A DNA stretch of 56,189 nt, from NCBI GenBank assembly GCA_003697015.1, contig RFGL01000092.1, forward strand, positions 1 to 56,189, read 5' to 3'. Position numbers and translations under genes: made by a program. This document shows, in pieces, positions 1-56,189 of the stretch; positions within the stretch are counted from its first letter, which is position 1, and each line of letters begins with the position of its first letter. The notes beneath the pieces were generated by a model. It saw only the letters and a program-made list of their open reading frames with translations, ran no database searches and was not told the DNA's origin. The stretch comes from Acidobacteriota bacterium (GTDB lineage Bacteria > Acidobacteriota > Thermoanaerobaculia > Multivoradales > J023).

Positions 1-2
1 GG

Positions 3-1028
3 CGCGGGGCTCGCGGGCGGCGGCGCCGGTGCGGCCGGGCGGGGATCCGCCGGCGCCGGGCTGGTGGCTGCCGGTGCCGCCGGCGCCTCGACCTCGGACT
101 CTGCCAGCAGGGGAACCGCCGGCCAGTCGGCGAGCTCGTCCTCGGTGATCAACGGCACCTCCAGCCACTCCGCCGACGGCTCGCCGTCCGCTGACAGCCC
201 ACCGTCTGCCGGCGCCCCTGCCGCCGGTCCTTCGACGGCCATCTCCTCCTTCGCCGAGGCGCCGGTTGCGGCCGGTCGTTCGACGGCGGTCTCCTCGTTG
301 GCCGCTCCGTCGCGGGCCTGTGGAGCGGCCCGTTCGACCGGCTTCTCCTCCTCCGCCCGCGCGGCGGCCGTCCGCCCGCCGGCAGCCGCCGGCTCGCGCC
401 CCGGTCGGGGCTGGGTCCCGGCTGTCGCGGGTGGCGGCGATGGAGCGACGTCTCGCCGGCGGTCAGCCGTGGGCTCGGTGCTCGCGGCGGCGGGCCGGCG
501 CTTCGTGCCTCGCCCCAGCGGCCCTTCGACGGCGGTCTGCTCCCCGACCGTTGCCGCCGGCGTCTCGGCCCGAGTGGCGGCGGCTGGAGCCGGTGGCTTG
601 GTGGGCGTTGCGGTCTTGCCAGCGCTCGTGCCGGCGGGTGCCTCCGCGGCCTCCGGCGGGCCGAAGTCGGCCTCCTGCGGCCAGTCCTTGGCGTAGCGGT
701 AGACCGAGTCGATCAGCCCGGCGCTGGCCGGATCGAGGTAGGTGAGGGCGACGCGCAAGCCGGCCGGCCGTTGCGGGCCGTTCGGCTCGTGCACCTCCTC
801 CACCGCGCCGAGAGCGCGCACCAGCACCGACCCTTGCTCGAGCTTGAGCTCGAGGCGTACCGGCGTGCCGGCCGGCAGCCGCTCCGCCGTCTCGACGAAA
901 AGCCACGACTTGGCCAGCTTGCCGGCCATCCGCTCGGTGAACTCGGCGAAGGAACCGAAGCTCACCACCAGCCGGTGGGGGCCGAGCTCTTTCCCCTGGC
1001 CTTCGTCCCTAGGGCGTGGATCGTGCAT
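3..1028 (-). CDS. PilZ-like (myxobacterial TIGR02266-like) N-terminal domain protein with long Pro/Ala/Glu-rich linker; runs off the window's left edge
   Basis: Manual translation from ATG at 1028: MHDPRPRDEG...SFGSFAEFTERMAGKLAKSWLFVETAERLPAGTPVRLELKLEQGSVLVRALGAVEEV...GLRVALTYLD. No stop before position 1, so it is absent from the ORF track. Confidence 0.65.
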   Translation of the reverse strand, partial: MHDPRPRDEGQGKELGPHRLVVSFGSFAEFTERMAGKLAKSWLFVETAERLPAGTPVRLELKLEQGSVLVRALGAVEEVHEPNGPQRPAGLRVALTYLDPASAGLIDSVYRYAKDWPQEADFGPPEAAEAPAGTSAGKTATPTKPPAPAAATRAETPAATVGEQTAVEGPLGRGTKRRPAAASTEPTADRRRDVAPSPPPATAGTQPRPGREPAAAGGRTAAARAEEEKPVERAAPQARDGAANEETAVERPAATGASAKEEMAVEGPAAGAPADGGLSADGEPSAEWLEVPLITEDELADWPAVPLLAESEVEAPAAPAATSPAPADPRPAAPAPPPASPA

Positions 1029-1221
1029 CGTTACGAGGGGTACGTCGCCGGTGTGGGTTGAGTCGCATCCGCGCGGCACTGGGCTACGTCATCGGGAGGG
1101 CAAGTCCTATACCAGAGCCAACCCGTTCCAAGTCTAGGCGATTGCGCCGCCGAACGCTACGCCGGCGCGCTTCGCCTGCCGCCCGATTCGCACCGGACCA
1201 CGCCCAGCGGCAACGGTTCTG

Positions 1222-1908
1222 TCATGCCCTTGCCGGTTGCCGGGGGAACCAGGACGCGATGTGCCGAGCCAGTCTCGCCGCCGCGGCGTGGTTCTTGAGT
1301 CGCCGCAGAGAGACCCGCTCGCCGATCCGCCGGTACAGGGGGGCGGCACGACGCAACCGAGCGATGGCGACGAGGGCCCCGAACATCTCCTTCGGTTGCT
1401 CATCGAGCGCCTGCTGTGGATCTGCCGGGAATGACAGTCCGGGGTCATAGCGCTTGGCCCGCTCGAGGATGAGCGCATCATCGGGCGGGAGCATTCCGCG
1501 CTCCCTGCAGACGAGTTTCTTGATCCGGTCCCAAACAGGTCGAAAGAGGGCCTCGAGCTCCGGCACCAATGCCAAGGCCATCACGTTGGCCGCTGGCACG
1601 CCCTGTTTCTTGAGTCGATCCTCGACCCTCGCTTCCACCTTCTCCGGATCTCTCTTTTCAGCACCCGAACCTTGATGGTCCCAAACCACCAGGAAGCGGG
1701 TTTGCTGATCCAGGAATGGCCCGAGCACCCGTTCGGGCTCACGCCACACCGTGTCGCGACGCGGATCGCGCAGGCTCCGCCAGCGCATAGGCCGAGAGCA
1801 ACCCCGACGGTGATCCTGGCCGCGCTCAATCAGCGCTTCGAAGAAGTTCTGCATATCGAGATCAGCGAAGAGCCCGACCATGTCGTAGGGCGGCTCGCGG
1901 ACGATCAT
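1222..1908 (-). CDS. MAD4-like (DUF4276/TOPRIM-like) protein, partner of the upstream ATPase
   Basis: Motifs ADLDM, DPRRD, LVVWDHQGSG and PELEA resemble MADS MAD4-family proteins as I recall them. Overlaps the ATPase stop by 4 nt. Confidence 0.6.
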   Translation of the reverse strand: MIVREPPYDMVGLFADLDMQNFFEALIERGQDHRRGCSRPMRWRSLRDPRRDTVWREPERVLGPFLDQQTRFLVVWDHQGSGAEKRDPEKVEARVEDRLKKQGVPAANVMALALVPELEALFRPVWDRIKKLVCRERGMLPPDDALILERAKRYDPGLSFPADPQQALDEQPKEMFGALVAIARLRRAAPLYRRIGERVSLRRLKNHAAAARLARHIASWFPRQPARA

Positions 1909-3146
1909 GCAAGGACCCCGGTGACGAAGAGGTCCGAGAGGTTGACCTTATCTGCCCACTGGCGGAGATCGTGCACCTCGTCGCCGCGCTGCACGATGGC
2001 GGAGCCATCCGGGTGGCGCCGGAAGATCAGGACCTGCGGCAGGCGGGCCGCGGCCAGGAAGATCGGCGAGTGGCTCGCGCAGAGGAATTGGCCGCTCGGC
2101 GCCGGTCTTTCCAGGATGTCGTAGACGGTTTGGATGGCCAGGGGATGGAGGCCGTTTTCCGGCTCCTCGATGAGGAAGACCTGAAACTCCTCGTCGCTGG
2201 CGGCGAAGCTCAGCAGAGTGAGAGCCATCAGCCGCAAGGTGCCGTCCGACAGCGCCCAGGACGGCACCGGCTGGTGGTGTTGGCCGTCGAATCGCGCCTC
2301 GAGCACCAAGTGCTTGTCGTCTTCGCGCTCGCGCACTTCGATCGTCTTGAGCCCCTCGACCGCCACCGCCACGGTCCGCACCCAGTCGTCGAACAGCACC
2401 GGGTCGCGACGCTTCAGGTCGCGCACCACGTAGGGCAGGTTCGAGCCGTCGACCTCGATTCGAGATCGGCCTCCGGGCGGCGAGGCGAGACGCATCTTGC
2501 GCACGTCGAGGGCCAGGGTGCGGACGCCCGCAGCGAGGGTCCGGCGGGCGCTGATGGAGAGCGGAAACCGCTCCGGATCCTGCGGCAAGCTGCCGAGGGC
2601 CGAGCGCGTCACCCCCCAGCGGTATACATTATTCCATCGGGTTTTCTCGTCGCGAAAATAATCTTTCCCTTCGAGATTCTTGCTGACCACCTTTCGCCAG
2701 GTTTTCGCCGGGATCTTTTCATGAACTACGATCAAGTTGTCGTCCCCAAAGAGGCTCGCCTGGAGCGCTTCGGCCTCACGCGCGCGCCCCGCCTCAGGCA
2801 CGATGAAGAGGCTCTCGCATAGGATCCGCAGCCCTTCGCGCTCATCGATGCCGACGCGGATTTCATACCGCAGATGCTGGCTGCTGCCGTTCGACGACGG
2901 CACGGCCAATTCGACGGCGATCTCGAGGGGACGATCCGGATCGAAACAGAGATCGTAGAAACTCGGTGCCAACCGCTCGACGGCGTACTCGACGTCTTGC
3001 GAGATGACGTCCGAGAGAAATTGCAGGGCGTTCAAGAACGTCGATTTTCCGGTCGCGTTCTGGCCCACGAGAATGTGGAAGGGACGAAGGGAGACCGCAT
3101 TGTGTCGCAGCATGCGGAAATTGCGCGTGGCCAGCAAGCTGATCAT
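1905..3146 (-). CDS. ABC-type (AAA_21) ATPase, MAD3-like
   Basis: Likely start MISLLATRNFR (ATG at 3146, GGAG upstream) inside the 1905..4421 ORF. Walker A GQNATGKS, signature-like LSDGTLR, Walker B LIEEPENGLHP, H-loop SHSP, C-terminal LFVTGVLA. Confidence 0.85.
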   Translation of the reverse strand: MISLLATRNFRMLRHNAVSLRPFHILVGQNATGKSTFLNALQFLSDVISQDVEYAVERLAPSFYDLCFDPDRPLEIAVELAVPSSNGSSQHLRYEIRVGIDEREGLRILCESLFIVPEAGRAREAEALQASLFGDDNLIVVHEKIPAKTWRKVVSKNLEGKDYFRDEKTRWNNVYRWGVTRSALGSLPQDPERFPLSISARRTLAAGVRTLALDVRKMRLASPPGGRSRIEVDGSNLPYVVRDLKRRDPVLFDDWVRTVAVAVEGLKTIEVREREDDKHLVLEARFDGQHHQPVPSWALSDGTLRLMALTLLSFAASDEEFQVFLIEEPENGLHPLAIQTVYDILERPAPSGQFLCASHSPIFLAAARLPQVLIFRRHPDGSAIVQRGDEVHDLRQWADKVNLSDLFVTGVLA

Positions 3147-3317
3147 GATGATCTCCGAGCTGCTTGGGTGTAGAGCGTCACCGGGGCGTTCCTCCCCTGA
3201 TTCTACCCCGCCGGAGGGGGTGAGGCCAGCCTGGAGGCGGAGGCGCGGGGTGACGCCGGCGGCGGTGCTGGTGGGCTTCGGCTTGAAAGCGGCGGGATGG
3301 CCCGTTACGATCCCGGC

Positions 3318-4316
3318 ATGGAGCGTGCGATCGTCGACGACGCGAGGGAGATCTCGCCGCCGGTTTGGCGGCGGCTGGTGGGTACGGCGGGGGGCGTCTT
3401 TCTCGGCGGCGTCTTGCTGATCGCGGCCTGGGCGAAGATGCTCGATCCGCAGGCCTTCGCCCGCACCATCGCGGCCGAAGGGCTGGACTTCCTGCTGCCG
3501 GCCGGGGCGGTGGCGCTGATCGCGCTGGCGATCGAGGTCGCCCTCGGCGGCGCGCTGGTCCTGGGCCTGCGCCGTCCCTGGGTGCTGTGGCCGAGCGCTG
3601 CGCTGGTGGTCTTCTTCCTCTTCCTCACCGGCCGCGCCTACTGGCGGTTCGCCCACGGGGAGCTGCCCGCCGACGCCGGCTGCGGTTGCTTCGGCAACCT
3701 GGTGGAGCGGACGCCGGCCGAGGCCTTCTGGCAGGATCTGCTGCTGATGGTGCCGGCCCTCGCTCTCGCTTTCGCCGGCCGCGGCGACGGCGGGCGCCGG
3801 CCGCGCCTGCGGCTGGCTCTGGTCGGGGTGGCGACCGCCGCCGCCCTCGTCTTCGCCTGGCGGGCTCCCGAGCTGCCGATCGACGATCTCGCCACCCGTC
3901 TCAAGAAGGGGGTGGCGGCGGCCGAGCTCTGCGCCGGCAGCGCCGAGGACGGCACCGAGGTCTGTCTCGACCGCATCGTGCCCGAGCTGGCCCAGGGGGA
4001 GCACCTGGTGGTGATCAGCGAGCTCGATGAGGAGGAATTCCTCGCTCGGGTGGAGGCGATGAACGACTATGTGTGGAATGGCGGCGAGCCCCCCCTGTGG
4101 GTGATCAGCGCGGCGGACGAGGAGACCCGCTTCGGCTTCCGCTTCTCCCACGCGCCGCGCTTCGAGGTGCGCGAGGCGCCGGCGCCTCTGCTGCGCCCCC
4201 TCTACCGCACCCTGCCGCGCAGCTTCCGGGTGCGCGACGGCGTGGTGGTCGAGACCTACCGCGGCCTGCCGCCGCCTTTCGCTGCCGCGGTGGCGGACGG
4301 CGCGGGATCCTTGTAA
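3318..4316 (+). CDS. MauE/DoxX-family membrane protein with C-terminal soluble domain
   Basis: Several hydrophobic helices, AAWAKMLDP motif and the CGCFG motif typical of MauE. Start uncertain (3297 or 3318). Confidence 0.75.
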   Translation: MERAIVDDAREISPPVWRRLVGTAGGVFLGGVLLIAAWAKMLDPQAFARTIAAEGLDFLLPAGAVALIALAIEVALGGALVLGLRRPWVLWPSAALVVFFLFLTGRAYWRFAHGELPADAGCGCFGNLVERTPAEAFWQDLLLMVPALALAFAGRGDGGRRPRLRLALVGVATAAALVFAWRAPELPIDDLATRLKKGVAAAELCAGSAEDGTEVCLDRIVPELAQGEHLVVISELDEEEFLARVEAMNDYVWNGGEPPLWVISAADEETRFGFRFSHAPRFEVREAPAPLLRPLYRTLPRSFRVRDGVVVETYRGLPPPFAAAVADGAGSL

Positions 4317-4402
4317 CGTACGGTGCCGTAGCCTCTGCGCCGGGCCGGCGGCCGCGCCTCGCGCCGCCGCCGGCCCCAGAAGACCGTCCAACGAGGAACG
4401 CC

Positions 4403-5230
4403 ATGAGCCCTGATCACGCATCCCTACGCCCGTTCGTCCTGAGCCTGCTCGCTCTCCTGGTGGCCGCTGCGGCGCCGGCCCAGGTGCCGGCGGACGCGGT
4501 CTTCCAGGGCTTTCAGCCGACCGGCGAGCTGCAGGTGGAGATCGACGGCGAGCTGCAACCCAAGGCGGAGCTGCTGATCTCCGAGCGCGCCCAGGCCTAC
4601 CTGCTGATGACCATCAAGCTGCCGTCGCCGGTGCTGGTCGAGCTGCGCGGCGGGCGGGTGAGCAAGGTGCACCTGATGAAGGTGGTGCGCCGCGACGACG
4701 GCAGCGCCGACATCCTCGCCGACGCCGACCTGCGACCGGTCGGACGCTACCGCATCGAGGGCACCAGCGTCGCCTTCGAGGTCGACGGCAAGCACGTCGT
4801 GCTGAAGGAAAAACCGCCCCTGCTGGGGATGGTGAATCGGTCGCAGCTGATCGACTACGAGCCGGGCTACGGCGTCAGCGCCCGGAGTTACGCCCCCGAC
4901 GCCGAGGCCATGGCGGCGCTCAGGTCGCAGGCCAAGAGCGACGTGCGGGTGCGGGTCTACTTCGGCTCCTGGTGCCCTCACTGCCGGCGCCACGTGCCCT
5001 ACATCCTGCGGGTGGAGAAGGACCTGGAGGAAGCGGGCAGCCCGATCGCCTTCGAGTACGTCGGCCTGCCGCGCTACGACCCCAAGAAACCGGACCTCTG
5101 GCCCGAAGGGGTCAAAGGGGTGCCGACGGCGGTGGTCTACGCCGGCGGGCGCGAGATCGGGCGGATCGAGAACAACCAGTGGAACGCCCCCGAGGTGGCC
5201 CTCAGCCAGCTGCTGTCGTCCGGCTCGTGA
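4403..5230 (+). CDS. Exported thioredoxin-family protein
   Basis: GAGGA RBS before ATG at 4403, signal peptide (LLALLVAAAAPA), WCPHC active site, GVPT cis-Pro motif. Confidence 0.8.
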   Translation: MSPDHASLRPFVLSLLALLVAAAAPAQVPADAVFQGFQPTGELQVEIDGELQPKAELLISERAQAYLLMTIKLPSPVLVELRGGRVSKVHLMKVVRRDDGSADILADADLRPVGRYRIEGTSVAFEVDGKHVVLKEKPPLLGMVNRSQLIDYEPGYGVSARSYAPDAEAMAALRSQAKSDVRVRVYFGSWCPHCRRHVPYILRVEKDLEEAGSPIAFEYVGLPRYDPKKPDLWPEGVKGVPTAVVYAGGREIGRIENNQWNAPEVALSQLLSSGS

Positions 5231-5403
5231 GCCGCGGGCGGACGTCGCCGGTGGAAGGGGATTCGGCGGATTCCGCCCCTTCAGGGCGGGCAATTCGGCG
5301 GCCGGGCTCGGGGCTCCCGCCGCGTCGCCAGCGCCTGAGCGATCGGGTCGCCTTCGGGGCGGTCCCGGGCGGGGTGCGGCGGCGCCGGGGTTGAGGTTCG
5401 GGC

Positions 5404-8076
5404 CTAGGCGCTCAGCGCCCGCAGCCGCTCCTCGATGGATTCGACGGTCGCGGCGAGCTCGGCTTCGAGGTCGCGGGCGCCCTGCACCGCCTGCGGCGCG
5501 GCGCGTTCGACGAATTGCTGGTTGGCGAGACGCTTGCGCACCCCGGCGAGGCGCTGGCGGTCGCGCTCGAGCTGTTTTTCGAGGCGCCGGCGCTCGGCCT
5601 CGCGATCGGCGGCGCCGAGACGGACGGCGACGGCGAAGGCCGGATCGACGGCGACGGCAGCCCCGCTCTCGTCGAGCTCGCCGCCCTGCTCGAGGCGCAG
5701 CTCGGCGGCGCGGGTCAGACGGGCGACGATCGGCCGGCAGGCTTCGATCACCCGATGGTGGGCGAGGCTCCTGACCGCCACCTCGATCTCGGCGCCGGGC
5801 TCGATGCCCTGCTCGGCACGCACCCGCCGCACGGCGGAAATCAGGCGGGCGACGGCGTCGACGCCGGCGGCGTCCTGCGGCCAGTCGAAGGCCGGATTCG
5901 GCTCCGGCCAGGGGGCGCGGATCAGCATGCCGTCGCAGCCCAGCTCGCTCCACAGGTGCTCGGTGACGAAGGGCATGAAGGGGTGGAAGAGCTGGAGGTA
6001 GGTGGCGAAGACCGAGAAAGCCGTCTGCGCCGTCTCCTCGAGCTCGGCGAGGGGCGCCACCTTGATCGCCTCGAGGTAGACGTCGCAGTACTCGCTCCAG
6101 AAGGTGCTGCGCACGATCTCCGCCGCGTCGCCGAAGGCGAAGGCGTCGAAGCGGGCGCCGGTGCGCTCGATCAGCTCGCGGGTGCGGACCAGGAGCCAGC
6201 GGTTGACGGGGTGCTCCACCGCCGCCGGCACCAGCGCTCGCCGGTCGCGGTCGCCGGCGGTGCGTTCGACCAGCTTGGCGGCGTTCCACAGCTTGTTGAC
6301 CAGCCGTTTGCAGCCGATCAGGCGCTCGTGGGTGAGCTTCAGGTCCTTGCCCGGGGCATTGCCCAGGACCAGCGCCAGGCGCAGGGTGTCGGCGCCGTGC
6401 TCGGCGATGGTGTCCATCGGGTCGACGCAGGTTTCGGGCTTCGACTTCGACATCTTCTCGCCGTCTTTGTCGAGGATCAGCCCGTGCAGGTAGACGGTGC
6501 GGAAGGGCACCTGGCCGGTGCCGTAGGTGGTCATCAGGATCATCCGCGCGACCCAGAAGAAGAGGATGTCGTAACCGGTCTCCATCACCGACGTGGGATG
6601 GAACCGGTGGAAGTCCGGGCTGCGCTCGAGGAGCTGATCGAGGTCGAGCTCCGGGTTCTCCGCCGCCTGCGGATCGATCAGGGTCGACCAGGTCCACAGG
6701 GCCGACGAGAACCAGGTGTCGAGGGTGTCGGGATCCTGTTGCCAGCCGTCGCCCGGCGGCGGCCGGTGGCCGACGTAGAGATCTTCGGAGCCGCGATACC
6801 ACACCGGCACCCGGTGGCCCCACCAGATCTGGCGCGAGATGCACCAATCGCGCAGGTTGTCGATCCAGTGGAAGTAGGTCTTGGTTTCGTGCTCGGGCAG
6901 GATGCGGATGTCGCCGGAGGCGACCACGTCGCGCATCACCTGCTTCAGCGACAGACTCTTGCCCTTCCACGGCACCGCCGGCTTGGTGACGTCGACGAAC
7001 CACTGCATCTTGGGCAGGGGCTCGACCGGCTGCTTGGAGCGATAGCAGAGGGAGACCGGCTGGACGTAGTCCTCGACCTTGGCCAGCAGCCCGGCCCGCT
7101 CGAGCTCGGCGACGAAGGCGCGGCGGCATTCCTCGACGCTCATGCCGGCGTAGTAGCTGCCCGCCGCCTCGGTCATCCGCCCGTCCTCGCCGATCACCTG
7201 CACCAGGGGCAGGTTGTGGCGCCGGGCGATCTCGAAGTCGACGTGGCTGTGGGCCGGAGTGACGCCGACCACGCCGCTGCCGGTCTCCGGGTCGACCGCC
7301 TCGTCGGCCACCACCTCGACGGTGATCGTCGGTCCCTTGGGCCACGCCACCTCGTAGGTCTTGCCGACGTGATCGCGGTAGCGTTCGTCGCCGGGATGGA
7401 CCGCGACCGCGGTGTCGCCGAGCTTGGTCTCCGGGCGGCTGGTGGCGACCAGGAAGGGGCCGTAACGCAGGGTGTAGAACTTGGCCGGCCGGTCCTGGTA
7501 CTCGATCTCGTCGTCGGATACCGTGGTCTGGAGCGACGGATCCCAGTTGACGATGCGCGGCGCGCGGTAGATCAAGCCGTCGCGGAACATGCGGGCGAAG
7601 ATGCCGTTCACCGCCCGGCTCAGGGCCGGGTCCATGGTGTAGCGCTCGCGCGTCCAGTCGCAGCTCGCTCCCAGCGCCCGGATCTGCTCCCGGATGCGCT
7701 CCCGCGAGCGCTCGACGAAGGCGGCGATGCGCCGTACCAGCTCGTCGCGCCCCAGCTCGGCGCGCGGATCGGCCATGCCCTGGGCCTGCAGCTGGCGGAT
7801 GACCACGCTCTCGGTGGCGATGGCGGCGTGGTCGGTGCCCGGCAGCCACAGGGCTTCGTCCCCGGCCATCCGCCGCCAGCGCACCATCAGGTCCTCGATG
7901 GTCATGGTCACCGCATGGCCGGTGTGCAGGGTGCCGGTGGCGTTGGGCGGCGGCATGGCGATCGAGAAGACCGGCTTGGTCGATTTGCGGTCGGCGACGA
8001 AGGCGCCCGAATCCAGCCAGCGCTGGTAGATCTGCGGCTCGTGCTTCTGCGGCTCGAAGTACTTCGCTAACGACAT
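5404..8076 (-). CDS. valS: Valine--tRNA ligase
   Basis: PPPNATGTLHTGH (HIGH), GTDHAAIATE, DWCISRQIWWGH, DTWFSS, KMSKS, C-terminal coiled-coil arm. Start MSLAKYFEP at 8076. Confidence 0.97.
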   Translation of the reverse strand: MSLAKYFEPQKHEPQIYQRWLDSGAFVADRKSTKPVFSIAMPPPNATGTLHTGHAVTMTIEDLMVRWRRMAGDEALWLPGTDHAAIATESVVIRQLQAQGMADPRAELGRDELVRRIAAFVERSRERIREQIRALGASCDWTRERYTMDPALSRAVNGIFARMFRDGLIYRAPRIVNWDPSLQTTVSDDEIEYQDRPAKFYTLRYGPFLVATSRPETKLGDTAVAVHPGDERYRDHVGKTYEVAWPKGPTITVEVVADEAVDPETGSGVVGVTPAHSHVDFEIARRHNLPLVQVIGEDGRMTEAAGSYYAGMSVEECRRAFVAELERAGLLAKVEDYVQPVSLCYRSKQPVEPLPKMQWFVDVTKPAVPWKGKSLSLKQVMRDVVASGDIRILPEHETKTYFHWIDNLRDWCISRQIWWGHRVPVWYRGSEDLYVGHRPPPGDGWQQDPDTLDTWFSSALWTWSTLIDPQAAENPELDLDQLLERSPDFHRFHPTSVMETGYDILFFWVARMILMTTYGTGQVPFRTVYLHGLILDKDGEKMSKSKPETCVDPMDTIAEHGADTLRLALVLGNAPGKDLKLTHERLIGCKRLVNKLWNAAKLVERTAGDRDRRALVPAAVEHPVNRWLLVRTRELIERTGARFDAFAFGDAAEIVRSTFWSEYCDVYLEAIKVAPLAELEETAQTAFSVFATYLQLFHPFMPFVTEHLWSELGCDGMLIRAPWPEPNPAFDWPQDAAGVDAVARLISAVRRVRAEQGIEPGAEIEVAVRSLAHHRVIEACRPIVARLTRAAELRLEQGGELDESGAAVAVDPAFAVAVRLGAADREAERRRLEKQLERDRQRLAGVRKRLANQQFVERAAPQAVQGARDLEAELAATVESIEERLRALSA

Positions 8077-8288
8077 GGCTCGTCCTTGCTCCAGCGCGGG
8101 CGGAGACCCCCCGCCGCCCGCGGAGGGTGGAGCATACCCCAGGCCTTCCCCGGCCGCGCCAGCCGACCGTCCGACGCGACGAGCGCGCCGCCCGAGAGAA
8201 GGGCGGCGGCGAGCGGATGCACCAGGATGCACCGGCCCGCATCCGTCTCATGGCGGCTGGCTACGCCCCACCCGCCGCGGCGTCCGGA

Positions 8289-9083
8289 TCAGATGGACTG
8301 CAGCCGGCCGCCGTCGACCGGCAGGCTGACGCCGCGGACGTAGGAGGCGGCCGGGGAGGCGAGGAAGGCGACCACCCAGCCGAGCTCTTCGGGGCGGCCG
8401 ATGCGCCCTGCCGGCACCGAGGCGATCCACTCCTGGCGCACCTGCTCCGGCGTCGTCCCGCGGCCGGCGGCGAGGCGCTCGGCCAGGGCGGCGAGGCGTT
8501 CGGTGTCGGTGAAGCCGGGCAGCAGATTGTTGATCGTCACCGCCGCCGGCAGCTCGCGGGCCAGGGTCTTGGCCCAGGAGGCGACGGCGCCGCGGATGGC
8601 ATTCGACACCCCGAGGCCGGGGAGGGGCTCGCGCACCGAGGTCGAGATGACGTTGATGATGCGGCCGTAGCCGTCCTCCACCATCCCCGGCAGGATCAGA
8701 CGGACCAGCAGGTGGCTGGCCAGCAGATGACGGCCGAAGGCGTGCAGGAAGTCCTCCGCCGAAGCCTCGAGGATGGGGCCGGGGGGCGGGCCGCCGGAGT
8801 TGTTGACCAGGACGTGGACCGGGCCATGCCGGGCCAGGAAGTCCCTCACCCGCGCCTCGAGGGCCGGGCGATCGTCGTGGTCGGCGGCGAGGTAGCGGGC
8901 CTCCGGCGCGCCGGCCTGCCGCAGCTCCCCGGTCAAGCGCTCGAGGGCGTCGCGCGAGCGGGCCAGGGCGGTGACCCTGGCGCCGCGCTCGGCCAGGGCG
9001 AGGGCGGCGGCGCGGCCGATGCCGGCGCTGCCGCCGCAGACCAGGGCGTGGCGTCCGCTGAGATCGAAGGGGTCTCGTTTCAT
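8289..9083 (-). CDS. SDR-family oxidoreductase (3-oxoacyl-ACP reductase-like)
   Basis: GGSAGIG Rossmann motif, NNSGGP, PGFTDT, VDGG C-terminus. Confidence 0.9.
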   Translation of the reverse strand: MKRDPFDLSGRHALVCGGSAGIGRAAALALAERGARVTALARSRDALERLTGELRQAGAPEARYLAADHDDRPALEARVRDFLARHGPVHVLVNNSGGPPPGPILEASAEDFLHAFGRHLLASHLLVRLILPGMVEDGYGRIINVISTSVREPLPGLGVSNAIRGAVASWAKTLARELPAAVTINNLLPGFTDTERLAALAERLAAGRGTTPEQVRQEWIASVPAGRIGRPEELGWVVAFLASPAASYVRGVSLPVDGGRLQSI

Positions 9084-9212
9084 CGCGTCACCTCGGGCCG
9101 CATCCTATAGGCCGGCGCCGGGGATCGCCGAGGTTGCGGCGACCGGCCCGGACCGCTAGGCGCGGGGGAAGGAAATCGGCTAGTGTCGGTGGCGGACGTG
9201 AGGCGAGACGCG

Positions 9213-12200
9213 ATGAGCCGAGCCAGCAGCACCGAGCGAGGGGCGGAGGTCGCCGCCGGCCAGCGCCGGGCGCTGGTGGCGTGCGTGCTGAGCAAGCTGA
9301 GCGGCCGCCGGGGCGAGCTGCCGCCCTCGGCGGCGGAGACCCTGGTCGAGCGCTACGTCGCCAGCATGGCGGAGGAGGACCTGGAGAGCAGCCGGCCGGA
9401 CGATCTCTGCGGCGCCATCCTGTCGCTGCTCGAGCTGGCCTGGCGGCGGCGGCCGGGGCAGGTGGAGATCCGGCTCTTGAACCCCACCCTCGAGGAACAC
9501 GGCTGGTCGTCGGAGCACACGATCATCGAGCTGGTCAACGACGACATGCCCTTCCTCGTCGACTCCCTCACCGCGGCGCTCAACCAGCGCGAGCTCGGCG
9601 TCCACCAGGTGGTGCATCCCCAGTACGCGGTGCGCCGGGCGGCGGACGGTACCCTGCGCGACGTCCTCGATCCCACCGCCGGCAAGAAGGCGCCGCGCGA
9701 GTCGTTCATGCATCTGGAGATCGACCCGCAGCGCGCCTCGGCCCAGCTGCTGGAGATCGAGGCCCATCTGCGCCGGGTCCTCGGCGACGTGCGGGCGGCG
9801 GTCGAGGACTGGCAGGCCATGCGCCGCAAGGTGACCGAGGTCGTCGAACGCCTGCGCGCCGCGCCGCCGCCGTCGGTACCGGAGGAGGAGCTCGAGGAGA
9901 GCCTGCTCTTTCTCGACTGGGTGCACGACAACCACTTCACCTTCCTCGCCTACCGCCGCTACCGCCTGCTCGAGCGCGACGGCGACGAGTACCTGAGGCC
10001 GTTGGCCGAGTCGGGTCTCGGCCTGGCGCGCAGCGTCTCCCTCGGCGCCCGGGTGGGGGGGGAGAAGCCCCTGCTGCCCGCCATCCGCGCCTTCTTTCGC
10101 GGCCCCAAGGTGCTCAGCATCTCCAAGTCCAACCACCGCTCGACGGTCCACCGTCCGGTGCACATGGACCTGATTTCGGTCAAGCGCTTCGATCGTCGCG
10201 GCCGGGTGGTGGGGGAAGATCGCATCACCGGCCTCTTCACCTCCACCGCCTACACCCTCGCCGCCAGCGAGATCCCCCTGGTGCGCAAGAAGGTCAGGCG
10301 GGTGCTCGAGCGCTCGGCTTTTCTCCCCGCCAGCCACGACGCCAAGGCCCTGCGCGCCATCCTCGACCACTACTCGCGCGACGAGCTCTTCCAGATCTCC
10401 GAGGACGACCTCTACCGATTCGCCCACCGCATCCTCAAGCTCCAGCTGCGGCCCCGGCTGGCGCTGCTGGTGCGCTACGACGAGGCCGACCGCTTCGCCT
10501 CCTGCATGGTCTACGTGCCGCGGGACCGCCACAATACCGAGCGTCGTCTGCGCATGCAGGAGCTGTTGGAGGAGGCCTTCGGCGGGTCGGTCACGGCCTA
10601 CTACACGCGGCTGTCGGACCGCCCTCTGGCGCAGCTTCACTTCATCGTCCGCCTGGAGTCGGACAAACACCGCCAGGTCGACGTCGCCGCCCTCGAGCAG
10701 CGCCTGGCGGCGGTGGCGCGGTCGTGGGGCGATCGACTGCGCGAGGTGATGGTGGAGCGCCACGGCGAGGAGCACGGTCTGGTCGTCTGGCGGCGCTATC
10801 GCGACGCCTTCCCCGTGCCCTACCAGGCCCACGCCTCGGTCGACGACGCCGTCGAGGACGCGGCGGTGATCGACCGGGTGCTGGAATGCGGCAGCCTGGG
10901 GATGCGTCTCTACCGCGTCGCCGGTGCGGCGGCCAGCCGCTTCCACTTCCGCACCTTCGAGCTGGCGGTGCCGGCACCGGTGTCGATCTTCCTGCCGATG
11001 CTCGAGAACATGGGGCTCGAGGTGTTGAGCGAGATCCCCTTCGAGGTGCGGCCGGCGGACGCCGTGCACCCGATCTGGATCCGCGACTTCGAGCTCCAGG
11101 CGCCGATCGACGTCGATCTCGAAGGCATGCGCGAGCGCTTTCAGGAGGCCTTCGCCCGGGTGTGGACCGGCGAGGTGGAGAACGACGATTGGAACCGCCT
11201 GGTGCTGCGCGCCGGCCTGACCTGGCGCGAGGCGGTGATGCTGCGCGCCTACGCCCGCTACCTGCGCCAGGCCGGGGTCGCCTTCAGCCAGCGCTACATG
11301 GTCGACACCCTGGTGCGCTACCCGCAGATCACCCGCACCCTGATGCGCCTCTTTCACACCCAGCTCGATCCGCGGCGCGGCAAGGGAGAGAAGCGCAGCC
11401 GGGCCCTGGCGCGGCGGGTGCGCCGGCAGTTGGAGGGGGTCGAGCGGCTCGACGAGGACCGCATCCTGCGCCACTTCCTGCTCCTCATCCGCCGTACCCT
11501 GCGCACCAACTACTATCAGGCCGGCGGCGACGGCGAGCCCAAGTCCTATCTGTCGTTCAAGCTCGACGCCAGCGCCATCCCCTTTCTGCCGCAACCGCGG
11601 CCGCGATACGAGATCTACGTCTACGCCCCGCGCTTCGAGGCGGTGCACCTGCGCGGCGGCAAGGTCGCCCGCGGCGGCATCCGCTGGTCCGACCGGCGGG
11701 AGGATTTCCGCACCGAGATCCTCGGCCTGGTCAAGGCGCAGATGGTCAAGAACGCGGTCATCGTCCCGGTCGGCGCCAAGGGCGGCTTCGTGCTCAAGCA
11801 ACCGCCGGCGGAGGGCGGCCGGGAGGCGCTCGAGGCCGAGGCCAGGCTGTGCTATCAGGAGATGATCCGCGGCCTCCTCGACCTGACCGACAACTACCGC
11901 GGCGAAGACGTGGTGCCGCCGCCCGACGCGGTGCGTCGCGACGACGACGATCCCTACCTGGTGGTCGCCGCCGACAAGGGCACCGCGACCTTCTCCGACC
12001 TCGCCAACGAGGTGGCGGCGGAGTACGACTTCTGGCTCGGCGACGCCTTCGCCTCCGGCGGCTCGGCGGGCTATGACCACAAGAAGATGGGGATCACCGC
12101 CCGCGGTGCCTGGGAGTCGGTCAAGGACCACTTCCGCCACCTCGACGTCGACGTCCAGCGCGACGTCTTCACCGCCGTCGGCGTCGGCGACATGTCGGGG

Positions 12201-14048
12201 GACGTCTTCGGCAACGGCATGCTGCAGAGCGAGACCCTGAAGCTGGTCGGCGCCTTCAACCACCTGCACGTCTTCGTCGATCCGGATCCCGATCCGGCGA
12301 CCTCCTACGCCGAGCGCCGGCGCCTCTTCGATGCGCGCCTGGGGTGGGACGGCTACGACCGCGACAAGCTCTCCCCCGGCGGCGCCGTCTTCGACCGCCA
12401 TGCCAAGCGCATCACGGTCAGCGAGGAGGTGAAGGCACGTTTCGGCCTGGCCGACGTCAAGACCACCCCCGCCGCCCTGATCCGGGCGCTGCTCACCGCC
12501 GACGTCGACCTGCTGTGGCTCGGCGGCATCGGCACCTACGTCAAAGCCAGGGCGGAGAGCCACCTCGAGGTCGGCGACCGCGCCAACGACGAGGTGCGCG
12601 TCGACGGCGGCGATCTGCGCGCCAAGGTGGTGGCCGAAGGGGCCAATCTCGGATTCACCCAGGCCGGCCGCATCGAGTACGCCCGCGCCGGCGGGCGCAT
12701 CAACACCGATTTCATCGACAACAGTGCCGGCGTCGACACCTCGGACCACGAGGTCAACATCAAGATCGTGCTGCAGGAGGCGATGGCCGCCGGCGAGCTC
12801 GATCGGCCGGCGCGCGATCGCCTGCTGGAGGAGATGACCGACGAGGTGGCGGCGCTGGTGCTGCGCGACAACTACCAGCAGGCGCGGTCCCTGAGCTTCG
12901 CCGCCGCCCACAGCGCCGAGTCGATCGACGACCACCTGCGTCTGATGCACGACCTGGAGCGGGAGGTCAAGCTCAATCGCCAGCTCGAGGGCCTGCCGGA
13001 CGACGCCAGCCTGCTCGAGCGGCGCGACGGCCTCACCCGGCCGGAGCTGGCGGTGCTGCTGGCCTACAGCAAGATCGCGGTCTACAACCAGCTGCTGGAC
13101 TCCGACCTGCCCGACGAACCCGAGCTGGAAGAGGACCTGGTGCGCTACTTTCCGGCGCCGATGCAGCGCCGTTACCGGCCGCTGATCCTGCGCCACCGCC
13201 TGCGCCGCGAGCTGATCGCCACCCACGTCACCAACTCGATGATCAACCGCGTCGGGCCGGCCTTCGTCGCCCGCACCGCCGCCCTCTTCGGCCGCACGGT
13301 GAGCGACGTCGCCCGCGCCTACACCGCGGCGCGCGACGTCTTCGAGGTGCGCACCGTGTGGGAGGGCATCGAGGGCTTGGACAACCGGGTGCCGTTCGCG
13401 CTCCAGCTGGAGCTCACCGCCGAGGTGGTGCGGTTGCTCGAGCGGGTGACGCGCTGGTTCCTGCGCTACGGCCCGCGGCCGCTGGAAGTCGCGGCCTGCG
13501 TCGCCGACTACCACGCCGACGTGCTGGTGCTGGCGGCGCAGATCGAGGACCTGCTGCCGGCCCGCGCCCGGCGCATGCTGCGCGAGCGCTACCGGCGGCT
13601 GCACAAGAAGAACGTGCCCCTGAACCTCGCCCGTCACGTCGCCAGCCTGGCGCTGCTGCCGGCGAGCTGCGACGTGGTGCGGGTGGCGCGGGCGACCGGC
13701 GTCGGGGTCGAGCGGGTGGGGCAGATCTACTTCGCCGTCGGCGAGCGTTTCCACGTCGACCGCCTGGGACGGGCGGCGCGCCGGGTGCGGGCCGAGGACC
13801 GCTGGCAGAAGGCGGCGGTCGGCGGCGCCCTGGAGGATCTGTACGCCTATCAGGCCGCCCTCGCCCGCCAGGTGGTAGAGGTCAGCGACGGCAAGCCGAA
13901 AAAGGCGATCGACGCCTGGATCGCCGCGCGTCCCGAAGCGGTGACGCGCCTCGACCAGCTGGTCGCCGACGTCGACGCCACCGGCAAGCTCGAGCCGGCG
14001 GTGCTGATCGTCGCCGCCCGCGAGCTGCGACGGCTGGTCGAGGGGTGA
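9213..14048 (+). CDS. gdhB: Large NAD-specific glutamate dehydrogenase (GDH2 type)
   Basis: About 1610 aa with DDMPFLVDS, ARGGIRWSDRREDFRTE, VVAADKGTATFSD, GYDHKKMGITARGAWES, GDMSGDVFGNGML, SDHEVNIKI. Start 9183 (GTG) or 9213 (ATG). Confidence 0.96.
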   Translation: MSRASSTERGAEVAAGQRRALVACVLSKLSGRRGELPPSAAETLVERYVASMAEEDLESSRPDDLCGAILSLLELAWRRRPGQVEIRLLNPTLEEHGWSSEHTIIELVNDDMPFLVDSLTAALNQRELGVHQVVHPQYAVRRAADGTLRDVLDPTAGKKAPRESFMHLEIDPQRASAQLLEIEAHLRRVLGDVRAAVEDWQAMRRKVTEVVERLRAAPPPSVPEEELEESLLFLDWVHDNHFTFLAYRRYRLLERDGDEYLRPLAESGLGLARSVSLGARVGGEKPLLPAIRAFFRGPKVLSISKSNHRSTVHRPVHMDLISVKRFDRRGRVVGEDRITGLFTSTAYTLAASEIPLVRKKVRRVLERSAFLPASHDAKALRAILDHYSRDELFQISEDDLYRFAHRILKLQLRPRLALLVRYDEADRFASCMVYVPRDRHNTERRLRMQELLEEAFGGSVTAYYTRLSDRPLAQLHFIVRLESDKHRQVDVAALEQRLAAVARSWGDRLREVMVERHGEEHGLVVWRRYRDAFPVPYQAHASVDDAVEDAAVIDRVLECGSLGMRLYRVAGAAASRFHFRTFELAVPAPVSIFLPMLENMGLEVLSEIPFEVRPADAVHPIWIRDFELQAPIDVDLEGMRERFQEAFARVWTGEVENDDWNRLVLRAGLTWREAVMLRAYARYLRQAGVAFSQRYMVDTLVRYPQITRTLMRLFHTQLDPRRGKGEKRSRALARRVRRQLEGVERLDEDRILRHFLLLIRRTLRTNYYQAGGDGEPKSYLSFKLDASAIPFLPQPRPRYEIYVYAPRFEAVHLRGGKVARGGIRWSDRREDFRTEILGLVKAQMVKNAVIVPVGAKGGFVLKQPPAEGGREALEAEARLCYQEMIRGLLDLTDNYRGEDVVPPPDAVRRDDDDPYLVVAADKGTATFSDLANEVAAEYDFWLGDAFASGGSAGYDHKKMGITARGAWESVKDHFRHLDVDVQRDVFTAVGVGDMSGDVFGNGMLQSETLKLVGAFNHLHVFVDPDPDPATSYAERRRLFDARLGWDGYDRDKLSPGGAVFDRHAKRITVSEEVKARFGLADVKTTPAALIRALLTADVDLLWLGGIGTYVKARAESHLEVGDRANDEVRVDGGDLRAKVVAEGANLGFTQAGRIEYARAGGRINTDFIDNSAGVDTSDHEVNIKIVLQEAMAAGELDRPARDRLLEEMTDEVAALVLRDNYQQARSLSFAAAHSAESIDDHLRLMHDLEREVKLNRQLEGLPDDASLLERRDGLTRPELAVLLAYSKIAVYNQLLDSDLPDEPELEEDLVRYFPAPMQRRYRPLILRHRLRRELIATHVTNSMINRVGPAFVARTAALFGRTVSDVARAYTAARDVFEVRTVWEGIEGLDNRVPFALQLELTAEVVRLLERVTRWFLRYGPRPLEVAACVADYHADVLVLAAQIEDLLPARARRMLRERYRRLHKKNVPLNLARHVASLALLPASCDVVRVARATGVGVERVGQIYFAVGERFHVDRLGRAARRVRAEDRWQKAAVGGALEDLYAYQAALARQVVEVSDGKPKKAIDAWIAARPEAVTRLDQLVADVDATGKLEPAVLIVAARELRRLVEG

Positions 14049-14051
14049 TGG

Positions 14052-14318
14052 ATGGGCAATTTCCCCGGCGGCAGCGCCTTCGCCATGGTCGCCCAGATCA
14101 CCGAGGGCTATCTGCTGGTCACCGAGCGCACCTTCCGCCGCCTGGCGCCGCCCGAGCTCGAGCAACTGGCCTTCGAGATCGACAAGCGCCTGCGCGGCCT
14201 GCGCAGCGAGTCGCCCCCCTTAGAAGACGTCGCCGCCCTCAAGGCGCGCAACCGCCGCCTGCAACGCTTGAACGGCGCCCGCCTCATGCTTCAGACCTAC
14301 CGGCGCCGCCGGCGCTGA
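14052..14318 (+). CDS. Small hypothetical protein (88 aa), probably co-transcribed with gdh
   Basis: Starts 3 nt after the gdh stop, host-like codon use, helical sequence (GGSAFAMVAQITEGY...RNRRLQRL). Confidence 0.65.
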   Translation: MGNFPGGSAFAMVAQITEGYLLVTERTFRRLAPPELEQLAFEIDKRLRGLRSESPPLEDVAALKARNRRLQRLNGARLMLQTYRRRRR

Positions 14319-15042
14319 GGTCGACGACCCAGGCGTCGGGCACGGAGGCCTCGACCACGTGGCGGGCGAGGGCGAGCCAGGGGGGGCCGTGGTCGAGGAT
14401 GCCGCCGTCGGCGGTGGCGACGACGTCGCCGGCCGGCTCGCCGGCGGCGGCGATCAGGATCGGGTCGGGGTTGGGCACCAGGCGGACGCGCCAGGGCCAG
14501 GCGTGGGCGGCGGCGGCCTCGGCGAGCCAGCCGGCGAGGCGGCCGCTGTTGGAAATCGGCCGGTCGAGGAACCAGATCGTCTCCTCCGGCCGCCAGCGGG
14601 CGAGCCAGCGGCCGATGCGGTCGATCGCCGGTCGCGTCTGCCGCACCCGCCGGTAATGGCTCGACATCGCCGCCAGATCGCGCAGGTTGTCGTCGCGGCC
14701 ACGCAGGACGACGGCCCCGGCGAGGGCCGCCTCCACCGTCAGCAGCACGTTGTAGCCGTCGATCAACACCCGCCGGCCGGCGATCGCCGCCGGCGCCACC
14801 TCCCGCGCCCGTCGCGCCACCCGTTTCTCCTCCGCCACCGCGCAGCGCTGAAGCGCCTTGCGCTGGCGCAGGCGCAGCTTGTGGCGATCCCCCACCAGCT
14901 TGAGGGAGGCGACGTCGGAGTAGCCGCGCGACAGAAGCCACGAGAGCTCGTCGCACGCCCGCCGCAGCACCGGCACCTGAGCGGTGGCAAAACACGCCGC
15001 GTCCTTGGGGTGAGCCCCCCGGTTCTGCCGTCGATCGGGCAT
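14284..15042 (-). CDS. DUF434 domain-containing protein (PIN/NYN-like)
   Basis: LSWLLSRGY, LVGDRHKL, IDGYNVLLTVE, LDRPISNSGRL and TADGGILD motifs. Confidence 0.8.
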   Translation of the reverse strand: MPDRRQNRGAHPKDAACFATAQVPVLRRACDELSWLLSRGYSDVASLKLVGDRHKLRLRQRKALQRCAVAEEKRVARRAREVAPAAIAGRRVLIDGYNVLLTVEAALAGAVVLRGRDDNLRDLAAMSSHYRRVRQTRPAIDRIGRWLARWRPEETIWFLDRPISNSGRLAGWLAEAAAAHAWPWRVRLVPNPDPILIAAAGEPAGDVVATADGGILDHGPPWLALARHVVEASVPDAWVVDLSAGGAGRSEA

Positions 15043-15045
15043 TGA

Positions 15046-15663
15046 TTATCCGGCGTCTCTTCGGCTCAACCTCGCCTCGAGCTCGCGGCAGAGTTTGTCG
15101 AAGGAAGGACACCGTCGCCGGCACAGGGTCAGATCCATCCTCGCCGTCATCGACGGCTGGTCAGCGGTCTCGCTGTACTTCGGGCCTCGGAAACGCTTCG
15201 TGATCCAACCCTTTCCGGCCCGTTTCCCCTCGGGATCCTCCGGCGGCTCTTCCGGCTGGAGCTCCAGCAGCTCGCGCAGCGACTCCGCCGCACCGACGAA
15301 CCACGTCTCGTATTCCACCGTCGCCACGACGCACGCGACGTCGGCGTCGCCGCGGGTCTTCCGGGCCCGAGCCAGCAGCTTCGGCCCGAGGATGCACGGA
15401 GGGTCCTCGTCCGCGTCGATCAGGATGAGAATCAATCCCGACGACAGCTCTTCGCATCGTTCTTGCAGCTTCAGTGCGGCCAGCTGAACCGCCCGCCCCA
15501 GCTCGTCGTTCTTCTCCGACAGCAGAGAGCTGCGGCGCCGGCGGATCGGGCGTATGACCTGCGGGTAGTCGAGATCGAATTGCTCCGCGATGCGCGTCAA
15601 GAGGAGCCGGATCGACTCCTGCTCCCCGTGACCCTCGACGATCGGAGCGATGACCGCCGTCAT
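15046..15663 (-). CDS. DUF4276-family (TOPRIM-like) protein
   Basis: IVEGHGE, ILIDADEDPPC, EYETWF, YSETADQ, CPSFDKLCR. Overlaps the ATPase stop by 4 nt. Confidence 0.85.
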   Translation of the reverse strand: MTAVIAPIVEGHGEQESIRLLLTRIAEQFDLDYPQVIRPIRRRRSSLLSEKNDELGRAVQLAALKLQERCEELSSGLILILIDADEDPPCILGPKLLARARKTRGDADVACVVATVEYETWFVGAAESLRELLELQPEEPPEDPEGKRAGKGWITKRFRGPKYSETADQPSMTARMDLTLCRRRCPSFDKLCRELEARLSRRDAG

Positions 15664-16913
15664 GCGCGCTCCGGCACCGGCCGGCCGAAATCGATCTCCA
15701 TCTGTTGCTGGCGTCGTACGTCCGCTCGATCGACTTCGATCTGATCCATTCTCAACAGATCGCCGGCTGAATACAGGTGCGAGCGAACCGCCTCTACACT
15801 CGCTCGATCGGCCGCGGCGACGTGCGTCTTGCCATCCTCGGAAACCACCGCCAGGAGCCCTTCGTCGTCCGCGTGCTCGCCGTCAAAGCGGATTTCATCG
15901 AGCAAGTCCGGGCTGTGGCTGGTGACGACCACCTGGGTGTGCTCGACGGCCTCACGGAGGCCGTCGACGAGAGCCGCGGTCGCCGCCGGATGAAGAGCAC
16001 TCTCGGGCTCCTCGATTCCCACCAGGGAGACCGTTTGACCGGGGGCGGACAGCTGGGAGGTGGCGATGAGCGCGCCGAGGGCGCGCAGGGTGCCGTCGGA
16101 CATGCTCTGGGCATAGAACTTCCAGGGATGCTTCGCACCCGCCACAGACTGCCGGAATTGCAAGGTTTCCCTCGGGCCGAGGGCCACTCTGCAGACGCCT
16201 GCAATTCCGGGGACGATGGTGGCTAGATAGTTTTCAACCCGCTTGACGATCGCGGGCTCCTCACGTTCCAAGCGGGCGACGACGCTGGCGACGTTCGAGC
16301 CGTCGCGATGAAGCAGCTCCCCGGCATCCGGGCTTTGGAGCTCTTTCATCGCTTCGGGGTTCAAGTTATAGAATCCCATGGAAACCAAGGCGTCGTACGC
16401 TGGTCTGAATTGAGCGAAACCGCTGGCGGCGACCAGGTAGAGGCGATCGGACAGAGGTTGAGGAAGGTTGGGCAGCGAGCCGGCCACATCGTTTTCTCGG
16501 CGTACGAATGATGCATTACCGGAGGCGGGTGACAAGATGCCCAGGCGCTCGGCGTTGACGGCGAAACCGCCCTGCGAGCGGGCCGCGATCTCGAAGCCGT
16601 AGCTCGCTTGGGTACCATCCGGCAGCTGGAACTCCACGGCGAGGGCGAAATTTCGCGGGTGGCCGGTGCTTCGACGGCGCACTTCGTTCAGGCCGCCGCG
16701 GCTCTTGATGGCGTGATCGAGAGACGTCTGCAGAGCGTCGGCGAGAAACCTCAGCGAGTCGAGAAAATTGCTCTTGCCCGAGCCGTTTCGACCGACGAGT
16801 ACGGTGAACGGAAAGAGCGAGACGTCGCACTTGCCGATGCTCTTGTAATTGCGGATCTGGACCCGGCGCAGGAACGGGCCGGTGCCAGGCCGTGATCTCC
16901 GATCGGCTACCAC
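15660..16913 (-). CDS. ABC-type AAA_21 ATPase, canonical copy
   Basis: NYKSIG, Walker A GRNGSGKS, MSDGTLR, Walker B GIEEPESALHP, TSHSP. Confidence 0.9.
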   Translation of the reverse strand: MVADRRSRPGTGPFLRRVQIRNYKSIGKCDVSLFPFTVLVGRNGSGKSNFLDSLRFLADALQTSLDHAIKSRGGLNEVRRRSTGHPRNFALAVEFQLPDGTQASYGFEIAARSQGGFAVNAERLGILSPASGNASFVRRENDVAGSLPNLPQPLSDRLYLVAASGFAQFRPAYDALVSMGFYNLNPEAMKELQSPDAGELLHRDGSNVASVVARLEREEPAIVKRVENYLATIVPGIAGVCRVALGPRETLQFRQSVAGAKHPWKFYAQSMSDGTLRALGALIATSQLSAPGQTVSLVGIEEPESALHPAATAALVDGLREAVEHTQVVVTSHSPDLLDEIRFDGEHADDEGLLAVVSEDGKTHVAAADRASVEAVRSHLYSAGDLLRMDQIEVDRADVRRQQQMEIDFGRPVPERA

Positions 16914-16947
16914 CAGGTTCTCCTCGCGGGCGAGTCTACAACAGCGG

Positions 16948-18174
16948 CTAGCCGTCGCCGTCGAAGAGGGAGAGTTGATCCTGGCGTTCGCCGGTGCGGG
17001 GGGCGGGGTGGAGTTGGTTGCGGCGCAACAGCTCGCCGACGGTGGGGTGATCGGCTCGCCGTTGTTGGGCGGCGGCGATGCGGCTGGTGCCGTCCTCGGC
17101 TTCGATCACCAGCAGGGCGTCTTTTTTCGCTTCGAGGGCGTCGATCAGCTCCGGGCTGTGGCTGGTGGCGAGGATCTGGGTGTGGGCGGCGGCTTCGCGC
17201 AGGGCGTCGACCAGGGCGGGGACGGCGGCGGGATGGAGGTCGGTCTCCGGCGTCTCGAGGCCGACCAGAGGGGCGCTGCCGCGGCGCTCGGCGTCCTGGC
17301 GGACGGCGACGAGGAGGGCGAGCGCGCGCAGGGTGCCGTCGGCCATGGCGCGGGCGGGGAGCTTCCAGGGATGGCGGGCGCCGGCCATGGTCTGGCGGAA
17401 CCGCAGGGTCTGGTAGGGCCCGAGGACGAGGCTTTCGACGCCGACGATGCCGGGGACGACGGCGCCGAGGTAGGCGGCGATGCGTTCCAGCTCCGCCGGT
17501 GCCTGGCGCTCGAGGCGGCCGACGACGCTCGCCAGGTTGGCGCCGTCGGCGGCCAGCACGGCGCCGTCGGACGGGGCGGCGAGAGCGCGGATGGCGGCGG
17601 GCTCGAAGCGGTAGAAGCGCAGGGACGAGAGCACGTCGTAGAGCGGGCGGAAGGCGTCGAAGCTGGCGGCGCGGCTGAGGTGCAGGCGGGCGCCGTCGGG
17701 AGGCGGCAAGGCGTCGATCGAGGTGCGGGTGATGGCGGCGTCGTCGCGGGCGAAATAGGCTTGGAGCCGGCCGCCGTCGTCGTCCTGGATCACCGCCGTC
17801 TCGTCGCGGATGGCGAAGCCGCCATCGCCGCGGCTCTCGACGGCGAAGCCGTAGCTCGCCAGCTGCCAGGTGGGCAGGCGCAGATCGAGCTCGAAGCGGA
17901 TGATCCGCGGGTGGCCGGTGGAGCGCCGGCGCACCGCCTCCAGCCCGCCGCGGGCGGCGATCGCTTCGGCCAGGGAGCCGCGTACCGCGTCGGCGACGAA
18001 GGCCAGGGCGTCGAGCAGATTGCTCTTGCCGGCCCCGTTGCGGCCGACGACCACCGACAGGGGCCGCAGCTCGACGTCGCCGGCGCCGATGCTCTTGTAG
18101 TTGCGCACCCGCAGCCGCCGCAAAGTCGGCCCCACCCAGCGCCACAGCTCCGTCTTCTGCCCGTCGCTTCGCAT
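16948..18174 (-). CDS. ABC-type AAA_21 ATPase paralogue with degenerate Walker B and signature
   Basis: Clearly paralogous to 15660..16913 (shared NYKSIG and RRRSTGHPR). Walker A GRNGAGKS, but MADGTLR and GLETPETDLHP. Confidence 0.85.
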   Translation of the reverse strand: MRSDGQKTELWRWVGPTLRRLRVRNYKSIGAGDVELRPLSVVVGRNGAGKSNLLDALAFVADAVRGSLAEAIAARGGLEAVRRRSTGHPRIIRFELDLRLPTWQLASYGFAVESRGDGGFAIRDETAVIQDDDGGRLQAYFARDDAAITRTSIDALPPPDGARLHLSRAASFDAFRPLYDVLSSLRFYRFEPAAIRALAAPSDGAVLAADGANLASVVGRLERQAPAELERIAAYLGAVVPGIVGVESLVLGPYQTLRFRQTMAGARHPWKLPARAMADGTLRALALLVAVRQDAERRGSAPLVGLETPETDLHPAAVPALVDALREAAAHTQILATSHSPELIDALEAKKDALLVIEAEDGTSRIAAAQQRRADHPTVGELLRRNQLHPAPRTGERQDQLSLFDGDG

Positions 18175-18611
18175 CGTTCAGTCAGGCTCGTCAGTCAGGC
18201 TCGAGGCGACGCGGATCCCGCGCGCCCTGCCGCCGGCACCGGCAAGCCCGGCGATCCGCTCGAGCGCCCGAACGGTGCGGCCGAGGGCTCCGCCCAGCGG
18301 GCGGCCGAAGCTCGGGCCGGGCGATGCGGCGTCGGAAGACTGCTGTACGCCTGCTCCGGTCGGCGTCATTGTAGCCCGGATCCCTCACCAGCCTGCCGCT
18401 GCGAGGCCGCAGCTCCCCGGATCTGCGGCGGGCTCCAGCCCGGTCGCTCGGCGCGCTGCGAGTACGCCTGTGCCGCCCCCCGGCCAGCATGCCTCGCGCG
18501 GTCAGGCGCCCTGCGGCCTTCCGCGACGAAGGCCGGAACCGGCGCGGGCCGGCCTGCCCGTCGCGGCGTCGCGGCCCGCCGCGATCCGGCAGCTTGGCGT
18601 AGGATAGCGCC

Positions 18612-19730
18612 ATGGAGACGACGAGCGACGTCCGGCCCGCTCCCCGCGTCAAGCGCATCTACAACTTCTCCCCCGGCCCGGCGATGCTGCCGGAGCCGGT
18701 GTTGGAGCAGGCGCAAGAGGACCTGTGGAGCCTCGGCGATACCGGCATCGGCATTCTCGAGCACAGCCACCGCGGCGCGGCCTTCGCCGCCGTCCTGGCC
18801 GACGCCGAGGCGCGCTGCCGGCGGCTGGCCGGCCTGGGGGACGAATGGGCGGTGCTTTTTCTGCAAGGCGGCGCCACCTTGCAGTTCGCCATGGTGCCGA
18901 TGAATTTTCTTTCCCCCGGCACCACCGCCGACTACCTTCACACCGGCGCTTGGACCCGGAAGGCGATCGCCTACGCCCGAGCCTACGGCGACGTCCACCT
19001 GGCATTCGACGGCGAGAGCTGCGCCTTCGACCACGTGCCGGAGCCGGCGGAGATCGCTCTCAGCGCCGAACCGGTCTATGCCTGGTACTGCTCCAACAAC
19101 ACCATCGCCGGCACCCAATATCCATCGCCGCCCGAGGTCGCCGCCCCCCTGATCTGCGATGCCAGCTCCGACGTCTTCGGCCGTCCGCTGCCCGTTGCCG
19201 GCCACGCCATGGTGATCGCCGGCGCGCAGAAGAACCTGGGGCCGGCGGGCTGCACCCTGGTGCTGGCGCGGCGCGACTTCCTCGAGCGCGCCCGCCGCGA
19301 TCTGCCGCCGATCCTCGATTACCGGCAACACGACGCCAAAGGCTCCTGTCTCAACACCCCGCCGGCCTTCGCCATCCACGTCATGGGGCTGGTCTTCCGC
19401 TGGCTCGAAGAGCAGGGCGGGCTGGAGGCGATGGCGCGCCGGAACGCCGCCAAGGCCCAGCTGATCTACGACGCCATCGACCGCAGCGGCGGCTTCTACC
19501 GGGCGGTGGCCCGGCCCGGCTCGCGCTCGTCGATGAACGTCACCTTCCGCACTCCCAGCGCCGATCTCGACGCGCGCTTCGCCGACGAGGCATTGGCCCA
19601 CGACATGTCCGGGTTGAAAGGCCACCGCAGCGTCGGCGGCCTGCGGGCGTCGATCTACAACGCCTTCCCCCCCTCCGGCTGCCGTACCCTGGCCGACTTC
19701 ATGGACGACTTCGCCGCCCGCCACGGCTGA
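18612..19730 (+). CDS. serC: Phosphoserine aminotransferase
   Basis: YNFSPGPAMLP, QGGA, AGAQKNLGPAG (PLP lysine), NTPP, GHRSVGGLRASIYNA. Confidence 0.96.
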   Translation: METTSDVRPAPRVKRIYNFSPGPAMLPEPVLEQAQEDLWSLGDTGIGILEHSHRGAAFAAVLADAEARCRRLAGLGDEWAVLFLQGGATLQFAMVPMNFLSPGTTADYLHTGAWTRKAIAYARAYGDVHLAFDGESCAFDHVPEPAEIALSAEPVYAWYCSNNTIAGTQYPSPPEVAAPLICDASSDVFGRPLPVAGHAMVIAGAQKNLGPAGCTLVLARRDFLERARRDLPPILDYRQHDAKGSCLNTPPAFAIHVMGLVFRWLEEQGGLEAMARRNAAKAQLIYDAIDRSGGFYRAVARPGSRSSMNVTFRTPSADLDARFADEALAHDMSGLKGHRSVGGLRASIYNAFPPSGCRTLADFMDDFAARHG

Positions 19731-19863
19731 GCGCCGGCGCGCCGTCGGCGCGGTTCGCAGCGGGTCGTCGAGGGGCGGCGCGTGCTCGCGCCCGGTTCGC
19801 CACCTCGTGCGGGCGCGGTAGTATGGTCGGCCGCAGGAACGGTCTTCCCTGCGAGGAGAGAGG

Positions 19864-22800
19864 ATGGTGGATCCCGAACGCGCTCAGCGCGCCCGCGAGA
19901 TCGCCGCCAAGGCGTTGGGGCGCGAGCCTGCCCAGCAACGGCGCCTGATCGACCTGGCCTGTGCCGGCGAGCCGGAGCTGCGACGTGAGGTCGAGGCGTT
20001 GATCGCCGAGCGCCTGCCGCTGGCAGAGCAGCCGACCCGGGCGGTGGCCTGGCGCCACCGGCCGCGGCGGGTGGGACGCTACGAGATCCTGCATCAGATC
20101 GGCCAGGGCGGCATGGGGGTGGTCTATCGCGCCCGCGATCCGCGCCTCGACCGCGAGGTGGCGATCAAGATGCTGCCGCCGACCGAGCTCGACGCCGCCA
20201 GCGAGGAGCGCTTCCAGCGCGAGGCGCGGATCGTCGCCGCCATGGACCACCCGGCGATCGTGCCGATCCACGACCTCGGCCGCCACCAGGGCTCGATCTA
20301 CTTCGTCATGCCCCTGGTCACCGGCACCACCCTGCGCCAGCTGATCGGCGAGGGCTCCCTCGAGCTGGCGGAGATCCTCGAGATCGGCGCCCAGGTGGCG
20401 GAGGCCCTCGACTACAGCCACGGCCGTGGCGTCGTCCACCGGGACGTCAAGCCCGCCAACGTGATGGTGACCCGCGAGGAGGGAATGCTGCGGGCGCGGG
20501 TGATGGATTTCGGCGTCGCCCATACCGCCAGCGCCGAACGGCCGCTGACCCGCACCGGCGACATCGTCGGCACCTTGACCTACGTCAGCCCGGAGCAGAT
20601 CGACCGGCCGGAAGTGGTCGACGGCCGCGCCGACCTCTACGCCCTGGGAGCGGTGCTCTACGAATGCCTGACCGGCCGTCCGCCCTTCACCGGTACGGTG
20701 CAGGTGCTGATCAACCGCATCCTGCACCAGGAGCCGGTCTCCCTGCGGGTCCACGGGGTGAGCGTCGATCGCGAGCTCGACGATCTGATCCTCGGCTGTC
20801 TGGCCAAAGATCCGTCGGCGCGGCCGGCGCGCGGCAAGGAGCTCGCCGCCGGCCTGCGCCAATGCGCCGCACGGCTGGCATCCGGCGACCGCGTCGTCCC
20901 GCGGCTGGACGCCGTTCCGCGGGTCAGCGCCGAGCCGCCGCCGCCACTGCCCCTGGTCGGCCGCGAGGTGGAGCTGCGCCGGCTGCGCGAGCAACTCGCC
21001 GCCGCTCTCGCCGGCGAGTGCCAGCTGACCCTGATCGGCGGCGAGGCGGGGATGGGCAAGAGCCGCTTGTTGGACGAGGCGCTGCGCCTGGCTCGGACCC
21101 ACGGCGCCCGGGTGCTGTGCGGCCGATTCTCCAGCCGCGACAGCACCTTCCCCTTCCAGGGCCTGTGCGAGCTGATCCAGGACGCCTTTCGGCGCGATCC
21201 GAAAACCGGCACCGGCCGCGGCGGGGATCTCGACGTCGACCTCAGCGACCTGGCCCCGGGCCTGCTCGCCCTCTTCCCGGTGCTGTCGGAGATCGAGGAG
21301 ATACGGCGCGCCGGCGACGCCGCCGCGGTTCCCGCTCCGGCGCCGCGGGCGGTGGACGATCCGACGGCGGTCTTCGAGCTTCTGGCGCGCACCTTCGGAC
21401 GCCTCGCTGGCGGCCGCCCGCTGGTGCTGGCGCTGGAGAACCTGCACGCCTGCGACGTGTCGATCGATGCGCTGCAATACGCCGTCCACCGCTTGGGGCC
21501 GACGCCGACGTGGGTGCTCGGCACCTACCGCCACACCGAGATCGAACACGGCCACCCCCTGCGCCGGCTGCTGCGCGACTTCAGCGACGATCCGCGTTGC
21601 AGGCACCTGCTGCTCGAACCCTTGTCCCAGCCCGCCCTGCGCCAGTTGATCGCCCAGCAGGTCGGCGGCCAGAGCCTGCGCGACGACCTGGTGGCGCGGC
21701 TCTACGAGGCCACCGAAGGCAACCCTTTCTTCACCCGCGAGCTCCTCGCTTCGCTGATCGAGTCGGGGGGCATCCAGCGCGACCGAAGCGGCAGCTGGTC
21801 CCTCCTGCGCGAGCCCGGCGCCCTCGCCGACGCCCTGCCGGTTTCCATCCACCAGGCGGTTGAGCAACGCCTGGAGCGCCTGGCGCCGGAGCTGCAGCGG
21901 GTGCTGGCGGTGGCCGCGGTCCTCGGTCGCAGCTTCGACTATCAGGACCTGGAAGCGCTGCTGGGGGAGACCGACGAGCTCGAAGAGACGATCGACGCGC
22001 TGGTGCGCCAGGGCATCCTGGAGGAGGAGCGCAAGACCCGTGGCGACCGGCTGCGTTTCGTCAGCGGCATCGTCCGCGACATCCTCTACGCCGGCATTCC
22101 CCGCCGCCGGCGGCGCGCTCTCCACCGGCGGCATGCGCGACGGCTCGAGAGCCGCTACCGCGGCCGCGAGGAACGCGTCTACGCCCAGCTGGTCCACCAC
22201 TTCTCCGAGGGCGACGTGCCCGAACGGACGGTGACCTACGCCCGCAAGCTGGCCCGCGCCGCCCTCGAGGCCTGCTGCTACGAAGACGCCCTGCGGGTCA
22301 GCCGCACCGCCCTCGAGTTCGTCGACGAGGAAGAGGTGGTCAACGCCGCCACCGTCGAGGGCGATCTGCGCCAGATCCGCGCCGTGGCCCAGCGCGCTCT
22401 CGGCCACGTCAGCCGGGCACTGCGCGAGGCGGAACGAGCCGCCGAGATCCTGGCGCGGGTCGAGCTCTGGGAGCCGGCGGCCCGGGCCGCCCTGCTCGCC
22501 GCCGAGACCGCCTGGCAGGGGCGCCAGGTGGAGCGCGCCAGGCGCTGGATCGAGCTCGGCTGCGAGCAGGCGCGGCGCGGTGCCGCCGGCGACGCCCTGA
22601 AACGACTGCTGACCCTGGGGGCGACGGTGGCGAACCTCGGGGGCGACCACCGCCAGGCGCAAGCGCTGCTGGCGGAGGCCGAGGCGCTGGCTCCCCCGTC
22701 CACCGTTCCGGCGGACGAGCCCGTCGCCGCCGGCGGCACCCTGGTCACCGCCATGCCGCGCGCCATCTCCAGCCTCGATCCCAGCGACCTGGAAAGCGAC

Positions 22801-25680
22801 GAGGAGCTGGAGATCGCGGCGATCCTCTTCGATACCCTGCTGGCGGCGGACGAGGAGGGCAACCCCGTGCCCCTCCTCTGCCGCCGCTGGCAGGCGGCGG
22901 AGGATGGCCGTACCTTCATCCTCAAGCTGCGTCCCGACGTCCGCTTCTCCGACGGCACGCCGCTCACCGCCGGGGTGGTCAAGGCTTCCCTCGAACGCGC
23001 CGCCGGGCGCCGTCGCGATCCCCCGGCGGCCTTCCACACCCTGGTCGGCTACGACGCCTTCGTCGGCGGCTCGGCGCCGGAGATCGAGGGCATCGAGGCC
23101 CCCGCCGACGACGAGTTGCGCTTTCGTCTGAGCGAGCCCTTGCCCCTCTTCCCGGCTCTCTTGACCGCGCCGACCACCGCCATCGTCCGCCCGCGCAGCG
23201 AAGCGCAAGGGGGTGGGTTGGCCGGCACCGGCCCCTTCCGCCTGGCGCGGCGCGAGGAACGGCGCATCCTGTTGGAACGCAACCCGGCGGATTGGCGCGA
23301 GGCCAAGCCCCACCTCGAGGGCATCGAGGTGCGAACCTTCTCCGAGGCCCTCGACATCGCCAGCGGCCTGCGCGCCGGCACCATCGACGTGGCGCGGGAC
23401 CTTCTGCCCGAGGACCTCGAATCCTTGCTGCGGGATCCGCGCTGGCGTGCCGGCCTGGTCGAGGCGACGCGCAAGAACGTCTACTTCGTACTGCTCAACA
23501 CCGCCGGTCCCAGCGCGCGCCAGCTCGCCCTGCGCCGCGCCCTGGCCGGGGTCGTGCGGGTACGCGACCTGGTGTGGCGGACCCTGGGTCGCTTCGCCCG
23601 GCCGGCGGTGAGCCTGATCCCCCCCGGCGTCCTCGGCCACGATCCCGGGCGTCGCCGGCCGGTCCTCAGCCGGCAGCAGGCGCGCGAGCTGCTCGCCGGC
23701 GCCGGCCTCGAGCCGCCGATCCGCGTCCGCGCCGCCATCCATCCCCTGCTGCAGGATCGCTACGGTGGGCTGACCGCGGCACTGATCGACGAATGGGGGG
23801 CTCTCGGGGTCGAGGTCTATTTCGAGATGACGACCAGCGAGAGCTTCCACCGGGCCTACCACGACAACGCCGACGTCGATCTCCTGATCGGTCGCTGGAC
23901 CGCCGAGTACGACGATCCCGACTGCTTCACCTACGGCCTCTTCCACTCCACCGGCGGCCGCTTGCGGCGCTACTTCGCCTCCCCCGACAGCGATCGACTG
24001 CTCGAACGGGCGCGCCAGGAACGCGAGGCGATGGCGCGGGCCTGGCTCTACCAGCGCTGGGAACGCCAGCTCGACGAGGCGGCGGTGCTCCTGCCGCTCT
24101 TCCACGACGTCAACTACCGCCTGGCCCACCCCGGGGTGCGCGGGCTGGCGCTCCACAACCGGCCGCCCTACGTCAGCTACGAGACCATCTCCAAGGTGGC
24201 GGCGGACGGCGCGGCCGCCCAGCCGCCGCCGGCCCGGGGCGAGATCCACGTTCCCCTGGCGGTCAAGCTCGCCAGCCTCGATCCGCTGGCCGAAGGGCCG
24301 GTCGAGCGCTACGAAGCCGTCGCCAACGTCTTCGAGACCCTCACCCGCATCGACGAAGGGGCGCGGGTGGTTCCGGCCCTGGCGACCGCCGTCGAGCCCC
24401 TGCCAGGCGGCCGCGGCTACCGCCTGGTGCTCGCTCCGGAGGCCCGTTTTCACGACGGCAGGCCATGCACCGCGCGCGACGTCCGCCATACCTTCGAGCG
24501 CCTGCTGCGCTCGGCCCGTCGCAGCCTCCACCACCTGCTGCTGCCGATCTGCGGGGCCCGCGCGTTGCGCGACGGCAAGGCGGCCGAGCTCGCCGGCCTG
24601 CGCATCCACTCCCAGACCGAGCTGTCGATCGAGCTCGACCGGCCGCTGGCGCTCTTCCCAGCGCTCTTGAGCCACCCTGCTTTGGCGATCGTGCCCGAGG
24701 GGGAAACCTGCTTCGACGGCGATTGGCGTGCCGGTTGCGCCGGCACCGGTCCCTTCCGGGTGGTGCGGTTTACTCCCGGGGAGCGCCTCGACCTGGAGCG
24801 CAATCCCGACTACCGGCACCGCGATCTGCCGAAGAGCGAGCGCCTGGTCTTCCACCTCGGCCTGCCTTCGGAACGCATCCGCCGCGAGCTCGCCGCCGGC
24901 CGCCTGTCCCTCGCCGCCGACCTGAACGCCGCGGACGTCGAGGCGTTGCGGCGGGAGGCCCGTTTCGCCGGCGGTTACCGCGAATCGCCCCGCCTGTCGA
25001 CCTACCTGCTGGCCTTCAATACCCGTCGCGGTCCGTTCGCCGACGCCGGCGCCCGCCGCTCCCTGGCCTGGCAGCTCGACCTCGACGAGGTGCTCGCCGG
25101 CGCCGCCGGCCAGCTGGCGAGCCGCGCTCACGGCATCATCCCGCCGGGACTTCTCGGCCACGAGCCGCCGCGCCGTCCGGTGGTGGCCGCAGCACCCTCC
25201 GGTGGCGTCGCCGGCGAGCTGCGCGTCGCGGCCCTGGTCGATCCCGCCTACGCCGGTTCGTATACCGAGCTCTGGACCACCATCTGCGGCCGCCTCGAAC
25301 AGTCCGGCATCGCCGTCGAGCCGCGCTTCGGCAGTCACCCGCAGGGCGACGTCGACCTCGCCTTCGTACGCTGGGTCGCGGCCTACCCCGATCCGGACAG
25401 CTTCGCCCAGGGGCTGTTGCACAGCGAGGAGGGGCTCTTGGGCGAGCTCTGCGGCTCCCCAGAGCTCGACCGCCTGATCGCCCGCGGCCGGGAGGAGGAA
25501 GATCCTTCCCTGCGCCATGCCCTCTACCGCGAAATGGAGGAGCTCGTCGCCCGCGAGCTGCTGCTCATCCCCCTCTTCCACGAACAGACCTACCGCTTCT
25601 GCCAGCCCACCCTGCACGGCCTGCGTTTCGCCCTTACCATCCCCGAAGTGCGTTATGAAGAACTCGAGCTGGCGTCGTGA
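19864..25680 (+). CDS. Ser/Thr kinase - P-loop NTPase (STAND/AAA_16-like) - helical/TPR region - two tandem family-5 (Opp/Dpp-like) solute-binding domains
   Basis: GQGGMGVVY, HRDVKPAN, DFG, SPEQ; Walker A GEAGMGKS; GNPFF; SBP5-like segments from GGTLVTAMPRAISSLDP (about 22730, with FSDGTPLTA and GTGPF) and GEIHVPLAVKLASLDP (about 24240, with FHDGRPCTA and GTGPF). Confidence 0.88.
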   Translation: MVDPERAQRAREIAAKALGREPAQQRRLIDLACAGEPELRREVEALIAERLPLAEQPTRAVAWRHRPRRVGRYEILHQIGQGGMGVVYRARDPRLDREVAIKMLPPTELDAASEERFQREARIVAAMDHPAIVPIHDLGRHQGSIYFVMPLVTGTTLRQLIGEGSLELAEILEIGAQVAEALDYSHGRGVVHRDVKPANVMVTREEGMLRARVMDFGVAHTASAERPLTRTGDIVGTLTYVSPEQIDRPEVVDGRADLYALGAVLYECLTGRPPFTGTVQVLINRILHQEPVSLRVHGVSVDRELDDLILGCLAKDPSARPARGKELAAGLRQCAARLASGDRVVPRLDAVPRVSAEPPPPLPLVGREVELRRLREQLAAALAGECQLTLIGGEAGMGKSRLLDEALRLARTHGARVLCGRFSSRDSTFPFQGLCELIQDAFRRDPKTGTGRGGDLDVDLSDLAPGLLALFPVLSEIEEIRRAGDAAAVPAPAPRAVDDPTAVFELLARTFGRLAGGRPLVLALENLHACDVSIDALQYAVHRLGPTPTWVLGTYRHTEIEHGHPLRRLLRDFSDDPRCRHLLLEPLSQPALRQLIAQQVGGQSLRDDLVARLYEATEGNPFFTRELLASLIESGGIQRDRSGSWSLLREPGALADALPVSIHQAVEQRLERLAPELQRVLAVAAVLGRSFDYQDLEALLGETDELEETIDALVRQGILEEERKTRGDRLRFVSGIVRDILYAGIPRRRRRALHRRHARRLESRYRGREERVYAQLVHHFSEGDVPERTVTYARKLARAALEACCYEDALRVSRTALEFVDEEEVVNAATVEGDLRQIRAVAQRALGHVSRALREAERAAEILARVELWEPAARAALLAAETAWQGRQVERARRWIELGCEQARRGAAGDALKRLLTLGATVANLGGDHRQAQALLAEAEALAPPSTVPADEPVAAGGTLVTAMPRAISSLDPSDLESDEELEIAAILFDTLLAADEEGNPVPLLCRRWQAAEDGRTFILKLRPDVRFSDGTPLTAGVVKASLERAAGRRRDPPAAFHTLVGYDAFVGGSAPEIEGIEAPADDELRFRLSEPLPLFPALLTAPTTAIVRPRSEAQGGGLAGTGPFRLARREERRILLERNPADWREAKPHLEGIEVRTFSEALDIASGLRAGTIDVARDLLPEDLESLLRDPRWRAGLVEATRKNVYFVLLNTAGPSARQLALRRALAGVVRVRDLVWRTLGRFARPAVSLIPPGVLGHDPGRRRPVLSRQQARELLAGAGLEPPIRVRAAIHPLLQDRYGGLTAALIDEWGALGVEVYFEMTTSESFHRAYHDNADVDLLIGRWTAEYDDPDCFTYGLFHSTGGRLRRYFASPDSDRLLERARQEREAMARAWLYQRWERQLDEAAVLLPLFHDVNYRLAHPGVRGLALHNRPPYVSYETISKVAADGAAAQPPPARGEIHVPLAVKLASLDPLAEGPVERYEAVANVFETLTRIDEGARVVPALATAVEPLPGGRGYRLVLAPEARFHDGRPCTARDVRHTFERLLRSARRSLHHLLLPICGARALRDGKAAELAGLRIHSQTELSIELDRPLALFPALLSHPALAIVPEGETCFDGDWRAGCAGTGPFRVVRFTPGERLDLERNPDYRHRDLPKSERLVFHLGLPSERIRRELAAGRLSLAADLNAADVEALRREARFAGGYRESPRLSTYLLAFNTRRGPFADAGARRSLAWQLDLDEVLAGAAGQLASRAHGIIPPGLLGHEPPRRPVVAAAPSGGVAGELRVAALVDPAYAGSYTELWTTICGRLEQSGIAVEPRFGSHPQGDVDLAFVRWVAAYPDPDSFAQGLLHSEEGLLGELCGSPELDRLIARGREEEDPSLRHALYREMEELVARELLLIPLFHEQTYRFCQPTLHGLRFALTIPEVRYEELELAS

Positions 25681-25714
25681 CAAGGTGCCGTGACAAGGTG
25701 CCACCCTTTTTTTC
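25677..25714 (+). repeat. Left copy of the core motif (AGGTGCCACCCTTTTTTTC, 25696-25714) with a 13-bp tandem duplication GTGACAAGGTGCC
   Basis: Read directly. The duplication (25677-25689 and 25690-25702) includes the kinase stop codon. Confidence 0.85.
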
Positions 25715-25946
25715 AAAGTTGATCCTTCGTGGGGGCGAGAACAACGCGATCGGCAGCTTCGAGGTCCGCGAAGCGGTCCCGAGCAGTCTCGCTTGACCTC
25801 GGGCGGGCCCCTTGGAACGTGGCTGCCGGTTGACGAGGCCGATACCGGGCGCACGACGACGGTTTCGGCTCCGATAGGGGGAACCGGCGGCATGGTTCGG
25901 TTCGGTCGTCGGTTGGCGGATCGCTGGCCACGGAGGCCGGCTCGCC

Positions 25947-26882
25947 TCAAGGGGCGCGGATCGGCCCCGCACGTACGAATGGCTGACCGGGTGGGAAGCA
26001 GCCTTCAGGGAAGCGTACGTCGCGCTCGCCGGCGCGAAGTCGTGCAGATGCTTCGCGAAAGGCGGCGACGAAATCCGAGTAGGCTCGGCGTAAGAGTCTC
26101 AAGCTCTCGCCGCGGGCGTGAAAGTCCGGGGCCGGTGACCGGCTCAAGACCTCAGGCCGCGCATGGGGATCCTGAGCAGCGATGGCCCTCGCACCAAGAA
26201 CGGCTGTGCCGCGCTGGCGACGGTCGTCTGCGGCTTCCTGCTCAATGGTCGAAACCAGGTCAGCGACGCGTTGCCGATAGTTCTTGACCGGCAGGTGACG
26301 CCAGCAGGGCAGGGGGTCGAAAACCAGCATTTCCGGGGTGGCGTGGGCGTATGGATCGTCGTCCCGGCCACGCTGGCGGGCCTGGCATTCGGCGGTGCGA
26401 TCGAACCAGAAGCCGGTAAGGGGCCGCCCCTCGACCAGCGCCGCGGCACAATGCACGCCCGGCCAGTCGTAGGGACTTCGGACAAGGCCTTCTTTGGTGC
26501 CTTGAGACAGCACATACTTCAACCGGCGCACCTGGGTAGCTTCGTCTTGACTGACGACCACGCCGTCGTAGCGCCGGGCCCAGATCTTGTCCGACCAGCC
26601 GTGCAGCCGTCGCACTTCTTTGGCCAGCTTCGCGTTGAAGTACGCCATGAAGCGCGCCAGGCGCTCAGCGTCCTCCACCCAGGCCAGCAGGTGGTAGTGG
26701 TTCGACAGCACCGCGACCCCGCATACCGCGATCGGGTACTTGCGCTGCGCTCGCGCCAGAGCGCCGATCACGGTTTCGTTGAGCTCGCGGCTCGGCCGCA
26801 GCAGAAGGCGGCCCTGGATGGTCCGGGAGGTGATCTCCACCAGGGCGCCGCCAGGGGGGATGTAGCGTAGTTTCCTCGCCAT
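25947..26882 (-). mobile_element. HUH Y1 tyrosine transposase, REP-associated (RAYT)-like
   Basis: MARKLR...EITSRT, VLSNHYHLL (HUH), IWARRY, LKYV (candidate catalytic Tyr), DWPG, C-terminal FPEGCFPP. Lower GC than its neighbours. Confidence 0.85.
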
Positions 26883-27017
26883 AACACCCTATAGAAGACG
26901 ACCTCGCCCTCAACTTCTTCGGCGCCGCCGCGATTTCTGGTGAAGTGGCGAAGAGACGGGGCATTGGGGAAGGAGGGAAGCTGGCGAGTATTATGGGCCC
27001 GCGACATAAATTACGGA

Positions 27018-27214
27018 GCCACCTCTAGGTGGCCGATAAAAAGGGTGGCACTTGCCATGGGTCACCTTCCATGGGCACCTCCCGTGGGGGGTAAGAAGGG
27101 TGGGACCTGTGGGGGCCCGTAGGGCAGGCCATCCGTAGGGGATAAAAAGGGTGGCACCTGTGGGTGGCACCTGTGGGTGGGGATAAAAAGGGTGGCACCT
27201 GTGGGCGGCACCTG
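27018..27214 (+). repeat. Repeat cluster: hairpin GCCACCT-CT-AGGTGGC followed by 4 GATAAAAAGGGTGGCACCTG-like copies and 2 partial TGGG(T/C)GGCACCTG stutters
   Basis: Copies at 27035, 27091, 27141 and 27182; partials at 27161 and 27202. All are inverted relative to the 25696 copy. Confidence 0.9.
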
Positions 27215-27262
27215 GGGGCAGCGCCCTTGGGCAGGGCGATCCAGGGTATGCTGGGGAGAGCG

Positions 27263-30200
27263 ATGATCAAGGCCCCGGATGACGGCGACCCTGCGGGCAG
27301 CGCGCTGGCCGGCAGGAAGGAGGTTTCGCGACGGCACGGTCGCAGCCTCGCCCCCCTGGCCTGGGTGATGCTGCTGCTGGTGGTGCCGAGCCTGATCTAC
27401 GTCTTTTACGTCCTCGATCAGATCCGGGCGCTGACGGAGGGCAATCTGCGTCTCCTCGGGCGGGCCGCAACCCGCCTTGAAGCGGTTCTCGACAACGCCG
27501 CGACGACGGTGAAGAACCGTGCTCTGGACCTGCGCTTCGCCTGTGACTTCGTCGACCGCCAGCCTTACCTCACCCTGGTCGAACCCGGTCGCTGTGAGAC
27601 GTTGCAGCGCTACGGGCCGGCAGAGGTTGAGATCGAGACCCGCTACGACGCCGGCCGGGGCAGGCTCCTGCTCACCGCTGTGCCGCAGGGGGACGCCGGG
27701 TGGGAAGGCTTTTCGTTCGCCGTCGAGCTCGAACGGATCCTGCACGAGGTGCCGCTGGCGGATCACTTCGACCTCCTGCTCCTCGCCGACCGCCGGGGCG
27801 ACGTGGTGGTGCAGGTGGCGGGGGACGGCGCCGCGGGCCACGGTCTGCGCATCACCCGCATCGACAAGCTCCCAATGGTCCGCGGTGGGGAGGAGCCGCT
27901 GGCGTTTGCCGCCGTTCAACGGGCGAGCCTGGAGCGCTCGGTAGAGCTCTTCGACCGCGATCACAGGCTCTTTTGCCAGCCCTTGGCGGTGCGTGGCGGC
28001 GCGGCCGGCGCTTGGGCGTTGTGCGGCCTGGTGCGCTCCGGCGACACCTTCCAGCAGGCCCTGGTGGTCTCTCCCATCCTCACCCTGATCTTGATCCTAT
28101 TGCTGATCTTCGGCCTCCTGACCTGGCCGTTCATCAAGCTCTTCTCCCTCGACCGCCGCGAGCGCTTCCGCTTTGCCGACGGCTTCCTCCTCCTCTTCTG
28201 CACCTTCGTGTTGCTTCTGCTCCTCACTCTACTGACCTCCGAGTGGGATAGCGGCAAGCGTCTGCACGAGGCCACCGAGACGAGCCTCGAGGTGCTGGCT
28301 GCCGAGCTCGAAGAGGATCTGCTCGCTGAGCTCAACCGGCTCTACGACCAGGTGGTGGCCTTCGATCGGCATCTGTGCGCGCAGCGGATGGAGCTCGACG
28401 TCTGCGGCCTCAAGGAGGACGCCAACCTGCTCGATCCGAAGAGGCCGCCGGCTGCGTTTCGCCTGCCACGACCGGCGATCGAGGACTTCAGCTCGGTATT
28501 CTGGATGCGACCTTGCGACGGCTTGCAGATCGCCAAGGCGACGGTGCGCAGCAAGAACACGCCGGCGGTCCGGCTGGGGCACCGCGAGTACTTTCGCACC
28601 CTCGCCGAGGGCCGGTCTTGGAGGGTCGGCTCGCCCCCGGACGAGGAGCGCCGGTTCTTCGTCCAGGCGTTCCGCTCGGTGACCACCGGCGAGCGCGGTG
28701 CGGCCTTGTCCATCCGTTCCTGCCTGAGCGATCCCGGCGGCGTCGCCGAGCTGACCAAAGGAGAGGACTGCCGCCTGCCCCCCTGTCGATCGGCCGGCGT
28801 GGTGGTTGCCGCGATCAGCGCCCCCTTGGCTTCGGTCGACCGCGTCCTGACGGGACCGGACTTCGGCTTCGCCATCGTCGAGCCGGGAGGCGGGGTGCTC
28901 TTCCACAGCGATCGGCGGCGGGCGCTGGACGAGAATCTGCTGCTGGAGGTCGACGATTCCAAGCGCTTGAACGCAGCGCTGTCGGCGCGGATCCCGCGCT
29001 CCTTGCGCATGCGGTATCACGGGCGCCCGCATCTTCTCCACGCGGCGCCGCTGCGCGATCTGCCGTGGTCGGTGGTCACCTTCGTCGACCGCGAGCTGCT
29101 GCGGACGACGAGCATCGAGGCCCTCGCCCTGAGCCTGGTGCTGGCCGCCGCGTATCTGGTACCGCTGCTGCTCGGATCGATCGCCTTCGCCCTGATCGCC
29201 GGCCGCGAAGCGAGCTGGCTGTGGCCGGATCCCGCCAAAGAGCGGCTCTATCGCCATCTGAGTTGGATCTTCGCTCAGCTGCTCCTGGCCTTTACCCTGG
29301 CGCTCTACGCCCTGCCGGCGGAGAGCGCGCTGTTGGCGGCGTTCACCATGCCTTTGATGGCGGCGCTCATCGCCTGGTTGCGGCTCATGGCGTGGAAGCT
29401 TCGCCACCGCCGCAATGCGACTCTCTGGCGCGCGTTGGACCTCTTTTCGGTACCGTTGCTCCTGCTGCTCCTGATTCTCGGCCTGGTCGCCCTCAAGCTG
29501 GCGAATCTGTCGTTGTCCTGGCGCGATCCGTGGTTGGTCGGTCCCTTCGTCGGCATGCTGATCCTCACCGCGCTCTACCTGCTGATCCACGGCTGGCGCG
29601 ACTTCAGCCGGCCGTGGCGCTACCGGGTCAACTGGCTCGCCTGGCATTGCACGGCGATCGTCCTTTTTTGGCTGCTGCTGGCGGTGTGGCCGGCGGTCGG
29701 CTTCTTCAAGATCGCCTTCGTCAGCCAGCAGCGGGTGTTGGTCAAGCACGAGAACCTGCACCGCGCCGAGGGCGTCCGCCAGCTGGCGTGTGCGCTCGAA
29801 GACGAGCTGCGCGACGTCGCCATGCCGGATCGCGACGCGAGTCTGAACCGGCGTCTCGCGGCAGCGCGCCACCGCCATCGCCCCCACATGCTGGCGGCGC
29901 TTCACCCGGGCGGCGATCCGCCGGAGGTTTCCGACGTCGGCAGCTGGTTCGATCGAGGGCTGCGCGATCTCCTGGCGCGCTATCAGCCGCTCTACAACCG
30001 CACCACCGAGAGCCAGCGCTACCTGCTGGGGACCCGAGCAGCCGACGGAGCCTGGGAATGGCGTGGAGGCTTGGAGGGGGGCGGCGACGGCGCCATGCGT
30101 TTTCACGCTCGAGCCGGCCCCTGCCAGCGCCGGGACCTCTCCCTGGTCTCCGTTCTGCCGGTCCCCGGCCACCGGCTGACCTGGCGACTGGCAGCGGGCG

Positions 30201-31333
30201 GGGCGATCTTGATCCTGCTCCTCGCCGCCTGGGTCCGCTACTCCGCTCGACGGCTCTTCTTCGCCGCCGTCGAGGGGCAGGTGGAGCGCCTCGGGGTGGC
30301 GCAATTGGTGCGTGGCGAGCTGCCGGTCAACACCATCGCGCTCCTCGCATCCCCTCGTGACCGGCAGCTGCTGGTGGCGTCGAAGAACTACGACGTGGTC
30401 GACCTCGAGCGGCCCGTGGCCCGCGCCCAGTGGCTGGGCGGGCTCGACCACGAGGACCGCAAGCCGGTGGTCTGCGAGCATTTCGAAGACGGTCTGGCGG
30501 ACGCGGGGGTGCGGCGATTCAAGCTCGAGGTGCTGGAAAGCCTGGTCTACGCCGAGCATCGCCGGGTGCTGATCCTGTCCACCGTCGATCCCTATGAAGC
30601 GCTGCTGCGCTTCCACCACGGGGCCGGACCGGAAGCCGCCGGCGGCGCGGGGGACGACCTGGGCGACGACGAGGCCGGGCGCTGGAGTCGTCTTCTCAGT
30701 CACTTCGTGCTCAAGCCGGTGGGGCTCGACCGGCAATCCGCCGGCGCCGAGGAGGGCGATTCTCACGACGGTGAGACGTCCCTCAGCGTTCGGGTGGAGC
30801 GCGAGCTGGGGGCCACGGTCCACCTGCGGCGCTTGGTGCAGAGTGACCTGGCGAGCTTTGACAACCTGAGCCAGCGGGAGCTTCTGGAGCGGATCGTCGA
30901 CGCCGCGGAAGGCTACTACTGGGCGCTGTGGAACGCCTGTTCGGAGGACGAGAAACTGGTGCTGGTGCAGCTGGCGCAAGAGACCTTCGTCAATCCGAAG
31001 CAGCACAGCACCGTGCGGCGGTTGCTCCAGCGCGGTCTGATCGTGCGCGATCCGGTCCTGCGTTTGATGAACGATAGCTTCACACTCTTCGTCCATCGCA
31101 TCCAGCAGCCCAAGGAGGTAGCGCGCTGGGAACGCTCGCTGCGCGGTCTGGGCTGGAAGCAGCTGCGCCTCGCCTTCATCGCTCTGCTGGCGGTGGTGGC
31201 CCTCTTCCTTTTCTCCACCCAGCGCGGCTTGTTCGACGCCACCATCGGCTACGTCTCCGCCCTGGCGGTCGGCATCCCCGGCCTGATCCAGCTGCTGCGC
31301 ACGCTCTATGCCGCCGGCCGCACCGGCGGTTGA
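27263..31333 (+). CDS. Large multi-pass membrane protein with Cache-like extracytoplasmic domains and a C-terminal degenerate NTPase/winged-helix-like region
   Basis: GGGGAG RBS before ATG at 27263, many TM segments, HREYF, FAIVEPGGGVLFHSD, LPWSVVTF (Cache-like), C-terminal YYWALWNACSEDEK...LLQRGLI. Confidence 0.7.
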   Translation: MIKAPDDGDPAGSALAGRKEVSRRHGRSLAPLAWVMLLLVVPSLIYVFYVLDQIRALTEGNLRLLGRAATRLEAVLDNAATTVKNRALDLRFACDFVDRQPYLTLVEPGRCETLQRYGPAEVEIETRYDAGRGRLLLTAVPQGDAGWEGFSFAVELERILHEVPLADHFDLLLLADRRGDVVVQVAGDGAAGHGLRITRIDKLPMVRGGEEPLAFAAVQRASLERSVELFDRDHRLFCQPLAVRGGAAGAWALCGLVRSGDTFQQALVVSPILTLILILLLIFGLLTWPFIKLFSLDRRERFRFADGFLLLFCTFVLLLLLTLLTSEWDSGKRLHEATETSLEVLAAELEEDLLAELNRLYDQVVAFDRHLCAQRMELDVCGLKEDANLLDPKRPPAAFRLPRPAIEDFSSVFWMRPCDGLQIAKATVRSKNTPAVRLGHREYFRTLAEGRSWRVGSPPDEERRFFVQAFRSVTTGERGAALSIRSCLSDPGGVAELTKGEDCRLPPCRSAGVVVAAISAPLASVDRVLTGPDFGFAIVEPGGGVLFHSDRRRALDENLLLEVDDSKRLNAALSARIPRSLRMRYHGRPHLLHAAPLRDLPWSVVTFVDRELLRTTSIEALALSLVLAAAYLVPLLLGSIAFALIAGREASWLWPDPAKERLYRHLSWIFAQLLLAFTLALYALPAESALLAAFTMPLMAALIAWLRLMAWKLRHRRNATLWRALDLFSVPLLLLLLILGLVALKLANLSLSWRDPWLVGPFVGMLILTALYLLIHGWRDFSRPWRYRVNWLAWHCTAIVLFWLLLAVWPAVGFFKIAFVSQQRVLVKHENLHRAEGVRQLACALEDELRDVAMPDRDASLNRRLAAARHRHRPHMLAALHPGGDPPEVSDVGSWFDRGLRDLLARYQPLYNRTTESQRYLLGTRAADGAWEWRGGLEGGGDGAMRFHARAGPCQRRDLSLVSVLPVPGHRLTWRLAAGGAILILLLAAWVRYSARRLFFAAVEGQVERLGVAQLVRGELPVNTIALLASPRDRQLLVASKNYDVVDLERPVARAQWLGGLDHEDRKPVVCEHFEDGLADAGVRRFKLEVLESLVYAEHRRVLILSTVDPYEALLRFHHGAGPEAAGGAGDDLGDDEAGRWSRLLSHFVLKPVGLDRQSAGAEEGDSHDGETSLSVRVERELGATVHLRRLVQSDLASFDNLSQRELLERIVDAAEGYYWALWNACSEDEKLVLVQLAQETFVNPKQHSTVRRLLQRGLIVRDPVLRLMNDSFTLFVHRIQQPKEVARWERSLRGLGWKQLRLAFIALLAVVALFLFSTQRGLFDATIGYVSALAVGIPGLIQLLRTLYAAGRTGG

Positions 31334-31356
31334 CGACGGCGTTGTAAGCTGCCGGC

Positions 31357-32310
31357 ATGCGCGCGCTCTACCTCGGGCCGGAAGGGTTGGTGGTCCGCCG
31401 GGATCATCCGCGTCCCGCGCCTCGGGAGGGCGAGGCCTTGATCCGTTTGCTGCGGGCGGGGATCTGTTCGACCGACCTGGAGCTGGTCAAGGGCTATGCC
31501 GGCTTTCACGGGGTCTTGGGGCACGAATTCGTCGGGGTGGTGGAAGAACCAACCGGGGGCGACTGGGCCGGCAAGCGGGTGGTGGGGACCATCAACCTCG
31601 GCTGCCGGCGCTGCCCCACCTGCATCGGCGACGGGCCGGAGCACTGTCCCGAGCGTACGGTGCTGGGCATCGCCGGCCACGACGGTGCGTTCGCCGACTA
31701 CCTCACCCTGCCCGTGGCCAATCTCCTGGTCGTGCCGGACGAGGTCGACGACGACGTCGCCGTCTTCACCGAGCCGCTGGCCGCGGCGCTGCGCATCCGC
31801 GACCAGGTGGCGGTCGAGCCTTCGGCGCGGCTGGCGGTGGTGGGGCCGGGGCGACTGGGGCTGCTGATCGCCCAGGTCCTGGCCTTGACCGGCAGTCGGC
31901 TGGTAGTCCTCGGCCGCCGCGCCGCCTCCCTCGAGCTGCCGCGGCAGCTGGGATTGCAGGTCGGCCTGAGCACCGAGGCTCCGGCCGACGCCTTCGATCT
32001 GGTGGTCGAGGCGACCGGCAACGAGGCCGGCCTCGCCGAGTCCCTGCGCCTGGTGCGGCCGTGCGGCACCCTGATCCTGAAGAGCACCTTCCACGGCGCG
32101 GCGACCGTCGACCTGACCAAGCTGGTGGTCGGCGAGGTGCGGATCGTCGGCTCGCGCTGCGGTCCATTCGCTCCCGCCCTGCGCCTGCTGGCGTCAGGGT
32201 CCGTCGCCGTGCGGCCGCTGATCGACGGTCGCTATCCCTTGGAGCGCGGGCTCGAGGCCATGGCCCACGCCGCCCGCCCCGGGGTGCGTAAGATCCTGCT
32301 CGACCCCTGA
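31357..32310 (+). CDS. Zinc-binding medium-chain alcohol dehydrogenase family protein
   Basis: GICSTD, GHEFVG, CRRCPTC...C, EPLAAA, GPGRLG. Confidence 0.92.
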   Translation: MRALYLGPEGLVVRRDHPRPAPREGEALIRLLRAGICSTDLELVKGYAGFHGVLGHEFVGVVEEPTGGDWAGKRVVGTINLGCRRCPTCIGDGPEHCPERTVLGIAGHDGAFADYLTLPVANLLVVPDEVDDDVAVFTEPLAAALRIRDQVAVEPSARLAVVGPGRLGLLIAQVLALTGSRLVVLGRRAASLELPRQLGLQVGLSTEAPADAFDLVVEATGNEAGLAESLRLVRPCGTLILKSTFHGAATVDLTKLVVGEVRIVGSRCGPFAPALRLLASGSVAVRPLIDGRYPLERGLEAMAHAARPGVRKILLDP

Positions 32311-32320
32311 GAGGGGGCCC

Positions 32321-32530
32321 GAAAAAAAGGGTGGCACCTGCTCGGTCGCTGAAAAAAGGGTGGCACCTGTCCACCGCGCGGTCCGCGGTCGGCGGCGGAC
32401 CAGCAGCGGCTGGCCGAAAAAAGGGTGGCACCTGGATCGGTCGCCGGCCAGTCGCCGAAAAAAGGGTGGCACCTGGATCGGTCGCCGGCCAGTCGCCGAA
32501 AAAAAGGGTGGCACCTGGATCAGGTACCTG
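32321..32530 (+). repeat. Array of five GAAAAAA(A)GGGTGGCACCTG repeats with 10/46/22/22-nt spacers
   Basis: Copies at 32321, 32351, 32416, 32457 and 32498, then an ACCTGGATCAG stutter. Lies between convergent genes. Confidence 0.92.
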
Positions 32531-32532
32531 GA

Positions 32533-34080
32533 TCAGTCGCTGGCCAGCAGGGTGGTGCCGAGCTCGGCGCGCGGTCCGGGGTCGGCGGACCAGCAGCGGC
32601 AGGTCTCGCTTCGATCACAGGGCTGGGCCGGCGGCAGCGCGAAATGCGCGGCTCTGAGATCGTCGAGCGTGAGCCCACCGGGATCGCTTTTGACGACCAA
32701 GGGTGCTTCGCTGATCAGCTCGCTGCTTCGGGTGTCGAGCCAGACGCGCGTCAGGCTCCGCCCGGCGGCGGCAAGGTCGAGGCAGAAGGCGGCCGGCTCG
32801 CCTTCTTCATCCAGCTGCCACACAAGGTGCAGGCTGGCTTTGAGCTTGGTGTCGTCGACGCCGAGCTGCTCGGCGAGCTCCTGTTTGGCCCGCTTGAGAG
32901 CGCTTCGCACGAAGCTCTTGCTGGCACCATCGAGGATGCCGAGATCGATTCCCGGCTGGCAGAGCGGCAGCTCGGCCCAGTCGACGACCAGCTCGCTGCG
33001 CCAGCGCAGCAGCCGATTGCGCATGTCGATCTCGAAGAGGGTGGGCAGCGCCGGGCAGACGAGCGGCAGGCCGGTGGGGATTTTCAATCCTTTGGGGATC
33101 TCGATCGAAAGGTAGTCGCCGCCGGCGTAGGTGAGACTCACCGCTCCGACCGCGTCGCCGAATACCTTGGCCTGCCCGTCGATGCTGAGACCGGCGCCCT
33201 CATTGCTCAGACGGATGGCCGTTTTCGCTTCAAGCTGGAAGACGTCCAATCGGCTCTGATCGGGGAAGAGGGGTTTCAGCACCTCGGCCCTCGGCACGCT
33301 GAAGTGAAAATCGAATGGGAAAGCCGGCGTCAATCGATCGCTCGTAGCCGACGAGAACGCGTCTTCGTCCAGATCGACGAGCATCTCGCAATCCGGGTCT
33401 TCGGGCGCCACTTCGTCACCGCAGGCGGAAAAGGGCGACGCCACGACGAGCTTGGGTTGGTCGATCCGTAGCCCCAGGGCATCGACTTCCGCCTTTCCGC
33501 GCAGTCGCACCCAGCCCGTACATTCTTCGTCGTCCGTGCGGCAGGCGGGATCGATGGTGATGGCGCCGCTGCTTTGACCGGAAAGCGCCTGCCCCGTCGC
33601 CGCCAGAACGATGCGTTCGTCCGCTTCCTTGCCCGCGGCCCGCCACACGATTCTCCGGCCACCCTTTCCGGCACGGACCTCGAGGCCGATGCAGTCGCCC
33701 GCCATCTCGTTGTTGTCGAGGTCGCAATCGTCCAGCTCGACGTTGCCCTCAGTGCCGCGCAGGCGATAAGAGAAGCGATCGTTAGTCTTCGCCAAGGAGG
33801 TCGCCGAGATCGTCCACCCCCTATCTTCCACGCGCTCGATCTTCCGCAATGCTTGACGGGCGAGATCGATCTTGTGTTTCAGCGAGTCTGATCGTTCGAA
33901 GGCGAGCCGCGCCTCCTCCTCCAGATAGGGTTGCAGTTGGCGGATCGGTGCCCGGCGGGAGTAGTCGTAGGCTACGGCCGCGGCGAGCACCAGGAGCACG
34001 CCTCCGACCGCCGCCAGAAGCATCCGGCGGGTACGACTCCGCTCATCGGCCGGAACTGACGGATGATTCTTGCTGCGCAT
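32533..34080 (-). CDS. Hypothetical membrane-anchored Cys-rich protein
   Basis: Long ORF, N-terminal TM helix (MLLAAVGGVLLVLAAAVAY), multiple Cys, lower GC. Start 34080 or 34131. Confidence 0.6.
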   Translation of the reverse strand: MRSKNHPSVPADERSRTRRMLLAAVGGVLLVLAAAVAYDYSRRAPIRQLQPYLEEEARLAFERSDSLKHKIDLARQALRKIERVEDRGWTISATSLAKTNDRFSYRLRGTEGNVELDDCDLDNNEMAGDCIGLEVRAGKGGRRIVWRAAGKEADERIVLAATGQALSGQSSGAITIDPACRTDDEECTGWVRLRGKAEVDALGLRIDQPKLVVASPFSACGDEVAPEDPDCEMLVDLDEDAFSSATSDRLTPAFPFDFHFSVPRAEVLKPLFPDQSRLDVFQLEAKTAIRLSNEGAGLSIDGQAKVFGDAVGAVSLTYAGGDYLSIEIPKGLKIPTGLPLVCPALPTLFEIDMRNRLLRWRSELVVDWAELPLCQPGIDLGILDGASKSFVRSALKRAKQELAEQLGVDDTKLKASLHLVWQLDEEGEPAAFCLDLAAAGRSLTRVWLDTRSSELISEAPLVVKSDPGGLTLDDLRAAHFALPPAQPCDRSETCRCWSADPGPRAELGTTLLASD

Positions 34081-34260
34081 GATAAGCTCCAGTTCAGTTT
34101 CTTGTTCATGTTCTTGGTTGGCGATCGGCAATGAAAATTCTTGTCTCGCCGGATGACGCCATCTTTCACCGGGGACGGCTCGATCGCGGCCAAGCCTCCG
34201 GCCACGTCGCTCTCGTCGCTCACGTCGTGTGTGATCCTTGATATGCTAGCATCGGTCCAG

Positions 34261-34303
34261 CCATCGATCAACGGCCATCGATCAACGGCCATCGAGCCAT
34301 CGA
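34261..34303. repeat. Tandem CCATCGATCAACGG x2 plus two CCATCGA partials upstream of the ECF gene
   Basis: Read directly in the divergent intergenic region. Confidence 0.7.
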
Positions 34304-34325
34304 CCTCGTCGCTGCAGGACCCCTC

Positions 34326-35138
34326 GTGAGCCAAGCCGCCTCCGACCTCGCCCGCGAGCCGCGTGAGGTGGCGTTGCCGCGGTTGCTGGAGGCCGAGGGC
34401 GGGCGGCTCTACGGTCTCGCCCGTCGGCTCTGCGGCGACCCGGAGGACGCAGCCGACCTGGTGCAGGAGATCTTCCTCATCGCCTGGCGCAAGTGGCACC
34501 AGTTTCAGGGCGCTGCCAAGCCGACCACCTGGCTCTACACCATCGCCTCCCGCGCCTGCCTGCGGCGCAAGCGACGGCGGGCCGGCGAGCCGCGCACCAT
34601 CGCTTCTTTGGATGCCCTGCTGCCGTCCGGCGAGCCCCAGGTGCCGGATCTGCCGTCGCCGGCGGAGAGCCCCCTCCACGACAGCCTGCGGCGCGAGGCG
34701 CGGGCGGCGGTGGAGCGGGCGATCGCCACCCTGCCGGTCCACTTCCGCCTGCCCCTGGTGCTGAAGGAGATCGTCGAGTTGCCGATCGCCGAGGTGGCGG
34801 CGATCCTCGGGCTCAAGCCGGCGACGGTCAAGACCAGGGTCCACCGCGGCCGCCTGTTGCTGCGCAAGGCCCTCGCCGAAACCCTCCCCAACGTCGACGC
34901 CCCGCCGCCCGACCATCCCCGCCGGATGTGCCTCGACCTGCTGCATGCGAAGCAGGAAGCCCTCGACCGCGGCGTGCCCTTCAACGTCCCGGAGAGCGAG
35001 CTCTGCCGCCGCTGCCAGGCCCTCTTCGCCACCCTCGACCTGAGCCGTGAGATCTGCCACGACCTCGGCCGCGGCGAGCTGCCGCCGGTCCTCCGTCGGG
35101 AGCTTCTCGCCGCCTTCGGCGCGCGACGCGAAGACTGA
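34326..35138 (+). CDS. ECF sigma factor with Cys/His-containing C-terminal extension
   Basis: DAADLVQEIF, TWLYTIA (region 2); EVAAILGLKPATVKTRVHRGR (region 4); extension CLDLLH...CRRC...CHD. Confidence 0.88.
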   Translation: MSQAASDLAREPREVALPRLLEAEGGRLYGLARRLCGDPEDAADLVQEIFLIAWRKWHQFQGAAKPTTWLYTIASRACLRRKRRRAGEPRTIASLDALLPSGEPQVPDLPSPAESPLHDSLRREARAAVERAIATLPVHFRLPLVLKEIVELPIAEVAAILGLKPATVKTRVHRGRLLLRKALAETLPNVDAPPPDHPRRMCLDLLHAKQEALDRGVPFNVPESELCRRCQALFATLDLSREICHDLGRGELPPVLRRELLAAFGARRED

Positions 35139-35324
35139 CGCGGGCGAAAAACCTGTCCGCGAATCGGCGTCGGCGGCAGCGTCTCCACCGAAGGGGTGTA
35201 GTGTCCCGTCGCTCGCCTGAGGGAGCGCCCCCGGCGGCATCGCATCGCATGCGGGGGGCCCGAACGAGCCGCTGGCGGTCCAGCTCAGCGCCGGAACCGT
35301 CCGGTATGATGAGCGTCAGGTACC

Positions 35325-35957
35325 ATGTTGAGCCCATCCCAAGGCCGCCCGTCCGGCGCTGATGCCGTGGAGGAGGAGCCTGCGCTGCTCGCCGAGACCG
35401 GCACGCGCCAGCTGCTGGCCCAGGCCAGGAAGGGTGACGAGCAAGCCCTCGATCGCCTCTTCCGTCGTTATCTCCTCCCCCTCCAGCGCTGGTCGCGCGG
35501 CCGCCTGCCCGGCTGGGCGCGGGATCTCCTCGACACCGACGACCTGGTGCAGGAGACCCTGTTGCGCACGGTGCGCGGCGTCGGCGGGTTCGACCCCCGT
35601 CATTCCGGCGCTTTTCAGGCCTACCTGCGCCGAGCCATCGAGCACCGCATCTGCGACGAGGTACGCCGCGTCGCCCGCCGTCCGGCCGCCGGCGGCACCC
35701 TGTCGCGCGCCGCCGACCCGCGACCGACCCCCTTGGACGAAGCGATCGGCTCCCAGGTCCGGGAGCGCTACGAGGCGGCGCTCGCCACCTTGAAGCCCAA
35801 GGTGCGCGAGGCGGTGCTGGCCCGCCTCGAGCTCGGTTTCAGCTACGCCCAGGTGGCCGAGGCGGCGGGCTACCCTTCCCCCGACGCCGCCCGCATGGCG
35901 GTGAGTCGCGCTCTCCTACGCCTGGCCTCGGTGATGGCGGACGAGGGGCGGGGATGA
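35325..35957 (+). CDS. ECF sigma factor, kinase-associated type
   Basis: DTDDLVQET, FQAYLR, SYAQVAEAAGYPSPDAARMAVSRA. ATGA overlap with the kinase gene. Start uncertain. Confidence 0.88.
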   Translation: MLSPSQGRPSGADAVEEEPALLAETGTRQLLAQARKGDEQALDRLFRRYLLPLQRWSRGRLPGWARDLLDTDDLVQETLLRTVRGVGGFDPRHSGAFQAYLRRAIEHRICDEVRRVARRPAAGGTLSRAADPRPTPLDEAIGSQVRERYEAALATLKPKVREAVLARLELGFSYAQVAEAAGYPSPDAARMAVSRALLRLASVMADEGRG

Positions 35958-38698
35958 GCCGTCGGGACCAGCGCCGTTTGATGGAGGTCGCCTCGGCGGT
36001 GGCGGACGGCACCACCGTCGACTGGCAGGATGCCGCCGACGCCGTCCGCGACGGGCACCAGCGCGCCACCCTCGAGGCGCTCCGGCAGCTGGCCCGGATC
36101 CGCGACCTCCACCGCACCCTGCAGGGGGAGCCTTCCGCGCCGGAGGCCGGCGACGCCGCCCCTTCCCACCCCAGCGCCCGCCGCCCGGTTCCCGAGCGCT
36201 GGGGTGGCTTCGAGATCCTCGACCAGATCGGCGAAGGCTCCTTCAGCGAGGTCTTCCGTGCCCGCGACCGGGCCCTCGACCGCGAGGTCGCCCTGAAGCT
36301 CTTCCGCGCCGACGTCCCCGGCGCCCGCTTCCGCTCCCTGTCGGTGATTCAGGAAGGCCGCCTCCTCGCCCGCGTCAAGCACCCCAACGTGGTCACCATC
36401 TACGGCATCGACCGGGTCGACGGCCGCATCGGCCTGTGGATGGAGCTCGTCCGCGGCAAGACCCTGGCCCAGCTGGTGCAGGAGCAGGGCCCGTTCGGTG
36501 CTGCCGAAGCCGCCGTGATCGGCATCGATCTGTGCAGAGCCTTGGCCGCCGTCCACGCCCAAGGCATCGTCCACCGCGACGTCAAGGCGCAGAACGTGAT
36601 GCGCGAAGAAGGCGGCCGCATCGTCCTGATGGACTTCGGCATCGGCATCGAAGCCGCCACCCAGCCGCGAAGCTCGAGCTCGATCTCCGGCACGCCCCTC
36701 TACCTGGCGCCGGAGGTCTTGTTCGGCGGCGAAGCGACCCGCCGATCGGACCTCTACAGCTTGGGGGTGCTGCTCTTCTATCTGGTATCGGCGACCTATC
36801 CCGTCCGAGCCGCTACGTGGGCGAGCCTCGTCGCCCGACACCGCGAGGGTGCGTACTCGTCGCTGCGCGGCGTACGACCGATCCTGCCGGAAGGTTTCGT
36901 CGCCTGCGTTGAACGCGCCCTCGCCGCCGCGCCGAGGGACCGGGTGCGGTCGGCCCCGGCTCTGGAGCGTTGTCTGGTCGAATCGTCGCGGGGCGGACGC
37001 AGGAAGGACGCTGCGGGGACCGCGGCAGCCGTCCTCCTCGCCGCCGCGGCGGTCATCGCCGTGGTGCTCTTCTTCTTCCAGCCCTCGCCGGAGAGGAGCC
37101 CGGCCGAGGGGAAGAGGCCCCCGGCCGTGGCTGCGGACCCGGCGATCGACCAGAGCATCGCCCTCGCCGTGCCGCCGTTTCAGCTCGCCAGCGGCGGTTC
37201 CGGCGGCGACCGCGCCGCCAGGCGGATCGAGACCACGGCGCTCCAAGTGCTGAGCGAGTCGCCGTTCTTGGAGATCCTCAAGGAAGAGTCCCCCGGCAGC
37301 GTCTCGAGGGCGGAACTGCGGTTGATCGTCACCGGCTCGCTGGATCGAGGCGCCGAGCTCGACGCTCAGCTCCTGGCGCTCGACGGCAACCGACTCCTGC
37401 ACGCGAGCACCTTGAGCATCGCCGACACGGTTCCCCTGGACTCGTCGATCCGCGACTTCATCTTGCCCTTCCGCCTGGCGATCGAAATCCGCGCCGCCGG
37501 CTTGGAGTCCGAGGAACGGACCATCCACAGCCTCAAGACCGGTTCCGCCGTGGCCTATCTCCTGTACAAGCAGGCGCAGCACTACAACGACGCCTATCAA
37601 TACGAGGAGGCGGTCGAAGCGCTCCTGCGGGCCACCGAGCTCGACGCCTGCTTCGCCCATGCCTTCAGCCTCCTGGCCAATTCCTTCCACGTCCTCGGCC
37701 ATCGCGACGAAGCTCTGCGGGCGATCAACCGGGCGGTCGAATGTGCGAGCCCGCTCACCGAGATCGAGCAGCTGGAGCTCAGGCGGCGGCGGGCCCAGCT
37801 CGAGTGGAATACCGCGGAAGAAGAGGCCCTGCTGCAGAAGATGCTGGCCTTGAGCCCCCTGTCCGCCGAGGCCCACGCCCGCCTCGGTTGGTTCTATCTG
37901 ACCCACCGTCGATCCTGCCCCGAGACCCTGGCCGAGCTGGAACGGGCGGTGGAGCTCGATCCCTCTCGCTGGCGCCTTCTCGGCCTGCTGGTGGAGGGGT
38001 ACCTCGCCTGCCGTGCGCCGGCTGAGGCCTTCGCCATTCTCGACGACAACGAAGCGCTCTATCGAGGAAGACCGCACTATCACTTCAGCCGCGGGCAGGC
38101 CTATCTCGTCACCGGCGCCGCCGAAGACGCCATCGCGGCCTTCCGGCGCGCCGTCGAGCTGGATCCCTCCTATCCTCCGGCTCTCCTCGGACTGGGGGAC
38201 GCCCACGCCTTCCGCGCCCTGGCGAGCGGCGGCGATCCGGCGCGTTCGACGGACCTGCGGCGTGCGCTCGAGGTCTACGCCGAGGTCGGGCAGGGGGCCT
38301 ATGGCATCGACGACAAGAAGGAAGCCTTCTGGCGCAGCGCCAGGGCGTGGGTGCTCCTCGGCGAGCCGGAGAACGCCGAAGACTTCGCCCGCCGGGCCCT
38401 CGACGTCGACCCGCAGATGCTTCGCGCCCACTGGGCCCTCGGCGCCGCGGCGCTCCTGCGCTCCGACGCCGCCGCAGCGGCGCGACGGGCGGCGGCGGCC
38501 GAAGAGATCGCGAGCCGCCGCCGGAGTCTCTACGAGGGCGAATGGCCGCGCCTGCTGCGCGCGTCGATCCTCGCCCGGCAGGGCCGGCCGGAGGAGGCGA
38601 GGCGGCTGCTGGCCGAAACCCTTCCCTGGGCGTCCCTGGAGACGCCTTTCGTCACCTATTCGATGGAGCGTCTGGGCACCAATCGAGACGAGTTTTGA
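35954..38698 (+). CDS. Membrane Ser/Thr protein kinase with C-terminal TPRs
   Basis: GEGSFSEVF, HRDVKAQN, DFG, GTPLYLAPE, one TM helix (VLLAAAAVIAVVLFFF), TPR-like helices. Confidence 0.9.
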   Translation: MSRRDQRRLMEVASAVADGTTVDWQDAADAVRDGHQRATLEALRQLARIRDLHRTLQGEPSAPEAGDAAPSHPSARRPVPERWGGFEILDQIGEGSFSEVFRARDRALDREVALKLFRADVPGARFRSLSVIQEGRLLARVKHPNVVTIYGIDRVDGRIGLWMELVRGKTLAQLVQEQGPFGAAEAAVIGIDLCRALAAVHAQGIVHRDVKAQNVMREEGGRIVLMDFGIGIEAATQPRSSSSISGTPLYLAPEVLFGGEATRRSDLYSLGVLLFYLVSATYPVRAATWASLVARHREGAYSSLRGVRPILPEGFVACVERALAAAPRDRVRSAPALERCLVESSRGGRRKDAAGTAAAVLLAAAAVIAVVLFFFQPSPERSPAEGKRPPAVAADPAIDQSIALAVPPFQLASGGSGGDRAARRIETTALQVLSESPFLEILKEESPGSVSRAELRLIVTGSLDRGAELDAQLLALDGNRLLHASTLSIADTVPLDSSIRDFILPFRLAIEIRAAGLESEERTIHSLKTGSAVAYLLYKQAQHYNDAYQYEEAVEALLRATELDACFAHAFSLLANSFHVLGHRDEALRAINRAVECASPLTEIEQLELRRRRAQLEWNTAEEEALLQKMLALSPLSAEAHARLGWFYLTHRRSCPETLAELERAVELDPSRWRLLGLLVEGYLACRAPAEAFAILDDNEALYRGRPHYHFSRGQAYLVTGAAEDAIAAFRRAVELDPSYPPALLGLGDAHAFRALASGGDPARSTDLRRALEVYAEVGQGAYGIDDKKEAFWRSARAWVLLGEPENAEDFARRALDVDPQMLRAHWALGAAALLRSDAAAAARRAAAAEEIASRRRSLYEGEWPRLLRASILARQGRPEEARRLLAETLPWASLETPFVTYSMERLGTNRDEF

Positions 38699-38717
38699 GC
38701 TCAGCAAGGAGATGATC

Positions 38718-39251
38718 ATGATGAATGACCTGCAGGTAACCAACGCGCTGCTCGCGCTGATCGTCCTCGTTCTGATCTTTCTGGCGGTCCTATTCGTACA
38801 CGGCTACGGGAGAATCAAGGCCCGCATCGCCAGCGTCGAAGGCTACGTTGGCAAGGTTCGTGAGCACTTCGAGCAGATCTCTACGGGCGTGAAGATCAAG
38901 GAGGAACGCTCGGTCGATCTCGGCGTGCGTGCGGTCTACAGGCAATGGCAGAAGAGCCGCTACCTCAGCCAGAAGTACGCTGCCTATGGCGAGGGGGAGG
39001 TCGAGGTTCTGAATGAGCTGGCCCCCTGGATGCCACCAGACGGCGCGGCCGCCGCTTCTCATGAGAAAGGCACCGGGGCGTCATCAAGCGGCTACAAGGT
39101 CGATCCCCCCGATCCGGCGATGTTCCGGTCACTCCCGGAGCAGCTGTACTACCTCGCCTGCGGCTCGAAGACCCAGGCCATCCTGCTGGACACGATCCTC
39201 AAGAAGATCGACGAGAGCAACTCGATCCTCACCGGGATCAAGGGGAAGTAG
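38718..39251 (+). CDS. Hypothetical single-pass membrane protein
   Basis: AAGGAG RBS before ATG at 38718; TM segment ALLALIVLVLIFLAVLFV. Confidence 0.65.
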   Translation: MMNDLQVTNALLALIVLVLIFLAVLFVHGYGRIKARIASVEGYVGKVREHFEQISTGVKIKEERSVDLGVRAVYRQWQKSRYLSQKYAAYGEGEVEVLNELAPWMPPDGAAAASHEKGTGASSSGYKVDPPDPAMFRSLPEQLYYLACGSKTQAILLDTILKKIDESNSILTGIKGK

Positions 39252-39252
39252 G

Positions 39253-39945
39253 ATGCGCCGCGCCGCAGGCGAGATCGGCCTTTGCGCGACGTGCCCCCGT
39301 ACGGTGCGGGAGCGCCCCTTGGCGCGCCGCAGGGGCGCGGGATCCGTGATTGCGCTTCTGGTCTGCCTCGCGTTGAAGGCGGATGGCCAGGGCGAGCTGT
39401 GGCAGCTCACCCTTCAGATGCCGCTCTACGCCCCCGGTCCGTGCGAAGAGGCAGAGGACTACGCGGCCCCCATGACGCCGCTCTACGCTCGATCCGTAGG
39501 CCGAGGATTGCGCAACTGCTACGAAACCGTTTCGCAGGAAGAGCTTGAGGGCTACGTCGACACGCTGCGTCAAGAGGGGCGGCCGATCACCGTCAGCGAA
39601 TTCCTTGGGGGCGAGATCGCGGAGATCGTGCTGACTTACGTCGATCCCCATCTCTCCCCCTCAGAAGCCGAAGCGTTGGTTCGCGACTTCCTGGCGTCGA
39701 TCGTCATCTCCCCCGACCACCCCAACGAATCTCCTCAGCTGGTTCCGGGCTGGGCGGAACTCGTCCCGGTGCAAGCGGCGGCCGACCTGCATTTCACGGA
39801 TGGTTCACGCGGGAAGATCGAGATCGGCGGATCGCACCTCGCGGTCAAGGACCGCCGGGGAATCGTCTGGTTCGAGCGGTGGTGGGCCCACTTCCCCCGT
39901 CGTACCGGCGCGGTTGAGCGGACGAGCCCCGAAAGCGACGGCTGA
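39253..39945 (+). CDS. Hypothetical (possibly exported) protein
   Basis: Follows the previous stop directly. Protein-like composition after VIALLVCLALKA. Start uncertain. Confidence 0.5.
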   Translation: MRRAAGEIGLCATCPRTVRERPLARRRGAGSVIALLVCLALKADGQGELWQLTLQMPLYAPGPCEEAEDYAAPMTPLYARSVGRGLRNCYETVSQEELEGYVDTLRQEGRPITVSEFLGGEIAEIVLTYVDPHLSPSEAEALVRDFLASIVISPDHPNESPQLVPGWAELVPVQAAADLHFTDGSRGKIEIGGSHLAVKDRRGIVWFERWWAHFPRRTGAVERTSPESDG

Positions 39946-40020
39946 ACGAGGTTGCGAAGCGATCGCTGCGGATGCCGTGGCTCCTCGGTTGAGGACGCGC
40001 GACGGCGCAGTTGCGGGCAG

Positions 40021-40050
40021 AAGAAAAGCCGGCGGCCGAGGCCGCCGGCT
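40021..40050 (-). terminator. Rho-independent terminator of the 40090 gene
   Basis: Inverted repeat AGCCGGCGGCC/GGCCGCCGGCT followed by TTTCTT on the minus strand. Confidence 0.75.
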
Positions 40051-40089
40051 GGCGATCGCGCGGGTGCTTGGGGACCCGCCGCCGGGGGA

Positions 40090-42639
40090 TCAGTTGACGC
40101 TGGCGTCGGCGAAACCGCCGATGGTCGACTGGACGCAGACCGTGCTCAGCGCGCCGGCGTTCTTCTGCCGCAGGATGAAGCGGCCGTTGCGCTGCACCTT
40201 GACGAAGGCGAGGACGTTGCCGGTGCAGCCGGTGCTGCCGGCGGCGCCGTCGAAGACCGTCACCCAGTCGGCGAAGGTGCCGGTTTCGCTCATCGGCTCG
40301 AGGCGGCCGCGGATGCGCAGGGCATCGCCGCGCTGGATGGCGCGCAGGCTGCGCACCGAGTCGTCCTCGTCCGGGCCCTCGAAGAGCGGATGGGGCGAGA
40401 AGATGTCGTTGTCGTGGAAGAGGTCGTCGAATTGGTAGAAGACCTGGCCTGAGGCCCGCGGCAGCTCGATGGTCGCCGACAGGGTCTTGCCGGCGAAGAC
40501 CGGGGCACCGTGGCTGAAGGTCAGATCCGCCCAGTAGCCGCCGTCACGCCCCTTGGCGGGGTCGAGGAAGAGGGTGCCGTTGTTGGGGTTGATCCACAGG
40601 AAGGGACGCCATGCGCCGGTCGGCGGGATGATGTCGCCGCACTGCGGATCGCCCTGGCAGGGGTTGCGCAGGAAGGGCGGGAAGCGCAGCTCGGTCGGAT
40701 GGTCCGGGTTGCCGTTCACCCCCTGGAGCGGCGGCGGCGGCCAGTTGAGCACGCCGTGCGGGTTGTACTTGGCGATGTCCTGCGGGCAGAAGCCCGGTTC
40801 CGCCTCGGGACAGAACTGGGCGACGCCGTAGCCTTCGGTCTTCTGGCCGATCACCAGGCCGGGGAGGCCGTCGGCGTCGCGCAGGGGGAAGGGGGCCGGA
40901 TTGACCGTGTCGGTGATGATGAAGGGCGGCGGGTTGAAGCGGAAGTCGCCCTGGCGCGCCTCTTCCGAGTACTGGTAGCCGTAGAAGGTGCCGTCGAAGC
41001 CGCCCTTGAAGGGCTTGAGCTTGGCGCGGTCCGAGCCGCGCGGGAAGACGCCCTGCTGCTGGATGACGTCGTAGTGGGGACGGAAGCCCCAGCCCGCCCG
41101 CCACTGCATCTCCGCCACCTTGGGCGCACCGTAGCTGGGCTTGAAGTTCATGATCTCGAAGCTGGTCTCGCCCCCGCCGCAGCAGCGCAGGATGTCGTCG
41201 TGCAGGCGGGTCCCGAAGTCGACGTTGCGGAAGTAGTGGGTGTGTTTGTCGAGGTTGATCAGCTTGACCTTGAAGACCTCTCCCTGATCCCAACCGATGA
41301 TCTCGTTCAGGAACGGGCCTTCGCCGTACATTTCGTTGTTCATGAAGACGGTGATCATGTTGTACTCGCCGAAGTCGCCGAGGGCGAGGCCGTCTTCCTG
41401 CTCGAGCAGGTCCCAGGCCTCCGGCGGCAGCTGGCGCTGTTCTTTCACCAGGTCGGCCCAGTCGATCCAGGTGCCGCGCGGGCCGGCGTCCTCGTCGATC
41501 AACCACTGCAGTACCTCGACGGTGGAGGCGGTGCCGTCGATCACCGCCTTGGCGACGTTGTACATCTTTTTCTCGGGGGCGGCGTCCGAGATCAGGTCGA
41601 TGATCAGGTCTTCGCGGTTGCGGTAGGCGAAGGACTTGCCCTGCGGGTCGAGCTCGATCTCGCCGGTGTGCTGATTCTGGATCTCATACAGCGGCTGCAT
41701 GAACTGGATGCGCGGCGGGTGGACGCGCCAGCCCCAGTCGTAGACGCCGCGGATCATGCGGATCGGCGGGTACTTGACCGTCAGGTCCACCACCTGGCCG
41801 GCGTTGAAGGCCACCCACACCGAGTCGAATCCCTTGAACGGAAAGGACACGGTGTTCTGCGCCATGCGCCGGTCGAGCATCACCAGGGTGGGGGAGAAGT
41901 CCTCCCGCACCAGGGAAAAGATGCGGTAGTTGACGTGCAGCACGTCGTCTTTGTCGTGACCGAAGGGGAAGACGACGAAAAACGTATCGGAGTCGATCTG
42001 GCCGTCGTAGTAGAGCAGGTTGATGTCGGCTTCCCAGATCTTGCGCTCCTCCCCGTCGAAGGGGCTGATGAAAGTTTTGCCGCTGTCGCGGGCGACCTTC
42101 ATCTTGTATTCCCCCGGCACCGCGTCCGGCGGGAAGTACTCGGCGCCGATGCTCGGATCCTTCCAGCGGTTGAAGTTGAGCATGGAGAAGCCGTCGTAGA
42201 TCCGCCCCTCGGTCGTGCCGAGGAGGATGTCCATCAGGTCTTCGGCGGCCGCGCGCAGGCCCGCGTCGTCGCCGATCTGGGCGGCGGTGACCATGTCCTG
42301 AAGCGCCGCGCGCATGTCGTCGTTGGGGCTGGCGACGTGGGTGATCGGGTGCCCGAGCATGCTGAGGGTGGTGCCGCTGAAGGCGTCCTCGAAGACGACG
42401 TCGCCGTCGATGTTGCTCTGCTCCACCCCGTCGATCGACTGGTCGGTGTTGGGAACGCGCACGTCGCGGTTCTCCAGGAACGAGCTGACGGGCTCGAGGA
42501 TGCCCGGCTCGTTGTCGTCGATCACCTGGGCGAACGACCCGGCGACCGAGCCGAGAAACAACGCGCAGGCCACGAACGCGCGAAGGCCAGCAGGCCGCCC
42601 GCAAGGGCTGCCGGTGCGCAAGGTCGGTTGGCGGTTCAT
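40090..42639 (-). CDS. Large secreted protein of unknown function (about 849 aa)
   Basis: GGAGG RBS before ATG at 42639, signal peptide ending ...GSFA-Q, strong codon bias, aromatic/His motifs. Confidence 0.8.
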   Translation of the reverse strand: MNRQPTLRTGSPCGRPAGLRAFVACALFLGSVAGSFAQVIDDNEPGILEPVSSFLENRDVRVPNTDQSIDGVEQSNIDGDVVFEDAFSGTTLSMLGHPITHVASPNDDMRAALQDMVTAAQIGDDAGLRAAAEDLMDILLGTTEGRIYDGFSMLNFNRWKDPSIGAEYFPPDAVPGEYKMKVARDSGKTFISPFDGEERKIWEADINLLYYDGQIDSDTFFVVFPFGHDKDDVLHVNYRIFSLVREDFSPTLVMLDRRMAQNTVSFPFKGFDSVWVAFNAGQVVDLTVKYPPIRMIRGVYDWGWRVHPPRIQFMQPLYEIQNQHTGEIELDPQGKSFAYRNREDLIIDLISDAAPEKKMYNVAKAVIDGTASTVEVLQWLIDEDAGPRGTWIDWADLVKEQRQLPPEAWDLLEQEDGLALGDFGEYNMITVFMNNEMYGEGPFLNEIIGWDQGEVFKVKLINLDKHTHYFRNVDFGTRLHDDILRCCGGGETSFEIMNFKPSYGAPKVAEMQWRAGWGFRPHYDVIQQQGVFPRGSDRAKLKPFKGGFDGTFYGYQYSEEARQGDFRFNPPPFIITDTVNPAPFPLRDADGLPGLVIGQKTEGYGVAQFCPEAEPGFCPQDIAKYNPHGVLNWPPPPLQGVNGNPDHPTELRFPPFLRNPCQGDPQCGDIIPPTGAWRPFLWINPNNGTLFLDPAKGRDGGYWADLTFSHGAPVFAGKTLSATIELPRASGQVFYQFDDLFHDNDIFSPHPLFEGPDEDDSVRSLRAIQRGDALRIRGRLEPMSETGTFADWVTVFDGAAGSTGCTGNVLAFVKVQRNGRFILRQKNAGALSTVCVQSTIGGFADASVN

Positions 42640-42766
42640 AGAGGTCCTCCTTTTGTGCTCGAAGTGCTCAGGCTTCCGGGCTCGCTCGACGCCGGCCGAA
42701 GGTCGCGTGGTGAGCTCTCGCCGGACGCTCGTTTGTCCATCCCCCATCGATGGCAGGATCGGGTCC

Positions 42767-42796
42767 AGAATACGAGAAAGTCAAGGGCTTCGTCAA
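42767..42796 (-). promoter_or_regulatory. Putative sigma70 promoter for the 42639 gene
   Basis: Minus strand TTGACG-N18-TATTCT in an AT-richer patch. Confidence 0.45.
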
Positions 42797-43059
42797 GGTT
42801 TTTGTTCGGAAGAAAAGCATTGCGCCGCGTCCGGGTGCGCCGCCGGCCGGCGGTTCAGAAATCCACATCTTTTTCCACATCTTTCGCACGGGTTTTGTTT
42901 GCCATGACGGTGAGTTGTGGCTCGATGTCGTGGCCGGCAGCAGCGATGGTGTGGCTCGAAAGTTGTGGATCAGCCGCTCGTCGCACGCCGGCGGAAGCGG
43001 CGGCTGCCGGCGGTGGCCGGCAACGCTGCGGGGCGGGCGCAGGGCCTGCGTCCGGCGGC

Positions 43060-44010
43060 TCATTCCCAGTCGCTCCCCGCGGGTGGGCGGTGGCTTTGGC
43101 CGGTCTTCCAACCGGCGAGGAGGGCGCTGTCCCGCGCCTGCTGGCGCCGTCGCTCCGCCGCCAGCGCCTCGTCGAGCTGCGGCCGCAGGGAGGGCGGCAG
43201 CCGGTCGCGCAGCCAGGTCAGCCGTTCGCTCGGGAAGCGGCTCGGCTCGGTCTCGGGCCAGATCCCGCGCGCCGCAGCCCAGAAGCCGAGGGACGGATCG
43301 CCGACCGCCGCGGCCGGCGGCTGCAAGCCGCGATCGCGCAGCCGGCGGAGTAGGCGTGACCAGCAGTCGACGCTGTCGGGCTCGCCGGCGCCGGCGGCGA
43401 TCAGCTCCTCTTCGCCGCCGGTGCCGATGCCGATGACGACCAGGAGGTGTTGGCGGTCGCTCCGGTGGCGCAGGTGGATGCCGCCGGGGCGCAGGTAGAG
43501 GTCGTCGCGGCGGCTGAGATCGCTGCTGGCGAAGCGGCGGCAGGCGGCGCGCCAGGCTTCGCCGATGCGCTCGGCGAGAGCCGGTTCGAGGTCGCCGGCG
43601 ACGTCGCCGGCGAGCGCGAGGGAGCGCCCGCCGTCGCTCAGGGCGCGCAGATAGAGCAGCGGCAGGGCGTCGATCAGGGTCGTGGCGCGGCGGGCGTAGG
43701 GCGGCAGGATCCGGCTGGTGAAGCGCCGCCGCCGCCCGTCCTCGCTGAGCCGCCGGTCGTCGACCCGCGGGGCGGCGATCTCGACGCTGCCGTGGCCGAG
43801 GAAGATCTTGCGCCGCCGCGCCCGACCGTTGCGCACCACCAGGGCGTGGCCGCGCGCATCGCGCTCGTGGCGATGCCGCTCGAGGTAGAGCTCGACCTCG
43901 GCCTCGAGGGCCTGGAGGAGCATCTCCCGCGCCCCCTGGAGGACGATCCGCTCCAGGGTCCGGGTCAGCTCGTCCAGCCGTTCTGGACGGTTGTCGCGCA
44001 CGATCAGCAT
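43060..44010 (-). CDS. IS256-family transposase-derived protein, apparently catalytically degenerate
   Basis: VVRNG, PRVDDRR, FTSRILPPYARR, LYLRALS, VGDPSLGFWAA align with IS256 transposases. The first DDE Asp context is RPGGIH, and the CxxH motif and C-terminal Glu region are missing. Confidence 0.7.
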   Translation of the reverse strand: MLIVRDNRPERLDELTRTLERIVLQGAREMLLQALEAEVELYLERHRHERDARGHALVVRNGRARRRKIFLGHGSVEIAAPRVDDRRLSEDGRRRRFTSRILPPYARRATTLIDALPLLYLRALSDGGRSLALAGDVAGDLEPALAERIGEAWRAACRRFASSDLSRRDDLYLRPGGIHLRHRSDRQHLLVVIGIGTGGEEELIAAGAGEPDSVDCWSRLLRRLRDRGLQPPAAAVGDPSLGFWAAARGIWPETEPSRFPSERLTWLRDRLPPSLRPQLDEALAAERRRQQARDSALLAGWKTGQSHRPPAGSDWE

Positions 44011-44248
44011 GAACCTTGATCCGCCTTCGTATCCCCGCTCGCCCGATGCCGAAACGAAGCCCAGCCTAGGGACAAGGGCGGCGCCGCTTCAAGGAGGCTG
44101 GTTTTTGTGTATCCCGCGCTACAGATTCGGCCCGGCAGGGGACGGCCGAGGCGCTCCCCGCGGCGCCGCCGGCGGCGCGTATACCAAAGTACACACGGCG
44201 GTCGAAAGGCGGCACGCCGCCCGCGGGGGCGGCGTGCCGGGGGAGGGC

Positions 44249-45253
44249 TCAGCGGTCGGTGGAAATCCGTGCCGCTTCGCGCTCGAGACGGCGTGCGGCG
44301 TCGAGCAGCTCCGGATTGGCGAAGGGCCGGGCGGTGAAGCGCTTCAGGCGGTAGGCGCGGGTCTGGTGAACGTCGACCTGAAGCTCGGAGAGGGCGTTGG
44401 GCATGGCGCCGGCGGTGGCCAGGGCGAGGCTGCCGACGCGGTAGGGGCCGGCGAGGCCGCGCTGGTGGAACATCAGGCCGTAGAAGGGAACCTCCAACCA
44501 GTGCTTGCCGGGCTCCAGACGGGCGGCGCTCTGGGCGGTGCCCACCGGCTCGCCGTCGGCGCCGTAGAGGGTCGCCGCCAGGTGGAATCGGCCGGCGCGG
44601 CTGACCTCGACCTCGGCGGCGATCACCAGGTTGCCGTCCACCACGCGGTCGCGGTAGCGGCCGGTGAGGCGGGCCCAGGGCCGGCTGTAGAGGAAGCCGC
44701 CGGTGGCCAGGCGCTGTGTGCCGCCGGGCAGGGTGGCGCGAACGCGCACGGCGAAACTCTCGGCGAGCTCGGGCAGCAGCTCCTGCGGCAGCTCGAAGCG
44801 CACCGCGTGCACCCCGTCGCCGGCCACGGCGTCGGCTTCGAGGCCGTCGTCGCGGAAGTCGAGGGTGGCGACGACTTCGCCGTTCTCGCGCACCACCTCG
44901 CCGGTGACCACCGCCCGCCGCAGCACCTTGTCGAAGGTGTCGGCGAGGCGGGCGTAGAGCTCGACCGGCCGCGGGTGCTCGAAGCTCACCTCGGCGGCCC
45001 ACACCGCGAGGGTGGGGCCGCTGCCGTTCTCGCCCCGGGCCACGATCGGGCTCGGGGTGCGCTTGGCGCGCACCGGGTCGGCATCGCCGGGAAAGAGGAC
45101 GTGGCAGTTCTCGGGGTATGCCGCCTGGGCCCGATAGTCCTTGGCGGTCTCGCGCAGCAGCCAGCCGGGCTCGGGCTGGGCGAGGGTGGGGACGGCGGCG
45201 AGCACCAGGCCCGCGACGGCGCTCAGGACGGGGACTGTGATCTTGTTGCGCAT
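44249..45253 (-). CDS. Secreted accessory protein with a DDG...D...GDG (choice-of-anchor X-like) motif
   Basis: Signal peptide; FRDDGLEADAVAGDGVHA; starts 18 nt downstream of the hydrolase gene. Confidence 0.7.
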   Translation of the reverse strand: MRNKITVPVLSAVAGLVLAAVPTLAQPEPGWLLRETAKDYRAQAAYPENCHVLFPGDADPVRAKRTPSPIVARGENGSGPTLAVWAAEVSFEHPRPVELYARLADTFDKVLRRAVVTGEVVRENGEVVATLDFRDDGLEADAVAGDGVHAVRFELPQELLPELAESFAVRVRATLPGGTQRLATGGFLYSRPWARLTGRYRDRVVDGNLVIAAEVEVSRAGRFHLAATLYGADGEPVGTAQSAARLEPGKHWLEVPFYGLMFHQRGLAGPYRVGSLALATAGAMPNALSELQVDVHQTRAYRLKRFTARPFANPELLDAARRLEREAARISTDR

Positions 45254-45271
45254 GATCGTCTCGCTCCTCGC

Positions 45272-46273
45272 CTAGTAGAGCAGGCTGATGAATTGGGCGG
45301 TGGTCATCGAGGTTTGCACCAGGGTGTTGGGGGCGCAGGGGGCGCCGCCGCAATTCCAGATGCCGTCGGGGATCTGGCGCCGGTCGTCCGAGTCGCTGGC
45401 GTTGCGCTCGTCGTCGTGGTTCTCGTGCGCGCCGTCGAGGTTGCGGAAGCCCGAGGACTCCTGCTTGAAGCTGTTGCCGCAGACGTTCGAGTTGTTGTAG
45501 CTGGCGGTGGCGCTGCCGCCGCAGGCGAATTGGGAGGCGTACTGAACCACCCCATCGTCTTCGCCCGACAGGCAGGCGCTGGCGCCGAAGATGGCCTCGT
45601 AGCCGCCGGTCATCCAGACGTTCTTGGCCGGCGCGTTGGAGAAGGTCTTGACCTGCACGCCGTCGTCGCTGCGCAGCCAGAAGGTGGCGGTGTCGCAGTC
45701 CTGGATGAAGGAGGCGATGAAGTTGCACAGGAAGGAGCCGTCGCCGCACACCGCGTCGGCCCCCTCCGAGCCGCGGTGGGCGCCGCCGGTGGTGATCACC
45801 AGGCTGATGCGGCTCGCCACCTGGTCGTAGGGGCCGTTGAAGTTGAAGTTGGGGTCGGAGGGGTCGTTGTTGCCGAGGATGAAGTCCATCACCGTGCCGC
45901 CCATGGAGTGGGCGATGACCCAGAAGCTGCCGCCCTGCGCCCAGGTCGTGGCGCAGCGGTTGCCGCCGCCGTCGGCGCCGCCGTTGGTGGCGTTGACGAT
46001 CTCGTTGGCGACCTCGCCGGCGGCCTGGGAACCCCAGTAGGGGTTGGTGCCGTTGTAGCCCACGACGTAGAACGAGGCCTGGAAGTTCTTGGTCGCGGTG
46101 CGGACGAAGTCGTTCGAGCCCTTCACCCAATAGTTGCGGGCGTTGTTCCAGTTGGTGAAGGTGCCGGTGTCGGTCTGCTTGCCGTGCACGAAGATCAGGC
46201 ACGGCTGCGCCAGGGCGCTGGGCGCGAAGGCGGCGAGGGCCGCCAGGGCCAGCGAGGCGATGCGCCATCTCAT
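45272..46273 (-). CDS. Secreted alpha/beta hydrolase (lipase-like), Cys-rich
   Basis: Signal peptide, FVHG oxyanion motif, AHSMG nucleophile elbow, HRGSEGAD, DDGVV, ENHDD. Confidence 0.8.
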   Translation of the reverse strand: MRWRIASLALAALAAFAPSALAQPCLIFVHGKQTDTGTFTNWNNARNYWVKGSNDFVRTATKNFQASFYVVGYNGTNPYWGSQAAGEVANEIVNATNGGADGGGNRCATTWAQGGSFWVIAHSMGGTVMDFILGNNDPSDPNFNFNGPYDQVASRISLVITTGGAHRGSEGADAVCGDGSFLCNFIASFIQDCDTATFWLRSDDGVQVKTFSNAPAKNVWMTGGYEAIFGASACLSGEDDGVVQYASQFACGGSATASYNNSNVCGNSFKQESSGFRNLDGAHENHDDERNASDSDDRRQIPDGIWNCGGAPCAPNTLVQTSMTTAQFISLLY

Positions 46274-46631
46274 GTCGTTGCTCCTCTCTCGGTGGATGGA
46301 AGGGTGGGACGCGGGGGCGTCCCGCTCGCCGGCACGCGGGGACGCGGCGGCGAGGGCTTCGCTGCCGCCGCGAGGAGGGAATGGGCGACCCGCCGGCCGT
46401 CAGCCGGTGAGCGCGTCGACCGGACGCATCGTGCCGGCGGCGCGGATCGCAGGTCCGCGCGCCGGCCGTCGCCGCCGGGCCCCCCCTCGGCCATGCGGTC
46501 GCCAGCGCCCCCTCAGGGCGCCGGGTCGCGTACGCTTACGACGGCGCAGCGAGTCTACACGAGCTGCGGCCGGCGTGGGGCGAGAATCCGCAGTGCTGCG
46601 CCCTGCCCCGCCGGCCGGGAGGATGGGCGAC

Positions 46632-47276
46632 ATGCCGCACCAGCAGCCCGAGCCGCACCACCCGCCCGAGCGCCTGCGCCTCGCCGACCTGCCGGAGGAT
46701 CCGCTTGAGCTCTTCGCCGCCTGGTACCGGCGGGCGGTGGCGGTGGCGCACCTGCGCTACCCCAACGCCATGTGCCTGTCGACGGCGTCGCCGGACGGGC
46801 GGCCGGAGGGGCGCTTCGTCATCGTCCACGCCTGGGGCGAGGACGGCTTCCTCTTCCTCACCGACGCGCGCTCGGCCAAGGGACGGGCCCTGGCCCACCT
46901 GCCGTACGCCTCGCTGGCGGTCTACTGGGGCGCGCCGCTCGAACTGCAGGTGCGGGTGGAGGGCGGGGTCGAGGTGGCGCCGGAGGAGGACGCCGACCGC
47001 GTCTTCGCCCAGCGCCCGCGCCGCAGCCAGGCCACCCCCTGGGCGTCGCGTCAGAGCGAGGTCACTACCCTCGAGGCCCTCGAGGCGAGCCTGGCCGAGG
47101 TCGACCGCCGCTTCGCCGGCCGCGATCCTCTGCCGCGGCCGCCCCACTGGCGCGCCTACCGTCTCCTCCCCGAGACCATGGAGTTCTGGGCCGCCCGCCC
47201 GCGTCGTCTCCACGACCGCTTCCGCTACCGCCGCCTGGCCGGCGGCGGGTGGGAGCGCGTACGACTGGCGCCGTGA
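46632..47276 (+). CDS. pdxH: Pyridoxine/pyridoxamine 5'-phosphate oxidase (divergent)
   Basis: PNAMCLST, SAKG, QVRVEG, RPRRSQ, WASRQS, PRPPHW, EFW...RLHDR, RLAP. Start 46623 or 46632. Confidence 0.8.
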   Translation: MPHQQPEPHHPPERLRLADLPEDPLELFAAWYRRAVAVAHLRYPNAMCLSTASPDGRPEGRFVIVHAWGEDGFLFLTDARSAKGRALAHLPYASLAVYWGAPLELQVRVEGGVEVAPEEDADRVFAQRPRRSQATPWASRQSEVTTLEALEASLAEVDRRFAGRDPLPRPPHWRAYRLLPETMEFWAARPRRLHDRFRYRRLAGGGWERVRLAP

Positions 47277-47352
47277 GCGCCGCCCGGGCGCGGGGAGAAC
47301 GATCCCGCAACCGGGCGGGATCGCCTTGCGGACGGGCGGCCTCGGGACGGCG

Positions 47353-48483
47353 TCAGGGCAGCCGGTCGGCGCGCAGGCGATAGCTCCCGCCGGTGCCGTC
47401 AAGGCGCAGGAAGTAGGTGCCGGGGCTGAGGGTTCGCACCAGGGCGACGGCGTCGCGGTCCCCGCCCGGCTGGCTTCCGGCAGCGAGTGCATGGCCGAAT
47501 CGATCGAAGAGCTGGACGGCAGCACCGGCCTCGCTGCGCACCTCGACCGCCACCGTCTGCGGGGTCGGCAGGCGGAAAGCGAAGACGTCTTCGTCGTCGC
47601 CCCAGCCGTTGGCCAGCCGGCCGTCGATCGGGCGCCCGAGAACCATCGGGGTGGCGCAGAGAAAGGCGTCGCCGTGGTCGTCGGCCTCACCCTGCCGGCA
47701 GAGGGCATCGAGCCAGCGTCGCGCGCCGCGCGGCAAGGCGGCGAGGTTGTAGACGCAGGCGACGAAGGGATCGGGATCGATTTCGATTTCGTCGTCGAGA
47801 TCGCTCTTGTTTGCGACGGTCGGGCAGGCGACGAAGGGATCGGGATCGATTTCGATTTCGTCGTCGAGGTCGCTCTTGTTTGCGACGGTCGGGCAGGCGA
47901 CGAAGGGATCGGGATCGATTTCGATTTCGTCGTCGAGGTCGCTCTTAGTTGCGACGGTCGGGCAGGCGACGAAGGGATCGGGATCGATTTCGATTTCGTC
48001 GTCGAGGTCGCTCTTGAGCATCAGGTCACCGGGCTCGACGAAGGCGGTACGCAGCTTGGAGGGCGGCAGGACGGCGCCGGTTTGCTCGGCGATGATGCGG
48101 AAGCGATAGCGACCGGCTTCGCGCACGCCGAGCACCAGGCCGGTGGCGGCACGTTTCCAGTACACGGTCCGCGGCCCCTTGTTCAGGCCGCGATCGACCG
48201 AGCCGAGGAAGTCGAGCCGGGCCCGCGCGGCGTAGCCCGGAGCCGACAGATCGAGAGCGAGGACGCCGCGGGCGGCCAGCTCGACCTCGAAGCAGACGCT
48301 CTCCGCGCCGCCGGCATCACGCCAGGTTTCGCCGGCGGCGAGCGGGATGGCGTCGTCGCACGGGGCGGCGAGAGCCCGCAGGTCCGAGGCTCCGACGCAG
48401 AGGGCCACGACGGCGGCGATCAGAGTCGAAAGAAAGGTTTTTGAGTAAAGCCGTTGTGAAGTCCGGAGGTTGACGTTTGACAT
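47353..48483 (-). CDS. Secreted protein with PPC-like beta domains flanking four acidic 23-aa repeats
   Basis: AAGGAGG RBS before ATG at 48483, signal peptide, DDHGD...DEDVFAF...LSPGTYFLRL...GSYRL (PPC-like). Confidence 0.75.
   Translation of the reverse strand: MSNVNLRTSQRLYSKTFLSTLIAAVVALCVGASDLRALAAPCDDAIPLAAGETWRDAGGAESVCFEVELAARGVLALDLSAPGYAARARLDFLGSVDRGLNKGPRTVYWKRAATGLVLGVREAGRYRFRIIAEQTGAVLPPSKLRTAFVEPGDLMLKSDLDDEIEIDPDPFVACPTVATKSDLDDEIEIDPDPFVACPTVANKSDLDDEIEIDPDPFVACPTVANKSDLDDEIEIDPDPFVACVYNLAALPRGARRWLDALCRQGEADDHGDAFLCATPMVLGRPIDGRLANGWGDDEDVFAFRLPTPQTVAVEVRSEAGAAVQLFDRFGHALAAGSQPGGDRDAVALVRTLSPGTYFLRLDGTGGSYRLRADRLP
47755..48015 (-). repeat. Intragenic 69-bp tandem repeat (about 3.8 copies) encoding KSDLDDEIEIDPDPFVAC(PTVAN/T)
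   Basis: GACGAAGGGATCGGG recurs at 47761, 47830, 47899 and 47968; the copies are nearly identical. Confidence 0.95.
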
Positions 48484-48832
48484 GAAGCTCCTCCTTGCAG
48501 GCGCGCGGCCCGCCATCGGTGTTGGCGCTCGTCACTGCCAGATAACTGGCTTTGCGGAATCTCTGGTGGGATGGGGAGCAGGAAGCGTGCCAGCCGGCAC
48601 GAAACGGGCGGGATCTGCCCTCTTCAGCCGGCGCCGCCGAGCGCCGACGGCAGCGGGAAGGGCGGCTCCGGCGGCGCGCCGGCGCCGTCGCGCGAGAAGC
48701 CGACGGGGCGTCGCTCGCAGGTGGGCCGATGGCGGCGGTACGGGAGGGCGGACGCCGTCCGACATGTCAAAGGGCCGCGACGGACACCCGCCGGCGGCCG
48801 TGCCGGTCGCCCGCCGAGCGTAGAATGGGGGC

Positions 48833-51070
<2,238 letters not shown>

Positions 51071-51086
51071 GCGGGGGGGCGGGGCC

Positions 51087-51485
51087 TCAGGCGGCAGCGC
51101 GGGCGATCAGATCCTTGACCCGGCGCTCGATCTCGTCGCGGATCTGGCGGTAGGCGGGCGGCGGCAAGTCCCTCGGGTCGGGCAGGTCCCAGTCCTCGCG
51201 CTGGCGGGCGGGGACGAAGGGGCACGCGTCGCCGCAGCCCATGGTGATCAGGAAGTCGTAAGGCCCGGCGGGCACCGCGTCCAGGTCCTTCGAGCGATGC
51301 GCGGTCAGGTCGTAGCCGAGCTCGGCCATGGCGGCGACGGCGCGCGGGTTGATCGTCCCCGACGGCCGCGAGCCGGCGCTCCAGGCCTCCAGCATGCCCT
51401 TGCCGTGGATGCGGGCGAAGGCTTCCGCCAGCTGGCTGCGGTTGGCGTTCTCGGTGCAGACGAAGAGGACTCGTTTGGGCTTCAT
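51087..51485 (-). CDS. arsC: Arsenate reductase / low-molecular-weight phosphatase family
   Basis: MKPKRVLFVCTENANRSQLAE (CX5R), MGCGDACP, DWDLPDP. Confidence 0.85.
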   Translation of the reverse strand: MKPKRVLFVCTENANRSQLAEAFARIHGKGMLEAWSAGSRPSGTINPRAVAAMAELGYDLTAHRSKDLDAVPAGPYDFLITMGCGDACPFVPARQREDWDLPDPRDLPPPAYRQIRDEIERRVKDLIARAAA

Positions 51486-52390
51486 GGCGGCGGCTCCGCC
51501 GTCTCCTCCAGCACCTCCTCGGCCAGGATGCGCCAATCGTCGTCTTCCCAGATCAAGCGCAGGCGTTTGCGGGTGACGTCCTGGTAGGCGTCGGAGCGGT
51601 AGCGCTGGACGAAGGTCGCCTCGGCGCGGTCGATGCCGACGATGCTCGCCTGCAGGTCGTCGAGCACCACGTCGATGAATCGCGGCCGGCGCAAGCGCTG
51701 GCGGCGCTGCTCCTCCCACGCCGTCCGCGTGAGCCCCCCCGGCGGCCGGAAGTCGCGGGCGTAGAAGCTGAGGTAGTCGTCGACCCGCTGCGCCGACCAG
51801 GCGGCGGCCCAGGCACGCACCCGGGCGGTGAGGCCGGTGGACGGCGGCTCGGGGAGCGGCTCGCCGCGGCCGGGGACGACCGGCGGCGACGGCGGCCGGG
51901 AAACGCCGGCCGCCGGCCAGGCCGGTCCGCTCGTCTCCGCCGGCGGTTGAGCGCCCGCTGCCGGCGGCGCCAGGACCTCCCCCCGCTGCTGCCAGCGCCG
52001 CTCGAGCAGGCGCAGGACGGCGAGCTCGAGGCGCGGGTCGGCGGGCACCAGGCGTTCGGCGAGCTCGCCGAGCTCGCGTTCGTCCAAGGCCTCGAGATCG
52101 TCGGCCACACCGCCTTCGAGTGCCGCGAAACGCTCGGCGGGAAGGTCGAAGACGGCGCGGTCGCCGGCGGCGACGCCGGCGCCGGGGGGGAGGGCGAGGC
52201 CCAGGCGGGTGCCGTCGCTCACCACCGTGCCGCGGCCGACGGCGGTCCAGGTCCGGCCGCCGTCGCCGACCCGGTAGATGGTCGCTGCGTCCCCCGGTTG
52301 CAGCAGGGCGGTGGCGCCGTCGTCGAGGCGGGCGAGACCGCCGTCGAGGCTCAGGACGGTGGCGAGGATGGTGATCGTGCGGGCGAGCAT
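51482..52390 (-). CDS. Exported protein with C-terminal Csd6/Pgp2-type NTF2-like domain
   Basis: WAAAWSAQRVDDYLSFYARDF...FVQRYRSDAYQDVTRKRL...WRILAE matches the C-terminal domain of 54610..55644. Confidence 0.75.
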   Translation of the reverse strand: MLARTITILATVLSLDGGLARLDDGATALLQPGDAATIYRVGDGGRTWTAVGRGTVVSDGTRLGLALPPGAGVAAGDRAVFDLPAERFAALEGGVADDLEALDERELGELAERLVPADPRLELAVLRLLERRWQQRGEVLAPPAAGAQPPAETSGPAWPAAGVSRPPSPPVVPGRGEPLPEPPSTGLTARVRAWAAAWSAQRVDDYLSFYARDFRPPGGLTRTAWEEQRRQRLRRPRFIDVVLDDLQASIVGIDRAEATFVQRYRSDAYQDVTRKRLRLIWEDDDWRILAEEVLEETAEPPP

Positions 52391-52448
52391 GCGATCTTCC
52401 CTACGGCGTCTCCGACTCTATCGTCTACGGCGCCCTGGCGCCCGCTGG

Positions 52449-53486
52449 TCAGCGCCGCTCCAGGTCGACGACGATGCCCGGGTGATCGGAGATGGCCACC
52501 GGCTCGCCGATCAGCGCTTCGAGCTCGCCGGGACGCAGGGTCCAGGCGGCGTTCGCCACCTGCCAGGGCGAATCGCTCGCCGGGACGAAGACGTGGTCGA
52601 TGCCGCCGGGCAGGGCGTCCCGCAAGCCGTGGGCCTCGAAGGCCCGCGCTGCGGCGCTGGCGCTGGGTGCGTTGAGGTCCCCGGCGACCACCAGGGTCGC
52701 GGCCGGCGGCAGCCGTCGAGCCAGAAACTCCGCCTGCGCCGCGGCGGTTTGCAGATCCCCCGCCACCAGGTGGGTGGAGACCACGGTCAGGGTTTCGCCG
52801 GGTGCCACCTCCAGGGTGACGAAGAGCGCCACCCGGATCTCCCACCACGGCCGCCGCGGCGCCAGCACCACCCGTTGCGCCCGGCGGATCGGCAGCCGGC
52901 TGAGCACCGCGCTGCCCTCCTCGAAGCCGATCAGCCGGCGCGAGCCGTTGGCGCTGGCGAAGACCGCATCGAGGCCGAGCTCCTGACCGAGGCGGGCGGC
53001 GAGTTGGCCGTGGCCTGCCACCGACCAGGCTTCCTGCAATACCACCACCGTCGGCTCGAGGGCGGCGAGGGCCGCCGCCAGCTGGGCGTAGCGGGTCTCC
53101 TGATCGCGGAAGGCGGGGAAGCCGTGCAGAACGTTGACGTTGACCAGCCGCAGGGTGGAGGGTGGCGTCGCCGGCGTCGCTGCCCGCCGCTCGACGTGAA
53201 GCGGCCCGGAGGGCGGCAAGAAGACGGTGGTGACGAAGAGCAGGGCCGAGGCCACCAGGCCGCCGCCCAGCCAGCGCTCGCCGGCGACGCGGGACGGCGT
53301 CGCGGCCAGCCACAGGCCGGCCAGGACGCTGACCAGCAGCAGCGAGGCGAGGCCCCAGGGTGGCAGGTACGCCAGGCGGCCGGAGATCCACAGGACTGCG
53401 GCGGCGAGAAGACCGAAGACCAGCAGCCCGCGTCGAGCCCTCTGCCCTTGCGACGGCAGGGGCTGGAGCGAGCTGGGGGCGGGCAC
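52449..53486 (-). CDS. Membrane-anchored endonuclease/exonuclease/phosphatase-family protein
   Basis: GTG at 53486 with GAGGAG RBS; N-terminal TMs; NVLHG, LQEA, THL, AGDLN, IDHVF, SDH. Confidence 0.85.
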   Translation of the reverse strand: MPAPSSLQPLPSQGQRARRGLLVFGLLAAAVLWISGRLAYLPPWGLASLLLVSVLAGLWLAATPSRVAGERWLGGGLVASALLFVTTVFLPPSGPLHVERRAATPATPPSTLRLVNVNVLHGFPAFRDQETRYAQLAAALAALEPTVVVLQEAWSVAGHGQLAARLGQELGLDAVFASANGSRRLIGFEEGSAVLSRLPIRRAQRVVLAPRRPWWEIRVALFVTLEVAPGETLTVVSTHLVAGDLQTAAAQAEFLARRLPPAATLVVAGDLNAPSASAAARAFEAHGLRDALPGGIDHVFVPASDSPWQVANAAWTLRPGELEALIGEPVAISDHPGIVVDLERR

Positions 53487-53497
53487 CGGCCGGCTCC

Positions 53498-54397
53498 TCA
53501 GCCGCCCGGCGCCGCCAACGTCTGGGCCGGGGACGACGGGGCCTCCGGCAGGCGTTCCTTGAGCCAGCGCACCAGGTCGATCCAGATCCGCTTCTGCTCG
53601 CGCAGAGAGGGCATCGAGGTGGCGCTTTCCAGCTCGATGGTGACCACCGGGATCTCCTGGAAGAAGCCGGCGTAACGCCCCAGGGAGCCCGGGTAGGTGC
53701 CGAGCAGCTTGAGCTCGAGGGAGCCCAGTTTGCGCGGTGGATGGGGCGGTCCGTCGAAGTCGACGACGCTGTGGGGCGCGTGAACCGAGACGATCACGTC
53801 GGGCTGGAAGCGCTCGATCTGTTCCGCCAGCCAGCGGCTCTCGGGCTCGCTCAAGGCCGCCGGACCGGGGTAGCGCCGCGGGTTCTTGCCGGTGCGGCGT
53901 TCCCAATAGTCGCGGGTGGCGGCGAGCCAGTCTGGACAGGGAAAGTTGCGGTTGAGGTCGACGCCGTTGGCGTTCATCCGCGATCCCGGCCGCTGCAGCA
54001 AGCCGTCGGGGTTGAGGGCGGGGACGATGCGCCAGTGAAAAAGACCGCTGTGGAAACGGTTGAGGATTCCCATCCACTTGAAGACGATGCTCACCGACGA
54101 CAGCTCGTCGCCGTGGATGCCGCCGAACAGCAGCACCCGGCCGCGCGGTGGGCGAGCTTCGACCGGCGGATACTCCCGGGCCACGATCGGCAGGCCGGCC
54201 ACCGACCGGCCGTCGGTCGCCTGCAAGCCGATGCCGAGGCATTCGTCGAGGGAGACACTGGCCAAGCGGGCTGCGAAGCGCTCGCAACTCAGGCGCACCT
54301 CGTCGCTCGCCGTCGCCGTTGCAGCGCCCGGTGCCGGAACCTCCGAGCCGATCAACGCTCCGGCGGCGAGGAGCAGCACGTTTACCACTTCAAACAC
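53498..54397 (-). CDS. mpaA: Murein peptide amidase A-like M14 zinc carboxypeptidase
   Basis: GGIHGDE, NPDG, RMNANGVDLNRNFP, SEPE, SVHAP, YPGSLG, TIEL. Confidence 0.8.
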   Translation of the reverse strand: MFEVVNVLLLAAGALIGSEVPAPGAATATASDEVRLSCERFAARLASVSLDECLGIGLQATDGRSVAGLPIVAREYPPVEARPPRGRVLLFGGIHGDELSSVSIVFKWMGILNRFHSGLFHWRIVPALNPDGLLQRPGSRMNANGVDLNRNFPCPDWLAATRDYWERRTGKNPRRYPGPAALSEPESRWLAEQIERFQPDVIVSVHAPHSVVDFDGPPHPPRKLGSLELKLLGTYPGSLGRYAGFFQEIPVVTIELESATSMPSLREQKRIWIDLVRWLKERLPEAPSSPAQTLAAPGG

Positions 54398-54420
54398 AGC
54401 GCCGACACTATATCAATGGG

Positions 54421-54448
54421 AATCAACGGGATTGAATCAACGGGATTG
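54421..54448. promoter_or_regulatory. Tandem 14-bp AATCAACGGGATTG x2 between divergent cell-wall genes
   Basis: Exact duplication; each unit has internal AATC-N5-GATT symmetry; AT-rich context. Confidence 0.5.
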
Positions 54449-54609
54449 ACTTCGCTCGCCGTCGCCAACGCCTGCGGCGGGGCCGGACGTTGCCGCAGGC
54501 GGCGTCCGCGATTGTGCTATCGTTGCTCCATCCCCGGTTCGGGTCCGTGCGGACGCCCAGGCCGAGTGCCGCCGGGGCAGGGCTTCGCCGATCGATCCAA
54601 GGCCGACGT

Positions 54610-55644
54610 ATGCGACCCATGCTCAAGACGCTGGCACCCGCCTGGCACCTCGTGCTCGCGGTTGCCGTCGTGGTGCTCGCCTGGAGCCTGGCGGCAAGAA
54701 GCGCCGCCGACGGCGGGCAGCCGGAGGAGCCGGCGGCCAGCCCATCCGGCGCCGGCGGGCGGGCGCCGGTGCGGGAGCTCGGCGACGGCGTCGCGTCGCC
54801 GGCAGGCGGCGTGCGCCTTCCGGCCGGGCTGCTGCAACTGCCGCCGTCGGTCGACGCCGCCCTGGTGGTCGACCTGAGCCGCAACCGGATGTACGTCTAC
54901 AAGAACCACCGGCCGATCCCGCGGTTGGCCGCCGACCTCTACGTCTCGATCGGCAAGAACGGCAGTCACAAGGAGCGTGAGGGCGACGAAAAAACGCCGG
55001 TCGGGGTCTACTTCGTCACCGATTTCATCCCCGGCAGTCGCCTGCCCGAGCTCTACGGCGCCGGCGCTTTCCCGGTCGACTATCCCAACCTGTGGGATCG
55101 GCGGTTGGGTCGCACCGGCAGCGGCATCTGGATCCACGGCATGCCGGAAAGCATGATCACCCGTCCGCCGCGCTCCAGCCGCGGTTGCCTGACCCTGGCC
55201 AACGACGACTTCCGGGCCATCGCCAGATCGGTCGAGCCCGGCCGCACGCCGGTGGTGATCAGCGACCGCATCGAGTGGTTGTCGCCGGAAGCGATCGCCG
55301 TCCAGCGCAACGGCGTCCTGCGGGCGCAGGAAGCGTGGCGGCAGGCGTGGGAGAGCCTCGATACGGAACGCTACCTCTCCTTCTACGCCACCGACTTCCG
55401 CTCCGGCAACATGGACATCATCGCCTGGATTCGGCACAAGCGGCGGGTCAACGCGGCCAAGAGCTACATCCGCGTCGAGGTGTCGGATCTCGGCCTCTAC
55501 CGCTATCCCGGCGAAGACGACCTGGTGCTGCTCGACTTTCTCCAGACGTACCGCAGCAGCAACTACGACACCACCTCGCGCAAGCGCCAGCTCTGGCGGC
55601 TACGGCAGGGCCGCTGGCGAATCGTCCAAGAAGGGCGCGGCTGA
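54610..55644 (+). CDS. YkuD-family L,D-transpeptidase/carboxypeptidase with C-terminal NTF2-like domain (Csd6/Pgp2-like)
   Basis: EGDEKTPVGVY, YPNLWD, GSGIWIHG...SRGC catalytic motif, C-terminal WRQAWES...YLSFY...FLQTYRS. Confidence 0.88.
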   Translation: MRPMLKTLAPAWHLVLAVAVVVLAWSLAARSAADGGQPEEPAASPSGAGGRAPVRELGDGVASPAGGVRLPAGLLQLPPSVDAALVVDLSRNRMYVYKNHRPIPRLAADLYVSIGKNGSHKEREGDEKTPVGVYFVTDFIPGSRLPELYGAGAFPVDYPNLWDRRLGRTGSGIWIHGMPESMITRPPRSSRGCLTLANDDFRAIARSVEPGRTPVVISDRIEWLSPEAIAVQRNGVLRAQEAWRQAWESLDTERYLSFYATDFRSGNMDIIAWIRHKRRVNAAKSYIRVEVSDLGLYRYPGEDDLVLLDFLQTYRSSNYDTTSRKRQLWRLRQGRWRIVQEGRG

Positions 55645-55666
55645 GCTTCCCCTTCCCCTCCCTCAA

Positions 55667-56140
55667 AGGTCCCACCCTCTTCACAACTCCTTGCGGCTCA
55701 ATGAATTAGTGCTGCCCGTAAGGTGCCCCCCGGCCCGTGAGGTGCCCCTGAGGTTGCCCCTGACGTGGTTGCCCCGCCCCTGGCCCTGCCCCTGAGGTGC
55801 TGCCCCTGAGGTGCCACCCTCTTCGCTGCTGCCCCCTGAGGTGCCACCCTCTTCGCAAGTTGTTGCCCCCTTAGGTGCCCCTTAGGTGCGGTGCCCCTTA
55901 GGTGCTGCCCCCCTTAGGTGCCACCCTCTTCGCAAGTTGTTTCGAATGAGGTAGTTACTCGTGCTGGTTTGGATTGATTGTGACGTCAGACTTGACCGTA
56001 TGCCTCACGCCGTCCCTGCTGTGAGAGCCCAAGAGGTCCCCAAGGGTCGCGAGGTCTCCACTCCGAAGGTCCCACCCTCTTTGCGGCCACTCCCCATAAG
56101 GTCCCACCCTCTTCGCAACTCCTTACGCATCAACGAATTA
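55667..56140 (+). repeat. Cluster of six AGGT(G/C)CCACCCTCTT copies, many CCCCT(G/T)AGGTG stutters and three 25-bp imperfect palindromes
   Basis: Core at 55667, 55809, 55839, 55916, 56067 and 56099; same 12-mer as the transposase-flanking repeats. Confidence 0.9.
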
Positions 56141-56189
56141 CACCGAGATCCACCGATCTCCTCGCGGCCGGATCCCCTCCCATCCTCAC

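Follow-up and report, generated by a model that had tools for sequence, protein, structure and literature searches.

A Y1 transposase gene between inverted copies of a dispersed repeat in an Acidobacteriota genome: a probable IS-like element

In a 56,189-nucleotide stretch of DNA from an Acidobacteriota bacterium, analyzed over its whole length and referred to here as the window, a gene for a Y1 transposase is bracketed by a short motif that recurs at some distance from it. A sequence-only reading of the window proposed a RAYT-type system with its own family of dispersed target repeats, of a kind not previously described. The locus raises the questions of whether gene and repeat form one unit, whether that unit is mobile and how it relates to the known Y1 systems.

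Gene and repeats in the window

Exact copies of the motif AGGTSCCACCCT number 15 in the window, where about zero are expected and where 100 dinucleotide-preserving shuffles gave zero: one at 25696 on the plus strand, three at 27097, 27148 and 27189 on the minus strand, five at 32328–32516 (minus) and six at 55667–56110 (plus). In the 5.3-Mb host genome it occurs 96 times, spread over 36 of 500 contigs, against 0 copies of the same pattern read backwards, which bears out the suspected genome-wide excess; the flanking 16-mer AGGTGCCACCCTTTTT is found 28 times. The copies are strongly over-represented and lie mostly between genes, only 9 of the 96 falling within called ORFs under a crude, GC3-based gene mask that covers 68% of the genome. 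The clusters of the window, described as always intergenic, do lie between ORFs. The core was also called non-palindromic; as found in the window it is a near-palindrome, AGGTG-C-CACC, although one that cannot fold on itself and is not kept in relatives, most of which carry AGGTGCCAGCC.

As the sequence-only reading had it, the gene is bracketed by inverted copies, 25696 (plus) facing 27097, 27148 and 27189 (minus). The terminal inverted repeat on the gene's 3′ side, the outer end of the element, is AGGTGCCACCCTTTTTTTC at 25696–25714 (plus strand), which contains the exact motif and pairs with the copies at 27.1–27.2 kb as a 16-nt inverted repeat. It begins 16 nt past the stop codon of the ORF at 19864–25680 and lies ~240–256 bp past that of the transposase, the median spacing in the family being ~260. 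Just outside it, at 25677–25695 (plus), is a junction reiteration in which GTGACAAGGTGCC (25677–25689) is repeated at 25690–25702; the TGA stop of the neighboring ORF (25678–25680) lies within the first copy, and the reiteration together with the adjoining full repeat copy scores as terminator-like. The non-coding 3′ tail of the element (25715–25946, minus) is of a length conserved among family members (median 260 nt). Neither blastn nor tblastx finds it similar to homologue tails; it folds like its shuffles (z −0.59) and has no codon-position GC bias, hence no second coding region.

The transposase gene itself, recognized by profile, alignment and fold matches, occupies 25947–26882 on the minus strand and encodes 311 aa. 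Its 5′ leader (26883–27034, minus), in which no sigma-70-like promoter was scored, holds the 16-bp palindrome GCCACCT-CT-AGGTGGC at 27018–27033, so that the short inverted repeat noticed there is real; the leader and 5′ array side show no excess folding (z +0.38). The innermost 5′ terminal repeat is a variant copy at 27035–27053, AAGTGCCACCCTTTTTATC on the minus strand, which matches the PWM and pairs with 25698–25711 as a 14-nt inverted repeat. Beyond it, an array of further 5′ terminal repeats in the same orientation (27054–27213, minus) has copies at 27090–27108, 27141–27159 and 27182–27200, partial junction reiterations at 27054–27089, 27160–27172 and 27201–27213, and terminator-like wobble hairpins at 27212–27194 and 27171–27153. 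The repeat block originally marked at 27035–27214 is genuine, its content being amended to three exact, one variant and several partial copies.

The two clusters reported far from the gene, at 32.3–32.5 and 55.7–56.1 kb, are gene-less arrays with five and six exact copies. That at 32322–32516 (minus) consists of five type-A units, its periodic part repeating every 41–42 bp as ~23 nt of flank-like sequence plus an 18-nt repeat, and sits between convergent ORFs ending at 32310 and 32533. The other, at 55667–56110 (plus), comes after an ORF ending at 55644 and reaches near the contig end; it is made of type-B units (AGGTSCCACCCTCTTCRCAA..., ~28–43 nt) comprising six exact cores and truncated copies, with reiterated flank preceding each unit.

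The transposase and its relatives

The 311-aa protein matches Pfam Y1_Tnp weakly (E 2.2e-4, 21.8 bits, slightly below the 23-bit cut-off) and no other Pfam family; with NCBIfam REP_Tyr_transpos it scores 47.1 bits (E 2.2e-12), the cut-off being 80. Its HuH motif is H62-Y-H64 (NH[YF]H in the family) and its catalytic Tyr123 lies in KYVLSQG; H62, H64 and Y123 are invariant among 25 aligned members, and the tyrosine motif of the family, Y-x-L-x-[HQN]-G-x-K-E, has no NP. A profile of the alignment matches the PDB sequences of ISDra2 TnpA (E 5e-4) and TnpA-REP 4er8 (E 6.5e-3). An AF2 model of the protein (pLDDT 83) has as its best Foldseek match in the PDB 4er8_A, TnpA-REP (E 1e-4, target TM 0.59), followed by ISDra2 and IS608 TnpA; the entries 4er8_A, 2xma, 2xm3, 2ec2 and 2f4f all match within E 1e-4 to 1e-3. 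The N-terminal nuclease domain is, on the predicted structure, IS200/RAYT-like, and the protein, with its HuH motif, catalytic tyrosine and IS200-like fold, belongs to the Y1 HUH (TnpA-Y1) superfamily. The signatures that a designation as RAYT-type would call for are absent: Y---NP is missing and the NCBIfam score is below the cut-off.

The remainder of the protein, aa ~145–305 (~165 aa), forms a family-specific C-terminal domain that is modeled at pLDDT 90 and has no match in the PDB (best E 1.3) or in Pfam. At E ≤ 1e-3 it is found in 1677 cluster representatives; of the best 150 of these, those of ~300–330 aa have it in the corresponding place, and most of the others are shorter. All full-length members of the family that were found, ~305 aa in size, come from the window's own order of Thermoanaerobaculia; outside that order, a search of 301 Acidobacteriota genomes gave only N-terminal matches (aa 1–141, E 1e-5 to 1e-19).

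The host genome has a single copy of the gene and no gene fragments elsewhere by tblastn (nothing below E = 2.3) or profile, whereas same-genus relatives, with genomes of 6.5–7.7 Mb, have 6 and at least 37 matches. Homologues within the genus are only 52% identical to the window's protein, and the copies of the relatives are 80–99.9% identical over ~1.0–1.5 kb. The single-copy, domesticated behavior expected of a RAYT does not fit these numbers.

Ends, mobility and the gene-less repeats

Of 151 homologue loci collected, 143 had usable flanks. Exact GGTGCCA occurs upstream in forward orientation at 67 of them, downstream in reverse orientation at 81 and in both places at 43, compared with 21, 17 and 3 for the opposite orientations. 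With the PWM at ≥15 bits, 66 of the 143 loci score at both ends versus 1 in the control orientation, a contrast inflated by training of the PWM in the scored orientation, so that the exact 7-mer count is the unbiased figure. The family consensus, ~18 nt long, is AGGTGCCA-[GC][CG]C-GATT, for which the window has AGGTGCCACCCTTTTT, and its variable triplet is identical at both ends of the element in 30 of the 66 loci as opposed to 12.4 in shuffles (maximum 23 of 2000). On the protein tree, triplet changes are fewer than with shuffled labels (left 29 vs 38.9, right 32 vs 40.1). The genomes and loci, being related, do not count as independent samples. The same core in the same inverted arrangement at homologue loci, with co-varying ends, upholds the view that gene and motif belong together, even though about half of the homologue loci have no recognizable end pair.

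No target-site duplication was seen, direct repeats of k ≥ 4 at the outer edges occurring in 0 of 66 loci and shorter ones in 7 (k = 2, 5.2 expected) and 1 (k = 3, 0.84 expected). Subterminal hairpins are likewise absent: the 70 nt from each end fold like shuffles (mean z 0.13 and −0.09; 65 ends per side), in agreement with the initial impression of a repeat with neither a GTAG tag nor a hairpin.

Four copies in one relative (G041) are 88–94% identical over ~1.32–1.40 kb, the similarity beginning and ending at the repeats. Among 100 pairs of paralogous loci with ≥80% identity over 1–2 kb, the boundary of identity lies within 15 nt of a repeat on the left in 28, on the right in 34 and on both sides in 15; in 85 pairs at least one boundary is off any scored repeat, where either the alignment stopped early in a divergent tail or the locus has no site with PWM ≥ 12. 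The terminal repeats travel with the gene, and what paralogues have in common is confined to the ~1.3 kb between the repeats. In the contigs of the sole run containing the window's element, which is probably the source sample, no alternative joints at the element were found, and no empty site was found; the five nearest genomes lack a homologue of the right-hand neighbor gene.

Judged from the window alone, in which a single gene stands against four loci of the motif and two of these lie at a distance, the proximity of gene and motif could be a coincidence between a Y1 protein and an unrelated repeat. This is highly improbable in view of the orientation-specific association across the 143 loci, the matching triplet at both ends and the blocks of identity bounded by repeats. 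Since the similarity of paralogues ends at the repeats and neither target duplications nor subterminal hairpins were found, we consider it likely that the window carries, from 25696 to 27053–27200, an IS-like Y1 transposon of ~1.36–1.5 kb with terminal inverted repeats, its ends, chemistry and gene-less derivatives being as proposed here. By analogy with IS200/IS605 and RAYT enzymes, the protein would use covalent-tyrosine chemistry to nick and rejoin DNA at the AGGTGCC termini or a few bases inward of them, and recognition of hairpins may have been replaced by the extra C-terminal domain or by pairing of the two ends.

In the host genome there are 284 matches at PWM ≥ 12, as against 62 in the reversed sequence, and they form 149 clusters, 58 of them multi-copy and 56 of these in a single orientation. 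Junction reiteration is a general trait of the repeat family, present at 63 of 164 sites versus 0.05 expected, and the arrays appear to have been built by tandem duplication across the junction of flank and repeat. The AGGTGCCA-type units of this genome fall into at least six sub-families, AGGTSCCACCCT being one; only the CCCTTT sub-family has a cognate gene here. Type-A gene-less units measure ~18–20 nt, 55 of them with a sharp ~18-nt boundary, and several sub-families are conserved over 40–65 nt with a ...TTCGCAAG... continuation, as at the left ends of the elements of relatives. Under the transposon reading, the ~100–150 gene-less repeat loci of the host would be non-autonomous products or relics of such elements, enlarged locally by tandem duplication into same-orientation arrays.

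Of 61 genomes, 48 bear the gene and 13 do not; the 11-mer core is enriched 3-fold or more in 21 of the former and 1 of the latter. The excess is uncorrelated with gene copy number (Spearman 0.10), eight genomes with ≥10 gene copies show no enrichment, and G004, with no homologue of the transposase detected even by a profile search, has 379 motif copies versus 8 for the control pattern.

The counts in G004 and the lack of correlation with gene copy number suit the notion that AGGTGCCA units are host elements, either protein-binding sites or terminator-like signals, into or beside which a Y1 element inserts, the motif flanking the gene through target choice and not as the element's end; IS1397 and ISPpu9 reportedly insert site-specifically into or beside REPs in this way. 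The ~18–20-nt type-A unit has the size of a binding site, and a partial copy, a full copy and a T-run score as intrinsic-terminator-like three times around the gene. Yet the triplet is common to both ends above chance and follows the protein tree, uninterrupted inverted pairs that could serve as intact targets were not found, 56 of the 58 multi-copy clusters pointing a single way throughout, and 12 of the 13 gene-less genomes are without 3-fold enrichment. The orientation of units relative to the neighboring gene has no terminator-like bias (21 co-oriented vs 20 opposite, on crude gene calls), and G004 is in 640 contigs at 93% completeness, so its gene may be unassembled. A host origin is on balance unlikely, and the interpretation of the dispersed copies as target repeats is unsupported. 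It is also unlikely that the gene-less units are mere relics that the protein never mobilizes, solo ends left as a shrinking genome lost the full-length elements of several sub-lineages and then multiplied locally by slippage. The surplus of sub-families over genes, the long sub-families with the TTCGCAAG continuation and the smaller genome with its one gene speak for such losses, but they would have had to leave no gene fragments that tblastn or a profile could find elsewhere in the host genome, and random deletions would not give 55 units with the same sharp boundary. IS200/IS605-type excision, moreover, is seamless and would leave no solo end.

Comparison with known systems

REPs are imperfect palindromes of 20–40 nt that fold as hairpins and are usually GTAG-tagged, and RAYTs are vertically inherited at about one copy per genome with few near-identical duplicates; REPtrons were reportedly the subject of work by Nunvar in 2010, Bertels and Rainey in 2011 and Ton-Hoang in 2012. 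As far as the published accounts go, a REPtron joins a RAYT/TnpA-REP with REP, BIME or REPIN sequences (Bertels, 2017, PMC5581495), and RAYT/TnpA-REP proteins constitute class 2, with a Y---NP tyrosine motif (Quentin, 2018, PMC6006769). The present family is similar in its Y1/HUH fold, with E. coli TnpA-REP (4er8) as best structural match, and in that the single gene of the host is flanked inversely by a short repeat over-represented outside genes. However, the repeat is no hairpin-forming palindrome and has no GTAG/CGTC tag, the units stand in same-orientation arrays and not in inverted doublets, relatives hold many near-identical, IS-like copies, and the protein is about twice as long. RAYT/TnpA-REP identity was rejected on the missing Y---NP, the 47.1 versus 80 bits, the lack of hairpin REPs and the multiple copies in relatives; the element is not a classical RAYT/REP system.

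Members of IS200/IS605 lack inverted repeats; subterminal hairpins on one strand mark both ends, TnpA is ~130–150 aa long, and tnpB is often present. The window family shares with IS608 and ISDra2 a homologous transposase core (PDB sequence matches at E 5e-4) and the lack of target-site duplication; it, too, behaves as a mobile unit in multiple copies whose only gene is small. It differs in having inverted repeats without hairpins as ends, no tnpB and an extra ~165-aa domain; identity was rejected on the repeats, the missing hairpins, the 311 aa and the absence of a second coding region.

According to Quentin et al. (2018, PMC6006769), TnpA-Y1 class 3 of Acidobacteria stands between IS and REPtron: the gene is present several times, and repeats of the flanking type run into the hundreds, ~600 in Solibacter usitatus. 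The window family is likewise acidobacterial and intermediate, with several gene copies and many repeats. The class 3 hallmarks given there, namely ~178-aa proteins, NHVH, a W[TA] motif, Y----Q and repeats that are secondary structures with a CnGA foot (PMC6006769), are all absent from it.

The arrangement matches that described for the TIRYT/TIRtron, in which Y1 transposase genes lie within terminal inverted repeats unrelated to REPs (Di Nocera, De Gregorio and Rocco, 2013, PMC3733652). According to that description, some TIRYT repeats are moderately abundant dispersed families occurring as single copies, dimers and clusters, gene presence and repeat family are not strictly correlated, and there is a well-defined acidobacterial group (T. 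saanensis, K. versatilis, A. capsulatum, G. mallensis) (PMC3733652). Here, too, non-REP inverted repeats bound a Y1 gene, and the dispersed family forms 149 clusters, 58 of them multi-copy. Most described TIRYT repeats share GGGGWSAS (PMC3733652), whereas the ends of the window family lack it and begin with AGGTGCCA; 20 of 26 described TIRYTs fall in subclass 2.1, with Y---NP and an HTH/DnaA_C-like C-terminus (Quentin, 2018, PMC6006769), whereas this family has Y-x-L-x-[HQN]-G-x-K-E and a C-terminus that matches no Pfam or PDB entry. On the same descriptions, its clearly multi-copy elements in relatives and its gene-less units in same-orientation arrays with junction reiterations are further differences. 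As a category, the candidate undescribed system is not new, the general kind being already described as TIRYT/TIRtron (PMC3733652). The family itself appears to be new, set apart from TIRYTs as published by its C-terminal domain, its AGGTGCCA ends and its junction-duplicated arrays.

The Y1/HUH gene and its relatives

The element carries one open reading frame at 25947–26882 on the minus strand, whose 311-aa product, judged by its sequence, gives weak yet specific matches to Y1_Tnp (E 2.2e-4, 21.8 bits against a cut-off of 23) and REP_Tyr_transpos (E 2.2e-12, 47 bits against a cut-off of 80). The best structural match of its AF2 model (pLDDT 83) was E. coli TnpA-REP (4er8_A, E 1e-4), followed by the ISDra2 and IS608 transposases, with the N-terminal ~145 residues covered; the C-terminal 167 residues modeled alone (pLDDT 90) had no PDB match (best E 1.3). 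All 25 aligned members have H62 and H64 (NH[YF]H) and Y123; their tyrosine motif reads Y-x-L-x-[HQN]-G-x-K-E, and the C-terminal half retains the blocks WPGVH, WFDRT, LPCW, SPAPxFHA, and FPxGSFPP.

Homology at E ≤ 1e-3 was found for 802 of 8000 scored candidate proteins. The best 120 of these are 52–71% identical and include proteins named “REP element-mobilizing transposase RayT,” “transposase,” or “hypothetical”; the organism in every NCBI-sourced name shown among the best homologs is Thermoanaerobaculia bacterium. From a species-genome collection, 359 of 375 candidate stretches were confirmed as homologs, and all 80 loci kept belong to Thermoanaerobaculia or Acidobacteriota MAGs. Some match was present in 93 of 301 Acidobacteriota genomes (one of them, G108, flagged as unpublished); full-length matches were confined to the order of the window’s genome, and outside it the N-terminal domain alone was matched (E 1e-5 to 1e-19). 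The C-terminal domain was detected in 1677 cluster representatives at E ≤ 1e-3, and the 150 best listed comprise proteins of ~300–330 aa with the domain at the same position and others that are mostly shorter. ESM Atlas matches of the C-terminal part fell only in Myxococcota-labeled clusters (0.88–0.91, low shared-feature counts) and are leads only.

Within its own genome the gene is single-copy, as all other tblastn matches had E > 2 and a profile search returned one match. A second, short Y1_Tnp gene lies outside the window on contig C254 (3660–4007, minus strand; Pfam 101 bits); with its motifs PDHVHLL, WQEGY, and YILNQEKHH it looks like subclass 1.2 of Quentin (2018), and its 3′ flank holds a direct repeat of its own, 33 nt identical in both copies. 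It was rejected as mobilizer of the repeats described below, being of a different, short type with no AGGTGCCA repeats adjoining.

The element sits directly on the stop codon of a 1938-aa open reading frame (19864–25680, plus strand), in which a Ser/Thr kinase domain, an ATPase-like region, and two solute-binding-protein-like halves were recognized by eye. Homologs of its C-terminal 399 aa, 45–55% identical, occur in genomes G002, G003, and G007 within open frames of ~1,900–2,000 aa. Directly downstream of the repeat array, 27249–31333 (plus strand) encodes a predicted multi-pass membrane protein of ~1,360 aa. As anchors for an empty-site comparison, the left-hand gene offered homologs at that 45–55% identity only, and the first 400 aa of the right-hand gene had no homolog in the five nearest genomes. 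The region was found only in Logan contigs of the probable source sample, two sister runs containing next to nothing; no alternative joints were seen in these contigs, which provide no evidence either way on mobility.

Terminal repeats and mobility

The sequence-only reading had placed copies of one motif in opposite orientations on the two sides of the gene, and this is borne out: one copy lies 3′ of the gene at 25696 (plus strand) and at least four lie 5′ of it at 27035–27200 (minus strand). The short inverted repeat reported at 27018–27033 is likewise present. That reading had further proposed to test whether homologs have cognate flanking motifs that co-vary with protein phylogeny. The family is present in 47 of the 60 nearest relatives (48 of 61 genomes with this one), where many gene copies are common, with a maximum of at least 37 scored matches. 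Of 151 homolog loci retrieved, 143 had usable flanks. Exact GGTGCCA occurred within 500 bp upstream in forward orientation at 67 of these and downstream in reverse orientation at 81, with both together at 43; the opposite orientations were found at 21 (upstream reverse) and 17 (downstream forward) loci, and jointly at three. An iterated weight matrix yielded the end consensus A-G-G-T-G-C-C-A-[G/C]-[C/G]-C-G-A-T-T, which scored at least 15 bits at both ends of 66 of the 143 loci and of one in control orientation; since the matrix was trained in the orientation scored, the unbiased comparison is that of the exact 7-mer. Right repeats stand downstream of the gene at a median distance of 260 nt (IQR 249–274), and left repeats about 55, 125, 170, or 260–290 nt upstream, a layout with which the spacing of the window’s element agrees.

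The triplet following AGGTGCCA was the same at both ends of 30 of the 66 loci, against 12.4 in shuffles (maximum 23 in 2000). On the protein tree, this triplet changed 29 times at the left end and 32 times at the right, against 38.9 and 40.1 with shuffled labels (shuffle minimum 34). With near-duplicate loci and label-sharing kin in the sample, the pattern shows inheritance with the element and not proven co-adaptation. The link between gene and motif is well supported.

Copies in relatives delimit the mobile unit. In the complete genome G041, four of them share 88–94% identity over ~1.32–1.40 kb between unrelated flanks, and the shared stretch starts with (G)AGGTGCCACCCGATTTTC and ends with ...GGGTGGCACCTC. 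In a comparison of 100 locus pairs with at least 80% identity over 1–2 kb and unaligned flanks, a boundary was counted as coinciding with a repeat if the two were no more than 15 nt apart. By this measure 28 pairs had their left boundary at a forward repeat, 34 their right boundary at a reverse repeat, and 15 both; in the remainder, the alignment ended early in a divergent tail or the repeat was not scored. With three pairs excluded whose repeat lay more than 400 nt off, no alignment continued more than 21 nt beyond the nearest scored repeat. At the outer flanks, none of 66 loci had a target-site duplication of k ≥ 4, and the inverted repeat did not extend outward past the A of AGGTGCC. Subterminal hairpins of the IS200 or REP kind were sought in the 70 nt from each end and not found: mean z against shuffles was 0.13 and −0.09 for 65 ends per side, of which zero and four had z below −2. 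The element is thus a unit of ~1.3–1.5 kb with one Y1/HUH gene and terminal inverted repeats, lacking target duplication and hairpins, and it has been mobile in relatives.

The 3′ tail is non-coding by its composition (GC1/2/3 of 0.63/0.62/0.61, against 0.69/0.49/0.77 in the gene), and alignable tails were limited to close sub-lineages (42 of 2145 pairs). Across the window (25715–25946) and the homolog loci L002–L152, tail length is kept (the median and IQR of the right-repeat distance) and tail sequence is not. A small open reading frame at 25713–25931 was discarded, as it is not conserved and family tails have no codon-position GC bias; folding did not support a structured tail or leader.

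Dispersed repeats and junction duplications

The motif AGGTSCCACCCT occurs 15 times in the window, exactly at the loci named in the sequence-only reading, and never in 100 dinucleotide-preserving shuffles; the two clusters away from the gene lie after or between open reading frames. The genome, an assembly of 500 contigs (5.34 Mb, 71.5% G+C), has 96 copies on 36 contigs and none of the backwards-read pattern. By a crude GC3 gene mask, which covers 68% of the genome, only nine of the 96 lie inside called open reading frames. The end repeat is a dispersed intergenic family in this genome. With the family matrix, 284 sites scored 12 bits or higher, 170 of these 15 bits or higher; reversed sequence gave 62 at the lower threshold. 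These 284 sites form 149 clusters; 56 of 58 multi-copy clusters have a single orientation, and 49 of the 149 are no more than 500 bp from a contig end. The repeats thus break assemblies, and they confuse ORF calling in Thermoanaerobaculia MAGs.

Sub-families are distinguished by the six nucleotides after AGGTGCCA: CCCTTT (55 copies), a sharp unit of ~18 nt that is also the gene-flanking type; CCCTCT (25), including the 55.7–56.1-kb array; GGGTCT (22); CCGTCT (14); GGGTAT (10); and GGGACT and GGGGCT (six each). Most non-CCCTTT types share the continuation ...TTCGCAAG..., which is the same at left ends in relatives. Rfam returned no family at gathering score over the whole window. On contigs C160 (275–2160) and C413 (3820–4790), units of the 55.7–56.1-kb type stand in one orientation ~900–950 bp apart with short convergent open reading frames in between, a cassette-like layout. 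An integron attC identity, weighed by eye for the ~900-bp spacing on C160, was dropped because the units have the AGGTGCCA end and junction reiterations.

Many repeats bear a scar outside the unit: a tandem reiteration of the final 5–8 nt of the flank together with the initial 6–7 nt of the repeat. It is present at 63 of 164 sites in this genome (0.05 expected). In homolog loci, the core 5-mer recurred outside the outermost repeat, no more than 26 nt away, at 27 of 81 left ends (inside control 10 of 81) and 26 of 100 right ends (inside control 3 of 100). In the window, flank/repeat duplications are seen at 25677–25702, 27160–27172, 27201–27213, and 55.70–55.93 kb, and the duplicated 13-mer of the first contains the stop codon of the upstream gene. 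A Logan contig from one run of the probable source sample (X1) has one extra T after 25688, within this reiteration. The 32.3–32.5-kb array, with a period of 41–42 bp, reflects longer duplications that take in ~23 nt of flank together with the entire repeat, so that arrays of one orientation seem to have arisen by successive tandem duplications spanning the junction.

Two copies of GGTGCC can pair with each other with the help of two wobble pairs, giving stems followed by a T-run, and partial and full copies with a T-run form three terminator-like sites around the gene against 1.4 expected. A terminator role was rejected despite these sites, as orientation bias is absent: units were oriented 21 versus 20 relative to neighboring genes, by crude gene calls that left many clusters without a called neighbor. 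A sigma-54/sigma-70 promoter in the TGGCAC/TTCGCAA parts was dismissed by eye for unsuitable spacing, and no sigma-70-like site was scored at 25500–27400.

The gene-less units could be mobilized in trans, could be relics of lost elements, or could be targets that existed before the element. The target model is kept alive by G004, a genome of the same taxonomic family with 379 AGGTGCCASCC copies against eight of a control pattern and no Y1 homologue detected even by family profile (93% complete, 640 contigs). Its units (L153–L182) have the same unit-plus-reiteration anatomy, many of them arrayed (e.g., ...CTCAGAAGGTGCCAGCCGAACCTCTGAG...). Gene copy number and motif excess are, moreover, uncorrelated across 61 genomes (Spearman 0.10). 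Eight genomes that have at least 10 copies of the gene show no enrichment, and in some of these lineages the core has diverged, for example to AGGTGCCGGGC or ACGTGCCGGGC; of the 61, only one exceeds the window’s genome in motif excess per gene copy. Against pre-existing targets stand the co-variation of the ends with the element and the distribution of the motif, AGGTGCCASCC being enriched at least threefold over control in 21 of 48 gene-bearing genomes and in one of 13 without the gene (Fisher p = 0.02, kin not being independent). Because the ends co-vary and 12 of 13 gene-less genomes are without enrichment, we favor the units as products or relics of elements.

Mechanism and comparison with known systems

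What is understood of Y1/HUH transposases comes from IS608 and ISDra2, whose enzymes recognize hairpins in single-stranded DNA, and from RAYT/REP systems; to our knowledge, the working mode of relatives associated with terminal inverted repeats has never been examined. Catalysis here would follow the HuH/Tyr chemistry known from IS200/IS605 and RAYT enzymes, and recognition of the ends may depend on the extra C-terminal domain or on the two ends pairing with each other. The junction duplications have a hot spot at which they end, directly after AGGTGC or AGGTGCC, and cleavage may take place there. A more specific and rather unlikely reading is an undescribed Y1/HUH mode in which the new C-terminal domain reads non-hairpin inverted repeats, cuts fall 6–7 nt inside the AGGTGCC terminus, at this hot spot, and aborted or one-ended reactions leave flank-plus-end tandem duplications that seed gene-less arrays; owing to GGTGCC self-pairing (two wobble pairs) and the T-run, the arrays would form hairpin- or terminator-like modules that the host retains. 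If true, this would be REP-like domestication by another route. The order spans multi-copy insertion sequences, a genome with one gene and about a hundred gene-less loci, and repeats with no detectable gene, a range expected if selfish insertion sequences become REP-like genome furniture.

The closest described kind is the TIRtron or TIRYT, a Y1 gene flanked by non-REP terminal inverted repeats, some of which form dispersed families of single, dimeric, or clustered repeats; an acidobacterial group is included (Di Nocera, 2013; PMC3733652). The proposal of an undescribed category thus gives way to an arrangement already on record, and assignment to the RAYT type also fails, the family departing from classical RAYT/REP systems in motif, model score, hairpin, and copy number (Bertels, 2017; PMC5581495). 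No description of the family or motif was found in the full-text literature within reach, which leaves out most subscription journals and supplements. Quentin (2018; PMC6006769) places most TIRYTs in subclass 2.1, whose proteins combine a Y---NP motif with an HTH-like C-terminus, and describes an acidobacterial class 3 that has structured repeats; the present family differs from both definitions and, by its sequence features, appears to be an unclassified subclass. With hundreds of copies and sharply defined ends, it offers a natural data set for the TIR-associated mechanism, and what sets it apart for that purpose is its new conserved C-terminal domain, hairpin-free ends without target duplication, and the junction-duplication scar.

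Follow-up and report, generated by a model that had tools for sequence, protein, structure and literature searches.

What has built the array of short repeats that fills the gap between two convergent genes at positions 32321-32517 of the window, i. e. of the whole 56,189-nt stretch of DNA analysed here, and from which DNA were its spacers taken? The window belongs to a 5.3-Mb Thermoanaerobaculia-like MAG (G000). An initial annotation had described the array as a CRISPR-like architecture that lacks cas genes, that grew by copying neighbouring DNA and that an HUH enzyme had plausibly built. The array resembles CRISPR, yet it is no immune memory; it probably represents clustered solo end-copies of an element of the REPtron/TIRtron type that have accumulated by junction-spanning duplications.

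The array separates the stop codons of a zinc-type alcohol dehydrogenase-like gene (31357-32310, plus strand) and of a minus-strand gene (32533-34131) encoding a 532-aa protein, to which no function was assigned as neither Pfam nor NCBIfam gave a match. The repeat, GA6-7GGGTGGCACCTG, is present five times on the plus strand, and the sequence bears out the 10-, 46-, 22- and 22-nt spacers reported before. Repeat 1 (GAAAAAAAGGGTGGCACCTG, 32321-32340, with the core GGGTGGCACC at 32329-32338) is followed by the 10-nt spacer S1 (32341-32350), repeat 2 (32351-32369), the 46-nt spacer S2 (32370-32415), repeat 3 (32416-32434), the 22-nt spacer S3 (32435-32456), repeat 4 (32457-32475), the 22-nt spacer S4 (32476-32497), which is identical to S3, and repeat 5 (32498-32517), the copy adjoining the native flank. 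The 41-nt units repeat 3 plus S3 and repeat 4 plus S4 are exact tandem duplicates, and the 17-mer AAAAAGGGTGGCACCTG, allowing up to two mismatches, has ten matches in the window and none in 100 shuffles. A sixth, partial unit had been overlooked: GTACCTGGATCAG at 32524-32536 repeats the last core bases and the first eight flank bases. It is part of a re-copied junction on the plus strand (32518-32536) that reads TGGATCAG and then GTACC+TGGATCAG with a period of 13, and the stop codon of the minus-strand gene (32533-32535) lies within the second copy. As single-stranded DNA, the array folds unexceptionally (z -1.84), and an Rfam scan of 25400-33000 returned no family at E 1 or better.

The initial annotation had named misassembly as one outcome that would undo its reading. 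The DNA run X1, the sole sequencing run found to contain the locus (no RNA run was listed for it), may be the source sample itself; its Logan contigs, which are blind to read-level heterogeneity, tile the array exactly (32324-32442, 32413-32463, 32434-32483 and 32475 onward), and no single one spans it as a whole. The contig depth of the S3/S4 unit is 47 as compared to 26-32 alongside. A metagenome scan with a locus-specific 18-mer yielded 108 stretches and no second sample of the locus: none of the 80 stretches fetched contained an A-run core or a second core, and they are thus chance matches.

The spacers had been said to resemble the 3' end of the adjacent gene, and the alignments agree. 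S2 matches 32568-32603 in 34 of 39 columns with one 3-nt gap, which is an insertion in the spacer (82% over 33 nt without gaps), and its score of 53 was reached by 6 of 2000 random windows. S3/S4 combine a copy of the flank at 32531-32547 (15/17 identical, equalled in 16/2000 random windows) with TCGCC. S1 weakly matches 32533-32541 (8/9 identical), where S3 also matches; with 333/2000 random windows doing as well, this match alone is not significant. Judged by these alignments, the 3' end of the minus-strand gene has been copied into S2 and S3/S4 and has decayed there, the copy in S2 being one of coding sequence. Two distant homologs share the C-terminus of the gene product (CWSADPGPRAELGTTLL), which identifies the gene end as the source and the spacers as derived from it. 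The source DNA (32531-32603, plus strand) also contains a pseudo-core, GGGTGGTGCC, at 32550-32559. S2 is not contiguous with the junction and therefore needs an extra deletion or the capture of a fragment. A simple junction-anchored copy, an exchange between the core and the pseudo-core of the gene, and a duplication followed by a deletion were each tried for S2, and none of them reproduced its first 7 nt.

The repeat belongs to a family that is dispersed in the genome. It is short and non-palindromic (GA4-7 GGGTGGCACC): pairing within the core is limited to GGTG/CACC around a 1-nt centre, and GTGG is present with no stem after it. The core occurs 121 times genome-wide, as compared to four times for the reversed control, and these copies form 52 mostly one-directional clusters, with about 50 mostly intergenic sites. 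Of 119 copies, 84 (71%) have a T directly after the core, creating a C|T step. By our own reading of the cluster positions, many clusters are near contig ends, and pure tandem arrays of 19 and 21 nt are located there. A third cluster in the window, a "long form" on the minus strand (55668-56100), combines CTCATTCGAAACAACTTGCGAAGA with the core and contains GGGTGGGACC variants; it exhibits the same re-copying of the junction.

This re-copying is a general property of the family. At 43 of the 121 cores (36%), ACC and the next 6 nt are copied again within 60 nt; ten of eleven control motifs gave at most 1.3%, and the remaining one, TGCCACC, gave 5.2%, presumably as this motif overlaps the core when the latter is read on the reverse strand. 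The copying of neighbouring DNA claimed for this array thus holds for the family, as it was also found in arrays of the genome G025 and at 11 of 24 homolog loci. Among 32 simple duplications, the unit starts with GCACC in 15 and anywhere from GCACC to TGGCACC in 21, and eight of the 15 GCACC-starting units end in CA. The preferred left breakpoint is thus G^GCACC, and when the complementary strand is read, GGTGC|TG, i. e. a C|T joint, is frequent among the new joints. In the first duplications, the length of the match approximates the period, which indicates that no microhomology was involved.

A candidate enzyme is encoded in the same window. The gene at 25947-26882 (minus strand) encodes P0001, a RAYT-like Y1 (HUH) transposase of 311-313 aa, whose family has one match in G000 and is thus represented by a single-copy gene. 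In comparison with 12 homologs, H64 and Y125 are invariant and N63 and H66 of the SNHYH motif nearly so; the tyrosine motif is YVLSQG, and a C-terminal FPEGCFPP region is conserved. P0001 reaches 47 bits with NCBIfam REP_Tyr_transpos (E 2.3e-12), which is below the cut-off of 80, and with Pfam Y1_Tnp the whole protein scores 21.8 bits (E 2.2e-4), under the 23-bit cut-off that is just exceeded in the genome search (23.9 bits). At E 1e-3 or better, Y1_Tnp is the only Pfam match, and none was obtained with an HTH domain. The top Foldseek matches of the P0001 model are 4ER8, ISDra2, IS200 and IS608, the best PDB match being 4ER8 (TnpA-REP; E 1.1e-4, TM 0.62 on target). With an HUH motif and a catalytic tyrosine on a predicted IS200-type fold, P0001 is placed in the Y1 HUH transposase superfamily. 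The gene is enclosed by inverted, outward-pointing repeats (25695-25711 on the minus strand and 27038-27201 on the plus strand). The downstream element end (25676-25711, minus strand) consists of A7-GGGTGGCACC, TTGTCAC, GGCACC and again TTGTCAC; it is directed away from the Y1 gene and adjoins the stop codon of a gene for a 1952-aa kinase. The upstream end (27038-27218, plus strand), likewise directed away from the gene, is itself an array that comprises complete as well as partial cores, along with re-copied TGT and TGTGGGTGGGGAT.

The association of such ends with Y1 genes extends to other genomes. At 24 full-length homolog loci from named Acidobacteriota/Thermoanaerobaculia MAGs, TGGCACC points outward on both flanks in 12, and the inward control was found in one; junction re-copying is present at 11 of these loci, and two further loci (L003 and L004) also show outward ends or junction re-copying. 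In G025, an unrelated genome of the same order, the arrays have locally derived spacers as well, and one contains a copy of about 165 nt of the 3' end of a gene. The partial units of G025 begin 3-6 nt from the junction, indicating that the breakpoint is preferred rather than fixed. Exact copies of the 13-mer number 75 in G000 and 16 in G025 and are not abundant in the other genomes, and the closest homologs of P0001 are encoded by G027, G039 and G029; similarity of the protein does thus not track the motif. The genome G004 (93% complete) has five copies of the 13-mer, and no homolog of P0001 was found in it. Of 40 relatives, 34 have more than one copy of the Y1 gene family; in the ACID-4 MAG, where the family is likewise multi-copy, the distances between ends and gene are fixed (-52 in seven loci).

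We suggest that one end-copy landed 2-3 nt past the stop codon of the minus-strand gene and that tandem duplications then enlarged the array on the spot, time and again, each of them crossing the point where the repeat meets its right flank. Since such duplications span this boundary, each new unit would consist of a full or left-truncated repeat and a stretch of flank, and the "spacers" would be these flank stretches, which diverged later by point changes and indels. That the HUH enzyme built the array is plausible: the only Y1 gene lies between inverted copies of the repeat, and the boundaries of the duplications are site-specific and lack microhomology, whereas the link between enzyme and product is one that we infer. 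The Y1 nuclease plausibly initiates the duplications: it would cut single-stranded DNA within the core, and extension or transfer of the 3' end across the cut would write a short stretch twice. In the available part of PMC8266576, TnpA-REP is described to cleave at C|T, with C required as the attacking 3' base, and the freed 3'-OH may prime synthesis or strand transfer. The E. coli enzyme cuts and rejoins the same type of C|T joint as the GGTGC|TG seen here on the complementary strand. It is tempting to speculate that it is the Y1 enzyme which enters neighbouring DNA into the array, a tentative proposal with a real but smaller chance of being correct. The enzyme would make a single-strand cut in its own end (at GGTGC| on the strand with the T-run, or at G^GCACC on the opposite strand), the end would be joined or extended across a second, loosely specified |TG site located 6-50 nt off in the flank, and each cycle would add one unit of end and flank.

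Several observations count against the explanation by element ends. Y1 enzymes normally need a hairpin and a GTAG foot, and the repeat has neither. Once two copies exist, units with full repeats (k 10-20) and the pure 19- and 21-nt arrays may form by ordinary slippage or unequal exchange. The non-contiguity of S2, the variable breakpoint in G025, the repeats of G004 in a genome without a P0001 homolog and the NCBIfam score below the cut-off also speak against it.

The closest known systems share parts of this picture. As in the REPtrons (TnpA-REP/RAYT with REP/BIME; E. coli YafM, 4ER8), a single-copy Y1 HUH gene lies between inverted short repeats, the repeat is dispersed, intergenic, present in high copy number and often clustered, the best structural match of the P0001 model is 4ER8, and a C|T step follows the core. 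However, the repeat studied here does not form a palindromic hairpin and lacks a GTAG or GTGG foot with a stem, and its clusters are direct whereas REP/iREP pairs are typical of REPtrons. P0001 is about twice as long, its conserved FPEGCFPP region included, it has YVLSQG rather than Y---NP as tyrosine motif, it stays below the REP_Tyr_transpos cut-off, and its gene family is multi-copy in most relatives. For REPs, junction re-copying is not described in the accessible part of PMC8266576.

In the parts available of two studies (Di Nocera 2013, PMC3733652; Quentin 2018, PMC6006769), the TIRYT genes of TIRtrons are RAYT-like genes between terminal inverted repeats devoid of hairpins; dispersed families, with singles, dimers and groups, are known for some of the TIRs, and a distinct Acidobacteria group is described. 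The locus studied here agrees with this arrangement, its RAYT-like gene being bounded by terminal inverted repeats without hairpins. According to the same part of PMC6006769, subclass 2.1 combines GGGGWSAS in the TIR with a C-terminal HTH (Bac_DnaA_C, HTH_23 or HTH_28), whereas GGGTGGCACC, inspected by eye, does not exactly fit GGGGWSAS and no HTH was detected in P0001; TnpAY1 of class 3 has the motifs NHVH and YV..EQ, whereas those of P0001 are SNHYH and YVLSQG. The available portions of both papers make no mention of locally derived spacers for TIRtrons or TnpAY1.

With IS200/IS605 elements (IS608, ISDra2), the system shares the Y1 HUH fold, the presence of several copies in some relatives (the ACID-4 MAG, for instance) and a glutamine four residues past the tyrosine, which we take to be the Y127/Q131 arrangement of IS608; in contrast, its ends are inverted repeats rather than two different subterminal hairpins on one strand, and no TnpB partner was seen beside the Y1 gene. 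In the literature searched, which comprised few subscription journals, no title or abstract described junction re-copying at Y1 ends.

Could the array have arisen without the enzyme? An ordinary dispersed element or protein-binding site might expand by slippage, fork stalling or unequal sister exchange, and the exact 41-nt tandem pair and the pure arrays at contig ends, which are typical of slippage, would fit, as would a breakpoint that is preferred rather than fixed and an enzyme whose role we infer. Yet such instability leaves unexplained why the first duplications lack microhomology, why re-copying is so much more frequent at the core than at ten of the eleven control motifs, why 15 of 32 left boundaries fall at G^GCACC and why the ends of homologous Y1 genes behave in the same way in other genomes, and we regard this explanation as unlikely. 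It is quite improbable that the repeat is a functional 3'-end element, in which GGTGCCACCC and the following T-run on the minus strand act as a terminator or mRNA-stabilising element for the adjacent gene, as has been proposed for REPs. The array does place T-runs and two terminator-like hairpins just past the minus-strand gene (32528-32510 and 32375-32359, minus strand; 0.5 ± 0.7 in shuffles), its minus-strand RNA fold has a z of -3.7, and at two loci of the window the repeat begins within a few nucleotides of a stop codon. However, most copies have no hairpin at all, both orientations relative to neighbouring genes occur with some copies upstream of genes (a qualitative result, as the gene-context classes come from a crude GC3-based ORF caller too noisy for counts), and a function of this kind leaves the locally derived spacers unexplained. 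The array thus probably has no dedicated cellular function.

Two further readings start from mere likeness. Direct repeats alternating with unique-looking spacers are what a CRISPR-like adaptive array offers, and a misassembly might be suspected since repeats often break short-read assemblies and many clusters are near contig ends; both are scarcely credible. CRISPR repeats are roughly 23-55 nt long, and the lengths of repeats and spacers are near-constant, whereas here the repeats have 19-20 nt and the spacers 10-46 nt, the spacers are derived from self DNA, and about 50 loci contain the same repeat. The absence of cas genes nearby was corroborated: none of the 12 ORFs scanned (18.6-42.8 kb) matched a cas family, and Cas1 is encoded only on other contigs (C378, C240 and C194). 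Length rules, origin of the spacers, cas linkage and copy distribution all fail, so that the CRISPR array was rejected and of the CRISPR-like architecture only the appearance is left; an artefact is contradicted by the independent X1 contigs that tile the array without conflict, even if X1 may be the source sample. An array of sigma-54 promoter or enhancer-type sites comes to mind because every core contains TGGCAC, the -24 element, and the genome has rpoN, but we give it next to no chance: of 119 copies, 18 (15%; background 13.9%) have GC at the -12 spacing and none has a TTGCW-like -12 element, and at this locus the array points into a convergent gene. It was rejected in the absence of GG-N10-GC with a TTGCW -12 element.

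Arrays such as this one, which we ascribe to duplicated element ends, are a readable record of their own growth, as each unit preserves the start of copying, most often at G^GCACC, and the distance covered in the flank. The joints without microhomology and the recorded boundaries make cleavage and strand transfer directly testable at defined sites. On the practical side, such arrays look like CRISPR and break short-read assemblies, and they can put decayed copies of coding sequences into intergenic DNA. If the enzyme is indeed the writer, this would provide a concrete and testable mechanism for the growth of REP-, BIME- and TIR-type clusters, and it would mean that nature has a way, independent of Cas, for a nuclease to assemble arrays of repeats and spacers out of adjacent DNA, fragments of coding sequences included.

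The array 32321-32517 probably belongs to a dispersed end-repeat that is linked to a Y1 gene and forms arrays growing by junction-spanning duplications. It lies between the stop codons of two convergent genes, beginning past that of an alcohol-dehydrogenase-like gene (31357-32310, plus strand) and facing a 532-aa gene of unknown function (32533-34131, minus strand). GA6-7GGGTGGCACCTG occurs five times in this gap (repeats 1 to 5 at 32321-32340, 32351-32369, 32416-32434, 32457-32475 and 32498-32517), separated by spacers S1 to S4 of 10, 46, 22 and 22 nt. With up to two mismatches, a 17-mer of the repeat has 10 matches in the window as compared to none in 100 shuffles. Repeat 3 plus S3 and repeat 4 plus S4 form an exact 41-nt pair. 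Repeat 5 is followed by a sixth, partial unit: the flank TGGATCAG recurs as GTACC plus TGGATCAG with a period of 13, and this second copy holds the stop codon of the minus-strand gene. The public sequencing run X1, possibly the source sample, carries 94% of sampled words from the sequence. Its Logan contigs, which cannot reveal heterogeneity, tile the array without conflict, each covering part of it; the contig over the S3/S4 unit has a depth of 47 vs 26-32 alongside. Elsewhere in the window are genes for two ECF-type sigma factors (34326-35138 and 35325-35957) and, after them, for a Ser/Thr kinase with TPR repeats (35954-38698), as well as a 1952-aa kinase-AAA-SBP_bac_5 fusion (19822-25680) and a 69-nt tandem repeat unrelated to the core family (47755-48016; 3.8 copies, 97% identity).

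The two spacer matches to the adjoining gene end proposed in the initial annotation are real: S2 is identical to 32568-32603 in 34 of 39 columns with one 3-nt gap, a score reached by 6 of 2000 random windows, and S3/S4 agree with 32531-32547 at 15 of 17 positions (16 of 2000). S1 agrees with the site of S3 at 8 of 9 positions, but by itself this match lacks significance (333 of 2000). The C-terminus of the minus-strand protein, CWSADPGPRAELGTTLL, can be aligned to those of two distantly related homologs from other genomes, CWSGDEGPRTDLFGTIL and CWNGDEGPKTDLFGSIL; therefore, the gene end is the original and the spacers are the copies. S2 is a decayed extragenic copy of the codons for R-C-W-S-A-D-P-G-P-R. 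It is not contiguous with the junction between repeat and flank, and its first 7 nt are unexplained, a misfit to our reading. Inside the same gene, 33 nt from the true junction, a pseudo-core GGGTGGTGCC (32550-32559; 8/10 identical to the core) encodes G-T-T-L of the conserved C-terminus.

Locally derived spacers are the rule in this repeat family. The genome holding the window (G000; 5.34 Mb, 500 contigs, 71.5% G+C) has 121 copies of the 10-nt core GGGTGGCACC as compared to four of the reversed control; the core copies form 52 mostly one-directional clusters, many of them near contig ends by their listed positions. The repeat has a short form, C|GA4-7-core, and a long form, CTCATTCGAAACAACTTGYGAAGA-core; the sister cores GGGTGGGACC and CCCTGGCACC share the layout. 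At 43 of the 121 cores, a second copy of the last three core bases with the adjoining six flank bases lies no more than 60 nt away. The rate is 0-1.3% for ten control motifs and 5.2% for an eleventh, TGCCACC, a value that we explain by this motif overlapping the core's reverse strand. In G025, a genome that belongs to a different family of this order, 11 of 16 cores have the same anatomy, so that local spacer origin, proposed initially for one array, extends to others. The duplications always span the repeat-flank junction and have a preferred breakpoint within the core: of 32 simple duplications, 15 have a re-copied unit that starts at GCACC, and for 21 the start falls within GCACC to TGGCACC. 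CA ends 8 of the 15 GCACC-starting units, and in 84 of 119 copies the base after the core is T. The matches are about as long as the period, and thus the joints lack microhomology. Partial units in G025 start 3-6 nt from the junction, which fits our reading poorly.

At locus L060 (G025:C6:157300-160700), a copy of about 165 nt of the upstream gene's 3' end lies between two cores and begins, by reading of the sequence, at a TG^CACCTAC pseudo-site inside that gene; a Y1 homolog 1.3 kb from this array has the variant core GAAAAGGGTGCC on its flanks, where the DNA next to this core is likewise re-copied. At L063 (G025:C6:142900-143500), an array of the same repeat starts some 75 nt downstream of what is by eye a tRNA-like gene ending in …TTCGAGTCCGGCCTTCGGCACCA, and the partial units of the array faithfully keep the GGTACC variant of the parent core. 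Pure tandem arrays at contig ends of G000, with a 21-nt unit GGGTGGCACCCGGCGAGAAAA (C21/C247) or a 19-nt unit GGGTGGCACCTCGAGAAAA (C348/C482), are probably long minisatellites at which the assembly broke and through which each contig pair would be joined. A long-form cluster at 55558-56189, found also on C352, C392 and C466, has at least 100 conserved nt (…GGGACGGCGTGAGGCATACGGTCAAG…CTCATTCGAAACAACTTGYGAAGA) before the core, common to several short contigs, and tandem flank re-copies after it (e. g. TGACGGGCA), with GGGTGGGACC sister cores alongside; a non-autonomous element of larger size is one possibility.

The end-repeat is tied to the gene of the RAYT-like Y1 transposase P0001 (25947-26888, minus strand; 313 aa, with the conserved start Met at 26882), of whose family no other member was found in G000: outward-pointing copies lie on both sides (25676-25711, minus; 27038-27218, plus). 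P0001 scores just under the 23-bit cut-off of Pfam Y1_Tnp (21.8 bits, E 2.2e-4). An alignment of 12 homologs shows H64 and Tyr125 as invariant, N63 and H66 of SNHYH as nearly so, and a conserved C-terminal FPEGCFPP motif. The structure model (pLDDT 79.5) best matches 4ER8, the REP-bound E. coli RAYT (E 1.1e-4, TM 0.62 on target), followed by the ISDra2, IS200 and IS608 transposases. At C254:3000-4010, a second, classical Y1 gene (about 148 aa, PF01797 E 1.5e-28) adjoins a tandem array of about 123-nt period with the hairpin GCCCGGGGTTGAAACCCCGGGC, and the core is absent there; this is a separate, conventional REP-like system.

Of 40 related genomes, 34 carry homologs of P0001 (41-56% identity), with as many as 55 matches in a single genome; the records with names come from Acidobacteriota, for the most part from Thermoanaerobaculia MAGs. 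Among 24 full-length named loci, 12 have outward TGGCACC on both flanks within 500 nt vs one for the inward control, and 11 show junction re-copying. Seven of the loci, of which one MAG contributes six, share a distance of exactly 52 nt from the upstream end to the gene. High numbers of the exact 13-mer AAAGGGTGGCACC are confined to G000 (75 copies) and G025 (16 copies), and no copy was found in two genomes of the same genus. The 93% complete genome G004 has five motif copies, yet no P0001 homolog was found there, a further misfit. The closest homolog (72% identity; L013, RFGH01000103.1, 1235 nt) is on a contig labelled Planctomycetota, which could reflect mis-binning or horizontal transfer; other named relatives (41-58%) are Acidobacteriota except two labelled Rickettsiales and one Deltaproteobacteria.

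The likeness to CRISPR is superficial: repeat and spacer lengths, the self origin of the spacers and the distribution over many loci lead us to reject immunity, as does the lack of adjacent cas genes, already stated in the initial annotation and borne out for the 12 ORFs scanned between 18.6 and 42.8 kb. For sigma-54 promoters speaks the presence of rpoN in G000, but 18 of 119 copies have GC at the -12 spacing, vs a background of 13.9%, and none of 119 has TTGCW, so that we reject this idea. Two terminator-like sites on the minus strand, vs 0.5 ± 0.7 in shuffles, hint faintly at a terminator or 3'-UTR role of the array, which would leave the spacer origin unexplained. Instability of the repeats without any enzyme seems unlikely to us as the source of the arrays.

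In its workings, our preferred Y1-linked system is like a REPtron (RAYT plus REP/BIME), from which it differs by an NCBIfam REP_Tyr_transpos score under the cut-off (47 bits vs 80, E 2.3e-12) and the lack of a palindromic REP. The likeness is closer to the TIRtrons, which are described in the available text of Di Nocera 2013 (PMC3733652) as RAYT-like genes whose inverted ends are not hairpins and in some cases form dispersed families, and which include a distinct Acidobacteria group. Compared with the features given in the available part of PMC6006769, the GGGGWSAS motif has no exact match, no HTH domain was detected in P0001, and its Tyr motif is YVLSQG rather than Y---NP. The literature searched yielded, in its available text, no description of junction re-copying or gene-derived spacers.

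Local copying of neighbouring DNA thus stands, whereas the HUH enzyme as builder, also suggested initially, is plausible: that the Y1 nuclease starts the duplications is a tentative proposal, to which we give somewhat less than even chances. According to the available text of PMC8266576, cleavage by HUH enzymes yields a 5'-phosphotyrosine and a free 3'-OH that can prime synthesis or attack the covalent link, and E. coli TnpA-REP cuts at C|T, the attacking strand needing a 3' C. On the top strand, a cut at GGGTG^GCACC might allow a short stretch to be synthesised by strand displacement before the displaced end is ligated back, writing GCACC plus X twice; such a scheme would fix the left boundary, let the right one vary and leave no microhomology, matching the observation. 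On the complementary strand, the new joints often read GGTGC|TG, a C|T step. A hairpin or GTAG foot is absent from the repeat (DNA fold z -1.84), which does not fit our reading. Ordinary slippage may later expand full-unit copies, for instance the exact 41-nt pair, as well as the long pure arrays.
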